DNA of 64,000 nt from Lytechinus pictus (taxonomy: Eukaryota). Numbering within the stretch: the first letter of the stretch is position 1; every line of letters begins with the position of its first letter. Shown piece after piece: positions 1 through 64,000 of this stretch. Both the position numbers and the translations under genes were made by a program. The stretch lies in assembly GCF_037042905.1 (NCBI RefSeq), contig NC_087251.1:39060001-39124000 (forward strand), read 5' to 3'. The notes under the pieces were generated by a model. It had not been told where the DNA came from and did no database searches. It was given only the letters and a program-made list of their open reading frames with translations.

Positions 1-55
1 TTATCTGTGTTAATCATTAATATATGTAAACAAAAACAAAATGTGTTTTGCACAG

Positions 56-3000
56 GACCAATGCTGCTATCGACTCGTCATCTTTGATGAAAGCTATGGA
101 CAGTGGGGAAGTATACGACCGAACGAAGATAGACTGGTAATGAAATATCATAATCAATTTTTTGTTAAATTAACATATTAAGATGATTGTCGCGGATCAG
201 GTCAGTAATGACCTGAAGTTTTTAATTGTTAAAGGTTATTTAATGCCCGCCTCTTTATCCGGGTAGGAAACTCATAAGAATACCTAGAATGTAACAAATA
301 CTTTTTTATGGAGAAACTGAAAATAATCATATTTATTTACTCTTAATTTTAGGGTAGGCACAGTCTTATAGTGAAAATACGTTTTTTTTTGTTTTTTTTT
401 ACACAATCCTGGCAACTTGCTGCATTATTCTTTACCGTATATGCTTTCAATACAATACTTTTTAAGGTTTTAATGATGTTTTCATCGTTAAGTCGAGTCT
501 TTAATAAATTTTACGCTATTTTCAGCGTAAAATTGAGCCAGATAATTACGGTTTCCAAGTAAAAAACAAAACGAATAATGTTTTATTATTTTCTAACAGA
601 TCTTGTTTCTCCTTTTTCACCCATTAGACCTGTCGGGGTAAAATCGATAAGGTGAAGGATCTTGAATATAAAATTAAATTGACTGGCCTTGATCCTACTT
701 GTCAGTTGATCACTGATGACATTGGTTTCAAAGTAAGTAGTGTGTTGTAACGGCAGTACACTCTCATTATTTTGGGTAAATTTCGTTCGGCAACACATTG
801 TTGGTTATAATTTTGCCCCAAACTGCACAAATTATTCCCGAACACGCATGGTCAAGATCATTTTGACCAAATCGTGCAAAGAAAGTGCTGCTCAACTATA
901 TACCAATCGAATTCTTACCAAAAGTTGTCACATCGATATTAAATCTACGTCTTCGCTAGATTTTGGTAAATTCTTTGAAGTATCTTAATTTTGTGTGAAT
1001 GTGTGTTAATTATCGGTCAACAAGAAACATCACAATTTTCAATTACCGTTTGGTTGTTCTACTAACCAACACAGCTTTGACATCAAGCTCTTTAATGTTT
1101 GATGGACAGAATAGGCTTAAGACCCAAAGTTGGTTATGGATTGGTTAAAACATTGACCAACTATTTTAAGAGTGTACGACCTATATCCATTTCCTTGGAG
1201 AAATACTAAGTGTTACTTCTTTGCTACGTGTTCAATTTGTACAATTTAATAAAAGAATACGTTAGACCTGTTCTAGTAATTGTTATCAACATCATCCTCA
1301 GATCACTGTTATCATCATCATTATCATCATCATAATCGATATTATCATCATCATTTTTGGTGTAATAATCAGTAATAGAAGTAGTAAAAATATTTCAGTA
1401 GAAACAATAGAGGTGATATTGCTAACTTTCCTCCATTCCAAACTATTATACCGGTATAACAACTGATATAAACGCAGACCAGATGAAACAATAAACAAAT
1501 TCAAAACAGTTTTTTTTTTCTTATTTTATTGTATAATTATTTTCATTGTATTTCTGGACAATACCACGTTATAAATATTTTTTTTCATTATTTTGTTATT
1601 CAGTGGCTTGTTTGTCAAGATACCATCACCTTCGAATCCCGACAGCGACCACAGCACTACTTCGTTCAGTTGGCAAATTGTAGGAGTAATCGAAAGGGGT
1701 TAAGGAACGTCTCGTACACCTTACATATGACCAATGGGAAAGATGGACTCTGGACGGAATTTGCAGAGAACCAGAAGTGTAAGATTTTGTCATCAGGTTT
1801 TTTTAATTGATTTATGGCGTACGGTTTGCGTCATTTTTAGGTATATATACAAAATATATAACAGAAAAAACATAACTGATTAAAAATATCGATGATGTGC
1901 ATAAACTTATTAATCATGGAAGTTGACATTAATTAGAAAAAAGGCACTCGGTCTAATTATCAATGAAATAAAATAATTCCTATCAAAGGGAAAATATTCT
2001 ATTATTATCAACATCATGTCAACCTTATCTATTTCCTGTTATCAAGGGTGTCTTAATATCATTGACTTCATACTCATTCCTTTCTCAATCAGGATATATA
2101 TGATTTCTTTCTTACAGTCATGATGGAGACTGACTTGGCCTTCTTTCTTGGATACGTGGCGATGACTATCGTGGCTACTCGATTCAGATGTAAGTATATA
2201 ACTACTTCACAAATTTCAGTTATTTATCATATTTTCCCCTTACAGCTGTAAGAGGAATTAGTCTATTCTCTCTCATGTCTACATTTAACTTCTAGCGGTG
2301 GTGTTTACCTTTTTATTACAAGATTTTGAAGGATTACCAAAATCAGACTTTCGTGTAAAATTTCTCACTTTCATTCATCATTTTGTTTTTAATTTTTGTT
2401 CTAGACGTCTTGTCGCTGAGGAAACTACTGCACCTAACCTATCGGTTATTCTACAGCAGTCTGTTCTTCAAGACAGTGTGTCTTCTACTCCTAAACATCG
2501 ATTTATCGAGGTTTGCCCGGACCGGACTTGAAATGACTAAGATGCAAGACGCTGGTAATTGAAGCTTATATCAACACTTAAAATATCAATCTCAAATTTT
2601 CAATCTCCTAAAATGATCCATCATTGAATACTTTGTTAAAATATACCAAAAATGTGATTATAAAGAATAATAAAGAGAAGTATTATTATATATAATTTTT
2701 TTGGCATTGAGAAGCATATTTATTGGTATGACTTTATTCATCTGTTTTTTTTTTCAGCTGAGGTTTTCTCGTGGCTGTCTACGGTTTTCTTTGTGTGTGT
2801 TCTGCTGCTTGTGTCAAAGGGGTTCTCTATCACCAGGTAAGTACAATCTCACACAATGTCAGGATAAATTAATACGAATAAGAGCCCACATGTTAACCCA
2901 GTAATTCAAATTTTGAAGTTTCTTTCCATCACACTAGGAAATGAAGGATCAAGATTGCACCTTAAATGAAACACTAGTAGCACATTTTGCGGTGTCATCT

Positions 3001-6000
3001 TGCACCCTACGTGAAAAAATAACTTCTTGGGTAACATTTTGCACCCGGATATGCAAGTCTGCACCAAAAGGTGCAAAGCTGCATCCTTTACGTTAACATT
3101 GTTAATAAGGGTTTTAAATTGGTTCCTTCCTGAGATGGTTCAGCTCTGCACCATCTAGGTTGCACAGTGTAGCTAAATGCACCCATTTAAGGTGCATCAT
3201 GTGTATATTATAGCACACATGAGCAACCTCTTGTGCTGCTATTTTACCAAATATAGGGTACATTTATGGATCCCTATTAGTGTGAATGAACATTGTCATA
3301 AGCTATTTCTTCGTCTTAAAAGTAATGAATGAGCTTTGATACTTGGAATACGGTTTGTTATTACTTGTTGTCATATCTGGTAAGCCTCAGTCAAACTATC
3401 AGGTTGTCAACAACAATATTTGTTTGAAAAGTTTGCACACAATTTGAAATGTTTGCAATCAGGTCGATCGAAGATAGGCGCTGTCGCAATGGTAGTGTTG
3501 ATGAAGCTGGAGTTTTTGATGATGTAGATGGAGATTATTACAATGATCAAAATGATGAGGAGGAGAGGATAATGAATTATTTTTTCTTTTTACAGAGCTC
3601 AGATAAGCCTACCTGGAACAGTGAAGACGGTATGTTTTTGTTTCATCTACTTGACATTCTACACAATCGTCTTCTTTGACCAACGTGTGCTCCTGGACCC
3701 CCAAGACACCATTACTAGTATGACGTCACTATCAGCAAGCGGTTTGATTGGCTTAAAGTTTACAGGTAAGAGAATGTTCTTTTATATCAAGAAGGTAAAC
3801 AACCCCAGAATGATTGTTATGCTACGGTACTGATCATGAAATTTGTTAGCAAAATGAAATAAATTAATTGGCAATCTGATTGATATTTGGCCACTACAAA
3901 AATACGCTTAAAATAAATCGGAATGTCTCTAAGTATTTTGTCACGGGCCCACTCTTATTATAGTAAGATAATAACAAAATATATCCTTTTATCTCATTCT
4001 TTCATTCTGTTTCTCTCTTCAGGCGCTATCATATTCGTATACGGCTGTATGGTAACAATCAAGAACCACCCAAGAAAGGTGCCCTTCTATTTACCATTCG
4101 CTATCTTCTTTAGTGTTTGGTTTGTAGCTGAGCCTACCTATCGACTTTTATCCTTGTACGTCTACCCAGTTCTGAAAAGGTATTTAATATTCTTTTTGTT
4201 CCTATCACATAAACAGGACAAAATGTGCTTTACTTAATGATCAGAAGGAAATTAACCTGCGTAGAAAACACATTATAAGAATATTCCGTTTACAATCTTG
4301 TTTTAAAAAAAAACCCGAGAACATGCCTTCTCAATATCTCGATAAAGACTTTCTTTTAAATTTCGTTTACACATAATCAAATTAAATTTAAAAAAATCAA
4401 ATTAATGGTAGAATCTTATCATGTTAATCAATACAATGGAATACACAATCCTCAGTATTTATCTGTTTAAGAGAACATTCATGTAGGTGTACATATTAAT
4501 TATTGATAGGTTAGGCAAAGCTCAAGGTATCCTCCATTGTGTCATGAATAGCATTTGTATATATACCAAGAGATATTCAAAATGCAATGTCTCATTAATG
4601 GGTATATTTTGTTTACAAACTCACATACAGAAATGAAATGATGTGACTATTCAGTAATTAAATGAACCCAAATCCAAACTCATTCACATATATTACCAGT
4701 TTATCTGCATCACACTTTCTTTCTTTTCTTTTTTTCACAGTCCGAATATCTGGAATGGGATTGACCTGGCTTTGTCTTTTGCTGGACATGCATATTTCCT
4801 GTATTTAACGCGACCGGACCGTCTAAATAAATTGTTCCCTTTCCATCTGCGAGCAGGCAAGGTATACATAAAGGCTATTTTTATTATTACTTTTCAATGT
4901 TATTCATTTATTTATTCACTTTTTCCCGTCAACATCATGTATCTACGATTTAAAAACAGATGAGTTCTGGTTACATTGCCTTCTCGTAAAAGACTCATAG
5001 AAACTATCTTAAATATTTTACTTGAAAAGAAAAGTTCAGAAAATGATTATTACATTTTTGCTGAAATAAAAGAGGAGAACGTAAAAGCGTAATGATAAAA
5101 ATATACATATTGGCCTTTTGATTTATTGTGATTTGTTCTTCTTAACCTAGGTTTCTTTCCGTGATATCGATGAGAACGTAGAAGATCTCTATGCTCCTTC
5201 GAAGGACTTTTATTTCGTTTTCCAAACTGGAAAGAAATCGAATACCAGAACTGGACCGGCATTGACTATTCCCGAAGAACCCCAGCACTTCGAAACACCT
5301 GTGGTAGGCTTCTGTTTAATCTAGAATTCCATATACCTTTTTCATAATTAACAAGCTATGAAATAAGTAATGAAACATGAATGACAAATAAAATGAAATT
5401 GAATAGAATGTTATTATGTTCTTATGTACAACGTCCCCCCCGAAGGTAAGAAAATACTGTACATTTAACAACTAACCGGCCTAAAAAAATTTTCAATCAA
5501 AGACAAACACTACATTTTCCTTTACGTGTTGTTCGAAATTCAATTTTCTTCTAAATTCAGGTGGCTTTCAACGCACCTTCTGAAGAGTGCCTGGCTGTTC
5601 TTCCTCGACCATCCTTACCTGACATACCAACCGTGTCTGCTACTGTCGACCTATCGTACCGAACACCTTCACCGGTTATACCAACGGTATCTGGTACTGT
5701 CCAGAAACAGACACCTGCAACGTCCTCGGTATTTGTTTCCATGCCTTCCGTAATGGCTAGGCAGTCATTTAAGATCACTCCTGCTGGCTCACCAACCTGT
5801 AAGGTACGCATGGAACAAATTCATGAGGAAGACAGGACGGCAGTTGAGATATCCACGGTAGGTTGGAAAAGATTATTCATTTTAGATTTTAAAAAAAATC
5901 TCTCATGGACACCGAGCTCTTTCAATCGTACAAATTGCAATACAAGTATTTCATATGATGTTTTGTCACTTTGCAAATTTTGTCTAGGTTAGCTAAGAGT

Positions 6001-9000
6001 AAATTTATCGATTCCTTGTGTGTTCAAGAGGTTGTCAATCAATATTTAAATTTTTATTGACTTTTTATGATATGATGACATGAAAAAAATTATTTGTTAT
6101 TTAACAACCGAATACATTAACAATCAACGCTGTTAAACTCAACTTTATTAAGAAGATCGAGCTTTGTTTTAATCAATTGAAAGTTATAAATATTATATAC
6201 ACACCATTTCATTTACTTATATTTCATATAGGCTTCTGTTCCTAATGGAGGGTTCTTTGTATTTTGCGTCCAGAAACAACCGGTGAGTACCTTTAAGATT
6301 TAAAGTTAACAATACAATACAAATAATATAAACTTTAGGGTGGGTTCTCTCTTGTTTACTAAAGATAATGTATGTTTATGTTTATTCGGTGAAGCAAATA
6401 AACATTTTTTTAAATAATTATTTTAATGCCCAAAAGTGCACTTGTATTTTGAATTCCTTGACATTTGAACCATTATTAAGCGAACTACAGAGCTATCTAA
6501 TGAAGATGTTAACATCGTGTACTTAATACAGGACACTGGAACTTCTCTTGTATATGATTCCATCTCAAAGGAACACAAGGATACATTACAATCTGACGAA
6601 AAGGTATAGTATTTTATTGATCTAAAAATTTATTTTAGCTTTAGAGCAAAGAAACGGTTCATAGTGAAGAATTTGCCATTTAATGGGATTATGAATACAA
6701 AAATGATTTTGATGATGATGATGATAATAATAATAGTAACAACAAAAACAATGATATTGGGTTCGTACATATATATCGCTCAGGTCTGTCAGAGTGTCAG
6801 ATATAACTCTCAGGGCACTCCACGATATTTTTTCCTTTAGCCTAACTGTCTAAAGGGCGCTTTAGCATTTCAAGGAATCAATTCCTGCCGAATCTCTATT
6901 TACCTCAACTGAGTCGAATGGGGCATAATGTAGATTGATCAACTTAAATTATTTGATATTTTAAAGATCATATTTTCTCCTTGATCCTAAAGTTAAGTGT
7001 TTGGTACATAGAAGGACAATTATTCATAAAACGGACTACAACAACGTAAAGAATCGTGTTGCATACACGATCCAAGAATTATTCCAATCTAACTTTCACC
7101 GTCAAGAACACTGTTGTCAAAGTTTACACTTCTTACTGTTTACGTATAAATTGAAACCTAATTTTCATATCAAATAAACTTTGCTTTTATTTCTTCTGTC
7201 ATAGCTTGTTGCTCCAAAAGGAGGATATTCTATCTTCTCTGTGAACAAGCGACCGGTAGGTATCTCAGAATGTATGACCGTAGTTATTATCAGATGGATT
7301 TTTAAATTCTTTATAATGGTAAATATCATCATACATTAAAGCAACGTGAATTATACTCTACTGCATATGATTTTTACCAAAATCTGATTGAACATGAATA
7401 TACATACTTCCAATAGACAAACAATGATTTCTTTTACATTATTATGACGAGTTTACAAGTTAATGTAATTGTTTCTTCTATAAGGACACACCGTCTTCTT
7501 CCAAGAACACTGGCATGGATGTAACGGATCAAACACAGACCAATTCTGTGAACAAGGTAAGGGCATAAAAAGCACACATTGCACATAATACACTTAATCA
7601 ACTTATTTGAATTTTCTCAGAGTTTCATTAAATTTGTTTGAGTCAATGTACCAATATATAAATATGTTTTGTTTGCACAGTTAGCAGTTTTAGTTTCAGT
7701 TTATGAATTAGTTTTAGCAGGGTATCTTGTCCATGGCTATAGCTATTACACTCGTACTTTATTTAATATATTCGCATTTTATTGTAAGAAATGAAATGTC
7801 ATTTTTCATATAAAAACGAATATGAGAAAACATACTTTAATAGTTCTTTCTATTTCATTCCTTGTAACAGAAGCAATCCAGTGGTAAGAATGCTTGCAAC
7901 TTCCTGCCAAGGATCACACCATCCATCGAATCCACTTTGTCATCTTCTTCTTACACCATCAAAGGATCCGACTCTGATGCCAAACTGGCCAACTTTCCTC
8001 TGGAGAACCTGCCAGCGACTTGCAAACCCTATCAACATCAAGAGCCTCTGAAGACCAAGGCCCGTTATGAATCTGTATATGATGCGGGATCTGATGATAA
8101 GGTGAATGAGACCTTGGCTGGTGAGAATCCGAAACAGATGGCCATCAGATCAGTGGATGACTCTGTCTTTCAACCTAAAGACACAGATGAAACCGAATGT
8201 TATAGCCAGGTCAACGGCGGCACCAAAGTGAGGCTAATTAGCGTGCGACCAGCTCAACATGCCAACTCGCCGTTAATGACCAATGGAGAATCCGATTCTG
8301 ATTCTGAGGTACCTGAGATCCAAAGCCAGAATAACAGCGGCACTCCAAATGTGAGGTTAATTCAAGTAAAACCGGCCAACGACCCATACGTGAAGATCGC
8401 TACTACCAGGCAATCTAGACCTGCCGATCAAGCTTTGGAGAAGAAGAGTTCAACTAAGGAATGCAACAACACCGTCAGCAGTGCACGCTTCATCACCGTA
8501 AAATCAGTGCACGAGCCTCTGCCAACCTTGGCTAATCGTGTATCTGCTGCTCTAGTCCAGAAAGCCCTTGATGCTACGAATGAGACCGTCCCAGAAATAA
8601 AATCAGTTTCTGACGATATTACAATCTCCCAGCCAGAGTCTTCTTCCTTGGCAACGAATGACGTGCTCCAGATCAAGAATCTCGGACCTGTTGTAGATTC
8701 TCAAACGAGCCCCTGGAGCAATCAAAGAGCCAAGTCACCAACAACGGACAAGGAAAAGTTTCTGATGAAAATTTCCTCAATCTAGACAATGGACATCCAA
8801 CCTGTCCAAGTGAAACAGATATTGCTTCAACATCTGGGGATCACGCTCTTGTTCCTGTGGCCAATGGAGGGGACTTTTCGAAGGTGATTTATGATTTTTT
8901 CTTCTTCAAATGTCAGGCTTTTAACGTCACTTTACATAATATTTAACTAAAAAGTACTTCTGGGCTTTACAAGAGACGCCGTGAAATTCTCTTTTGTACT

Positions 9001-9637
9001 TGAAAATATTCATCTAGTGTTTTTTTTCTTATATCCTCTATGTAGCCTTCTAAAAAGACCCGGAAGGAGCCTTCACAAAGACGATTCCCCAAATCAACCA
9101 ACCCGGGAATGACAACGGATACCTCTTCTCATAACCAAAAAATGGTAATTACACAATCCGAGTCTATTCAGTGTATTTTCATATGAATTTGTTTCTTAAC
9201 TGTTAAGTGGTGACTCTATAAAAGATATATTTCATTACAAGTTTAAAACAATCCAAAACATCTAAAACATTTCAATTACTAAAGATTATTGAAACCTAAA
9301 CTTTGTTTAGAAAGGTTTGAAATAATCTTACAATGCTGATTAAACATTAGAAAAATTGTGTGATTTTGATGATGTCTTTATGTAACACGTGTCGGTCGTC
9401 AATGCATGTACCATGCAAACCAAATATATTTTAAATATCAACTTTCTATACCATGTTTTTTAATCGTATTTCATTTTCTTCCAGCAGCTCATAATTTTGA
9501 GATCTTCTTATTCTCTTTTATTCCTTTTCATATTTCCTTGTCTTTAGGCTATGGATTCAAAGACAAAGAAGAAGAAGCTCAAGAAATTCCTAAAGCTCGC
9601 ACGCAAGCACAAGAACAAGCCTGCGAAAGCGGATTAG
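56..9637 (+). CDS. TMEM145: TMEM145-like GOLD+7TM gene, upstream copy A (5'-partial; frameshifted in exon 18, so truncated or a pseudogene)
   Basis: GT-AG exons with consistent phases: 56-136, 628-732, 1604-1778, 2118-2189, 2405-2554, 2758-2836, 3596-3765, 4023-4179, 4741-4861, 5151-5303, 5561-5857, 6232-6282, 6532-6603, 7205-7255, 7485-7556, 7871-8883, 9046-9144, 9548-9637. Motifs LHMTNGK, METDLAFF, LLHLTYRLF, SKGFSITR, HPRKVPFYLPF and LTRPDRLNKLFPFHLR follow TMEM145 (MVLTNGK, LETDVTF, LLHTTYKMF, GKGFTVTR, FPEKQPFYVPF, MTRPSAANKNFPYHVR, recalled). Exon 18 is 1013 nt vs 1059 nt in copy B, giving an early TAG at 8783-8785. Confidence 0.8.
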
Positions 9638-10321
9638 GAACTATCAGATCGCTTCAACTATACTGCAATGATTGAAAACAAACCGGATACCTTTGGGCCA
9701 TAAACAAACCTTCAATTCACCTAGAATATTATCCCATAAGAAAAAAAAATGGGCATGTCTTTGGATCATTTACCGAAACTGAAAAAAAAAGAATTTTCAA
9801 TAAGTCTTAGTTACGAACTCTAAAATACAATTTATTTTGTTTAGGAAAAAGGCTAAATATGCAACAGGTCATATATAGAGAGCCACTATTAACTGAAGCA
9901 ATCAGGGGGCTTTAATTTCATTAAAAACTGGCAGAGTTCTGAATGATGGTTACAAACAAATTCAGGCTTATTCATTTATTTCCAAAAGGATAATGGTATG
10001 TTATATTCTAATCATAGACAACTTTATTTCAGTTCTGATTTTCAAAGAGAATTTATTTTGCAGTTTGAGGAGTCCATTGCCATACTCTTCAACCACTAAT
10101 GATTAGTTACTTAAAAAGTCATATTGAAATAATTCAATGACGAATCTTGAATATACTTGAAAATTGAATTCATTTAACTTACTGAAACAAAAATATTGTC
10201 AACAAAAAGTATGCATACTTCATTGGAAATAAAGCTATAAAACAATCTGCAGATTCTGACATGCCATACAATGAATCAAGCTATATATGATAATGGAAAT
10301 GCTTTGTTAAGTCTCATTCTC

Positions 10322-10327
10322 AATAAA
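10322..10327 (+). terminator. Candidate polyadenylation signal of copy A (equivalent AATAAA at 28611-28616 in copy B)
   Basis: AATAAA is present in both copies, followed by U/GU-rich sequence just before homology ends. Confidence 0.4.
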
Positions 10328-13013
10328 GAAATATTAAAATAATCAACGTTTAAAACGTTCTTGTTTCTGAATGTGTGAAGTAAGCGCATAATGCGAGTGT
10401 GTGTGTGGTTATGTGGGTGTTCGACCATGAATATACCAAGAACAACCATCCCTCAAGAGCACGGAAGGCATCATAAATATGTATTCGATTGACTGGACTG
10501 CAATTTTGATGACACTTTTTATGAGTTTAGTTTTTAACAGGATATCCGAACGTCCAATGCAATATTTGTTCATGTATAGATTTCAGTGTAAATATTTTTT
10601 GTTGTTTTGTAGGTACTTTTCGACGAACGTAGAGGGCGTCAAGTGCTGGTGCTCTCTACGTTCGTTGATATTTTTATAAATTTGAATATTGATTTCAATC
10701 TGGTTATATGACGTAACAATTCAATTTCTTCACTTAACTGAGTTAAAAAAGGTAAGGATATAGAAAATGAGAAATTTGTTTACTTCCCGCTCTGTATAGG
10801 GTACTCAATATCAACATTGTCCAGTTTTTCTTCTCTTTCGTGTGCGGAGCGGACAAACAAAACATATACTTTTGGATGTTTTATTGATTTGGTGCATTGT
10901 TAATATAAATGTTATTTATCATAGCGAATATGTTAACGTCGAATGTAGGCAATCAAACATTTAAATTTATATTTTTTCTATGGATCCATAGTGTGTATGT
11001 TAAAATCCTATACATTAAAAACATGCTTAATAAGATATTTTTTATGCTTATAATACAATGCTTTTAAATGAATATTGATACTTTAGCATGTCTCGTGTGC
11101 TGAGTTTTCCTTTTGAGAAAAGCCTTCTATTCATTGCCAAATATACGAGGATAAACGAAATGGTATATAAATAACAATTTGGACTTTTTACAAAATTGTA
11201 TTGATCTAATTTGTTGAAATATGTTTCGTTACAATGGGGAGACTCGTAAAAGAATATTGAATGCACAAAAAATGTTTTCGCGTAAAACAAACAGCTCTAC
11301 ATAATTATGCCTATTTCTTATTTGCATTGACTACCATTGTAATATGTGAAATAAGTGAATCATTACGTTGCGATGATGGTGTGGTCTTATTTGCAATAAA
11401 CTTCCAAACTGCTTATAAGAAATAAATTGCCGGGAATGAAGGCTTTGACAATTAATCATTATGGTGATTAAGTTTGCCGATCAAATTTGGAATGTATAAC
11501 TTATAAAGTAAATACAGCCTGATATGAAAGGATATGAAATGAAAATTGTAATGTTGAAAGTAAAAAAAATGTAATAAGTCATTTTTGAAAACCAAACCTG
11601 TCACTTGTGTGGATTGTTTGGGAGCTTCGTAGCTGAAGCTTATATTTTCATGTAAACTTTTAAAAACAATTGGTTAAAAATTGTTAACATTTCTTGCCTG
11701 GTAACCTAATGTATGTAAACATAGTCTTTTTCTACTTAGCTAGCTTTTGTATTGGTATTAATTTTCCATATCACAACCTTAAAAAAATACAAAGTTAATA
11801 GATGTATATACATTATGAAATGTATAATAGGCCTGTCGTGAAACGGTTGAATAAACCCAACTCAGCTTTGTAAATATGCTAAAACAGTTCTTCCGTGTGG
11901 TACAGGAAATATACAGTGTACATTTATTGATTTTCTTTTTTTTCCTGTAAATATTCACTACAGGAATGTTATCATTTTTGTAATAATGTATTTCCCTTTA
12001 TTGAAAAAAATCATGCTTTTTAACGTAAAATATTTTCAAAAAATAGTACAAAATTGTTGGAATTGCTATCGGATGGATCAAAACTAAATTTATCTTATTA
12101 AAAATAGAAGAAGCCGGGTTTGAAGATTTATGTGGGTGTATTCCTCTTGACCTCCCGCCCCCCCCCCCCCTTTGCGTACTACCACGGCTGACTATCGAGA
12201 TAAAATGAATCTGAATCCAGAGAAGTCTTGTGGCGGTCCTGGGGAGGGGGGCATCTAATAAAGAACAAACAAACTTTCGATAGATCAGTATGCAAAGGGA
12301 CAGGTGCGTTGCTATATCCTTTGTTAGTCAAGAGAAAATCATTAAACTTTTGTCTGCACAGATGATGGCATTTTATTCTGAGTAAAGAAACTATTAGTCG
12401 ATGGAGTATTTTTGTTTGATTTCGTTTTTTTTCCTGCGTTGATTAGATGTTATAAAAGATAAACAGTAGCAAGAGTTTAAAATAACTGAAAAAAACGTGA
12501 TGTCGAGTACATGATTTAAGTCATGATTCAGTTGAAAATATATGCAGTGTGGAAAGCAGGAGACCGCCATCGCGAGTGGTAAGGGCTGAATAGATGTGTG
12601 TTGCATTGGCATTAGTGTGACCATTACTGTAATTGAATTTTTAAGAATTATTAATTTGAATGTATGAGGAATTTATGTATCATAATTATTATAACACAAT
12701 TAGTACTGTTATTGTCTTATATTAATGCTCGTTAAGAGCAGGGCAAATGACAGCCTTGTTTAATGAAAACAGCATCGGTGGTCATTAACTTGGCCTTAGT
12801 CTCATAATGATTGTTCTAAACTTGACATAATTAGGAGGCCAGAATCGAGGTACATTATGGAGGTATTATCACCATGTTAATTTTTTTATCTTGATGACGA
12901 ATTTGCCTTATCTCAGTTAATTCGTTTTTTTCTGACTGCAAGCTTTTTTTTTCATTCCCCTTTTTTCCGATATACGTAGTATCTGGTCTTTTCATTTGCA
13001 CAGTGTTCTGAGC

Positions 13014-13368
13014 CAGTGCCCTGGGAACGATTTTTTTTTAAGTGAGGGTGTTGAAGTTGATTTTGAAAAGCGAAAAAAGGGTCTTTTAAATAAAATAGAA
13101 GTCAAATTGGTACCGATAAAATTTGAAACCCCCCCCCAAAAAAAAAGTTTTATCTACAAAATGAAGGTCTAATTGGTCCAGAGAAATTTGAAAAAAAAAA
13201 AATGTATCTCTACAAAATTTAGGTCATTTTGGTTACATTTTCCCTTTTTTACACATCCTCCAGAATACCTGGGGTTGCTGCCTATGGAAAATAATACACG
13301 CATCACTTTCAAGGAGTTTTTTTTTGGGGGGAGGGGGTGCTTCAGCACCCCCGCTTACCAGGGCCATG
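13014..13368. mobile_element. hAT-like MITE
   Basis: Termini cagtgccctggg / ccagggccatg; 8-bp TSD ttctgagc/ttctaagc (7/8). Confidence 0.55.
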
Positions 13369-14344
13369 TTCTAAGCCCCGACTGTACTCCAAGCTGAGGT
13401 CTATCCGCCCTCTCACACGGTACCAAAATCGTAATTTGAATGACGATTCCAGTGAAAAATAATTTTAATGACGAATTTTTAGCACGTGTGAAACCAAACT
13501 AGAATCACGCATGCTAATCACAATCACGACAAATTCTACTCCGGAGGTGAATTCCTGTTCGGTTTCACTCAAATTACGGTACGAATTTTACGTCTGGAAG
13601 GGTTGACCTGCAAAACAACTTTTGAGGGGCGGCCTTACGTGACCTTTCAAGCACTTCCTTAGATATTAAATACAATTGTCATGCACTCATCGTAGTTTCT
13701 TTTTCGCGAATCAAAGAAAGCATTCGCGTCAAATACACATTAAAAACAGATGCGATCGAATATTTTTACTCTCTTAATATGAAAGACCTAATCTGGTCCC
13801 CAGTATGGTCCCTAATCACACTCGTGTCGGTGTTGGACGATCTCACTCCTTATGAAGTGAGTTTTGCATCTTTTGAGACTGGATTAATTAAGGATGCACA
13901 TGACAGTTCACTCAAAAAGGAGTCATAATGTACTCTAAAATGATGTACAGTTCACTTCAAAGGGATTGGTCCCTGGTATCACTCTGAGAGGAATGTGATA
14001 AGGGACCAAACAACTCATTTGCATCTAGAGAGAATGAACATGTAAATTGACTTATGGATTATAATCGCCCGTGGCGGACCAGGGGGAGGGGGCAAATCTG
14101 GCTCGTGCGCCACCCCCCCCCCCCTGTGAGTCATTAAATAAAATATTTGTAGAATAATATGTTGGGGATACGCAATAATTGAAGACCTTTTTATTCTTTT
14201 TTTTTTGAGCTTGTCAATTTTTCTGAACAGAAATACCCCTCTTCTGGAAAATCCTGAATCCGCCCCTGATTATCACTAATTTATACAACCTCTTACCCAT
14301 TTCCAAAGTGGCTACTGCCCTTGGACCGCCCATCATTTTTTCAT

Positions 14345-14455
14345 GAGAGCGCATGCATTATTACGTCACTCCTAAAGCGTGCATACGTCATCATCTAAGT
14401 GTTAACCGCTTGCATTGTTACGTCACTCGAATAATGCGCGCATACGTCAGTAACT
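14345..14455 (+). promoter_or_regulatory. Proximal promoter of copy B: duplicated ~57-bp module with four CRE-like sites
   Basis: (T)TACGTCA at 14361, 14384, 14418 and 14443, in two imperfect direct repeats (gcattattacgtcactc...gcatacgtca / gcattgttacgtcactc...gcatacgtca), about 150-230 bp before the ATG. Confidence 0.55.
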
Positions 14456-14593
14456 GTTGTATTATCTACTCCACGTTGCTACCAACTAATCACAATTTTT
14501 TCAAGCTTTTCATCGATCGGAACAAACGTTGAATTCAGCATGTAATTCGCAAGAAAATCAAGTGAATAAAGCTGATTTACCGAAAGATCGACT

Positions 14594-17500
14594 ATGGAAC
14601 TTGGAAAATTCTTCGTGCTGGTTTTGGCCTGCATTTTGCTCGTTTCGGGCAATGCAGATGCCAAATTCAAACGCGGAGAAATCTCTACGGAACAGGTGAG
14701 TTGTAACAGGAGTGGGGTTATTTTTAAAGAAGAGAGGGGAGGGAGGGGTCGAGACTGATGTAGAAACATCGGGGTGGATATGGGGCTAAACCTGTGAATG
14801 GAGTTTGGATGTAAAATGTTCATTGACATGATGGGGAGTGTGTGTACACATACCATCGTATACTTTTTTATTCTTCTACAACAGAATATTGAAAGGGACC
14901 GAAGCGAGTGAAGATCAATTTTAGAAAGTCATTTGAAAAATTTACAAGCAAAGTTTCATCAATTTTTAGTACAAAATGTTAGGAAATATTATAAAGAACA
15001 AAATAGCAGATGATTAAAACTATTGAATTCATATTTTTAGTGTAATCCAAAGACAAAATAGAAGGCTTAAAAAATATAAAGTATCCGAACACCCGACCCC
15101 CCATCCTACTACAAAATATAATTTGTGATAATTATAGAAAATAATAATAATTGATATTAATAATAATAACACTAAGGTTAATGATAATAAGTGTAGGCCT
15201 ATACGTTTATATCATATCAGTAGCGTAAGCAGTATTTTTGAAGGGGGGGGGGGGCTTTCAAGCTGAATGAAAAGTTTAGAAGAAAAAAAGCGCCTTTACC
15301 CAAAATTTGAGGTCGTTTCGTACCAAACAAATTTATTACGGGGGCTGGGAACCCTCTGACCACCTCCCTGCGTACAAAATGGGTTTTAAAGAGTTATGGG
15401 GGTTGAACCCCTGTGCTGTAGCCCCCCCCCCCCTCCCCTTCCCCTGCGTACGCTACTGTATCATAATATAAAGAATGTGATTAGATTTCATCAGGTCATT
15501 GATAAAAACAGCTTTTTGCTGATCTTTTGTATCTGAATGAATATATTGTAATAAATAAATAAATTTCTACCCACTTTAGCCCTGGGCGAAGATTGAACAC
15601 AACATCCCCACCTGGAATTTTTTTGGGATGCTCCCCCCGCTATTTTCGTTCTGACAAAGAATGAAGAAAAAAATGAATATGGTTTCGCCAGATATACCTG
15701 GGTTCCGTTTCATAAAGATTTTAAAGCAATATTTACACAACTTCTATAACGGGTTTAACTATCAGCCAATCAAATTGAATGATTTTAGTAGCTTTAAACT
15801 GATATTGCAAATGTCTTATTGTAACAAGTTTTATGAAAAAAGGCACCAGGACTTTTTAGAATAAAGATTCTGTGCAATATTCAACAATAGTTTTGTATGG
15901 TACAGCCTCAGCAAATGAGTGTTGAAAGCATGCTAAAAATTTGTCTAAGATGATGCGTTTAAGATTTTACAATTTCATTCATTATACAAAAAGAGTAGTC
16001 GTCAAGAATGAAACGGTTAAAGCGCAATGGTAAGAAAAAGGAGCCATTCACAAATGCGTTTTAAAACAGGGGATTTGATAATGATCCCCTTGTAAAACAC
16101 AAGATCTAAAACAGTGTTTAACATTTGAAATGGAAAAAAATGCCTGAACATACCAGTGGCGTATAGATGAATGGCTTGAGGGAATTGACCTCCAAAAGGT
16201 GAACTAAAATGGAAAAAAAAACGAAAATGAAAAATGTGAAATATTATATCTTAATATATTAAACATTATCAAAAGTTGGCCAAAGAAAAAAAAAAGGATT
16301 AAAAAAAATAAAAGGAAAAGGTATGTTAAAAAAAAAAAAATCAACGAAAAATTATCAAAACGTTAGGCATAGATTTTTACTTTAAAAGGCTAAAAGTTTA
16401 TTTCGCGATTGAGAGAGCGCTTGCCTCATTACCCCATGCCGAACAGGGTTTGAAAAAAGCTCCGTCCTCTTTTATTAAAGACTAGACTTGTTTCAAAACT
16501 ACTCAAAAAGCCCGAAACAAAATTTCGTTTGCATCTTGACATAGTAAAAGAAAATATTCCATTTAGATGTTAATGTCCCTCTCTCTCCCTCTCTCTCTCT
16601 TACGTCCACCTTTCTTCTTTATAGGATATGGCCTTCCTTGGGCAATTTTATTTCCAAAACAGGGAGGACAACATCCTAAACTTCACTATCACATACCCAG
16701 CTGTAAGTAATCCTCTTTTCAAATGGTATACCGGAACCGGGTTTATCTCAAGTTTAGATTGGTCTAAATTCATATTTCTAAAGACCACCTTGCGACTGGT
16801 CAACAATCCGATTTTGGAACAAAAATTTCATTTTGATCATTTTCTGAAAATGTGAATAAAATGTATCTTTATTTGAGGTTCAGATTAAGTGAACGAATAT
16901 TAATATAACAATTTTGGATGACTGTAAGCCTTTATTTTGTAGAAGAGTCCAAATTAGTTTCAAATTGTAGCCAATCGTACGATTATTAAACCTTATTACG
17001 ATTAGATATTAAATTTGCTTTTATTCTAAGAAGGATGATGATAGATTGCGTTCTTTTTATTTTGAAATATTTCATAAAACAAAAGCATTGAATAATTTTT
17101 TATTCAAAATCAATAGAAAGGAATCTCCCAACTGTGTATTTTGTGAAAAGGAAGAAGAAACGATTGTACACTTATTTTGCGAATGTGAAAAAGTGACTCC
17201 ACTTTGGAAATATGTTACAAATTCGTTAGAACGTAAAAGCAATGTTATTAATCTTACGAATTTTGAAAAACTGTTCGGTATAATAACTGATAAGTTTGTA
17301 ACTTACATTTTATTGATTGTGAAATATTACATATATATTTGTAAATTTAGAGGTGATACTCCAAATGTTGAATTCTTTAAGAATTTCATCAAATCTCAAA
17401 GGGAAACTGAATACTATATGGCCAAAAAAAGAAACAAGCTCGCTTTACATTAAAAAAATGGAGATTTGAGCTTTGAAGAAGTTCACTTGTAAAACACGTT

Positions 17501-20500
17501 GCATTTTTTTATACCCCGTAAGTACAGGTTAATATTTTGCCACGGCTCATTACCTGATATAATGATTGTACGTATGTGTTCAGACTCTAATTGTTTTAGT
17601 TTGTTCTGGATGATGTTACTTATCACTTTTTTTTTTCTTTTTTCTTTATCAATTTTGTTGTTTTATTTTTGTTTGTTTGTTTACGATCATGTCTAATTAT
17701 GTAAATATTGTGATTTCCTGTAATTGATTATTTATGAAAACAATAAAAACATAATAAAAAAAAAAAAACGTTTATTTTAAACATAGATATCCGTAAGATG
17801 ATTTAGAACATCACACAATCCATGTCTCAATATATGAGCATCAAATTCTAACTACGTTTTATTCCAAAATTGGGTATATAGCAGACTAATCGTAGGGTAT
17901 ATGCAGTGGCCTTTAAGCACGCACTTCATTTATCTTCAAACGAAAAAAAAAAGAATGAACAACTTCTATTAAACAATGTACATTTCAGTACGAACCATAG
18001 ATATTTTAAAAGAAAATTGTAATATATTCCATTTTTTTACATAATGGCATGGAGTTAAAAATTATAACGTAAATTTTCTCTTTGGATCATACAGTTTTGT
18101 ATATATGTTTTAAATAGAGAGATCGGTGAATCAACAACTTAAATCGAGTGATGATAAATTTCACTCTTGTATTGTACGTCAAGTTTTATCATTATTTGTG
18201 TTAATTATTAATACATGTAAACAAAAACAAAATGTGTTTTTGTACAGGACCAATGCTGCTATCGACTCGTCGTCTTTGATGAAAGCTATGGACAGTGGGG
18301 AAGTATACGACCGAACGAAGATAGACTGGTAATGAAATATCATAATCATTTTTTTTTAATTATCATATTCAGTAATGACCTGTAGTTTTCAATTGATAAA
18401 GGTTATTTAATTCCCTCTTTATCCTGGTAGGAAACTCATAAAAATGCTTAAAATATAACAAATACAATATTAATTTTTATAGAGAAACTGAAAATAATCA
18501 TCTTTATTTACTCTTAATTTTAGGGTAGGCACAGTCTTATAGTGAAAATACGTTCAAACTCCCAATAAATTTCTTTGAGCAAACGGCCAGAAATTTACAG
18601 TTTTTCTTTTGACACAATCCTGGCAACTTGCTGTATTATTCTTTACCGTATAATGCTTTTAATACAATACTTTTTAGGGTTTTAATGATGTTTTCATCGT
18701 TAAGTTGAGTCTTTAATAATTTTTACGCTATTTTCAGCGTAAAATTGAGCCAGAAAATTACGGTGTCCAAGTAAAAAACAAAACGAATAATGTTTTTATT
18801 ATTTTCTAACAAATCGTGTTTCTCCTTTTTCACCCATTAGACCTGTCGGGGTAAAATCGATAAGGTGAAGGATCTTGAATATAAAATTAAATTGACTGGC
18901 CTTGATCCTACTTGTCAGTTGATCACTGATGACAATGGTTTCAAAGTAAGTAGTGTGTTGTAACGGCAGTACACTCTGATTGTTTTGGGTAAATTTCGTT
19001 CGGCAACACATTGTTGGTTATAATTTTGCCCCAAACTGCACAAATTATTCCCGAACACGCATGGTCAAGATCATTTTGACCAAACCGTGCAAAGAAAGTG
19101 CTGCTCAACTATACCAATCGAATTCTTACCAAAAGTTGTCACATCGATATTAAAAGAATATACGTCTTCGTTAAATTTTGGTAAATTCTTTGAAATATCT
19201 TAATTTTGTATGAATGTATGTTAATTATCGGTCAAAGAGAAACAACACAATTTTCAATTACTGTTTGGTTGTTCTACTAACCAATACAGCTTTGAAATCA
19301 AATTCTTTAACGTTTGATGGACAGAATAGGCTTAAGACCCAAAGTTGGTTATGGATTGGTTAAAACAGTGACCAACTATTTTAAGAGTGTACGACCTATA
19401 TCCATTCCTTTGGAGAAATACTAAGTGTTACTTCTTTGCTACGTGTATAATTTGTACAATTTAACAAAAGAATACGTTAGACTTGTTCGAGTAAGTGTTA
19501 TCAGCATCATCCTCGGATCATTGTTATCATCATCATCATCATCATAATCGATATTATCATTATTATTGGTGTAGTAATCAGTAATAGAAGTAGTAAAAAT
19601 ATTTCAGTAGAAACAATAGAGGTGATATTGCTTACTTTCCTCCTTTCCAAACTATTCTACCGGACGGGTATAACAACTGATATAAACGCAGACCAGATGA
19701 AACAATTAACTAATTCAAAACAGTTTCTTTTTTCTTATTTTATTATATAATCATTTTCATTATATTTCTGGACAATATCACGTTATAAATATCTTTTCAT
19801 TATTTTGTTATTCAGTGGCTGGTTTGTCAAGATACCATCACCTTCGAATCCCGACAGCGACCACAGCACTACTTCGTACAGTTGGCAAATTGTAGGAGTA
19901 ATAGAAAGGGTTTAAGGAACGTCTCGTACACCTTACATATGACCAATGGGAAAGATGGACTCTGGACGGAATTTGCGGAGAACCAGAAGTGTAAGATTTT
20001 TCATCAGGTTTTTTTAAATTGATTTATGGCGCACGGTTTGCCTCATTATTAGGTATATACAAAATAAATAACAGAAAAAAAACATAACTGATTAAAAACA
20101 TCGATGATGTACATAAACTTATTAATCACGGAAGTTGACATTAATTAGAAAAAAAGGCACGAGGTCTGATTATCAATGAAATAAAATAATTCCTATCAAA
20201 GGGAAAATATCTTATTATCAACATCATGTCTACCTTATCTATTTCCTGTTATCAAGGGTGTCTTAACATCATTGACGTCATACTCATTCCTTTCTCAAAC
20301 AGGATATATATGATTTTTTTTACAGTCATGATGGAGACTGACTTGGCCTTCTTTCTTGGATACGTGGCGATGACTATCGTGGCTACTCGATTCAGATGTA
20401 AGTATATAACTATTTCATAAATTTCAGTTATTTATTACATTTTCCCCTTACAGCTGTAAGAGGAATTATTCTATTCTCTCTCATGTCTATATTTAGCTTC

Positions 20501-23500
20501 TAGAGGTGGTGTCTACCTTTTTATTACAAGATTTTGAGGGAATACAAAATCAGACTCTGGTGTAAATTTTCACAGTTTCATTCATCATTTTTTTTAATTC
20601 TTGTTCTAGATGTCTTGTCACTGAGGAAACTACTGCACCTAACCTATCGGTTATTCTACAGCAGTCTGTTCTTCAAGACAGTGTGTCTTCTACTCCTGAA
20701 CATCGATTTTTCGAGGTTTGCCCGGACCGGACTTGAAATGACTAAGATGCAAGACGCTGGTAATTGAAGCATATATTAACAATTAAAATATAAACCTCAA
20801 AATTTCAATCTCCTAAAATGATCCATTATTGAATGCTTTGTTAAAATGTACCAAAAATGTGATTATAAAGAATAATAAAGAGAAGTATTATTATGTATAA
20901 GTTTGAGAAGCATATTAATTGGTATGACTTTATTAATCTGGTATTTTTTTTTTCAGCTGAGGTATTCTCGTGGCTGTCTACGGTTTTCTTTGTGTGTGTT
21001 CTGCTGCTTGTGTCAAAGGGGTTCTCTATCACCAGGTAAGTACTACCTCACACAATGTCAGGAAAATAAATACGAATAAGAGCCCACATGTTAACCCAGT
21101 GATTCAAATTTGGAAGTTTCTTTCTATCACACTAGGAAATGAAGGATCAAGATTGCACCTTAAATTAAAAACTAGTATTACCTTTTGCGGTGTCATCTTG
21201 CACCCTAAGTGAAAAAATAACTTCTTGGGTAACATTTTGCACCCAGATATGCAAGTCTGCACCAAGAGGTGCAAAGCTGCATCCTTTACGTTAACATTGT
21301 TAAAAAGGGTTTTAAATTGGTTCCTTCCTGAGATGGTTCAGCTCTGCACCATCTAAGTTGCACAGTGTAGCTAAATGCACCCATTTAAGGTGCATCATGT
21401 GTATATTATAGCACACATGAGCAACCTCTTGTGCTGCTATTTTACCAAAATATAGGGTACATTTATGGCTCCCTATTAGTGTGAATGAACATTGTCATGA
21501 GCTATTTCTTCGTCTTAAAAGTAATGAATAAGCTTTGATACTTGGAATACGGTTTGTTATTACTTGTTGTCATATCTGGTAAGCCTCTGGCAAACTATCA
21601 GGTTGTAAACAACAATACTTGTTTGAAAAGTATGCACATAATTTGAAATATTTGCAATCAGATCGATCGAAGATAGGCGCTGTCGCGATGGTAGTGTTGA
21701 TGAAGATGGAGTTGTTGATGATGTAGATGGAGATTATTACGATGATCAAAATGATGAGGATGAGAGGGATAATGATTATATATTTTCTTTTTACAGAGCT
21801 CAGATAAGCCTACCTGGAACAGTGAAGACAATAGTGTTTGGTACGATCTACTTGACCTTCTACACAATCGTCTTCTTTGACCAACGTGTGCTCCTTGACC
21901 CTCAAGACATCATTACTAGTATGACGTCACTATCAGCAAGCGGTTTGACTGGCTTAAAGTTTACAGGTAAGAGAATGTTCTTTTATATCAAGAAGGTAAA
22001 AAGAAAACCCAGAATGATTGTTATGCTATGGTACTGATCATGAATTTTATTAGCAAAATGAAATCAATTAATTGGCAATCTGATCGATATTTGGCCACAA
22101 CAAAAATACGCTTAAAATAAATCGGAACAACGTCTCTAAGTATATTGTCACCCACTCTTATTATAGTAAGATAATAACAAAATATATCATGTTATCTCAT
22201 TCTTTCATTTTGTTTCTCTCTTCAGGCGCTATCATATTCGTATACGGCTGTATGGTGACGATCAAGAACCACCCAAGAAAGGTGCCCTTCTATTTACCAT
22301 TCGCTATCTTCTTTAGTGTTTGGTTTGTAGCTGAGCCTACCTATCGACTTCTATCCTTGTACGTCTACCCAGTTCTGAAAAGGTATTTAATATTTTTTGT
22401 TCCTATTCATAAAAAGGAGAAAATGTGCTTTACTTAATGATCAGAAGAAAATTAACCTGCGTGGAAAACACATTACAAGAATACTCCGTTTACAATCTTG
22501 TCGTTTTAAAACAAAAACCGAGAACATGCCTTCTCAATATCTCGATAAAGACTTTCTTTTAAATTTCGTGTACACAAATAATCAAATTAAATTTTAAAAA
22601 AAATCAAATTAATGGTAGAATCTTATCATGTTAATCGATACAATGGGATACACAATCCTCAATATTTATCTGTTTAAGAGAACGTTCATGTAGGTGTACA
22701 TATTAATTATTGATAGGTTAGGCAAAGCTCAAGGTATCCTCCATTTTGTCATGAATAGCATTTGTATATATACAAAGAGATATTCAAAATGCAATGTCTC
22801 ATCAATGGGTATATTTTGTTTACAAACTCACATACAGAAATGAATGATGTGACTATTCAGTAAGTAAATGAACCCAAATCCAAACTCATTCACATATATT
22901 ACCAGTTAATCTGCATCACACTTTCTTTCTTTTCTTTTTTTCACAGTCCGAATATCTGGAATGGGATTGACCTGGCTTTGTCTTTTGCTGGACATGCCTA
23001 TTTCCTGTATTTAACGCGACCGGACCGTCTTAATAAACGGTTTCCTTTCCATCTGCGAGCAGGCAAGGTATACATAAAGGCTATTTTTTATTTTTATTTT
23101 TCAATGTTATTCATTTATTTATTCACTTTTTCCTGTCAACATGTATCATGTATCATCATGTATCTACGATTTAAAAACAGGTGAGTTCTGGTTACATTGC
23201 CTTCTCGTAAAAGACTTATAGAAACTATCTTAAATATTTTACTTGAAAAGAAAAGTTCAGAAAATGATTATTACATTTTTGGTGAAATAAAAGAGAAGAA
23301 TGTACAAGCGTAATGATAAAAATATACATATTGGCATTTTTATTTTTTGTGATTTGTTATTCTTAACCTAGGTTTCTTTCCGTGATATCGATGAGAACGT
23401 AGAAGATCTTTATGCTCCTTCGAAGGACTTTTATTCCGTTTTCCAAACTGGAAAGAAATCGAATACCAGAACTGGACCGGCATTGACTATTCCCGAAGAA

Positions 23501-26500
23501 CCCCAGCACTTCGAAACACCTGTGGTAGGCTTTTGTTTAATCTAGAATTCCATATACCTTTTTCATAATTAACAAGCTATGAAATAAGTAATGAAACATG
23601 AATGACAAATAAAATGAAATTGAATAGAATGTTATTATGTTCTTATGTACAACGTCCCCCCGAAGGTAAGAAAATACTGTACATTTAACAACTAACCGGC
23701 CTGAAAAAAATTTCAATCAAAGACAAACACTACATTTTCCTTTACGTGTTGTTCGAAATTCAATTTTCTTCTAAATTCAGGTGCCTTTCAACGCACTTTC
23801 TGAAGAGTGCCTGGCTGTTCTTCCTCGACCATCCTTACCTGACATACCAACCGTGTCTGCTACTGTCGACCTATCGTACCGAACACCCTCACCGGTTATA
23901 CCAACGGTATCTGGTACTGTCCAGAAACAGACACCTGCGACGTCCTCTGTATTTGTTTCCATGCCGTCCGTAATGGCTAGGCAGTCATTTAAGATCACTC
24001 CTGCTGTCCCACCAACCTGTAAGATACGCATGGAACAAATTCATGAGGAAGACAGGACGGCAGTTGAGATATCCACGGTAGGTTGGAAAAGATTATTAAT
24101 TTTAGATTTTTTTTTAAATCTCTCATGGACACCGAGCTCTTTCAATCGTACAAATTGCAATTCAAGTATTTCATATGATGTTTTGTCACTTTTGCAAATT
24201 TTGTCTAGGTTAGCTAAAAGTAAATTTATCGATTCCTTGTGTGTTCAAGAGGTTGTCAATCAATATTTACATTTTTATTTACTTTTTATGATATGATGAC
24301 ATGAAAAAAAAAAATTTGTTATTTAACAACCGAATACATTAACAATCAACTCTTTTAAACTCAACTTTATTAGAAGAAGATCGAGCTTTGTTTTAATCAA
24401 TTGAAAAATATTAAATACACACAATTTCATTTACTGATCTTTGATACAGGCTTCTGTTCCTAATGGAGGGTTCTCTGTATTCTGCGTCCAGAAACAACCG
24501 GTGAGTACCTTTAAGATTTAAAGTTAACAATACAATACAAATAATATAAACTTTAGGGTGTGTTCTCTTTTGTTTACTAACGATAATGTATGTTTATGTT
24601 TATTCGGTGAAGCAAAAAAAAAAATTATAAATAATTATTTTAATGCCCAAAAGTGCACTTGTATTTCGAATTCCTTGAAATTTGAACCATTATTAAGCGA
24701 ACTACAGAGCTATCTAATGAAGATGTTAACATCGTGTACTTAATACAGGACACTGGAACTTCTCCTGTATATGATTCCATCACAAAGGAACACAAGGATA
24801 CATTACAATCTGACGAAAAGGTATAGTATTTTATTGATCTAAAAATTTATTTTAGCTTTAGAGCAAAGAAACGGTTCATAGTGAAGAATTTGCCATTTAA
24901 TGGGATTATGAATACAAAAATGATTTTGATGATGATGATGATAATAATAATAGTAACAACAAAAACAATGATATTGGGTTCGTACATATATATCGCTCAG
25001 GTCTGTCAGAGTGTCAGATATAACTCTCAGGGCACTCCACGATATTTTTTTCTTTAGCCTAACTGTCTAAAGGGCGCTTTAGCATTTCAAGGAATCAATT
25101 CCTGCCGAATCTCTATTTACCTCAACTGAGTCGAATGGGGCATAATGTAGATTGATCAACTTAAATTATTTGATATTTTAAAGATCATATTTTCTCCTTG
25201 ATCCTAAAGTTAAGTGTTTGATACATAGAAGGACAATTATTCATAAAACGGACTACAACAACGTAAAGAATCGTGTTGCATACACGATCCAAGAATTATT
25301 CCAATCTAACTTTCACCGTCAAGAACACTGTTGTCAAAGTTTACACTTCTTACTGTTTACGTATAAATTGAAACCTAATTTTCATATCAAATAAACTTTG
25401 CTTTTATTTCTTCTGTCATAGCTTGTTGCTCCAAAAGGAGGATATTCTATCTTCTCTGTGAACAAGCGACCGGTAGGTATCTCAGAATGTATGACCGTAG
25501 TTATTATGAGATGGATTTTAAATTCTTTATAATGGTAAATATCATCATACATTAAAGCAACGTGAATTATACTCTACTGCATATGATTTTTACCAAAATC
25601 TGATTGAACATGAATATACATACTTCCAATAGATAAACAATGATTTCTTTTACATTATTATGACGAGTTTACAAGTTAATGTAATTGTTTCTTCTATAAG
25701 GACACACCGTCTTCTTCCAAGAACACTGGCATGGATGTAACGGATCAAACACAGACCAATTCTGTGAACAAGGTAAGGGCATAAAAAGCACACATTGCAC
25801 ATAATTTACCAAATCAACTTATTTGAATTTTCATAGAGTTTCATTAAATTTGTTTGAGTCAATGTATGAATATATAAATATGTTTTGTTTGCACAGTTAG
25901 CTGTTTTAGTTTCAGTTTATGAATAAGTTTTAGCAGGGTATCTTGTCCATGGCTATAGATATTACACTCGTACTTTATTTAATATATTCGCATTTTATTG
26001 TAAGAAATGAAATGTCATTTTTCATATAAAAACGAATATGAGAAAACATACTTTAATAGTTCTTTCTATTTCATTCCTTGTAACAGAAGCAATCCAGTGG
26101 TAAGAATGCTTGCAACTTCCTGCCAAGGATCACACCATCCATCGAATCCACTTTGTCATCTTCTTCTTACACCATCAAAGGATCCGACTCTGATGCCAAA
26201 CTGGCCAACTTTCCTCTGGAGAACCTGCCAGCGACTTGCAAACCCTATCAACATCAAGAGCCTCTGAAGACCAAGGCCCGTTGTGAATCTGTATATGATG
26301 CGGGATCTGATGATAAGGTGAATGAGACCTTGGCTGGTGAGAATCCGAAACAGATGGCCATCAGATCAGTGGATGACTCTGTCTTTCAACCTAAAGACAC
26401 AGATGAAACCGAATGTTATAGCCAGGTCAACGGCGGCACCAAAGTGAGGCTTATTAGCGTGCGACCAGCTCAACATGCCAACTCGCCGTTAATGAACACT

Positions 26501-27914
26501 GGAGAATCCGATTCTGATTCTGAGGTACCCGAGATCCAAAGCCAGAATAACAGCGGCACTCCAAATGTGAGGTTAATTCAAGTAAAACCGGCCAAAGACC
26601 CATACGTGAAGATCGCTACTACCAGGCAATCTAGACCTGCCGATCAAGCTTTGGAGAAGAAGAGTTCAACTAAGGAATGCAACAACACCGTCAGCAGTGC
26701 ACGCTTCATCACCGTAAAATCAGTGCACGAGCCTCTGCCAACCTTGGCTAATCGTGTATCTGCTGCTCTAGTCCAGAAAGCCCTTGATGCTACGAATGAG
26801 ACCGTCCCAGAAATAAAATCAGTTTCTGACGATATTACAATCTCCCAGCCAGAGTCTTCTTCCTTGGCAACGAATGACGTGCTCCAGATCAAGAATCTCA
26901 GACCTGTTGTAGATTCTCAAACGTGGCAGTACCCGGTTCCTCCCCCTAAGATCCAGAACTGGACCACCGAGCCCCTGGAGCAATCAAAGAGCCAAGTCAC
27001 CAACATCGGACAAGGAAAAGTTTCTGATGAAAATGTCCTCAATCTAGACAATGGACATCCAACCTGTCCAAGTGAAACAGATATTGCTTCAACATCTGGG
27101 GATCACGCTCTTGTTCCTGTGGCCAATGGAGGGGACTTTTCGAAGGTGATTTATGATTTTTTTCTTCAAATGTCAGGCTTTTATTCTTTTAACGTCACTT
27201 TACATAATATTTAATTAAAAAGTGCTTTTGGGCTTTACAAGAGACGCCGTGAAATTCTCTTTTGTACTTGAAAATATTTATTTATCTAGTGTTTTTTCTC
27301 ATATCCTCTATGTAGCCTTCTAAAAAAACCCGGAAGGAGCCTTCACAAAGACGATTCCCCAAATCAACCAACCCGGGAATGACAACGGATACCTCTTCTC
27401 ATAACCAAAAAATGGTAATTACACAATCCGAATCTATTCAGTGTATTTTCATATGAATTTGTTTCTTTACTGTTAAGTGGTGACTCTATAAAAGATATAT
27501 TTCATTACATGTTTAAAACAATCCAAAACATCTAAAACATTTCGATTACTAAAGATTATTGAAACCTAAACTTTGTTTAGAAAGGTTTGAAATAATCTTA
27601 TAATGCTGATTAAACATTGGAAAAATTGTGTGATTTTGATGATGTCTTTATGTAACACGTGTCAGTCGTCAATGCATGTACCATGCAAACCAACTATATT
27701 TTAAATATCAACTTTCTATACCATGTTTTTAATCGTATTTCACTTTTTCCAGCAGCTCATATTTTTGAGATCTTCTTATTCTCTTTTATTCCTTTTCATC
27801 CTTTTCATATTTCCTTGTCTTTAGGCTATGGATTCAAAGACAAAGAAGAAGAAGCTCAAGAAATTCCTAAAGCTCGCACGCAAGCACAAGAACAAGCCTG
27901 CGAAAGCGGATTAG
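14594..27914 (+). CDS. TMEM145: TMEM145-like GOLD+7TM protein with long disordered C-tail, copy B (complete, 20 exons, 1077 aa)
   Basis: Exons 14594-14695 (signal peptide MELGKFFVLVLACILLVSGNADA, then KFKRGEISTEQ), 16625-16702 (DMAFLGQFYF), 18248-18328, 18841-18945, 19816-19990, 20326-20397, 20610-20759, 20957-21035, 21797-21966, 22226-22382, 22947-23067, 23372-23524, 23781-24077, 24450-24500, 24749-24820, 25422-25472, 25701-25772, 26087-27145, 27316-27414, 27825-27914. Lengths sum to 3234 nt; the frame is open and all introns are GT-AG. Family assigned from recalled motifs; it is a divergent paralogue and orthology is unproven. Confidence 0.85.
15218..15458. mobile_element. hAT-like MITE in intron 1 of copy B
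   Basis: TIR cagtagcgtaagcag / ctgcgtacgctactg; 8-bp TSD tatcatat/tatcataa. Confidence 0.6.
17030..17768 (+). mobile_element. 5'-truncated L1/Tx1-group LINE 3' end
   Basis: ORF 17046-17453 has the C-terminal zinc finger CVFCEKEEETIVHLFCEC, then a T-rich 3'UTR, AATAAA and an A tail near 17755-17768. Confidence 0.8.
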
Positions 27915-28690
27915 GAACTATCAGATCGCTTCAACTATACTGCAATGATTGAAAACAAACCGGATACCTTTGGGTCATAAACAAACCTTCAATTCACCTA
28001 GAATATTATCCCATAAGAAAAAAAATTGGCAGGTCTTTGGATCATTTACCGAAACTGAAAAAAAAAAAAAAATTCAATAAGTCTTAGTTACGAACTCAAA
28101 AATACAATTTATTTTGTTTAGGAAAAAGGCTAAATATGCAACAGGTCATATACAGAGAGCCACTGTTAACTGAAGCAATCAGGGGGCTTTAATTTCATTA
28201 AAAACTGGCAGAGTTATGAATGATGGTTACAAACAAATGCAGGCTTGTTCATTTATTTCCAAAAGGATAATAGTATGTTATATTCTGATCATAGACAACT
28301 TTATTTCAGTTCTGATTTTCAAAGAGAATTTATTTTGCAGTTTGAGGAGTCCATTGCCATACTCTTCAACCACTAATGATTAGTTACTTAAAAAGTCATA
28401 TTGAAATAATTCAATGACGAATCTTGAACATACTTGAAAATTGAATTCATTTAACTTAATGAAACAAGAATATTGTTAACGAAATGTAATTTTGAGAAGT
28501 ATGCATACCTTATCTAAATAAAGCTCAAAAACAATCTGCAGATTCTGACATGCCATACTATGAATCAAGCTATATATGATAATGGAAATGCTTTGTTAAG
28601 TCTCATTCTCAATAAAGAAATATTAAAATAATCAACGTTTAACACGTTCTTGTTTCTAGATGTGTGAAGTAAGCGCATAATGTGAGTGTG
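18190..28690 (+). repeat. Segmental tandem duplication, copy B (portion alignable to 1-10400)
   Basis: High-identity direct repeat of 1-10400, including the intronic MITEs. Confidence 0.95.
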
Positions 28691-28822
28691 AGTTGGTTTG
28701 TTGGTGTATGTTGGTGAATATATGTGTGCATGCGTGACACACACAAGTTGGCTTGGTTTGGTATATTCATTTTTTGTGTTTTTTTTATATTTTTCTTCTG
28801 TAAAATCTTCTGTTTTTCTAGC

Positions 28823-29756
28823 AGTGTATAGAGTAAATTAATTCTAAGGATCGATCATTTTTAAATCTCAAATGATTTCATATCAAAATGCATCGGGCTT
28901 TAAAACTAAATATTCATGTTTCAAGCTAGATCCAGAATTCGATTCGTCCTTGACTACAATNNNNNNNNNNNNNNNNNNNNNNNNNNNNNNNNNNNNNNNN
29001 NNNNNNNNNNNNNNNNNNNNNNNNNNNNNNNNNNNNNNNNNNNNNNNNNNNNNNNNNNNNNNNNNNNNNNNNNNNNNNNNNNNNNNNNNNNNNNNNNNNG
29101 TTTACATACACCCATGGAATTTAGTGAAATTTGTTCGCTTGCCAAACATCGTAAAATTTACTTTATCTTCAGAAAAAAATACCACCATGACGAATTTGGT
29201 ATCAAAATAATAAAAGAGCATGTTAATCTCTTTCACATAATTGGAATGCCATTGGGATTAAAGTATATTTCAGGTGGAATTATCTTTGAATAAAAAATAA
29301 TATTTGTTCCAAATGTATTATGTTTGTTGTTTTATTTTCAAACATCGTTTCATAGAAATATAAAATGTCAAATCTTTGATTTATATAACATTTTCTATCA
29401 TGATATGTCACCATTGAACAAAAAAGTGTAATAAAAAATTTTTGTGTTGAGAATTAACTAGGTGACAAATATGAAATGTTTTTGTTAAGTTTTTATTTTT
29501 GATTTTTCTAAAATATGAAGATTTGGGGGCAAAAATGACACCTAAATATTTTTTAGCAACTGATGACAAAGCAATGTAATGAAGGGGCATGACATACTCA
29601 CTTGTTTGATATCAAATTCGTCATGGTAGCACAAAATTTCATAAGATACTGTACATTTTATGATTTTTGGCAAGCGAACAAATTTTGATATGAAATCATT
29701 TGAGATTTAAAAATGATCGATCTTTAGAATTAATTTACTGGATTTACTCTACACTG
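28823..29756. mobile_element. MITE with long TIRs, spanning N gap 28960-29099
   Basis: agtaaattaattctaaggatcgatcatttttaaatctcaaatgatttcatatcaaaat is inverted at about 29682-29739. Confidence 0.6.
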
Positions 29757-31270
29757 GATATGGATCACAGTTAAAAAAGAGCCTATTATGTTTAATTATC
29801 ATTACTTTGAGTCTTGACATAGGACCGGAACATTCTAAGAACATTATGTATATATATATATATATATATATTCAATAAAGAAACATCTAAGAAGGGTAAA
29901 AAAAGTATCCATGTATTTGTTTGATAAATAAGACTGATAAAAAATCTGACAATGTCCCCTTCCTCCCTTTCTTCTCTTTCTCCGCTTAGCTTCATTCCCT
30001 AAAATGCGTCTATCACTATATAATGATATGAATGCGTATGCCCTAAAATAATCCTGATGTGGAGGACGTGTAATGAAAAGTATTTTCAGGGTGAATTTTG
30101 CGACTTTACAAGAAAACTTATTTTGATCGCGTGCCGGTCGGATCTATATTTCGCAGTTTTCCTTTCCTTTTCTCCCCTTTTCTTCTCTCTTTCTTGGTCA
30201 TAGAATTATTTTTTGGGGGGGTATACGGCTCCCAACCCTCATCTTTATGCCAATGTTTACATCTATTTTGGTAATACCAGTCCTACTACTTTAGTGAGGG
30301 TGATTTACCATCAAATTCCTTCAGATATATTGAAATCGAAACTGATAAAAAAATCAGATCAAACGTTTCCTTGCAATAACAAAAAAATTTTAAGCTCCGC
30401 TCTTGTAATTAAGCATCATAATTTACTCAGGGGCGGATCCAGGAATAGGATTTCCCGGTAGGATTTTCCAAGGGGGGGGGGGTTCCGAAGAAAAATGAAA
30501 CAAGCTAAAAAAAATCCGCCAGTGACCATAATAATACCCAGCTTACCATTATAAAAGCTGCTCCATCTTTCTTTAAAGTTACCAGAAACAAAAGCTTTTA
30601 AATTTGTCCTATTTTTTCATTAATTGTCAGTGTATGCGAGCCCGTAGCTTAATCTAGGGAGTAGGGACGTACTGCCGCGTCTTAGAAAGAGTTTCATTAA
30701 CATAAAAGTCATCTAAAAAATAAGATTTGACAACTTTCTTGATTTTTTTTTAATGGGAAGCACAGGCGTATTGCTTTGCCTATATTAACTATCGAGTAAA
30801 ACGACGGAGATGTATTGCTGTATTTCTATTAACATAAAACAGATCCTACTGTCGGATTAAAATATCCAACAACAACAAATCCTTGTAACGCTCCCTAGCT
30901 CGAGCTCAACCTATTAAGTAACCTTGTGAAGTTCTTTCAGCCCTGAGGAATGTTTCATCAACATTTGTCATCCGACAAGTTGTCAGGTCTGGCAAGTTTC
31001 TTGATTTTAATTGATTGCAAGTGTCTGTTTCTACAAAATATCCGAAAAGTTATTTCATGAAATCCCCAGGGCCCAGGTCTGAAGAGTCTTTTGCTCTCAC
31101 AGCACTTTTTATTTCCCATTTTCTTCGCCCTAGATAAGACACCATAGAAAGATTGACACGAAGGAATTTGAGAAAGCGCATCCCGAATACTGAGTCGGTA
31201 TTTCCTCCTTCATTTATCGGCATTTTCTAAGAGTTGGGGAGCAATCTGTGGTAAAAGAAAGGTTTTTAAA

Positions 31271-33425
31271 ATGCCAAGCAAGAAGAAGAAGTACAACGCA
31301 AGATTTCCACCTGTAAGTAACAACGGTTATTCATAAATGTACACTAGACCATCGTGTCCACGTAGCAGCGGCCCTCGATTCCCGACTGGCCGACCGATGC
31401 GTGATGCCTGCATGCAACCGGCTTGGGGCCTTGACCGCGGGGAAGCTTCAGGCGGTGTTTCGGCGGCGCGGCGGAGCTCGAGATCTTGAACTTTTTTGAA
31501 GATGTGCCGGCTTTGTCTGACTGAAAATTCGAACGATAACGTCAATAGCAGAGCCGAAATATAGCCGATCGCGATATTTAGGAAATGAAAAAATGAAAAT
31601 CCATATTTTATTGTTCGAAATAGACGTGAAATGAAATACTCCGAAAATTTGCTTTGCCCAATTGATCATGGGCCCGGCAGCCGCTGTGCAGCGCCAGATC
31701 GACAAGGCTCTATGTCTATCCCTTTAATCATTGAACGCCGAATAGGGTAGCAGCAACTCCCATCTTTTAACGTCTTTTGGTCTGACGCGGCCGGGGTTTG
31801 AACCCCCAACCTCCCGGTTGTGAGACGGACGCTCTACCAACTGAGCCAACACACCGGTAACAAAACTGGGCATATTGTTTATTGACCTCGAAATGTGACT
31901 GATACCTCGTCTTAACCTAGAGTCTACTGTTTTGGCCTGAAATGCACCAAAACTGGGAAAAATTTAAAAGGGAAAAACTGACTTACTTCGGCTGTCACGC
32001 AACTTCACTTCCCTGTTTTATTTGAACTTAATACATAAACATATGGGGCCTGTTGCATGACGAGATGAGCGATACGTAGGAACGTCCTAGGACCATTCTT
32101 CCGAGATATAAAGATTGGCGACAAATCAGCGCTTTCCGTTTCACGAAGGCAATTTTGTCTTCCAAGTCCGCGACATCATTTGATATCGATAGTATCGGAA
32201 AAATATTTAGTCTTCAACGTCACCTGAACATGTTATTTCTGAATGACGACTTTACATAAAATCCGATATTTCAATAAAAGGAGATCAAATAATGTTTTAT
32301 TTATTACTGATAGTAGAATTGATGTATGGAGCTTACTTTATGAGGTTAAAAGAGAAAAAACTTTAAAGATTCACAAACATAACTAAAATAAAATTGAAAT
32401 TTTCATTATTTCCCTTATTTAGAACACGGTGTCTTTTTAGAGACACCTTTTATTGATATTTCAACGAAAGAGACCCTTGTCCGACATAAAAATTGATTTA
32501 ACTATGTAATTTCGACATTTATTAGTTCAATATTCTGTATTTTTATAGAATACTTGTATATAATGATAATTGTGCAAATTATGTGTTAATATGTTATTTG
32601 TTGAGGTAAATATAGGGTTTGAATGGAGTAAGCAAAATCAACAGTGTCTGATTGTATGAGACTAAGAAGGAAAATATGAGATACGAGATGGCGGACACGA
32701 AAGCAAAAAATGCATTGCAGAAAAAAATTGAAGTCAACAACAAATTATCTTTAACAGAAATAAAACATCTCATTTTCAAAAGATACACTCTAGAATGGCA
32801 AAAAAGATGGAATGAATCCCATCGCCTACTTAAACTATACCATCCCACTGTTAACTCTCCCTTTTTTTGTTCCCTAAGTAGATTCCACGAAACCATTATC
32901 CACAGACTCCGTTTTGGTGTAATAGGATTGAACTACGATTTAAAAAGACTTAATATACACCCCACGGGACTTTGTGATACATGTAGGCCCAACAAATTAG
33001 AAACAGTTGAGCATTTTTTAATCGAGTGTCCCAAATATATAATAGAGAGAGCCATGCTACTTACAGAAACAAATCTATCAACCCCCCAAAAAATAATGGA
33101 TCTCTTAAAGAGTACTAAGGTAGAAACCCAATCTGCATTGGTCCGTTTCGTTCTCAGAACGAAACGATTATAAAGTCTGAATTTTCTCCGCCCCCTAATT
33201 TTGTATTTTTTATTTATTTATTTATTCATTATTATTAATTTTTTTTTCTACAAGAGTTAAATCTATGAAAGGGAGACACAAAGCAGAAGAAGATGCAGAC
33301 ACATGGTCGATTTTTACTCACTTTCCTATGGTCCTATACATTTTGATTATATATGTCATTTTACTACATCGACAACAGATAGCCCGTAACCGTAACGCGG
33401 AGCTCAGCGATCGTCGTGGATCCTG

Positions 33426-33464
<39 letters not shown>

Positions 33465-33614
33465 CCCTTATTCTTTTTTCCCTTCCTTACCCTTTGCTAA
33501 TTATCTGAGTTCTTTAATTTGGTAATTTTGTCAGGGGGGACAGAAAGGAGTTAAGAATGAAGAGAGAAGTTTTGTTGTTTATTTGTTTGGTTTTGTTTTC
33601 AAGTTTGTTTGCTT

Positions 33615-33654
<40 letters not shown>

Positions 33655-36600
33655 CACTTTCCTCCCATACTTTAGTTTTCGGTGTCCCGAAACCTGAAGT
33701 TTTATCAGGCCACAAATCCAGTTTACTTTTGTTTTCTCTATTGCAGCTTAATGTAGCAGAAGAAAATACAACGTGCTGCAAGAAACAGAACGCATAAAAA
33801 AAAGAAAAAAAAGGAAAATTCTTATTTTAAAAGGACAAAAAATACAATATGTCTATATAAGAAGAAAAGAAAAGAAAAGAGAAAAAATGAAACAAGAAAN
33901 NNNNNNNNNNNNNNNNNNNNNNNNNNNNNNNNNNNNNNNNNNNNNNNNNNNNNNNNNNNNNNNNNNNNNNNNNNNNNNNNNNNNNNNNNNNNNNNNNNNN
34001 NNNNNNNNNNNNNNNNNNNNNNNNNNNNNNNNNNNNNNNNNNNNNNNNNNNNNNNNNNNNNNNNNNNNNNNNNNNNNNNNNNNNNNTGAAAATGAACAAA
34101 AGCTGTGGCAAAAATAGTCAATCCTGACTGGTTGCCAACCAAGGAAAGAAGAAGAAGAAGAAGAGGCTGCATGTGAAAAATCTAATTTATTTATTTTATT
34201 TGTCAGATAAAATGCAAGAAATACAATGTGAGTGTTTAGAGTATAAACATACCTCAGTTGCATGATGAGTAACATAAGAAAATGAAAATATGAAAATTGC
34301 TGCAAACATGTCCAAGTGGATAAAGTAGTACTTTGCAATAATAATTAAAACATAGAAAAAGGTGTGAATCAATCCGCAATGGAAAAAATACTTTTACAGA
34401 AATAATGCTAAATATGACAACAATCATAAACGCTGGTCATATTTAAAGATGATCACTTATTTTATGGAAGTTTATATTATAGATATATGGACTGCTTTGA
34501 GAGGCATGGTTGTTTCTAGAGGCTCAAGGGGACCGCAACGCGACTATGCCCGAGGGCTTTGCCCGAGGGCATGGTCTGGCCGATGCGGTACCCGCGAGCC
34601 GAATTGAAACAACCATGTCTCGAATATAAAAGCAGTCCATATATATTTTATGAACCGAATTATTAAACATAAACGTTAGGGCTTGGTCTAGGTTTAGATC
34701 AAGTAAAACTAAAACAAAAAAGCCTGCCCCTGGCCTAGGCCCAAGGCTAACGTAAGGTCTAGGCCCTTACTTAGCCCTGCCCTGAAGTTAGGTCTCAAAT
34801 CGAATATCAAAGCAGTTCCCGAGCAGTTCATACCGATAGGCCCTACTAGGCCTAGGCTAGATATTTTTAGGAACCAAATTAGGGTCTGATTCTGAATAGG
34901 GTCTAGGGCCTACAGTGTAGCTAGATCTAAAGTTCAGTCTTAAAATTTAGACTAGAGTATAATCTAACGTTAGATCTAGTCGACTAAACCTACGTCCTAA
35001 CGTTAGATCTAGAGTCTACTCTTAACTTCTAAGCTAACGACAATTAACATTAGATCTACCTGTCCTAACGTTGTCGTTTGTCAATACCTAACTGTCCCAG
35101 GCTAAGGTTAAGTAACGACATGAACGAGTTAAACGTTTATTGTTAGAAAGTGCAGTGACCGTCTAATCTTTTCACCTGACTCACCTTTTGCGAGCATGCA
35201 TTTGAGCGAACTTCCCCAAGACTTGATGATTGATATACATCCGTTATGTCCTTAATAAGCTAGTTTTATTTTCAATAAATGCCATATATTTTAACAGGAA
35301 TTAACAAGCAAAAGTCAAAGATCGGCATCGTTCCATCGATATGTCATATCCGTTGCGCGCACTTGCGCAATAAGCGCGTAAATGCGCGAATTGTTTAAAA
35401 CTTTCGATCAAATCGCGCGGATATTTATGGTATCCGTAATCACCGCAGAAAGCAACATTTTGCATGCAATCAAATGGGGATTTCAGCCAAATTTTGCTAT
35501 GCCCGTCGTTAAGGGGCGGATCAGGGGGCAACGGGCAGAAATCTTGTTAACTATGCCCGTTGCCCTTGGTTACCACCTTAGTTTGTTGTTTTGAAGGCAT
35601 GGTTGTTTACATGACCTCAGTTTTGACCAATCAGAGGAACGGATTATTCGACATTCTTAAAGAGAGGTTTATAAAAGAATATAAGGTTTAAGAAATAACA
35701 TAAAAGATTAAAAATGCGCCTCTTCGTATGGACTTTCCATAATCTTTTCTTTAATGAACTTATCTTCATTTGTAATGATTGTGATGGATTCGTAAGCTAT
35801 AGGCTTAATCTGTATCTTAAATTCAATATTAGCTGCAGGTTTTTTGTTTTGTTTCACTGTTTCAAATCCAACAATTAATTTTCATTGATTAAAATAAATC
35901 TCAGCAAAAAAAATAATTATAAGGAAAATAAAATAAAAATAAATAAATGATTTAGCATGTTTAACATCTTAGTTTTGTTTGTCTTGTTTTTTTTTTTGCT
36001 GAATGTTATTGAACACGTTTTTTACCTTACATAATTTCTTTTAAAGAAATTTGTTGTTTATTTTTAATGAGAAAGCATGAGGGGTCGGCTAAAGAGATAT
36101 AGTGCCGCCCATTTCAAGTATTTCAAGTTTATTTTTTTAATAGAAAAGGGGTGGGGATAAGACAGAGGGAGAATAGAAGAAAACATATTTTAAAAATATG
36201 ATTTGGCCCTATACATTACCTCCGGGAATAATACATGTACCCCGGAGAAGTTAAAATGACATCCGTTTTTGGTCGTCCTGCCGTGCAAAAAGACGACCTG
36301 AAATTGATGACAACTAGCCCCCATATAAAAAATAACTTGGCGCCATCCCAGATAAAATGCATCAGAGTGCAACCAAAAAAATGTTTAGAGGTGATATGTC
36401 AGTGTGGCTTGCCTTAAATGCATTTTCTCTCAATGCCGACGGTGGCGGGCGGTGTGCAAAGAAGATCATGCCTACGTAGGACATGTCTGGAGGTGTCTTT
36501 CCAAGGACCATTCTTCGTATCGCCCAAATCGGCTTTGTGAAACAGTTGAGCGATATCTCGTTCTTACGTAGAATGGTCCTACGAAAGACCCTTGCATGCA

Positions 36601-39600
36601 ACAGGCCCCTGGCCATTTAGTCCCTGTACAGATCGAGCTAGAACTTTGGTCTCTATATTTGGTGAGTGGAAACAACGGAGTTTAGCGGAACAGCCAACAT
36701 AACAGAGACCGAAGCTTTTGGTCTAGTCTTAACCTAGCCTTGAGGACTCCATGATGATGTTTTTTAAATATTTTGACATATACTTCTCCATCCTGATCAT
36801 TGAGTCTTGAATCGCTTGCCATATATGTATAAGAGACTGACCAAAACATAGATGGATTTCCCTAGGAAATCCATATTTAAAGGGTGAAATCAGTTTATAA
36901 GTGTGAATTCTATTGATATTTGAACCTTCATACGCATTAGGCGTTTGACCTATTGTATTAGGCGTATTGGTTAATAAAAAGGTGAAAATTTTAAGGTTTC
37001 TTACCAGACTGATCTCGTGTAGATCCCTCGTTTGTCAACAAAGCAAATACAATAGGTCTGACCCTTGAAGTGCTTCATTATGACGTACATTCGATTAGCG
37101 ATGTTACAAAATGCCGTTTTGAAGAACAATTTATAGATACAAATTATTATTTAACAAATACTAAAATTTAATACGTGATTATATGTACGTCATAACGAAG
37201 CGGTTCAAGGGTCAGACCTATTGTATTTGCTTTGTTGACAAATGGATCGAGGGACCTACAAGAGATTGGTCTGGTAAGAAACCTTAAAATTTTCACCTTT
37301 TTAATAACCAATTATTGGAACCTTCATACGCCTAATGTGTATGAAGGTTCAAATATCAATTAAATTCACACTTATAAACCGATTTCATCCTGTATATATG
37401 GATTTCCTAGGGAAATCCATCTTTGTTTTGGTCAGTCTCTTGTACATATATGGCAAGCGGTTCAAGGCTCCATGATGGAGAAGTATATGTCAAAATATAA
37501 AAAAAACATCATAAATGTTTGGCCTGCTCAGACCAGGGTGGACGCGAGGTGGAAAAACAACTCTACTACGCGAACGCCCGAATGCATGTTCTAACTTCTA
37601 TTAAGACGCGATCGGAGTACAGTCTGAAAAGCTCTCCCCTCCCATTCCTTTATCCTTTTCTCTCTCTATTCCTCATTTCCTCCCCCCTCTTCATTTCCTT
37701 TCTCTTTTTCTTTCCCTCGCTTAAGCATGTTTCTTTTTTCTCTCTATCATTCTTTTCTCTCATTTATCTTTTTTACCCCGATTTTCTCTCCTTTCTCCTT
37801 TCCCTTCTCTCCCTTTTTTATCTTTCCTTTTTTTTAATTTCATATCTCCCTTTCCCTTCATTCCTTTTTCTTCCTTATTTCCTCTTCCCCTCATCGTTTT
37901 TCTTCCCTTTTCCTTCACCTTTCCTTTCCTCTTTTCTTCGCTTCCTTTCACTCCCCTCTTCTTTTCTTTTCTCTTTTTCCTTCCCTTAGTTTCATTCTCT
38001 CTTATTTCTCCCCTTTCTTTTTCTCTCCCTCTCCTTTTCTCTTTTGCCATTTTTTCTGTCTTTTCTTTTTCTCTCCTTTCTTTCCCCCTCTCCCTTTCAT
38101 ATATGTCTTTATTCACTTTTTTCTTTCCTTCTTTCCCATATTCCATTCCTTTCTTTTCCTTCTCTTTCTCTATTCCCCTTTCCTTTTCCTCCCCTCCCCT
38201 TCTTTCTTTTACTTCTCTCCTTTTCCTTCCTTCAATTCTACTTTTGTCTGTCTCTTTTTTTTTTTTTTGGGGGGGGGCATTCATTACCATGGAAACCTTA
38301 CCAGGGTAGGATTTTTAAGTGAGTATCTGTTAAGACGGAGCAAGGAGGCTACCACCTGTGGTTTTATCACCTCATTGAGGAATTCCACCCCCCCCCCCTT
38401 TTTTTCTACCCGCCCTCTGCTAGGGCACTGTCTATTAAAATGGGGCTTGAGAGACTTGCCATGACATTTGCAAACAATTTCTTGTGGGGAATCTCGCTAA
38501 AAGTTGGCCTCTGCAAAATAGCAATTAACGCAAATTAGACCTATTAGTCATGCCCAGCTGCTAGCCATTATTATGCAAGACCAAAGAAAAGTGAATAATT
38601 TTGGTCAAGTTTTCTGTCAATTTTGTCATGCCTGCTGTCTTTAGCTTAAGTCAAATATTTAATTGTTGAATTGAAATATGATTTTGACTGCCAGGTCCAA
38701 AACAAAGACTATATGATAATTTACACCTGTTTTGCTCTGTAGCTCTGAGTTTCATTCATCAGAGCTATCCGTGCACAGGGTTTGGTCAGGCTAGCTTTTG
38801 TCAATGTCATGATTGTTCAGTTTTAATGTGATAACGATGTGAGTTATTAAAATCCTTTTTTCATTTCTTTGAATTTCAGGCACGAATCAAGAAAATTATG
38901 CAGAAAGATGAAGATGTTGGAAAAGTGGCAGCTCCTGTGCCTGTGCTTATATGTATCCTTTCTTACTTGTGTGCATTTTGGCATGTTGAGTAATAATAGA
39001 TATCAATGTATTTTCTGTATTCTTTTGTATGAGTTTATTGCCCCCCATTTAACCAAGCAGTTTTGTATTTTTTCCCTTGTTTTAGGGCCTCCACTGCGGA
39101 TGCTGCACTTTCCGATTAAAAATAAATGCATGCGCGTTTTGATGTCAACAGTAATTGTCATGCAATTCAACATGACATAGGATTAAAATGTACAAAAGAG
39201 AAGCATAAAACAAAAAGTCTTACATTAATTTAGCATTACAATGAATCTACGATTAATGAATTTACAAATAAGATACTTTGCTTACCTGAACAATGTTTCT
39301 GATTTTACAGGATTTCGGGAGCCATATTTCCATGCTCATTCGCGGAATTCACGAAAAACGGACGCATTCCAAATTTCTAGTGGGCGACAGACTAAAATTC
39401 TTTAAAAGTCTTTGCACTGACTACTGCAATGTGATAAAAGTAAGAATTAAAATAGCCACCCCTAGACAAAAGTAAGATGAACCTGTCGTGGAATGCCGAA
39501 CGCGGGTGATGTATTTGAATAAGAATTAGAGCATAAAAACTTGATAACTTCTTGAAATAAGAGTTTTTAAAGCTTGGCATGTGCTGGAAGGTAGAAAATG

Positions 39601-42600
39601 TGTTTAGAATCATTTCAAAATTACTTTACACTTAGCAAAATATTTTCAAGAATAAGCAAACGCAGAGAGAAAAAGTGATTTATGACATCATCAGCTCATG
39701 AATATTCATCATATCCCATGATACGGTGATGTCATTTTACGCAACTAGATTCACGCGAACAGTCGTTAAATTGACCTGAGTTTTTTTATATGCCATGATG
39801 TGAGTGTAGACATTATGCCCATGAAAGGCTTGTATCTTTAGTCTTAATATGAAATATAGGCCTACATGTATTTGAAAAGGGAATGGGCACTGAATAGTTC
39901 TCTCTCTCTCTCTTGATGTTATATTTGATTTGTTTTCTCTTTGTTTCCTGCCATCACTCTCTCCATCTCGACACTCGCTCCCCCTCTCTCTCTTTAATTC
40001 AATCAATAATTACATATTATTTAATCATTTTCAATTCCTCTCTGTGTTTTGTCCGTTTCTTCATTCTCTTTACTCGGTCTCCGAAAATATATCACAATAA
40101 TTTTGACTTGAGTTATAGGCCTACGCTGACACCTTCGTAATTTTGAAAGATTGGTATAATGACAATCATATATCACATATTACTCTATTTCCACCTCAAC
40201 ACTACTATATCAGAAGCGTAATGAGCAAAAAAAAAAGGTTTTGGAACGGCCCGCCATGTATAAACTAGTAGTCTCAAATTATCGGTGATTAGTTTTTGTC
40301 TCGCCCACCAGAGATGAAGGCGTGTGTATGGTGGGTAGTTGATTCTAATAAATGGGGTGAAAATAATCACAATGGATGGTCAATGTGACATTATATCGTT
40401 GAGTAATCTTGCCAATATTTATACATTTTTTTTCTCTTCATAGTTAATTTTTTTTTATCAAGCAATAACCATTAATGGATTTTCTGTCGACAAATTCGAG
40501 CCCATCATGCAATTTTAACATGATTTGTTTCCATTTTCTATGTTAAAGTCTTTAACTCCAAACTTCAAACATCAGCCAAAGCCTTGGAGATCTTTGTCGA
40601 AGGTCTTATAACAAAAGCATCGCAGGAAACCCTCTCAAGGAATGCAAAGACTCTTACCACGTCTCACATGTAAGTGATAGATGATTGTTAAAAAGATTTC
40701 ATGAATTTTGAGTGCACTATGGAGCATTCTGACGATGACACATGGAAGATATTTTATTCTGAGTTACAGAACAGGTTCAACGATGTAGCCAATAGCGAGT
40801 GTGTGTGCAAGTCACATGTTCATGCTTAAAGGGATGGTCCAGGCTGAAAATATTTACATGTACAGTACCAGTCAGCAATCTTTGAGTACACGCGGTGAGC
40901 CATTTCCGGCCGTCGCAGCGTATTGACACTCGAATGTCACGCTAGAGCACACTCTGTCATGTCTTCGCGTGTTCTGATTTTTGACACTCGGGGTGTGTGT
41001 ATTGTTTACCGAGTGACAAGTGTAGAAGTGACACTCGGTTGGCGCTTGTGTGTCCGCTCGCTCTAGCCAAGTGTCAAGTGTAAAAAATCATTGCAGGTTA
41101 CCAGAATTTTTGATGAAGAAATTGACTCGTTGAATATAAGTTGATTTGTGAAGAATTATATCGAATTGGACACTCTTTTATAATGCTTTTGCGACTATCG
41201 GTTTCACTTTTGGCATCAACGAGTCAAAAACAATGGAGAAGACGACAATACAGGTACTTAACACCAATAAAGGAACGTCTTTGAACTTCCCCGAAGCTTT
41301 TATAAGGGAACAATATTGATTATTGACTAGGCTTGTAAGTACAGTATTAGCATAGCCGCCGTTTATGAAACTAGGACAATAGGTAGGTAAGCTGCATGTG
41401 ATAAAATGATACAATATTAGGCGGGAGATGCGTGATGATGAACAGAGAAAAATAACACGTCAAAAAGGAGTTATGGAATTAGGGGTTATTATGCTCTAAC
41501 GAAACGCTGACTTATGACATCATGATTGACACTTTTTTTGAGGGGGGGGGGTGTATTGCAAAGAACATCCTCTTCAAATGCATTCATGTAAGCGTGGATT
41601 CTACATAGACAGAAAAATAGTTGAATGCTCAAGGAAGGATAAACTTAAAGTTTTTTATGAGGTCAAGATGGTCTCCTTTGTTTTCAAACTATACAACAAC
41701 GACGCCTAAAGGCCAATGAAAATCATCACAAATCCATGTCTTGAATGACTTTTCGAAAAATCTTAAACGAAATGTCATTTATTCTCTTTGTAAAACATTC
41801 TTTATGCAATGCACACAAGGAAAAGTATAGTACTTGTAGCGCATTAATCATTGCATGACTTAGACTTCAAGTCGTAATCTTCGTTTTAATAAAAAGAGAC
41901 ATATGATTTTACCATGTTTACATGCATGAAGGTTTGTCCGAATCACTCTGTTTTTACAATAATATTCTATCGTCAATAATCAATGGCAGTGTTCACTTTC
42001 CTTCACTGGATTGGAATGATTGGAATGTCTATTTATAATTCTGAAACAATGAATTCGATGGTATTTCGAATACATAGGCCCGAATACTTTCTGCAGAGAA
42101 GGAGTGGGGGGGGGGGTAATCTTACGTTTTTATTACGTCATAATAAATTTCTCATCTTTTTCTTAAATCCATAACTCGGACCTACTCAGGAATGTTCGGG
42201 ATTTTATGTCATTCGTTTTGGCCAAACCAGTGAAAGAACTATAATTGACCATAAAAGAAAAACAACTTGATCCCCTTTAACCTGAATCTGACTTTTCCCT
42301 TTATTACAATCATCAGCAGGAACATGATTTTAACTTTGATATAGACTCTGTCAGAGAACTTTTGTTTTCTTGGTATTCTTTTGTGGCCGCTTCACAGACT
42401 TTTCATCCAGTTTGTCGAAATGAGGGATGATTGGTACGCGGCATTTCTTTTGCTTTTCATTGGCGGGTGAAACCTGAATGGGACAATGGGCGTAATCATG
42501 CACGACCCAAGCGGTGATTGGGCGAATCTTTAAATGGGCGGGAAATGAAGCTGTGATCAAGGGTCATTATTACAGTGAATAGATCTATGATCTGTTATGA

Positions 42601-45600
42601 GAGAATGAAAGGGGGGAAAACTAGCGTTATTCAGTCTTTTTGGTGTATTTATGTTAGTAGCGTTATTCAGTCTTGATAATTCCCAACCATTTTCCTATTC
42701 AGAATAAGGCAATATAAAATTAGGAAAATTAATTGACACATTATTAACCAATCTACATGACTATGATATTGAATATTCTACTACATTTTTTTTTAAATAA
42801 TAAAATTATTGTGAAATGAATTGAAACTATTAACGAATCTATATGATATTTGATATTCTAGTACATGTACATAACATTGAAAAGTCTTTGTTTTAATTAT
42901 TGTGGGAGCTATACTTAATAATTCATAAGTATACGCGGGTTCTTCTAACACAGAACACGAACAGATGAAGGGGTATTATGTTGATGGTTTGAAGGTTTGT
43001 GCTCAGCTGCCTGTGCTAGATTTAAATACAATGTTCAAATTAATTTGAAGATGACAATAAAAAGTAACACATCATCATGGATAAGACATACATGTAGGAA
43101 TCTTTGCATGATGAATATTCATGATTTGGTAAACCAGGAGAGAGGAGGGAAGTAATTAAGAAAGCTGAAGAGAAGTCCAATAGAGAAAGGAATTTTATAA
43201 TAAATGAGGGATGCAAGGAATGAAGGGTATATAGATGAGGGTACCAAAGGAGATGGGGATAACAAAGATAAATGAGGATAAAAGGCAAGAAGGGTAATGG
43301 AGACTGAAGAAAGGAGAAATGTAAATTAGCAGGGGCGGTGGGGGGGCTTTAGCCCCCACTTTAAAAAAAAAAACGTGCACAAAAACGTAAAAAATTACCA
43401 TAGGATTGTGATTTTTTGCATGATCAGCCCCCCCCCCCCCCACTTTGAAAACCGTTCCGCGGCCCCTGATCTGCTGATTAGGGTTATTTGGAGTATAGCA
43501 ATGAGATTAAAAGGTAATCCCTAATTACTAAACAAAAACTGCTATAAACTTGAATAATGTACAAAATAGCTCCCAACAATAGCTTGATATCAATCCAACT
43601 CGATTATGCCCCCCCCCCCAAAGAAAAAGTAATGATGTGAATCCTTTTTTGCTCTGACTACTCGAGTAAGAACCCTGGTACTCGGGAATAATATGTGAAG
43701 GCCTACATGTATATTAGCAACATCAAGATGCCTGTCGCTTAACTTCGCAATGTATTTGAAATTACAGGACTTGGCTTAATAATATATGCTACTTATTCCT
43801 TTCCCTTCCAGGGTGCTTGTGAAAAATTCTCCTGTATATTCATGTATAGGCACTAATTCCCCTCAGTGCAACGCCATCACTTCATCATTTCAGCTAATAT
43901 GTCAATGAGAATCCTATCTTCATGTCTGAATTAAAGAAATAAATCATAGAGCATTGGACTCATATCGCAAAGTTGTACATATAAGTTCAATGCAATGAAT
44001 ACATCAGTTGAATTGCGCAGGAAATGCGCTGATGTACATTCTATGATCTCCAGTATATATCGTATACTATTATTAGCATCATATTACTGAAAATGAACAA
44101 ATCTTAGTGCTTTTCATCAGAACCTTCAAAAATCCCCTAAAATGCACGAAAAATCCCCCAATTTATTTTAATCCCCTAATATTTTACCATCCCCAAGTCT
44201 TTTCAAATTCTCCAAATCTGGGGATGAAAATCCCCAAATAGTAACACTTGAGTCTATCTCAACTTCTCTTGATCCATTGCAATCTAGCCAGCAAGGCCGA
44301 GCGATCGCGCGCGGGGACTCCTTTGATTTCATTGTTTTGTTTTGTATACTAGTAATAGTCTTCAGCGTTTAGGCTTCCTTTTATTATTGCAAAATTGAAT
44401 GGGATGGGCGGAGCCAAATTCAGACAACAATAGCGCGCGGCGCGCCGCGATAGGCCAGCGCCAGGGGCCGGGGTTAAGCCCAAAGGTTAAGCCTATGGGG
44501 CCAGGTTAGCTGACAAGCCGAACCAGATCTTGAATCTCTATAAATACTCTACAAATGCTCTTGAAACCTTACAATCAATTCTGACTTTCGTCAAGACGTT
44601 ATCTCATCGCATTTACTTAATTTTACCTACACCACGGAATTAACCTGGTCCTCGTCGAACTCGTAGTTTGGTAGACCTGTACTAAGAGTTCGAGTCCGAC
44701 TGAGACACATCAGCCCTCCACTGCAGCAACTTGCGCCTGCCGATTGGTACTGTATCTGCTCTGCGGAGCTGAGACTACTGTCAGTACTGAGGCACCTAAC
44801 GACGTGACGCCGACGCAATCGCCATGGTAATCCAGTACCAGGCACGAGACCCAGAGAGCAGAATTTGGATGGCAGTCACCGTTTTGTCACGGAACGATTT
44901 GAGAGCCAAAGTCAGGTAATTCACTTTTGTTTCGACTTAACCCATTCCAATAAAAAAAGCATGCACTGTAAAAATGAAGTTCTAATTTAGCACTTACAGT
45001 GCGTGTAATAGTGAATGTACTACTTACTAACTTGGTACGAGTGCTGATTTTCTAGTTTAAAATTTGAACTAGAAAATCAGCACTCGTAGTGCAGTCACTT
45101 TACAAGCACTGTAACTAAGTAAGTGCTTAATTAGCATTTCATTTTTTACAGTGCATAGGCCTAGATCTAACGTTAGGGCCATAAGATAACGATGCAAATT
45201 TCATCAAAATCAAAATCTCGTCTCACTGACACCGGCAGTACTAATATTATTAGTGCTCACTCGATAAACATGTAGGCACTAGGTCTAGATCTATGCTATT
45301 TCTTTGATTTTTCCGTGCTTTGCATCTGAATTTAATGAATATTTTTAGTGTTTAAATGCTTTTCGGATATTACATGTACATGTTTATTCAATATAACTTT
45401 TTGTTGAGGTGGAATTGTCGGTTCAATTTGATGGAATATCATGAAATGTAGATATTGCTTTCAATATGGCAAGGAAATCATTTGTTGGTTGTACAATGTA
45501 CCAAACAAATTACTTACATGTAGTCTTCAGATTTGCTTTCGTCATGATTTTTGATTTGCTTTTATTATATATATTATGATTATTGGCCATCCGATTCTTG

Positions 45601-48600
45601 ATGTTGCTCCGACAAAATAGGGGAAATTGCTGGGGGGAAAAATTAATGTGAACAAACGCCACACCACTCATAAACTGTGTTGTGAATTTAAGCAAAACTT
45701 TAAAATGCCATAAGTTTCTTATTTCACGTCGGCTCATAATGACATGAAATTTTAATATTTCCAAAGTTTCTAACTGTTTCAAGCTGGCACAGGTTTATGC
45801 ATACTTTAACTGTTGAATCCGCCGCACTTATATACATTTTCATCGTTTTTTCATTCCAGATGGACAAACTACAGAAACATCATTTCGGATATTCCTACCA
45901 CGGACCTGAGGGTTTCTCTTTTGAAAAGGCTGCTACCTCGTGAACTGAATAAGGAACTGTGGCCTGGCACTTCGCCGTTCAATCTGCAATTGGGGGACAA
46001 ATTTCAACTTGTAAAAGGCGACGGTTCAATGGGCGAGATTGCTACTGTCAGGACAAACGACCCCTTTCGAGGAATAGTTAGTATTTACATTTGTTGATTA
46101 AGTTATACAAATGCATTCTGCATGAGCAAATTAATTGTTGTATATTTGTCACACTAAATGATACAGTATGCAACCACAGGAGATTAATTTCAAGTTGTGT
46201 GCTTGCCTACATAAGTGGTGTTTTACTTAAGTAAAATATAAATGAAGTGTTCTTTCGTTTAATGAATCTAAAATTGTTCATTAGATTAGAAATTGATCTT
46301 ACATCCATCCGAATTCCCTCGTTATTGCCACTTTATTTCATATCCACTGCTCTGCCTCTAAGTTTTGTGTAGATTTTTATTTACATATGTTGCACAATAT
46401 CCATGGTTCTGGTTTTATAATGTTTCAATCGATAATATAAACATCTCATTTCTGATCGAAATCTAAATTTAGATTGAAAGTGATTCTTAGTATTATTCAT
46501 GTACAGGTGTACACTGTGTTAACTTTCACATTTCACTCTCTTTTTATTAGATAACTACAACTGAACACGGAGGAAGGCAGTTTAGGTACGAGCATATTGC
46601 AGAGGCTCCAGAGCAAGATACCAATGTGCCTGTTCCTGTGCAACCTCCAAGGAAGCGTCCCCAGGTTGCTGATGCAGGTGACTGTGTTGAACCTTCAAGG
46701 AAACTTCAGAGAACATCAGGGAAGCAGGTTAGAAAATCAAATTTTTTGAGATGCAGCTTAAAGTTTAAACATTTTTCAAGTGTTAGAAAACAGCAAGAAA
46801 GTTGAAAGTTTTCATAAGAGGTCACTATGGGTGTGGGAATTCCAAAATTGGCTGCATAGACCTACAGATTGTACATTTACATGTGACTTTGAAATTGTCA
46901 AAGGTATGATTTTACAATTTCGCTGAAGTATTGATAAAAGTACAAGAATATTGTATTCTATATAATAATGACATTAATTCTGAAAAAACTTATGCACATT
47001 AAGATGCTCCTCTATTTTTGAAAAACAAATTGGTGCCTTTTCACTGCCGTAATTCAAATGATATCAAACTAAAGAAATTCTCTTTCTTTTCACAGAGTGC
47101 AGCAGGACCGATTAGAACAAAGAAAACTGCACCTCCACGGCCAGCAGCACCAACCTCCCAAGGCTACAACTAAAGTGACAAAGAAGGTAGGTTCATAGTA
47201 TGTATATTAATTTTTTACCCATTTGTGTTTTGCAGGGGGGGGGGTGAGTATCCTGCACCACTCTTCTGGTAAAAGAAAAGAAGTTATCACCAAGTACATC
47301 AAACAAGTTGTTCTGACTTAGAAAAATCTGATATTGTTAATATGCCGAGGGCTAATGACTTTCGTGCCTGTAGTGGTGTTCTATTTTTTTGTCATTTGTT
47401 TTTATTTCGGGGGGGGGGGGGGGTAGGCAATTGATTTATAATAATTTATTTACTACAATATTGGTAGTGATCAGAATTCCCACATGTAGGATTTCAGATT
47501 AAATAAATGAGTTGAATTAAACCAGCTACTTGATTACTTTTTTTATCAATATATTTAATATGATTAAAAGTCAAGTCCACCCCAGGGAAAAAAATGACTT
47601 GAATAAATAGAGAAAAATCAAACTAGCATAGTGCTGAAAATTTCATCAAAATCGGATGTGAAATAAGAAAGTTATGACATTTTAAAGATTCGTTTATTTT
47701 TCACAAAACAGTGATATGCACATCTAGGTGACTCAGTCGATGATGTCCATCACTCACTATTTCTTTTTTTTTATTGTTTGAATAATACAATATTTCATTT
47801 TTTATAGATTTGACAATAAGTACCAACTTGACTGAACCATATAGTATTAAACAATGGTAATTCCACATGTTCAGGGAGGAATTAATCGTTGTATCACTTG
47901 AAAATGAGGAGAAAATTTGAATATTTCATATAATAAAATACAAAAGAAATAGTGATTGGATAATGTCATCATCTGTCTCCTCATTTGCATACCGACCAGG
48001 GGCCCGTTGCATAAAAAATTTTACCTGAGAAAACTCAGGTTGTTTTTACCGGAGTTTTTGCCCTGTGTTAAAGTCAATGGCAGAAATCAGACTAACCTTA
48101 GTTTTCAGTTTTTACCAGAGTTTTCTCAGGTAAAAAGTTTTATGCAACAGGCCCCAGGATGTGCATAAACTGTGTTGTGAAATTAGGCGACACTTTAAAA
48201 TGTCATAATTTTCTTATTTTACATCCGATTTTGATGAAATTTTCAGTGTTATGTTTGTTGGATTTTCTCTTTTTATTCAAATCAAGTTTTTGTTAGGGTG
48301 GACTTGTCATTTAAAGGGAGATTGATTGTAAAACAAACATACCTGTGTTTCAAAATTTTATGTAACATCTTAAATTGATTATTCTACTTCTCTTTTTGTC
48401 TCCTTGCACAGAAAGCAACCATGATTGCCGGCCAGGCCCCACGCCCTGCTGTCAACTCCAAAGAAGGAGCAATGATGTACCACACCAAAACACCAATTGA
48501 AGACCTCGTAGCATTGGGTTTGCAGAGATTGGAAGAGATGAGGGAAAGCAGAGAGGTACCGCCAGAACCAACTGCAACTGCTCCTCGTCAACCTCCACCA

Positions 48601-51600
48601 CCCCCATCAGCACCTCGAGAACTGGTTCCACCACCTCCACCACCCCCACCAGCTGTAGAAGTAGCAGCCGTTCCTCGATCACCACCAGCCCCACCTCAAC
48701 GACGACCATCGCCACCCAGGGTACCGCCACTCCAACCAGCTCCTCGATCACCAGCATCAGTTCCTCAATCAGCACCCTGACTGCAACCGTCACCCAGAGG
48801 GCCATCACCCCCGCCATCTCCTCGATCACCAACGCCACCACCCAGACAAGCGCCACCTCGACGACAACCATCACCACCCAGAGGGCTACCACTCCGACCA
48901 GTTCCTCGATCACCAACACCACCCAGACGACCACCACCTCGAGGACCACCACCACCATCACCACCCAGAGGGCTACCACTCCGACGAGCTCCTCGATCAC
49001 CAACACCACCACCCAGACGACCACCACCTCGATCACCAACACCACCACCCAGACGACCACCACCTCGATCACCAACACCACCCAGACGACCACCACCTCG
49101 AGGACCACCAGCACCACGACGGCCGCCACCACCAGCACCACGACGGCCGCCACCACCAGCACCACGACGGCCGCCACCACCAGCACCACGATGGCCGCCA
49201 CCACCACCTGAACAGGAAGCACCGGTACCCCCTGCAGTGCTTTCACGAATTGCTGAAGACCCAGTTGTGGGTTTTTTGTGGGACAAGATTGTTGAGCTGA
49301 AGGAACAAGACAGAAGGAAAACCCAACAGATCAGCCGCATGGAGTTGGAAGTGAACCACCTGAGGAGTCTGCACAGCCAGAGTAATGTCAGATCAAACCG
49401 GGTCTGTAGTAGGGATGAAATCACAAGGCGGCTAGAGTTCGTCACAGTTGACGGCAAGAGAACGATGCAAGTGACAAAGCAGGTGATGGACTCTCTGCTC
49501 CCATTTGCCCCTTGCCACAGGGACGTATCGAGGAGACTGGGGAATCTTCTATTCCTGAGAGAAGAAAGGATCAACAGAAATGTGATAGGCATAAGGAATC
49601 CTGCTATGGACCCAGAGAGGATGGGGGCCATTCGCCGTGCAACGTTTGATTTGTGCCCGACAGGTGGAGAAGGCCAGGAACAAGTCTGGAAGAGGTGTGT
49701 GAAAGGGATCGACGCACAGAATCGTAACCTTAAAAGACGGACAGTGTGAGGCACAGTGACTTCCATCGCGACTATCAATTTGATGCACATGTTCATTTGT
49801 CATGATGACAAAGTGAAAATCTACTATTCTTGAAAATAAGTTCTTAAAATGTGTGCTATCCCGTAAAATAATTATTATTTAAAGAAATGAGCAAGACAGG
49901 CTATTTTTACATGTAGGTCACAGTTAACCGTTTTTCTATTTATAATTTGCCTTACACGTTTTCGTCGTTTTTTGTGAATACTACTTTTTTAATGCCTTTT
50001 TATGTAACTCATGCGATTTTTCATGTTATAGTCATATTGCAATTATTAGACTGTTGCAATGTACTACATGTATGACTTTTGCATCAAAATTTATTTAAGT
50101 GAAATATAAATAGTCCCATACAATTTTCATTCTATTAGGATAGTTAAGACAGACAGCCCCTTTTAGGTCATAATTCATCATATCTATAAATTACCCTACA
50201 ATTTTCACGTAAAATTTTCTTATTGATGAAAAATATAATATATAAACTCTTTTGAAATGGTCCATACGAGATTACACGATATATTTTATGAAGTTTATTT
50301 CAGGAAATGATCGATGTTTTTAGAGAATAATTGAATCATTTTAGATTTGTGAATTACGGTACATCTTTTTGCAATACATTTGTATGTAACTCAGGCGATT
50401 ACATCTGTCATATGCCAGTTGACTGTTGTACTTTTTGTCATGAAACAATCTGTAATAAAGTGAGTTTTTCACTGATTTTTTATTATTAATTGAATTAAAG
50501 AATGTTTATATGCAATGTCAATGGAGTGTATTAGATGTCTTTTGTCAGCTTATCAAAATAGTAGCATCATAAAATTGATTAAATACAAACTCAAGTAATG
50601 TTACTTTTGATATTCATTAATTTTCTTTCTTTCGGGAGAAGATGTAAATCATATCTAAATACCAAAGCATTGTTGCAAAACGACTTATGTAGGGCAAAAA
50701 AAAGAGAAAGACAGAAGGAGAACTAAAGGAATAAAAGGGGGAGAAGTAAAAGAAGGAAGGGAGGGGAAAAAAGGAAAGGGGGGGAAAAAGAAAGGAAGGG
50801 AGAGGGGGAAGGAAAGGGGTATATAGAAAAGGAGAAAGAAACGAAAGGAATGGAAGATGGGAAAGAAAAGGAAGGAAAAGAGAATATTAAGACATGAAAG
50901 GGAGAGGGGGGAAGAGAGAAAGAAAAGGAGAAGGGAAAGGGAGAGACGGAAGAAATAGCAAAGGAGAAAAATGCTGGGGGGAGAAGAGGACGAAACTTAG
51001 GGAAAGAAAAGGGGGAGCGAATGATTATAAAACACACGAGAGAGTTGATTGCCCATTTCATATCTTTAAATACTTTCTCCGTATATTTCTACCAAAATTT
51101 GTTATGCTTCATGAAGTTGTTTTCCTGGACCTGTAAGTGAAAGTGAGAAGAGATGGGCGGTGTGGTGTGGTGATTGGAGAAGAGCGAGGGAGAGAGAAAC
51201 ACGAGATTGATGGATAGGGTCTAACCATACTAAATGTCAAATCGTTGCTCCTCCCCCCCCGCTTCTTCTGCTTCTTTATCTCTCGCTCGATCTCCCCAAT
51301 CATTCTCCGGTTATCCGTCCCTTTATCTAACCCCACCCCCCCCCTGTATACTCTTCTCCCTCCGCAATTTTGTTTTTTACTCGCCTGAGCGAAAAAAGAC
51401 ACTTTTCCATCATTGTCCATGATGATGGTTTAATAGCAATATCCAACTTGTCTACTATCATTTGGTCTACCATCAGTTCTTCCACTATCCACATGGTATT
51501 TTTGCCATTTCGTCCGATAACCATTTGGTCCATAATAGCCATTTAGCCCGGCCATTTAGTCATTAAACCATTTGGTTATGGGTGAAATAAATGAAAAGAA

Positions 51601-54600
51601 ATTGCTATTAGACCAACTGGTTATATGACTGAGATGAAATGGTCAAAGACAAACTGGTGATTAGACGAAAATGATGATTGGACTAAATGACTGTTAGACT
51701 AAATGAAGGTGGATCATTTTGACAGAGACTTGGGAATTGTTTTTTTTAGTGGGATTGCTGATGTAAATGCTGATGTAAATTTGAAAAGCAAAAAAAAAGT
51801 CATTTTCAACTACAAAATAGAGGTCAAACTGGTCCTGAGAAATAAGAAATGGAAAAAAAAAGTTTCTCTACAAAATGAAGTACATTGAACAGAAAATATT
51901 ACAGGAATATATCTATTATCTCTATCATGTATACATTGTTACAATTGAAACGTTGAGGTGAACGCCTGTAGCTACAGTGTACATTTACATGTACATGTAA
52001 GTAGCGATCCCCTGGCACGGGTCAATTAATTACGCCGTCTTGCACGTTTCGCGAATAATAGACAGAGGTGTGAAAAATACAATAAGCAGCTAACAATGGG
52101 AATAATAGAACGCAGTAAACAGAAGGATGTTTTGTCGTGTCGCGGCTTTAGTGATTTGAATTGAATTTATTATAACGTATCCACTCGTCAATGGAAGACT
52201 GGAAGTGCCCCCCCCCCCCTGGGGGGGGGGGGGCACTTACTTTAGAAGCTTATTGATGCAACTCTCAAGTTCAGAAATGAGTATTAAATTCGTAGGAAAT
52301 ATGCGGGGTTGGGGTGTGAAGGAATGATCATAGGTTATTCGATATCTATAATTGAGAGATGGAGAAAATTAGTCTTAGTATTATGTGTATAGGCCCTATA
52401 AAGTTTGTGGATCAGATCATGCTGAGGAAAATAAGCATTAAAAAAAACAGATCTTAGAGAGAAAGGTTCCTGCAAGCCCAGGGTAGACTTGGACCAGCAT
52501 GAAAAAGGTATAGGGGGCAAATTTCTGATATTGTTGGCGTACCTGGTTTATTGGCCGTTCGTTCTCAGTATAGGGGTCGAACCTTGCACAAACTGAAGAG
52601 ATCGAGTTGCAGCTCCCTGAGCTCCGTCATTCATATACGGCGTCTGATGACAATTCATAGGTGGAAAGGCCGTAAATGGAGCCTCTTTTAGTCTTGGCTT
52701 TGAGTTTGTCTTGATGAGAAACACTCAGGAAAATCATAAACCGCTTATTCTTCTAAAAGAATTTATTAATTCCGGTGCTGTCTTTTAGTTTCATAAGGGC
52801 CGCCGCAAATCGATCTGCAACCCGATTTTGGAATAAAACGTACATGTACTAGAATTTTTTCCTACATGTAACATCGAGACATGGAATATCTTACTGTATA
52901 ATGTTCTAAATCATCAAATCGGTGGCCTTTAGTAAAGATTACATACATGTATGCATCAATCTCATCAATTTACCACTGACAGACGTATAATGTATGTAGT
53001 TAACTAGTTATGTTAAGATAAAAAGTGTCTCTTACTTGCCCATACTCCATCATCATCGCTACATGTCATACTCATTATCGCCATTTCATCATAACCTTCA
53101 AAATTCTTGTGCTAATGCATCATTCAGTTTGCTCTCTCTTCCCCCACATACATGTATTATCAGAGCAGCTTTATCTCGATTGCAAAATATATTTTATTTC
53201 AAGACTGTTTGCAGCAAAAGCTGAATTGTACAGAACTTTTACATAAAAAAAAAACCATAACAGTATCAAAATAGAATTATACAAATACACAGAGCATGAA
53301 GAAATATGCAATCATTAATACTTGGGGGTTAATATGAATGAACATAATATTTTCAAATATGAGTAATTGCAGAAGTTTCAAAATTCGCTTAAGATATTCA
53401 TATTTCAAAATTCTATTCTTTTTCAGTTTATAATGTTTTTGTTTATTTTTCTTGATGCGCCATGAGCACCGAAAGGCGGACCTGTGTGCTATAAGTAGCA
53501 ACCATTATTGTACAATCACTTAAATCATCGTAATCATCAGCACATCATGAACCTTCTCGTCCTTATCATCATCATAACACCATTTTCACACCACTCATCA
53601 GTATCATCGTTTATAGGATACCATCATTATTTCTTATTATCATTATCATCATATTATTGCAGACGAACAAGGAATACAAATTATGAGGAGGACAAAAAGA
53701 GGAAGAGGAAAAGGACTAAGTGAGAATAAAAAGAAGGGATTTACATATATAGAAGAGAAGGGAAGACAAAACTACAAAATAATAGACGAAAATAACATGC
53801 TGGAACTAATGAGATATTTATTTTAAACAAGCTTTAATGATAACAATTATGATAATATATATTGGTATACAAATGGCAATGATATCAACAAGAGTAATAA
53901 ATAATTATGCAAGCAAAATAGCTCCGAGACCATAGGAGCCTTGATGACACTATCAAATGTATCACGTTAAGAGTTGACAAGGAAAATAACATAGCCTACA
54001 TGAACATGTGTACGTACATGCAGACGATTGTGATTGGGTCGAATTAGGAAGAAACGATTGTGAGTACAAATAATGCTAGATCTTTCTTAATGTGGGCACC
54101 TGTTAATTCCTTCGTTCACGTTGAAATTTTGAACTGCTTTTGCATGACCTGAGCATGATTAATTTTTTTTTTTTTGGGGGGGGGTAACTAGGGTCTAGTC
54201 AAGCATGCAAAATCAACCACTCTCGCACACCGGGGAACTGGACCGGTAAACCGGGAGCGCCGCACCGTGGTCCGTCCCAAGCCGGGTGGCATGCGTGCTC
54301 TCCGTCATCGCGCCGCAAGTGCAGCATTAGAGCAGCGGCCGGTGCCTCGCTCCCTGTGTCCACCTCGCACCGAGTTTACCTATCAAAACGCAATGCATGT
54401 ACTGTACGCGAAAGCAACTAGAACTTGACCTCTTTTGTTTGGATTTGTCGAGTGTAAAAACCGCATATGACACGCTGGTCACTTGACCATGACGCATGGC
54501 TCGATCACAAAAGATCGACACCGAGTGTAACACGCTATTGACACGAGAGCAAATGACACGCGAAGAGAAATAGTCGCACCTGAGGGCGTGTATTCGCGCG

Positions 54601-57600
54601 TGTTACACACATCCGGGTTGGATGGCTCGCCGCGTGACCTCGTGTACTCAAAGATTGCTGGCTGGTACTGTATATCTATAAAAATAGAGTAAAATTCCCA
54701 GAGCAAAATGCTGAGAAGTTTCATCAAAATCGGATAACAAATAACGAAGTTATTGAATTTTAAAGTTTATCAATATTTTGTGAAAACAGTCATATGCACA
54801 TCGTCATGAATATTCATTAGGTGGGCTGATGATGTCACATCCCCACTTTCCTTTTTCTTATGTTATTACATGAAATCATAAATGTTTCATTATTTCATAC
54901 ATGTGTAAATGATGTGTCTCCATTGTGATGAAATAAGTTGCGGCAATAAATAATAATGCACTCAATCAGTTGTCAATCCAATTGTTTTAGTTCTTGGTAG
55001 AAAAATTTTGAATAAACCTAATTTCATATAATAAAATACAAAAGAACAAGTGGGGATATGACATCATCAGCCCACCTAATGAATATTCATAAAGACATGC
55101 CTAGAACTATTTCATCGGAATAATGCAAATCTTTAAACTTCAATAATTATTTGTTATCCGATTTTGATCAAATTTTCAGCATTTTGCTTTGTGAATTTTA
55201 CTCTATTTATTGACATATAAATATCTCCAGCCTGGACCATCCCTTTAAATTCTTAGCAACTTTCCAGTCATGAGTACTGTGCATTTTGGGTGCATCATTT
55301 TCCCCATTGCATATAAATTGCATATAAAAGCTGAGATGCCATCTGAAACCTGTTTCAAAGAAAAGAGTATGGAATTAATTTTGATGTGCTCTCAATAGGT
55401 GTGGATACTAGATATGCCTGTGATGTCATAGTATAAAGGCCTGTTTCATGAAACATGGACTTAAATGTAATCAAGTACAGTTGTGCTCATTACATTAATA
55501 TAGAGGTTGACCTTAAACAGCCTTTCACGATCATAACATTTGCTTTTCAGATGAAAATTCTTCCATATTTTTGTTTTTTTCCACAACATGCAAAAAAGGG
55601 CATGTTAACAGTTCAGAAACATTCATACCCATTCTATAACTGCATGTTAATAATCAGTGGCATATATCCTTTATTTGCAATGAATCCATCATTGCAAATA
55701 AAGGCTATAGTCCATTTATTATTAACTTGCAGTTACATCAGGGGTATGAATTTATTTAAAGAATAAAATGAGAACCTGTATTAGAAATACATATGAAAAA
55801 AAAAAAAATGTCGGGGTATGAAAGCTTATATCCAGTGGCGTACCTAGGATTTTTCACAGGGGAGGCAAAACCGTCCGCCAAAAAATTTGACAAGCAAAAA
55901 AAAAAAAAAGGTCTTCAATCACAAATGAAGGATTTCGTACCAGAAAAAAATTTGACAAGCAAAAAAAAAGAAAAAAAAAAAAGAGCTTCAAGCTAGTCAG
56001 GGGGGGGGGCAATAAAGGTCTTCAAGCTCGTCAGGGGGGGCAAAAAAGGTCTTTCAAGCTCGTCAGGGGGGGGGCAGGGATACGTCCTTTGCATGGGTTG
56101 TGGCTCGTCAGGGGGGGCAGACTGCCCCCTCTGCCCCCCCCCCCCCCCCCCGTAGGTACGCTAGTGCTTATATCTCTAACTATGTGACACTAGTTTCAGG
56201 TCACATGATCAAGGTCAAAGGTCATTTAGGGTCAACACACTTTGACAGTTGTGGTATTAATTTGAAAATGTAACCTAGGTTAAAATTTTGAAGACTTCAG
56301 ACAATTTTGTAAGTCCCCATTCCATAAAACTTTGATTATCAGTAATTGGCAAATGGACAAATATAATATCAGGTCAGAAGTTATTTGAGGTCAACGAACT
56401 TGGGATTTTATTATCAAATGAAATTTGAGGGGGTTTTTCATCTTTTTTTAAAAATGTATTCATCTTGGTTGTTTTCAAAGTCAGCACTGCTGCTATGTAG
56501 AATTGTGTTATGCAGGTACTTGTACTGTTTTGCACGTGTTACCTTTTTTTTTTCATACTTTTGCCCCAATGGGCAAGTTTATTTACAAAAAAAGAACACG
56601 TTTACAGAAGTCAAATTATAAACATTATTCAAACAAATGTTTCAACATACTCCATTTCAAATTAAAATCTTTCCTTTTTCCATTCAGATCACAAATGTAA
56701 CATTAATCCAAATAATAATTTTGTATTACCTTCTTAATCTTCTTAAAATCAGGTACAGTCTTGTTCAACCTCGAGAAATATAATTGTTGTTTTACTAAAA
56801 TGATAATACAATTCAGGGCATCATTTCGCTTTTCTTTATATCCAAACAAAATATTCTGTGGAGTAAATGTAAGAATAAACATAGGAGATGATATCCACGT
56901 TTCTATTTTACTCCAAATATTTCTACTAAAATTACAGAAGTAAAAGAAGTGTTCAATTGTTTCCTTTACAGTATAACAAAATGTACAGCACTCAGTATTG
57001 GTGATCTTTAGTTTGAATAAAATATCATTTAAAAACACAATTCTATTGAAAACTTTGTATTGGAAATACTTTATCCGAATGTCAGTTGTAAATCTGAAAA
57101 TCATCCTATTAAATTCCGGTATTTTAGTGTGATCCAAAATAATACATGTATTTGAATTTTTTCCCCATTTTGCTGCAATAGTTTTGGCTGAATCTTTATT
57201 TTCTATCAAAAGTTTATATATACTTTTACACCCCTTTTTATCACTCATTATAGGAGAAATATAAGGCATAACAAATGGTTCACATATTCTATGGTCTAGA
57301 TTTTGAAATTTTCGATTAAACACACATCTTAGAGCCTGAGAAATTAAAAAATATTCCAAAACAATGACTTTTAAACCAAACTTAGATTCACATTCAGTTA
57401 AAGATATAATATTTCCTTCTCGATCTATTAAATCATTAATAAATCTTATACCCTTTTCTTGCCAGTATTTAAAATAAACAGACTTTCCATCTATTTGTAT
57501 TTTACTATTTTTCCATAAAGGTTGCGCTAGCCAATTGATATTTTCAGATTTTTGAAATATCGAAAATAGCATGGCAAAAAACTCTTTCCAAAATGGATTA

Positions 57601-60600
57601 CTCATCTTTTCCGATATGTTATAAAAATATTCATCTCCATAAAACAGATGGAAAGGCTGTCCCAAAGAGAATCCTAATAGACTTTCTACGTCATCACATT
57701 TTCTCAATAGAATTCTTCTCAACCATGTCAATTTTAATGCTTTGTTAAAACAATCTATATCTATCATTTTCAATCCCCCTTCTTCGTATGAACCAAGTAT
57801 TTGTTCCCTACTAATTTTGTCTGGTTTTCCATTCCATACAAATTGAAAAAATTTAACTTTAATATTTTTCATTAGTTGAGCCGATGGACTGGGGATTGAA
57901 AGAAAAAGGTGATTGAATTGAGGCAATAAAAGGGATTTAGCCACTGTAATTCTACCCAAAGGTGTAATATTTCTCTTCGACCATGAAATCATCTGTCTTT
58001 TCAATTTATCAAAAATCCTATCGTAATTGAAATCTGGGATCTTGTTAATATTCACATGAAAATCTGTACCAAGATAGCGAAAATAAGTATCCTTTATCAA
58101 GTTTACTTCTAATTCAATGTCTAAACTTGTCTTTTTCAGGTTACCCAAAAAAATAATTTGCGTCTTTTGTGAATTGAGTTTAAGTCCAGTAAATTGAGTA
58201 AAAAAAGAAATCATCTCCAACACTTTTTGAAAAGACTTATTTGAGCCAGAAATGAATAAAGCCGTATCATCGGCATATTGAAGTATTTTGAATTCTCTTT
58301 TGTTTACGCTGATTCCCTCAAACTGGTTTGAATTTCTTATCCACAATGCAAGAATTTCCACACACATAATGAAAAGGTAAGGAGAAATTGGATCCCCTTG
58401 TTTACAGCCTCTTTGGATATTAAATCTGTGTGACAATTGAGAATTAACAATAACGCTTGAGTAAGCATTACTGTGCAAGACATCCACCCATCTCTGAAAT
58501 GACGGACCCACCCCAAAAAACGAAAGAACCTTTTGAATGAATTCATGGGAAATACTATCGAACGCCTTTTCGAAATCTAATAGCATTAAAGTACAAGGTA
58601 AATTTTGCTTTTCCGCTAAAGCAATGATATCGTATATTATTCTAATATTTTCCCCAATAAAACGACTAGGTAAAAATCCTTTCTGATCTGTGTGAATGAC
58701 TACTGATAATACCTTTCGTAACCTATTTGCAAGACATGTAGATAAAATTTTGTATACAACATTAAGAAGAGATATCGGTCTCCAATTTTTAATAAAATGA
58801 CGGGGCTTATTACCTTTAGGAATTAAAGTTATAAGACCTAAGTTTTGTGAAGGAGATAATTCACCAGTCAAATAAGCATTTTTGACACTTCGTCACAAAT
58901 AAATTCCTATATCATTAATAAAATACTTTAAAAATTCTGCTGTAAAGCCGTCTTGACCGGGCGATTTACCAATTTTAATCTGTTTAACTGCATCAAGTAT
59001 TTCTGAATAACGTATATCCCCTTCTAAAACCTCACTTTCTTGTGTAAACATCCTTACTTTATTCAAAGGAATCATAGCAAACAATCTTTCAGCCTCTGAT
59101 ACTGGTTGAAATGTATACAAATCCTTAAAATAAAGATATACTTCTTGTAAAATATCTTCTTGTTGATCAATTAAACAGTTGTTTTTATCGATCAATCTTA
59201 TAATTGTCTTTTCCACTGATCTCTGTTTTTCTAAATTCAAAAAAAAAAAATTCAAAAAAAAAAAAAACGTGTTACCTGGTTCGAAGAATGTAATTCTTCT
59301 TTAACATTCAACATGTCTCTACATTTTCACACTAGTAGCATCATTTTCATGATAGTTTCTCTTATCTCTCCTCCAGAAAGCAATGCATTGAGCAAGAAAA
59401 CAAGTTTGACTTCTTGAAGGATCTGGTGGAAAATGTACCCACCATTTCATGCGAAGATGACGACTCAAACAGTGGATCAATACAATCTGATAAGCTTCCA
59501 AATTCAAGGTGAGATTGGATATTATGCAATTGCAATTCAGCCTCAGATGCAACATTATCTTTGCCTGTCATGTGAACTAAAAATCTTTTTTCATTTTTTT
59601 AGAAATACTTTTTTTTTTCAAAAATTTCAAAATTTCACTGAAAATTATGAAACCTGCCAAGTTATTCTAGTTATAAAGGATTACTTATTCATGAAATATT
59701 CAAAATAATTATAATTCTTAATTGTAATTCAAAGTTTGTACCAACAATGAAGGCTGATTCCGAATGGGCAGTGCAGGCTGAAAATAATATCTAGATTAAT
59801 GAAATAAAAATTCTCCTAGTAAAATGCTGAAAATTTCCTCACAATTTGGTAACATATACCGGTAATAAAGTTATTTAATTTCAAATTTTTAAAGCAATAT
59901 TTTGTGAAAACAGTAATACATGTATGCACACCTTTATCAGGTTGGCTGATGATGACATGTTTCCACTTTCCTTTTTTCTTATGTAATTACATGAAATCAT
60001 ATATATTTTATATTTTCATACATATGTGTATGATATGTCTCCATTGTTACAGAATACATTTCAGCAATGATTATAGGCATCAAATCAGTTGTCAATCCAA
60101 TTTTTTGTTCATTCTTGGTGGACAAATTTTTAGTAAATATAATGGGGATATCATATGGCATCATCAGATTGCTTTAGCGTATGGTCACGAGACATGCATA
60201 AAACTGTTTCACCAACATAATGCCAAACTTTAGAATGTCATCGCCTACATGTAACTTTGTTATTCACATTTCCAATTTTAATTAAAGGTCCAGTATTTTT
60301 GTTTGTCTGATTTTACTTTATTCAAATGAAATTATTTTCAGCCTGAGTAGCCTACCCATTTATTGTGATGCAAATTCATGAGGTATGGAGTTAGGCTAAT
60401 TCTATCCAGATATCACTTTCTCTATTTGCCCAATCATACCCTCTGTCCTTGAAAACATAATAGTATACTTTCAAGTACTAAAGCCTTTCTATTTTTTGTT
60501 TTTAGGGAGGGGGAGGGGTTCCAGCAACCCTTCTGCTGCCCCTGTAGCACAGCCCCATTGATAATGATACACATTTTCCCATAAATCGTAGCAAGTTATC

Positions 60601-63600
60601 TTGGGCATAGGGTTTAATGGGTTAATGGCTAGTACGTAAATTCATTAAACCTAGTCTGACCTAGCAACATTCGTAAACCATGCATTCATCTTTGTCTCAA
60701 AAATATGCATGACATATGAAATTATCTAGCTAACAGGTCATTCTGTAATTTGAATGATGATTCCAGTGAAAAATACGGCTAATGATGAATATTTAGCACG
60801 TGTGAAACCAAACTAGAACATGATTAGAGTCAAGAACGCTAATCACAGTCACGATAAACAATAGTAATCATTTCAATGATGGTTCAAGATTCACGTATGA
60901 ATAGGCCCTTAGTCTGACCTGGAGAGCGTTTCATGAAAGGACCTGTCAGACATTTTATCCGACTAGTCCCTTTTTATCCAACAGTTACCATAGTAGCAGT
61001 GCCTCTCTGCCAATCAATATCTAGGAAAGTTGTCAGATCTGACAACTTGTCAGACGAAAATGTTGATGAAACGCTCCCCGGGTAGCAATCATGAATCGTG
61101 CATTCATTGAGGTTTAGAGTGCCATCATTATAACAAAATTTCCTGAAGGTGATGCACATAGTCAGTAATTTGCAGTTGATTTATGGACACTGGCCTTGTT
61201 AATTATCTATTCATGTCAGCCTTTTTTTGCTGGCATGAATAGGTGAGTGTGCTGCACTTTCAACTCAAAAGCAAATTATGCTAATCAGATTTTAATCAAA
61301 GATTCAAGTGTACAGGGCATACAGTACATTGTAAAGCATGAGAGAGGTAGAATATCATTTGCTTTTTTCTTGCATTTTATTTCTATCGTGGCTTTATGTA
61401 GCGATTTTGTCAGGGTTTTGTGATCTTCGCCTTGCCTGTGTAGCAGAGCCGGCACAAGGGCCGTCATCAACATTTGAACCTTTTCAACTCGTGTGTCCGT
61501 ACAATGTCAGATATGGTAAATTTTGAAAAAATTGTTCATCTTAGTTGTTTTCAAAGTCAGCACTGCTGCTAATATTGAATTGCAAGATGCAGGCGAGACT
61601 GCCAAAAACGTTCTATGATATACCCTGATTGTAGATCAACCCATACGTACACATATTACATGCAATATCTGTCTTGGGTCAGGATAATGCAAGGTTTACC
61701 TTATAAATCCTTCCACATTGTTAACATTTTTGTGTGCATTATTTGTTTTATGCAGAAGAAGAAAGGGTATAAGAAGGGATGCCTCGGCTCAAAGCAGTGT
61801 CCAGTCGGTAGATGAGCCATCATCAGATGAGGTCAGTTAAAATTAATTTTGTGATCTTGGTATGATCGAAAAGAAATACAGTCAAACCTATTTTATAGAG
61901 GCCACCAAAATTGTCTCTCATTTGAAAGGAATTCGTCATATAGAACCTGTCTTAAAGCAACCTTTCTCCAGTGGTCGCTTTTCTGTTTTTCCTCGGGTGG
62001 CCTTTAGAGGCGGGTCTAACTGTATAATATTTTAGAATCGATAACTCAATGATTTAAATTGAGAGCGAATTTACCAGTACTAAGTGCTCTCTCATTGATT
62101 GTCTGTTATAAAAAGCTGGTCTTAAAAAATACAGAGAATAAATTAGCCTGTAAAATTATGAGCAGAGAGAAAAGAAAATGTTTTGAGAGGATACATGTAA
62201 GTTACTTACTTGGCTACTTGGAAATATTATTATTGCTGTAGAAAATTATTGAGTTGTGAATAAGTAAATTAGTTATCATTCAAGTGGACCTATATTACAA
62301 GACTACAGTGTTTGGTATGTTGCATTATGGGTTAATAACCAACCAGACTTGAGTAGTGGAGGACTTGAGGTGGTGATATATAAGCTGCTGGTTCCAATAT
62401 ACTTTAAAGCTAGTAGCAAAAAAATGAAAAATAAAAAGGTTTTGCTCCTTGGGAGGAGGAGCAATAAACCAATAGGAAACAAAATAGGCCTGTAATTTTT
62501 TTTTGTCTCGCCTGCATAGCAGAGCGAGATTATAGGCACCGCTTTTCTAGTTAATTTTATTATACCAGCAAATAAATATTGCAATTATTACACTTGCACG
62601 ATTTTGGGGCCCGAACAGTTCACGACTAGTTTACGCATCGAGTCGTGCCACGTCATTCCATGTCGTGAAGTATGCGGGCCAGTGCGGTACAATGCTTAAA
62701 GTGTCGTGCCAAAATTTTAAAATTTATAAAATAATAATAGCCAATTTTTATATAGCGCTTTTCCCAGAATGGCTCAAAGAGCATTACAGCTTATTATTAC
62801 CCCGGTCATTGGATTCATTTCAATCCTGCACAAAAAGTGCACAATTTCCACTGGGGAGCATTCCTTGCATTCATCGCAGCCTCAGTATGGCGCTGGCAAA
62901 TTCAAACATACAATATCTTTCGCATCCTACCGGGTACCCATTTAGCACCTGGGTCGAGAGTGGCAAAGTGTGGATTAACGCCTTGCCAAAGGACGCTAGA
63001 CCGCGGTGGGATTCAAACACACGACCCTCTGTTTACAAGGCGAGAGTCAGAACCACTACATCACGGCTCCTCCACCATGTTCATGGCCTCCTAAAACCAT
63101 GGCATGACAAATTTTGAGGATTATTGGCGTGAACTATTCGTAAACTGTGCGCAACCTCGTCAGGTCAAGTTGTGCCATGGCATGAAAGGCACACATTTCA
63201 CCACTAGTTCACCACTAGTTTACAAGTAGTTTGCGACAAGTGCAACAATAGTTTGCAAATAGTTCATGCTCCCATCAGAATTGCTCGCCTCAAAGGCATA
63301 CGCATGTGCAGTTTGGCTATATATCGAACTGCAATTCATGGAGTTCTATTTTATGCTCCAATGAATGATGATGATTTGAATGACGTGACCAATAGCGTAT
63401 CCAGCATTAACTGACAAAGAAATATATTGGCCATGCACAAGCATAATAGTCAATATTGTCCCCAGACAATTGGGCCCATGAAATGCTTTGAAGGATCTGA
63501 TGCTGGATAAGCACCTGGTGACAGTGCACAAACTATTTGTAAATAATGCGTGAGCATGTCGTGCCCATGCGTAAACTTGTCGTGAACATGTCATGAACTA

Positions 63601-63902
63601 GTTGGGACTATGGCACGAACCATTGACGCATTTCCTGCCCCACATTGTCACGAATTGGCACGATAGAATCGTGCCAATGCAGAAATCAAAATTCGTGCAA
63701 GTGTATTAGCAGCAATAATATATAAAATGAATCATCAATACTTTGTTTATTTCAAACAGGATTCTTTTGAATCTGACGAATCAGAGAGTAAAGACGAGAG
63801 GCAAAGACATCCGGCAGAGACCAGTAATGCCTCAGCAGCTAATTCATCATCATCATCATCACATCCACCATTTCACACAGTACCCCAATCCTACCATAAT
63901 AG
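31271..63902 (+). CDS. DRAP1: Dr1-associated corepressor / NC2-alpha (3'-partial)
   Basis: Exons 31271-31312 (MPSKKKKYNARFPP), 38880-38952 (ARIKKIMQKDEDVGKVAAPVPVLI), 40576-40669 (SKALEIFVEGLITKASQETLSRNAKTLTTSH), 59377-59508 (KQCIEQENKFDFLKDLVENVP...), 61756-61831 and 63760-63902. Phases are consistent and the histone fold closely matches known DRAP1. The last exon(s) lie beyond the window. Confidence 0.95.
31706..31857 (-). mobile_element. tRNA-derived SINE (3'-truncated)
   Basis: Minus strand has A box TGGCTCAGTTGG and B box GGTTCAAACCC, followed by a non-tRNA body (gacgttaaaagatgggagttgctgctaccc). Confidence 0.75.
32690..33260 (+). mobile_element. I-group (Nimb/Ingi-like) LINE 3' fragment
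   Basis: EMADTKAK (end of RNase H), WQKRW, IHRLRFG and CDTC...ETVEHFLIECPKY, followed by a (ttta)n-like tail. Confidence 0.75.
34474..35675. mobile_element. Putative non-autonomous (Crypton-like?) element
   Basis: Hairpin 34483-34643 (atatatggactgcttt...aaagcagtccatatat), gcccgagggc repeats, aggcatggttgttt repeated at 34501 and 35595, terminal gaccaatcaga...tttataaa. Class is a guess. Confidence 0.3.
36757..37510. repeat. Long inverted repeat (foldback MITE), ~330-bp arms, ~90-bp spacer
   Basis: 36757-37090 is the reverse complement of 37182-37510 with scattered mismatches. Confidence 0.85.
37630..38270. repeat. Polypyrimidine low-complexity tract (purine-rich counterpart at 50700-51015)
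   Basis: Almost only C and T for about 640 bp. Confidence 0.9.
38953..40575 (+). other. U12-type (minor spliceosome) GT-AG intron, DRAP1 intron 2
   Basis: 5' splice site GTATCCTTT; branch-like TCTTTAAC at 40549-40556, about 20 nt before the AG; no polypyrimidine tract. Confidence 0.9.
44290..44560 (+). promoter_or_regulatory. CpG-rich promoter of the element's cargo gene
   Basis: CpG-dense; GC box GGGCGGAG at about 44406; GGTTAAGCC twice; TATAAATA at 44539-44546; gccATGG at 44824. Confidence 0.6.
44964..45153. mobile_element. Small MITE (CACTGTAAAAA termini) in cargo-gene intron 1
   Basis: cactgtaaaaatgaa / ttcattttttacagtg; internally palindromic. Confidence 0.65.
47564..48314. mobile_element. 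TTAA-flanked MITE in cargo-gene intron 4
   Basis: ttaaaagtcaagtccacccc / gggtggacttgtcatttaa, with long TIRs. Confidence 0.7.
48000..48154. mobile_element. PIF/Harbinger-like MITE nested in the previous MITE
   Basis: TIR gggcccgttgcataaaa / ttttatgcaacaggccc; exact 3-bp TSD cag. Confidence 0.75.
48590..49210 (+). repeat. Coding minisatellite encoding PRSPTPPPRRPP / PAPRRPPP repeats
   Basis: Repeated cctcgatcaccaacaccacc units and 24-nt ccagcaccacgacggccgccacca units. Confidence 0.9.
55833..56166. mobile_element. hAT-like MITE
   Basis: TIR cagtggcgtaccta / taggtacgctagtg; exact 8-bp TSD cttatatc. Confidence 0.8.
56545..59266 (-). mobile_element. 5'-truncated L1/Tx1-group LINE (RT + zinc finger) with TSD
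   Basis: KSPGQDG, WRPISLLN, DFEKAFDS, QGDPISPYLF, YADD and CTFC..ETIEHFF..C. In-frame stops at 58893 and 56703. Poly(A) at about 56545-56553. TSD ACGTGTTACCT at 56534-56544 and 59267-59277. Confidence 0.95.
60921..61079. mobile_element. Short MITE (related copy at ~30943-31070)
   Basis: ggagagcgtttcat / atgaaacgctcccc; both copies share the ccgacaagttgtcag core. Confidence 0.55.
62578..63718. mobile_element. Non-autonomous TIR element in DRAP1 intron 5
   Basis: tacacttgcacga / tcgtgcaagtgta near the ends, plus many cacga/tcgtg internal motifs. Exact ends are uncertain. Confidence 0.55.
62729..63074 (-). mobile_element. Near full-length tRNA-derived SINE nested in the TIR element
   Basis: Minus strand: tRNA-like head (gccgtgatgtagtgg...gtttgaatccc), cctttggcaagg core, and gcgctatataaaaattggctattattat tail. 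Confidence 0.75.
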
Positions 63903-64000
63903 GTGAGTGTGCTGCCAATCGTTCATTATTTTGCAGTATCCTATACTGTGTAAGAAAATTCTGCTTGTTTGTAGTCGTAGTATAGAAATATCAATCAGAA

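Follow-up and report, generated by a model that had tools for sequence, protein, structure and literature searches.

A decaying BEN-domain gene in a putative 13.8-kb non-autonomous DNA transposon within DRAP1 intron 3 of Lytechinus pictus

Intron 3 of DRAP1 in Lytechinus pictus contains a 13,808-bp element (40863-54670, on the same strand as DRAP1) which, on balance, is probably one old non-autonomous cut-and-paste copy, its ends of the Tc1/mariner-pogo type, that brought in a BEN cassette and is in decay. The locus as it stands is one dead copy, a relic that hints at how BEN cassettes entered the introns of echinoderm housekeeping genes. Positions refer to the window, by which we mean the whole 64-kb stretch of DNA that was analysed.

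Results

The element was delimited by a pair of TIRs (40863-40892 and 54641-54670) that matched over 30 nt with one mismatch (29/30) and could be extended to ~34-36 nt, its ends reading CAGTACCAG..., or 5'-CAGTA...TACTG-3'. No chance 30-nt inverted match with <=3 mismatches was obtained in 100 shuffles. Only the two terminal TIR copies were present, with no others within the 64-kb window or inside the element, and one scan of metagenome contigs returned no TIR match. The motif ACAC[TG]CG occurred in mirrored orientation at the two ends, with 9 of its 16 window matches falling within the outer 250 bp of each element end. Only ~0.8 kb of element DNA matched repeats elsewhere in the window. The features of the ends and of the insertion site were as follows.

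40826..40862, no strand: outer part of the host MITE left arm, ending in the left TA (pairing with the right arm)
40863..40898, + strand: left TIR, starting 5'-CAGTACC (29/30 identity with the right end)
40863..41112, + strand: left subterminal stretch with an ACAC[TG]CG array, including three + strand copies of ACACTCG (motif search)
47564..48314, no strand: nested MITE in intron 4; its family and the host MITE are related (inverted repeats, alignment)
54421..54670, - strand: right subterminal stretch with an ACAC[TG]CG array, including two - strand copies of ACACTCG (motif search)
54635..54670, - strand: right TIR, ending ...GGTACTG-3' (identity with the left end)
54671..55248, no strand: right TA (54671-72), then the rest of the host MITE (inverted-repeat pairing, arm alignment)

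The nested MITE showed very high multi-copy depth in the RNA runs.

The insertion lies ~190 bp downstream of the DRAP1 exon-3 donor, where the arm of an older (host) MITE that pairs with 55170-55248 was found in two parts at the flanks of the element. The left outer arm (40826-40862) pairs with 55213-55248 at 92% and, when joined to 54673 onward, aligned along the entire right arm of the host MITE. The flanks are thus two halves of one MITE arm, indicating that the whole 13.8 kb entered at one point. TA was present on both sides (40861-62 and 54671-72), the 3-bp flanks being unlike each other (GTA vs TAT). Alignment of the split arm assuming one, two or no TA gave almost equal scores (188, 186 and 190, respectively); the flanks are consistent with a TA duplication at the original site, which the MITE arms do not prove because they do not separate these three cases.

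Pfam searches of 26 non-exon ORFs of the element, of its five exons as separate pieces and of the long ORF with the BEN domain returned no transposase, and the rest of the window yielded only a LINE reverse transcriptase. A preliminary description of this DNA had reported the 29/30 TIRs, the insertion into a MITE TIR and the lack of a DDE ORF, all of which were borne out here; of the TA target-site duplication that it also reported, the TA on either side stood, and the duplication itself was consistent with the data but not proven. Its proposal of a non-autonomous cut-and-paste element was supported by the coherent TIRs, the mirrored subterminal motifs, the TA flanks, the one-piece insertion into a MITE and the absence of a transposase. 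It is highly improbable that no mobile unit exists and that the inverted ends arose by chance, or from separate small elements, around ordinary intron DNA. Such a reading could draw on the single copy seen and on MITE arms that do not prove the TA duplication, but it is contradicted by the empty shuffles, by flanks that form one MITE arm, by the same mirrored motif at both ends and by the absence of partner TIRs inside the element.

The element carries five exons with GT..AG borders, arranged with the host exons as listed below.

40576..40669, + strand: DRAP1 exon before the host intron, ending in phase 2
44290..44480, + strand: CpG-rich stretch 5' of exon 1, candidate promoter (sequence only)
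44824..44915, + strand: exon 1 of ORF1, ATG at 44824 (same start in a public gene call)
45860..46076, + strand: exon 2 of ORF1 (sequence, public gene call; zero depth in all RNA runs)
46551..46727, + strand: exon 3 of ORF1, last ~50 nt in transcript contig X1 (sequence, X1)
47096..47186, + strand: exon 4 as in the observed transcript; ORF1 stop TAA at 47171-73 (X1 depth arithmetic)
48412..49749, + strand: exon 5; ORF2 from ATG 48421 to stop 49747-49 (sequence; RNA contigs start at the acceptor)
48560..49210, + strand: proline/arginine-rich low-complexity region with 24-87-bp tandem repeats (repeat analysis)
48778..48780, + strand: in-frame TGA breaking ORF2 upstream of the BEN domain (CGA in organism B)
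49261..49389, + strand: long helix (coiled coil) predicted N-terminal to the BEN domain (residues 21-63 of a 182-aa query)
49408..49746, + strand: BEN domain (profile matches, AlphaFold, Foldseek)
49694..49697, + strand: cryptic phase-2 donor AG/GT in the BEN exon (RefSeq XP_054759196.1)
59377..59508, + strand: DRAP1 exon following the host intron, KQCIEQENKFDFLKDL...

ORF2 runs from the proline/arginine-rich repeat through the coiled coil to the BEN domain. On its own the BEN domain scored 19.9 bits against Pfam PF10523, under the 23.2 cut-off. A phmmer search recovered 87 relatives, of which those scanned pass Pfam BEN, and a profile of the domain together with 15 relatives matched BEND3 BEN4 at 1.2e-9 and BANP at 2e-5. 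The AlphaFold model of the region reached a pLDDT of 91, and each of the 19 best Foldseek matches in the PDB was a BEN domain (TM by target as high as 0.69). Profiles and predicted structure combine to make a C-terminal BEN domain in ORF2 a solid assignment. The BEN subfamily of ORF2 was found across echinoderms, and a 66%-identical ORF with the same proline-rich, coiled-coil and BEN arrangement was found in another source.

We examined how the two reading frames are joined using transcript contig X1, the one contig crossing exons 3-4-5. X1 fits an exon-4 acceptor at 47096 and not 47103, and the depth arithmetic agrees to three decimals. With this acceptor ORF1 closes after 187 codons at the stop at 47171-73, in agreement with a separate public gene call of 187 aa ending at 47173; the BEN frame consequently lies 22 nt downstream in another phase, and there is no fusion. 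A second AG at 47101-02 would yield an in-frame ORF1-BEN fusion. RNA depth on the element exons was zero in two RNA raw-read runs, and RNA contigs begin at the exon-5 acceptor. No Pfam match was obtained for exons 1-4 taken singly, the public record of the spliced 187-aa product lists none, and the N-terminal part had no PDB sequence match and no homologue. A Tudor or chromo-barrel "reader" in the N-terminal 125 residues was not supported by these sequence and profile searches, and Atlas feature scores were ~0.55.

The BEN frame is itself interrupted: position 48778 begins a TGA in L. pictus vs a CGA in the sister species (organism B), and exon 5 differs between the species by 12 nonsynonymous and 4 synonymous changes, a neutral-looking pattern. 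The BEN gene in the DRAP1 intron is a decaying, broken copy. Neither AATAAA nor ATTAAA was found within 650 nt past the stop. An organism-B run contained both the element's left end and its BEN exon at about equal word share (0.29 and 0.27, respectively), suggesting from sequence content that the element is old. In the protein catalogue with this assembly's gene calls the BEN exon appeared once, apart from a single RefSeq model made from this very locus, and no other similar protein of 177-563 aa was present.

Several statements in the preliminary description about the gene were revised by these results. Its five-exon gene survives as exons with GT..AG borders, not as one continuous reading frame, which is split by acceptor 47096 and broken by the TGA at 48778-80; its poly(A) signal was absent over the interval searched. 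The single reader-like plus BEN protein that it described was contradicted by the X1 splice, which places the halves in different frames, and by an N-terminus lacking database support. The premature stop and neutral-looking substitutions argue against reading this copy as a functional gene for "its own chromatin regulator". A "large family" was not shown, since the BEN exon was seen once in the assembly's catalogue and no second TIR copy occurs in the window. We weighed the proposal in its full form, namely that the element belongs to a large cargo-carrying family of TA-targeting transposons whose working Tudor-like plus BEN fusion serves as its own chromatin regulator, binding the subterminal repeats. 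The coherent ends and motif arrays, the in-frame fusion possible through the second AG, the 66%-identical ORF and the CG motifs bound by the nearest solved BEN domains, which resemble ACACGCG/ACACTCG, would all suit it. This proposal is nevertheless distinctly improbable given a splice into two frames, a BEN frame that is broken and neutral in its substitution pattern, an unsupported N-terminus, a single-copy BEN exon in the catalogue and zero expression in the two RNA runs.

BEN relatives also sit within introns elsewhere, inside a PRCC intron in Asterias rubens (with exon layout) and inside an SmB intron in Patiria, where the relative is bracketed by inverted CAGTCA arrays; a PRCC-BEN isoform is conserved in these two starfish genera. 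This spread of BEN relatives over distinct host introns in separate lineages, including one case bracketed by inverted arrays, fits a self-moving cassette. In other superfamilies, non-autonomous DNA transposons are well known to capture genes (Pack-MULEs, CACTA), and the BEN gene might likewise be a captured or enclosed cellular gene with no part in transposition, either taken up as host DNA by a small TA-targeting element or carried between two ends acting as a composite. The conserved host isoforms in the subfamily, such as PRCC-BEN, are compatible with this origin, as are the introns and CpG-rich upstream region expected of cellular genes. Even so we consider capture unlikely, as the assembly's catalogue (called proteins of 177-563 aa) contained no parent copy, no inner TIRs mark a two-element composite, and the distribution of the relatives fits a moving cassette.

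At the DRAP1 locus, RefSeq XP_054759196.1 joins the BEN exon to DRAP1 exon 4 via the cryptic donor at 49694..49697. As shown only by this database model, the BEN exon may still offer a splice donor to DRAP1.

Discussion

The reading we favour is that of an old, decaying copy that brought a BEN cassette into the intron. Its movement would have depended on a transposase acting in trans, which probably recognised the TIRs together with the mirrored ACAC(T/G)CG subterminal repeats. The landing site is the MITE arm downstream of the exon-3 donor, in the DRAP1 sense, and the cargo is a multi-exon gene with a large final exon for the proline-rich region, coiled coil and BEN domain. This cargo is now in decay, with the frame-splitting acceptor and the CGA-to-TGA change in the BEN frame. 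In its original role the BEN protein may have bound the CG-containing subterminal motifs of the element, as an accessory factor or a repressor. Counting against this reading are the single copy seen of the ends (in the window) and of the gene (in the catalogue), MITE arms that do not prove the TA duplication, the lack of a transposase tying the ends to a superfamily and a length of 13.8 kb, far above that usual for Tc1/mariner.

More speculatively, and with considerable doubt, the echinoderm BEN cassettes could be native cargo of a lineage of TA-targeting DNA transposons, in which sense landings in housekeeping introns repeatedly made host-BEN fusions or nested genes (DRAP1; SmB and PRCC in starfish), the DRAP1 locus being the first caught with its ends on and the BEN protein having originally bound ACAC(T/G)CG. 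If true, this would provide a concrete vehicle for otherwise unexplained intron BEN cassettes in several echinoderm classes that splice onto host exons. A transposon bearing a ready-made terminal DNA-binding exon would offer exon shuffling a direct path to new transcription-factor isoforms, and TA-targeting cut-and-paste elements would then span a wider known range of cargo and size.

No transposase links the element ends to any superfamily, so the superfamily is not fixed. TA flanks with CAGT ends are a classic Tc1/pogo signature, and the element resembles non-autonomous Tc1/mariner-pogo (IS630-Tc1-mariner) elements in the TA on both sides, the ~30-nt TIRs starting 5'-CAGT(A), the repeated motifs within the ends, the lack of its own transposase and the insertion into a TA in AT-rich DNA. 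Membership is assigned from these ends, whereas the element is 5-10x larger than the usual ~1-3 kb and its multi-exon gene has no relation to transposases.

A CMC-type element with a 2-bp duplication is conceivable, if doubtful; elements of that type are normally large and rich in subterminal repeats and accessory genes. En/Spm (CACTA) and other CMC elements share with this one the large size, the short-motif arrays in both subterminal regions and a spliced accessory gene encoding a DNA-binding protein; maize TnpA, which binds subterminal repeats, recognises the motif CCGACACTCTTA, which shares GACACTC with the subterminal motif found here. CAGTA is one base from CACTA, but the termini, CAGTA...TACTG, are not the CACTA/CACTG of CMC and conform instead to the Tc1/pogo signature. 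The accessory protein has a BEN domain, the flank is a 2-bp TA instead of 3 bp, and no CMC transposase remnant was found in the element ORFs. CMC (CACTA/Mirage/Chapaev) duplications of 2-4 bp (PMC4482050) accommodate a 2-bp TA, and ACAC[TG]CG arrays are present at both ends. The PHIS group (PIF/Harbinger, ISL2EU, Spy) has duplications of TWA, AT, CWG, ANT or none (PMC4482050), unlike the TA flanks here (GTA vs TAT), and no PHIS transposase was found; its two-gene PIF/Harbinger-ISL2EU elements are comparable as DNA transposons that pair a transposase with a separate DNA-binding (Myb-like) protein.

For the BEN domain itself, BEND3 (BEN4) and BANP are the closest solved relatives by profile and fold (TM by target 0.63-0.69), with an identity of only 19-25%. 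They bind the CG-containing motifs CCCACGCG and TCTCG(CGAGA), respectively, which bear only a resemblance to the ACACGCG and ACACTCG of the element ends, and their architecture is unlike the proline-rich repeat, coiled coil and one BEN domain of ORF2.

The starfish PRCC and SmB cassettes belong to the same BEN subfamily as the DRAP1-intron copy. Clear TIRs with TA flanks are present only in the DRAP1-intron copy, and PRCC-BEN is conserved across starfish genera whereas the DRAP1-intron copy is broken. They are alike in having a large terminal BEN exon within a housekeeping-gene intron on the same strand, and in fusion isoforms or fused gene models with host exons (XP_054759196.1 at DRAP1). Host-transposase fusion genes reportedly arise by splicing into intronic transposons. 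Here the module, a BEN domain, comes from an accessory or cargo gene and is not a transposase's own DNA-binding domain, and the DRAP1-BEN fusion is so far a database model only, but in both cases a transposon-borne DNA-binding module in an intron reaches a host gene through splicing.

Ends of the element and its insertion site

The 30-nt left terminus of the 13,808-bp element has a single further copy, inverted and with 1 mismatch, at the right terminus, and 100 shuffles gave 0 matches to it at ≤3 mismatches, which bears out the 29/30 TIRs reported in the preliminary description. The repeat could be extended to ~34-36 nt if a small indel was allowed. Looser searches with 60-nt ends returned nothing except the two ends themselves, and a TIR scan of metagenome contigs gave 0 matches. 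Of the 16 ACAC[TG]CG motifs in the 64-kb window, 9 fall within the terminal 250 bp at either end, where ACACTCG is mirrored (3 copies on the + strand at the left end, 2 on the - strand at the right end). Since no degenerate inner TIRs were found between them, the two termini do not derive from two separate small elements but are of a single element type. The termini and the pieces of the older MITE into which the element inserted (the host MITE) are as follows.

40863-40892: left TIR
54641-54670: right TIR, inverted
40853-40862: palindrome TACATGTA, whose final TA is the target TA
40826-40861 paired with 55213-55248: outer piece of the split host MITE arm
54671-54720 paired with 55170-55219: other piece of the split host MITE arm

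When joined, the flanks of the element aligned over the full length of the opposite MITE arm. The flanks are therefore two pieces of one MITE arm and the entire 13.8 kb entered the older MITE at a single point, in agreement with the insertion first proposed. A TA stands directly before the left end and directly after the right end, as expected of the TA target site duplication that had been claimed, but alignment of the MITE arms to recover the original site gave scores of 188, 186 and 190 for one, two or no TA. These alternatives score alike because small indels separate the two arms at precisely the insertion point, and a TA duplication is consistent with the data, short of proof. Sequences at 7345 and 25561, considered as further host MITE copies, were rejected on inspection as not being MITE copies, and the window thus holds no independent empty site. 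Nor is a Tc1-type excision footprint supported at the palindrome TACATGTA, where the opposite MITE arm shows no simple 6-bp difference.

Coding content of the element and of the window

Pfam searches of 26 non-exon ORFs of the element, its five exon pieces and the long BEN ORF gave no match to a transposase, consistent with the earlier statement that no transposase ORF is visible. Rfam and tRNA scans of the element found neither an Rfam family nor a tRNA, and the ~0.8 kb that matches elsewhere in the window is accounted for by low-complexity sequence and a nested MITE. Stretches of 9-15 G or C occur at several places in the element (41541, 43428, 43609, 47233, 47410, 52200-52235 and 54173), among them a hairpin-forming C12/G12 palindrome at 52208-52232.

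In the rest of the window, ten large ORFs searched against Pfam yielded LINE reverse transcriptase only. The 722-aa LINE ORF shares the host DRAP1 intron with the element and sits on its downstream side.

56703-58871, - strand: LINE ORF, 722 aa, reverse transcriptase and zf-RVT (Pfam)
17046-17453 and 32652-33173: shorter zf-RVT fragments
7937-8785 and 26153-27214, + strand: two near-identical copies of a large serine/acidic-rich ORF, ~18.2 kb apart

Both serine/acidic-rich copies sit in GC-rich islands, and assembly gaps occur near them at 28961-29099 and 33900-34086. The pair appears to stem from a recent segmental duplication, or else from duplication of an exon of the gene upstream.

Splicing and coding state of the BEN gene

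The gene within the element has five exons with GT..AG borders that can be joined to 635 codons, as initially described, but the splice observed in RNA places them in two frames. Exon 4 has two candidate acceptors 7 nt apart (47096 vs 47103). The downstream AG (47101-02) is needed for a fusion frame of exons 1-4 with the BEN exon. With the upstream AG (47094-95), which directly follows the polypyrimidine tract, the frame of exons 1-4 (ORF1, ATG at 44824) ends after 187 codons at TAA 47171-73, and the public gene call for GCA_037042905.1 uses this acceptor and reports a 187-aa product. A 332-nt contig from run X1 of study P1 (depth 5.42) favours the upstream acceptor: its exon-5 part starts at the acceptor of exon 5, with 142 letters further upstream, and its binned depths of 1.38, 1.79 and 0.74 agree with those predicted for acceptor 47096 (1.376, 1.788 and 0.743), while acceptor 47103 predicts ~1.6, 1.5 and 0.74. 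The layout of this contig and the fit of its depths to acceptor 47096 establish that introns 3 and 4 are spliced. The mRNA seen carries ORF1 (187 aa) followed 22 nt on, in a different frame, by ORF2, the BEN frame of exon 5 (48412-49749), which has an ATG in good context at 48421.

ORF2 is interrupted by an in-frame TGA at 48778-80, upstream of the BEN domain. In organism B, a related species, a contig of run X5 has C at 48778 and reads CGA, and the change looks like a CpG transition in the lineage of the window. Across exon 5, 16 differences from organism B were listed, 12 nonsynonymous and 4 synonymous, the stop-codon site included. In the RefSeq individual 5 of 119 residues differ in the BEN part and the DRAP1 exons are identical. 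Judged from these substitutions, the BEN frame appears to have been free of constraint recently.

RNA support was absent for exons 1-2, and two rRNA-depleted RNA raw-read runs showed zero depth over all exons. The poly(A) signal of the preliminary description was not recovered, as neither AATAAA nor ATTAAA occurs within 650 nt after the ORF2 stop. Two study P1 runs labelled 'RNA?' contained word shares of 0.63 and 0.37 for the non-coding left end (40863-41500); such reads may reflect transcription (DRAP1 pre-mRNA or an element-end transcript) or DNA in the libraries. Another run of this study had zero depth over the introns of the element's gene. Intron 1 contains a near-perfect palindrome with 26-nt arms (45036-45088), within a short multi-copy repeat abundant in RNA runs, and one contig skipped 45003-45119, with GT..AG ends, and carried 19 other letters in its place.

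Domains of the predicted proteins

The C-terminal ORF alone scored marginally below the Pfam BEN cut-off. An exhaustive phmmer search with the BEN query returned 87 relatives, and all ten that were scanned matched Pfam BEN, above the cut-off except for the locus's own model. A 16-sequence profile searched against solved structures matched BEND3 BEN4 (1.2e-9) and BANP (2e-5). The AlphaFold model (pLDDT 91) showed a long helix and, after it, a hairpin and further helices, and its best 19 Foldseek matches in the PDB were all BEN domains. Assignment of the BEN domain is secure on the basis of the Pfam relatives, the profile and the predicted fold.

The N-terminal part had been described as reader-like. 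Pfam gave no match on its single exons, the precomputed Pfam record of the public 187-aa product is blank, exon 2 matched nothing in a PDB sequence search or a homologue search, and Atlas feature scores were weak. A tandem Tudor/chromo-barrel reader was therefore unsupported in all five tests.

Relationship to the host gene DRAP1

The DRAP1 exon encoding AKALEIFVEG...TSH has its 3' end at 40669, in phase 2, and the next exon (KQCIEQENKFDFLKDL) begins at 59377, so that the host intron spans 18.7 kb, 13.8 kb of which is the element, on the same strand as DRAP1. A public gene look-up assigns the window to CM073232.1 of GCA_037042905.1. The closest annotated protein, L. pictus XP_054759196.1, has DRAP1 exons identical to those of the window. 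This 306-aa RefSeq model is a chimera of window positions 49339-49695, 59377-59508 and 63757-63900, in which a coiled coil and the BEN domain short of its last helix precede the C-terminal half of DRAP1, the junction being formed by a phase-2 donor at 49695, within the BEN exon, spliced to DRAP1 exon 4. The end of DRAP1 exon 3 (40669) and the acceptor of element exon 2 (45860) are also both in phase 2, and a predicted splice of the DRAP1 histone fold to exons 2-3-4 would therefore be in frame; no RNA support for it was found.

BEN cassettes in other echinoderms

The nearest BEN relatives were all echinoderm proteins. The best match in Patiria miniata comprises three BEN modules on the same strand inside an SmB/LSM intron, beside TH1, and one Patiria gene model fuses SmB/LSM with the BEN cassette. 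Inverted 340-bp arms dense in CAGTCA (7 copies in each, on the + strand in the left arm and the - strand in the right) lie on both sides of this cassette. A second Patiria locus, flanked by the same genes and with the same arm arrangement, is possibly a haplotig of the first.

7984-8320 and 15816-16147: inverted CAGTCA arms, first Patiria locus (L001)
12500-13500 and 21500-22500: inverted CAGTCA arms, second Patiria locus (L002)

No clean termini or duplication could be defined for these arms, which look like decayed transposon ends. In Asterias rubens (locus L007, 10001-16426), an isoform splices the first PRCC exons to one 2.1-kb exon with two BEN domains, located in a PRCC intron that showed no convincing TIRs around it. 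A near-identical protein occurs in Asterias amurensis; in Patiria miniata, a protein that resembles it at the N-terminus is probably a PRCC-BEN isoform too. A 998-bp contig from ERZ27290689 encodes (297-944) a proline-rich region, a coiled coil and a BEN domain 66% identical to ours, and this module is thus conserved beyond Lytechinus. The long Patiria protein that headed the alignment for full-length relatives returned only itself, swamped by low-complexity words.

Like cassettes occupy introns of different nuclear genes from one lineage to another, which suggests that the cassette moves. Among the cassettes compared, the DRAP1-intron locus is the sole one with clear transposon ends. For echinoderms, we found no literature that ties BEN domains to DNA transposons.

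Copy number and age

In a catalogue of 5.8 billion proteins that includes the gene calls of this assembly, the BEN exon product had no match other than itself and the RefSeq model of this locus. The large cargo-carrying family that had been proposed is therefore unproven, as is the idea that the element carries its own regulator. The description of the gene has to be corrected on three points: the separate frames, the premature stop and the unsupported reader domain. The organism B run contained similar word shares for the non-coding left end (0.29) and the BEN exon (0.27), and its contigs also span element introns at ~96-97% identity. The whole element, and not only the gene, is thus common to two related species and old. 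Runs of two further organisms contained 5-14% of left-end words, which could derive from related ends or from an unrelated short repeat.

Origin of the locus and comparison with known systems

The locus has coherent TIRs and mirrored motif arrays and was inserted in one piece; it lacks a transposase, and its gene is spliced in RNA, encodes a BEN fold and has a broken frame. Most likely, intron 3 of DRAP1 received an echinoderm BEN cassette with an old non-autonomous element that has Tc1/mariner-pogo-type ends and is now in decay. A transposase acting in trans, reading the TIRs and subterminal motifs, would have mobilised it.

A TA target and CAGT(A) ends are features of the Tc1/mariner-pogo family, and the ends of the element point to this superfamily. 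Its length, its arrays of subterminal motifs and the presence of an accessory gene are more characteristic of CMC elements. CMC duplications are of 2-4 bp (PMC4482050). ISL2EU, weighed for its 2-bp duplication, was excluded because that duplication is AT, inside A|AT|T (PMC4482050). By analogy with characterized BEN proteins, one might speculate that the termini were binding sites of the element's own BEN protein: BEND3 recognises CCCACGCG and BANP recognises TCTCG in TCTCGCGAGA (PMC10206803), motifs that are close to the ACACGCG and ACACTCG of the element.

What the first reader, a model, noticed from the sequence alone, without database searches (positions are those of the whole stretch)
44824..46610. 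Tandem Tudor/chromo-barrel-like N-terminus that only appears after splicing
Exons 1-3 join to give YQARDPESRIWMAVTVLSRNDLRAKVRWTNYRNIISDIPTTDLR. This resembles the ARD..W..V....V.W/F..Y/W..D....LR pattern of Tudor/agenet/chromo-barrel folds. A second beta-rich unit follows (LQLGDKFQLVKGDGSMGEIATVRTNDPFRGIITTTEHGGRQFRYEHI). A histone-mark reader fused to a sequence-specific BEN domain would suit targeting or anti-silencing. Both fold and function are inference.
Basis: inference. Interest (0 to 1): 0.7.

Follow-up and report, generated by a model that had tools for sequence, protein, structure and literature searches.

The report
Split Tudor/Agenet-like module, BEN gene
A sea-urchin gene really does splice three exons into a conserved 120-residue front end that probably folds like a Tudor/Agenet chromatin-reader barrel, but in this copy a frameshift and a stop codon cut it off from the DNA-binding BEN domain that its relatives carry.

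Summary
The window is Lytechinus pictus and the gene is LOC129265206. Both introns lie at the same positions and phases in the only relatives found among 1.84 billion representatives: L. variegatus LOC121431373 and one Diadema setosum protein.

The fold reading is supported only by weak, converging evidence:
- No Pfam match.
- The only PDB profile hit is the tandem Agenet cassette of AGDP3 (E 0.037).
- Language-model neighbours of two homologues are Agenet/Tudor clusters (0.83-0.87, below the 0.9 trust line).
- The Atlas model of the Diadema homologue lies nearest tandem-Agenet proteins (TM 0.45-0.49).
- AlphaFold2 of unit 1 alone (pLDDT 65) gives a small beta-barrel-like model with Tudor/SH3-like neighbours, all at Z below 5.

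Unit 1 keeps invariant W15, W32 and Y35. Unit 2 has no aromatic set but carries the family's most conserved motifs.

The BEN fusion is real in the family. It is broken here: exon 4 is 91 nt, so the ORF stops at 47171-47173, and exon 5 carries an in-frame TGA at 48778-48780. Any histone-reading function is inference.

The parts
44667..44915 (+). Exon holding the start codon (ATG 44824, context GCCATGG). Its coding part 44824-44915 gives residues 1-30 plus 2 nt of codon 31, i.e. strands 1-3 of unit 1. 44667 follows an AG and the RNA contig has 30 unplaced letters before it, so a 5'UTR exon lies upstream.
   Evidence: (X17 record 9)
45860..46076 (+). Exon 2, residues 31-103. It holds the end of unit 1 (invariant W32, N34, Y35, up to about 45911), a helix/linker, and the first half of unit 2 from L73 (45984), including the invariant TNDPFxG motif.
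46551..46727 (+). Exon 3, residues 104-162. It holds the last strand(s) of unit 2 with the invariant GRxFRYEH motif (to 46598), then an acidic/basic linker with PRKRP.
47096..47186 (+). Exon 4, 91 nt as spliced in the RNA contig. In the frame coming from exon 3 it ends at TAA 47171-47173, giving a 187-aa product. The +1 frame (..TTKVTKK) is the ancestral one shared with the homologues' VKKK motif. AG dinucleotides before 47103 and 47106 would give in-frame acceptors, but their use is not observed.
48412..50402 (+). Last exon. In the ancestral frame it holds a coiled-coil-like stretch, a Pro/Arg-rich repeat (about 48560-49210), a second coiled coil, the BEN-like domain and stop TGA 49747-49749. 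The 3'UTR is covered by RNA contigs to at least 50402.
   Evidence: X17 records 9-12
48778..48780 (+). In-frame TGA in the ancestral fusion frame. It is present in X17's RNA contig. Another individual's contig (X1) reads CGA here.
   Evidence: tables 3, 8
49549..49713 (+). BEN-like domain (residues 105-159 of ORF 49237-49749). It scores below threshold on Pfam PF10523.
40863..40891 (+). Left 29-nt terminal inverted repeat (CAGTACCAG...) preceded by TA. Context only, not part of the N-terminal module.
54642..54670 (-). Right copy of the same inverted repeat (28/29 identical), followed by TA. Together the two bracket the gene at a 13.8 kb distance.

Best explanation
LOC129265206 of Lytechinus pictus belongs to a very small, apparently echinoid-restricted family of nuclear proteins. 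The family plan, read from the L. variegatus and Diadema proteins, runs as follows: a conserved ~120-residue N-terminal module split by two ancient introns, a charged linker with a VKKK motif, a coiled coil, and a divergent C-terminal BEN-like DNA-binding domain. The N-terminal module most likely consists of two small beta-barrels. Unit 1 (residues ~3-45) is a divergent Tudor/Agenet-type SH3-like barrel. It keeps three invariant aromatic residues (W15, W32, Y35) at the positions where royal-family domains place ligand-pocket residues. Unit 2 (~73-120) is a second barrel without an aromatic cage, but it carries the family's most conserved motifs (TNDPFxG, GRxFRYEH). The inferred mechanism is that the coiled coil dimerises, BEN reads a DNA motif, and the N-terminal module gives a second contact to chromatin (a methylated or unmodified histone tail, or another peptide or nucleic-acid ligand). 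In the window's haplotype this design is interrupted. A 91-nt exon 4 shifts the frame, so the annotated and transcribed product is a 187-aa 'module-only' protein, and the downstream frame also carries a TGA. A second individual carries an 8-nt deletion inside BEN, which points to relaxed constraint on the C-terminal half in L. pictus. What is shown: the exon joins, conservation, family architecture and breaks. What is inferred: the fold (moderate support), the tandem arrangement (weak support) and ligand or function (no direct evidence).
For: Exon joins and the 187-aa ORF. Family and architecture. Conserved intron positions and phases, and the ancestral frame at the VKKK boundary. N-terminal module 44-45% identical between species with 38 invariant columns, while the linkers cannot be aligned. 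Fold leads: the only PDB profile hit is 7yta_A, AGDP3 AGD1-2, at E 0.037, spanning unit 1 strand 2 to unit 2 strand 2. Atlas feature neighbours of two homologues are Agenet, Tudor_3/SMN_Tudor, SAWADEE, Spin-Ssty and Tudor-knot clusters. The Atlas's own model of the Diadema protein, residues 1-120, is nearest FMRP/FXR and plant tandem-Agenet proteins at TM 0.45-0.49. AF2 of unit 1 gives pLDDT 65 with strands 3-8, 15-23, 28-33, 39-40 and a helix. Its weak neighbours include TDRD3, PHF1, PHF20, SETDB1, SMN, 53BP1, LBR, MSL3, SAWADEE, UvrD/PcrA Tudor and myosin SH3-like domains. BEN: Pfam E 8.7e-4 for the window and 0.004 for L. variegatus at the same place, plus BEND3 and BANP chains in the PDB profile search. 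Breaks.
Against: No statistically significant match to any Tudor, Agenet or chromo family. Pfam gives nothing even at E 10, the PDB hit is E 0.037, Atlas scores are below the 0.9 trust line, and all structural Z scores are below 5, where the tool's own notes say Z under 8 may be a common arrangement. AF2 of the whole 130 residues is poor (pLDDT 45) and finds nothing. The alignment has only three independent sequences. Unit 2 has no PDB or Pfam lead of its own, and its nearest shapes are TrmI-type N-terminal beta domains at Z 2.9. The first canonical cage position is Arg or Leu, not aromatic. The AGD2 cage residues of AGDP3 (10.1101/2021.03.08.434320) have no aromatic counterparts in unit 2 (alignment). 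Raw RNA-seq runs X21 and X22 show no reads on the exons, so expression is low.
Confidence: 0.55

Rival explanations
1. The N-terminal module is a pair of generic small beta-barrels (SH3-like, KOW or TrmI-N-like) that bind nucleic acid or a partner protein, not histone marks. The conserved Arg/His/Tyr-rich motifs of unit 2 (TNDPFxG, GRxFRYEH) form the functional site, and the resemblance to Tudor/Agenet is only a shared topology.
For: The strongest conservation lies in unit 2, which has no aromatic cage. Unit 2's nearest shapes are TrmI-type N-terminal domains. The top structural neighbours of unit 1 include the non-histone Tudor-like domains of UvrD/PcrA, CarD/Mfd and myosin SH3-like domains. 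There is a weak Pfam hit to the MOV-10 beta-barrel for the Diadema protein at E 0.048.
Against: Sequence-based leads (the PDB profile and the Atlas features of two homologues) point specifically to Agenet/Tudor reader families rather than KOW or SH3. Three invariant aromatics sit at royal-family pocket positions in unit 1.
Confidence: 0.25
2. The locus is a decaying pseudogene in L. pictus. The N-terminal ORF survives by chance or only recently lost constraint, and no functional protein is made from it, so the module's function matters only in other species.
For: Frameshift in exon 4 and TGA at 48778 in the window haplotype. An 8-nt and a 6-nt deletion in another individual's contig (table 4). 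Seven amino-acid differences in 181 residues between two L. pictus RefSeq versions. No reads in two deep RNA-seq runs. No orthologue at nucleotide level at the L. variegatus locus.
Against: The transcript is still spliced correctly and present in contigs of several runs. The N-terminal 162 residues are free of stops or frameshifts in both known haplotypes. The breaks all lie downstream of the module. Sea urchins are highly polymorphic, so the allelic differences are not unusual (own knowledge).
Confidence: 0.3
3. The module is not an independently folded domain. It is a conserved linear-motif region whose beta-propensity misleads the predictors.
For: Low AF2 confidence (pLDDT 45 for 130 residues, 65 for unit 1). 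No significant fold match.
Against: There is 44-45% identity over 125 residues between Lytechinus and Diadema, a divergence of some 200 million years or more (own knowledge). The pattern alternates hydrophobic residues in regular strands, while the flanking linkers cannot be aligned. Shallow alignments (3 effective sequences) routinely give low pLDDT. Secondary structure is consistent between the two AF2 runs.
Confidence: 0.07

Closest known systems
Tandem Agenet cassettes (plant AGDP1/ADCP1 and AGDP3 AGD1-2, PDB 7yta; FMRP/FXR N-terminal tandem Agenet/Tudor)
   Same: Two ~50-residue beta units in tandem within ~120-150 residues. The motif GVW..A.V....V.W..Y in unit 1 and GD.V.....DG....V at the start of unit 2 align to AGDP3. 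The Atlas model of the Diadema homologue superposes on these proteins over residues 1-120 (TM 0.45-0.49). AGDP3 is itself an anti-silencing H3K9me2 reader (10.1101/2021.03.08.434320).
   Different: There is no significant sequence match and no Pfam Agenet hit. In AGDP3 the methyl-lysine cage (His97, Trp102, Phe119) lies in the second Agenet domain, whereas here unit 2 has no aromatics at the aligned positions and the aromatics are in unit 1. The partner domain is BEN, not KH or DUF724. The family is restricted to sea urchins.
Single Tudor domains of the SMN/TDRD3/PHF1/PHF20/53BP1 type (royal family)
   Same: Strand order and length of unit 1. Aromatic residues lie in strand 2 and in the strand 3 / turn region (W15, W32, Y35). 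These domains recur among the weak structural neighbours (Z 2.5-3.0, about 45-50 aligned residues).
   Different: All Z scores are below 5. The first cage position is not aromatic. There is no Pfam match. Methyl-ligand binding is untested.
BEN-domain DNA-binding factors (BEND3, BANP, Drosophila Insensitive/Elba type)
   Same: A C-terminal ~80-residue region matches PF10523 in two family members at the same place (E 8.7e-4 and 0.004). It also pulls BEND3 BEN4 and BANP chains in a PDB profile search. A coiled coil lies upstream of BEN.
   Different: Scores are below Pfam's gathering threshold, and the Diadema member gives no hit. I found no described BEN protein with a Tudor/Agenet-type N-terminus in the paper library, which does not prove absence. 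In this window BEN is out of frame with the N-terminal module.

Membership tests
Tudor 'royal family' (Tudor/Agenet/chromo-barrel/MBT/PWWP; SH3-like barrel readers) | Significant match to a curated family profile or to a solved member by sequence | tested here: not met
   Pfam gives no family for exons 1, 2 and 3, for the spliced 65-aa unit 1 at E up to 10, or for P0001, P0002 and P0004. The only PDB profile hit is AGDP3 AGD1-2 at E 0.037. With unit 1 alone it is E 0.5.
Tudor 'royal family' (Tudor/Agenet/chromo-barrel/MBT/PWWP; SH3-like barrel readers) | Five-stranded SH3-like beta-barrel of about 50-60 residues | tested here: inconclusive
   AF2 of unit 1 gives pLDDT 64.9 with four strands plus a C-terminal helix. 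Its neighbours are enriched in Tudor/SH3-like domains, but the best Foldseek E is 0.47 and the best VIA Z is 4.8, with Tudor chains at Z 2.5-3.6. The whole-module model (pLDDT 45) is uninformative.
Tudor 'royal family' (Tudor/Agenet/chromo-barrel/MBT/PWWP; SH3-like barrel readers) | Aromatic cage of 3-4 residues that holds a methyl-lysine or methyl-arginine | tested here: inconclusive
   W15, W32 and Y35 are invariant in all three species and align to the W, W and Y of AGDP3 AGD1. The position of the first canonical cage residue is Arg or Leu. Unit 2 has no conserved aromatic set apart from F100 and Y116. Model coordinates cannot be inspected, so the geometry is untested.
Tudor 'royal family' (Tudor/Agenet/chromo-barrel/MBT/PWWP; SH3-like barrel readers) | Binding of methylated histone or other methylated peptides | not testable with these tools
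   This needs peptide arrays or ITC with recombinant protein.
Tandem Agenet/Tudor cassette | Two barrels packed as one unit with an inter-domain ligand surface | tested here: inconclusive
   The Atlas's own model of P0002, residues 1-120, matches FMRP/FXR and plant Agenet proteins at TM 0.45-0.49 with 88-92 residues aligned. That whole-protein model has pLDDT 0.49. hhalign finds no similarity between unit 1 and unit 2.
BEN domain (PF10523) | Score at or above Pfam's gathering threshold | tested here: not met
   Window ORF 19.9 bits and P0004 17.7 bits against a cut-off of 23.2. P0002 gives no hit. The PDB profile search gives BEND3 at E 0.079 and BANP at E 0.095, alongside chance ribosomal hits.
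Reader-BEN fusion protein (as claimed for this locus) | N-terminal module and BEN in one open reading frame of the mature mRNA | tested here: not met
   In this window exon 4 is 91 nt in the RNA contig. The ORF stops at 47171-47173, BEN is in another frame, and TGA lies at 48778. The feature is met in L. variegatus LOC121431373 and the D. setosum protein.

The most novel reading that the evidence does not exclude
An undescribed, sea-urchin-specific class of chromatin factors couples a highly divergent tandem Agenet/Tudor-type reader to a coiled coil and a BEN DNA-binding domain, giving dual readout of a histone state and a DNA motif. The L. pictus copy sits between Tc1/mariner-style TA-flanked 29-nt inverted repeats and may have been mobilised as transposon cargo. 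It is now polymorphic for a 'reader-only' 187-aa truncation that could act as a competitor of full-length family members.
Probability: 0.12. Interest if true: 0.6.

Novelty: new variant of a known kind. Interest (0 to 1): 0.35.

Why it matters
If the fold assignment holds, this would be a Pfam-invisible branch of the royal family of chromatin readers in a new combination with BEN. It would be a small, tractable case of how lineage-specific DNA-binding factors acquire a second chromatin contact. It also shows that RefSeq 'uncharacterized' echinoid proteins hide recognisable reader-like modules that appear only after splicing. The practical value is modest. The family has three known genes, this copy is broken, and nothing yet shows a ligand.

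Tried and rejected
- Word-index protein searches with exon 2, with P0002 residues 1-125 and with the full-length alignment found nothing beyond the query clusters.
- The exhaustive search with exon 2 found only P0001, P0002 and P0004. It also found P0003, a tandem-repeat translation matching 29 linker residues six times, which I treat as spurious.
- An Atlas search with exon 2 alone gave no usable hit.
- Pfam on each exon, on spliced unit 1 and on all homologues gave no N-terminal family.
- PDB profile searches with unit 1 or unit 2 alone gave nothing meaningful.
- AF2 on the 130-residue module gave pLDDT 45. Foldseek against PDB and the Atlas shape search on that model were uninformative.
- Internal duplication of unit 1 into unit 2 is rejected at the sequence level (hhalign probability 0.1).
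- No paralogues of the gene lie inside the window (tblastn).
- The L. variegatus locus is not an orthologue. It shares no exon-level nucleotide similarity, only interspersed repeats.
- Neither the same inverted repeat nor any bracketing inverted repeat was seen around the L. variegatus or Diadema genes.
- The exon 4 start I first assumed (47097) is not preceded by AG. The RNA contig shows 47096.
- Literature searches for BEN combined with Tudor, Agenet, chromo or sea urchin gave nothing relevant.
Full report
**What is there.** The window is animal DNA. The exhaustive protein search with exon 2 (window:45861-46076) returned a 187-aa protein that is 100% identical (P0001). The cluster look-up names it XP_054759193.2, 'uncharacterized protein LOC129265206' of Lytechinus pictus.

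Joining 44824-44915, 45860-46076 and 46551-46727 at canonical GT..AG sites gives exactly the two peptides quoted in the finding. When public runs were laid on window:44450-50440, one 943-nt contig of run X17 had no mismatches. It was placed as 44667-44912 | 45857-46076 | 46551-46724 | 47093-47184 | 48410-48590 (table 8). Two or three letters are shared at each junction, so these are the same joins as in the model.

Unique intronic bins have no depth in that run while exons have about 2.5. The contigs therefore derive from RNA or from a spliced copy. Two deep raw RNA-seq runs of the same species (about 6% of each was read) had no reads on the exons, so expression is low.

The exon with the ATG starts at 44667, directly after an AG, and the contig has 30 unplaced letters before it. 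There is therefore an upstream 5'UTR exon.

**Relatives.** Among 1.84 billion representatives only three real clusters match exon 2:
- the L. pictus protein itself;
- a Diadema setosum protein, P0002, 416 aa, 46% identical;
- L. variegatus LOC121431373, P0004/P0006, 452/453 aa, 39% identical, plus a partial paralogue, P0007.

A fourth hit, P0003, is a tandem-repeat translation matching 29 linker residues repeatedly, and I disregard it. Three word-index searches added nothing.

Over the first ~125 residues the three species are 44-45% identical with 38 invariant columns, while the following linkers cannot be aligned.

I fetched the Diadema and L. variegatus loci (L001 and L002) and reconstructed their exons. 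Intron 1 lies in phase 2 inside the codon before the invariant Trp (KV-K/R|W). Intron 2 lies in phase 0 after DPFxGx. Both are exactly as in the window.

**Family architecture and the state of this copy.** The full-length homologues have this order:
- the N-terminal module;
- an acidic then basic linker ending in T.VKKK;
- a conserved APNFDLP..GM...LLQQN stretch and a coiled coil;
- a spacer;
- a C-terminal region that matches Pfam BEN below threshold (window ORF 19.9 bits, E 8.7e-4; P0004 17.7 bits, E 0.004; cut-off 23.2).

A PDB profile search with that C-terminal region pulls BEND3 BEN4 and BANP chains at E 0.08-0.28. The BEN assignment is probable but divergent.

In L. variegatus the exon boundary VKKK|V is in phase 0. 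The window has the same boundary (VTKK|K at 47186|48412), but only in the +1 frame of exon 4.

The RNA contig shows exon 4 as 47096-47186, which is 91 nt. Translation from ATG 44824 therefore ends at TAA 47171-47173 and gives the 187-aa RefSeq product. The BEN frame is not reached.

The earlier RefSeq version, P0005 (290 aa, from another assembly), runs ...PPRPAALSTTKVTKKKATM. That implies an 81-nt exon 4 in another haplotype.

The ancestral frame in the window also carries TGA at 48778-48780. A contig of another sample (X1) reads CGA there, but it has a 6-nt deletion at 49174 and an 8-nt deletion at 49659 inside BEN (tables 3 and 4).

AG dinucleotides before 47103 and 47106 would give in-frame acceptors, but I have no evidence that they are used.

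It is broken in this haplotype, and the C-terminal half looks to be under relaxed constraint in L. pictus.

**Fold of the N-terminal module.** Nothing reaches significance.

*Sequence-based evidence:*
- Pfam finds no family in any exon, in the spliced 65-residue unit 1 (up to E 10), or in any homologue's N-terminus.
- A profile of the 5-sequence alignment against all PDB sequences gives a single hit, AGDP3 AGD1-2, a tandem Agenet cassette (7yta_A), at E 0.037. The alignment runs from strand 2 of unit 1 to strand 2 of unit 2. With unit 1 alone the hit drops to E 0.5, and unit 2 alone gives only chance hits.
- The Atlas language-model search puts residues 1-125 of both P0002 and P0001 nearest to clusters carrying Agenet, Tudor_3/SMN_Tudor, 53BP1_Tudor, SAWADEE, Spin-Ssty and Tudor-knot. 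Scores are 0.83-0.87, below the tool's 0.9 trust line.

*Structure-based evidence:*
- The Atlas's own model of P0002 is nearest to FMRP/FXR, plant Agenet and ENT-Agenet proteins over residues 1-120 (TM 0.45-0.49, about 90 aligned residues), and to myosin N-terminal SH3-like domains.
- AlphaFold2 on the 130-residue alignment gave pLDDT 45 and useless searches.
- On unit 1 alone AlphaFold2 gave pLDDT 64.9, with strands 3-8, 15-23, 28-33 and 39-40 and a helix at 47-55.
- Foldseek found nothing better than E 0.47. Its weak list contains the MSL3 chromo-barrel, LBR, PHF20, PHF20L1 and SMN Tudor domains, SAWADEE and myosin SH3-like domains.
- VIA-align gave a best Z of 4.8, to an uncharacterised phage protein. 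UvrD/PcrA Tudor, an SH3, ERCC6L2, TDRD3, PHF1, SETDB1, 53BP1 and SMN Tudor domains followed at Z 2.5-3.6, with 45-50 aligned residues at 2.7-3.8 A.

By the tool's own calibration these Z values prove nothing on their own.

Four independent kinds of weak evidence point to the same superfamily, so I put unit 1 as a Tudor/Agenet-like barrel at about 0.65-0.7.

W15, W32 and Y35 are invariant and align with the W, W and Y of AGDP3's first Agenet domain. The Tyr of that motif contacts unmodified H3K4 in the AGDP3 complex (10.1101/2021.03.08.434320; the residue numbering match is my inference). The first canonical cage position is Arg or Leu.

**Unit 2.** Unit 2 is predicted as strands (78-83, 88-93, 114-119). 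It carries the family's most conserved motifs, TNDPFxG and GRxFRYEH. It has no aromatics where AGDP3's second domain has its methyl-lysine cage, and it shows no profile similarity to unit 1. Its only shape leads are TrmI-type N-terminal beta domains at Z 2.9 and TM 0.3, from a low-confidence model. I put 'a second barrel forming a tandem cassette' at about 0.45-0.5.

**Mechanism.** The best-supported reading is a dimeric (coiled-coil) BEN-type DNA-binding factor whose N-terminal two-barrel module provides a second contact. That contact would most plausibly be to a histone tail or another peptide. Nucleic acid is a serious alternative, given the Arg/His/Tyr-rich invariant motifs of unit 2.

Only the anatomy is shown. 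The ligand and any 'anti-silencing' role are inference.

In this window the expressed ORF is a module-only protein with a basic tail (PRKRP...KKTAPPRP). This is either a truncation allele of a decaying gene or a stand-alone isoform.

**Context.** An exact 29-nt inverted repeat (28/29) lies at 40863-40891 and 54642-54670. It begins CAGTACCAG and is flanked by TA on both sides. No transposase ORF lies inside. The homologues' loci show neither this repeat nor any bracketing inverted repeat within 10 kb. Mobility was not tested further here.

**Verdict.** This is a plausible new combination (a divergent royal-family-like module plus BEN) in a tiny echinoid family. The fold evidence is below significance, and the copy in this window is truncated. 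Interest is modest.

Noticed in passing
window 47450-48450 (intron 4): Very high-copy interspersed repeat, with word depth of 10^4-10^5 in contig runs and transcribed on both strands in RNA-seq. It has internal inverted arms at 47614-47700 / 48180-48266 and a nested hairpin element at 47996-48158. Related pieces lie at 45689-45745 and 54716-55211 and in the L. variegatus locus L002.
   Followed up: partly
window 40863-40891 and 54642-54670: Exact 29-nt terminal inverted repeats (28/29), each flanked by TA and 13.8 kb apart, enclosing the gene and no transposase ORF. They are themselves nested between arms of another repeat (40826-40861 / 55213-55248).
   Followed up: partly
window 48560-49210: Expanded Pro/Arg-rich repeat (units like PPRRPPPRSPTPP) that is absent from the Diadema and L. 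variegatus homologues. It creates long spurious antisense ORFs (48452-49246 and 48765-49796 on the minus strand).
   Followed up: no
window 45036-45088 (intron 1): Near-perfect 26-nt palindrome (96% complementary, 1 nt loop) inside a moderately repeated segment. Contigs of two runs lack one base at 45059.
   Followed up: no
window 44539-44546: TATAAATA about 125 nt upstream of the exon start at 44667. Because that exon follows an AG and the RNA contig carries 30 unplaced letters, the true first exon and promoter remain unplaced.
   Followed up: no
window 31783-31855 (-): tRNA match (Rfam RF00005, 35.6 bits), the only Rfam family in the window. N runs lie at 28961-29099 and 33900-34086 and were left untouched.
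   Followed up: no
L001 (Diadema setosum OZ188190.1, 28240126-28263734): The Diadema homologue lies on the same strand inside the span of a gene call for an RRM protein that runs over the whole locus, so it is probably nested in an intron.
   Followed up: no
window 50700-51030: Long purine-rich (GA/GGA) low-complexity tract just downstream of the gene's 3'UTR.
   Followed up: no
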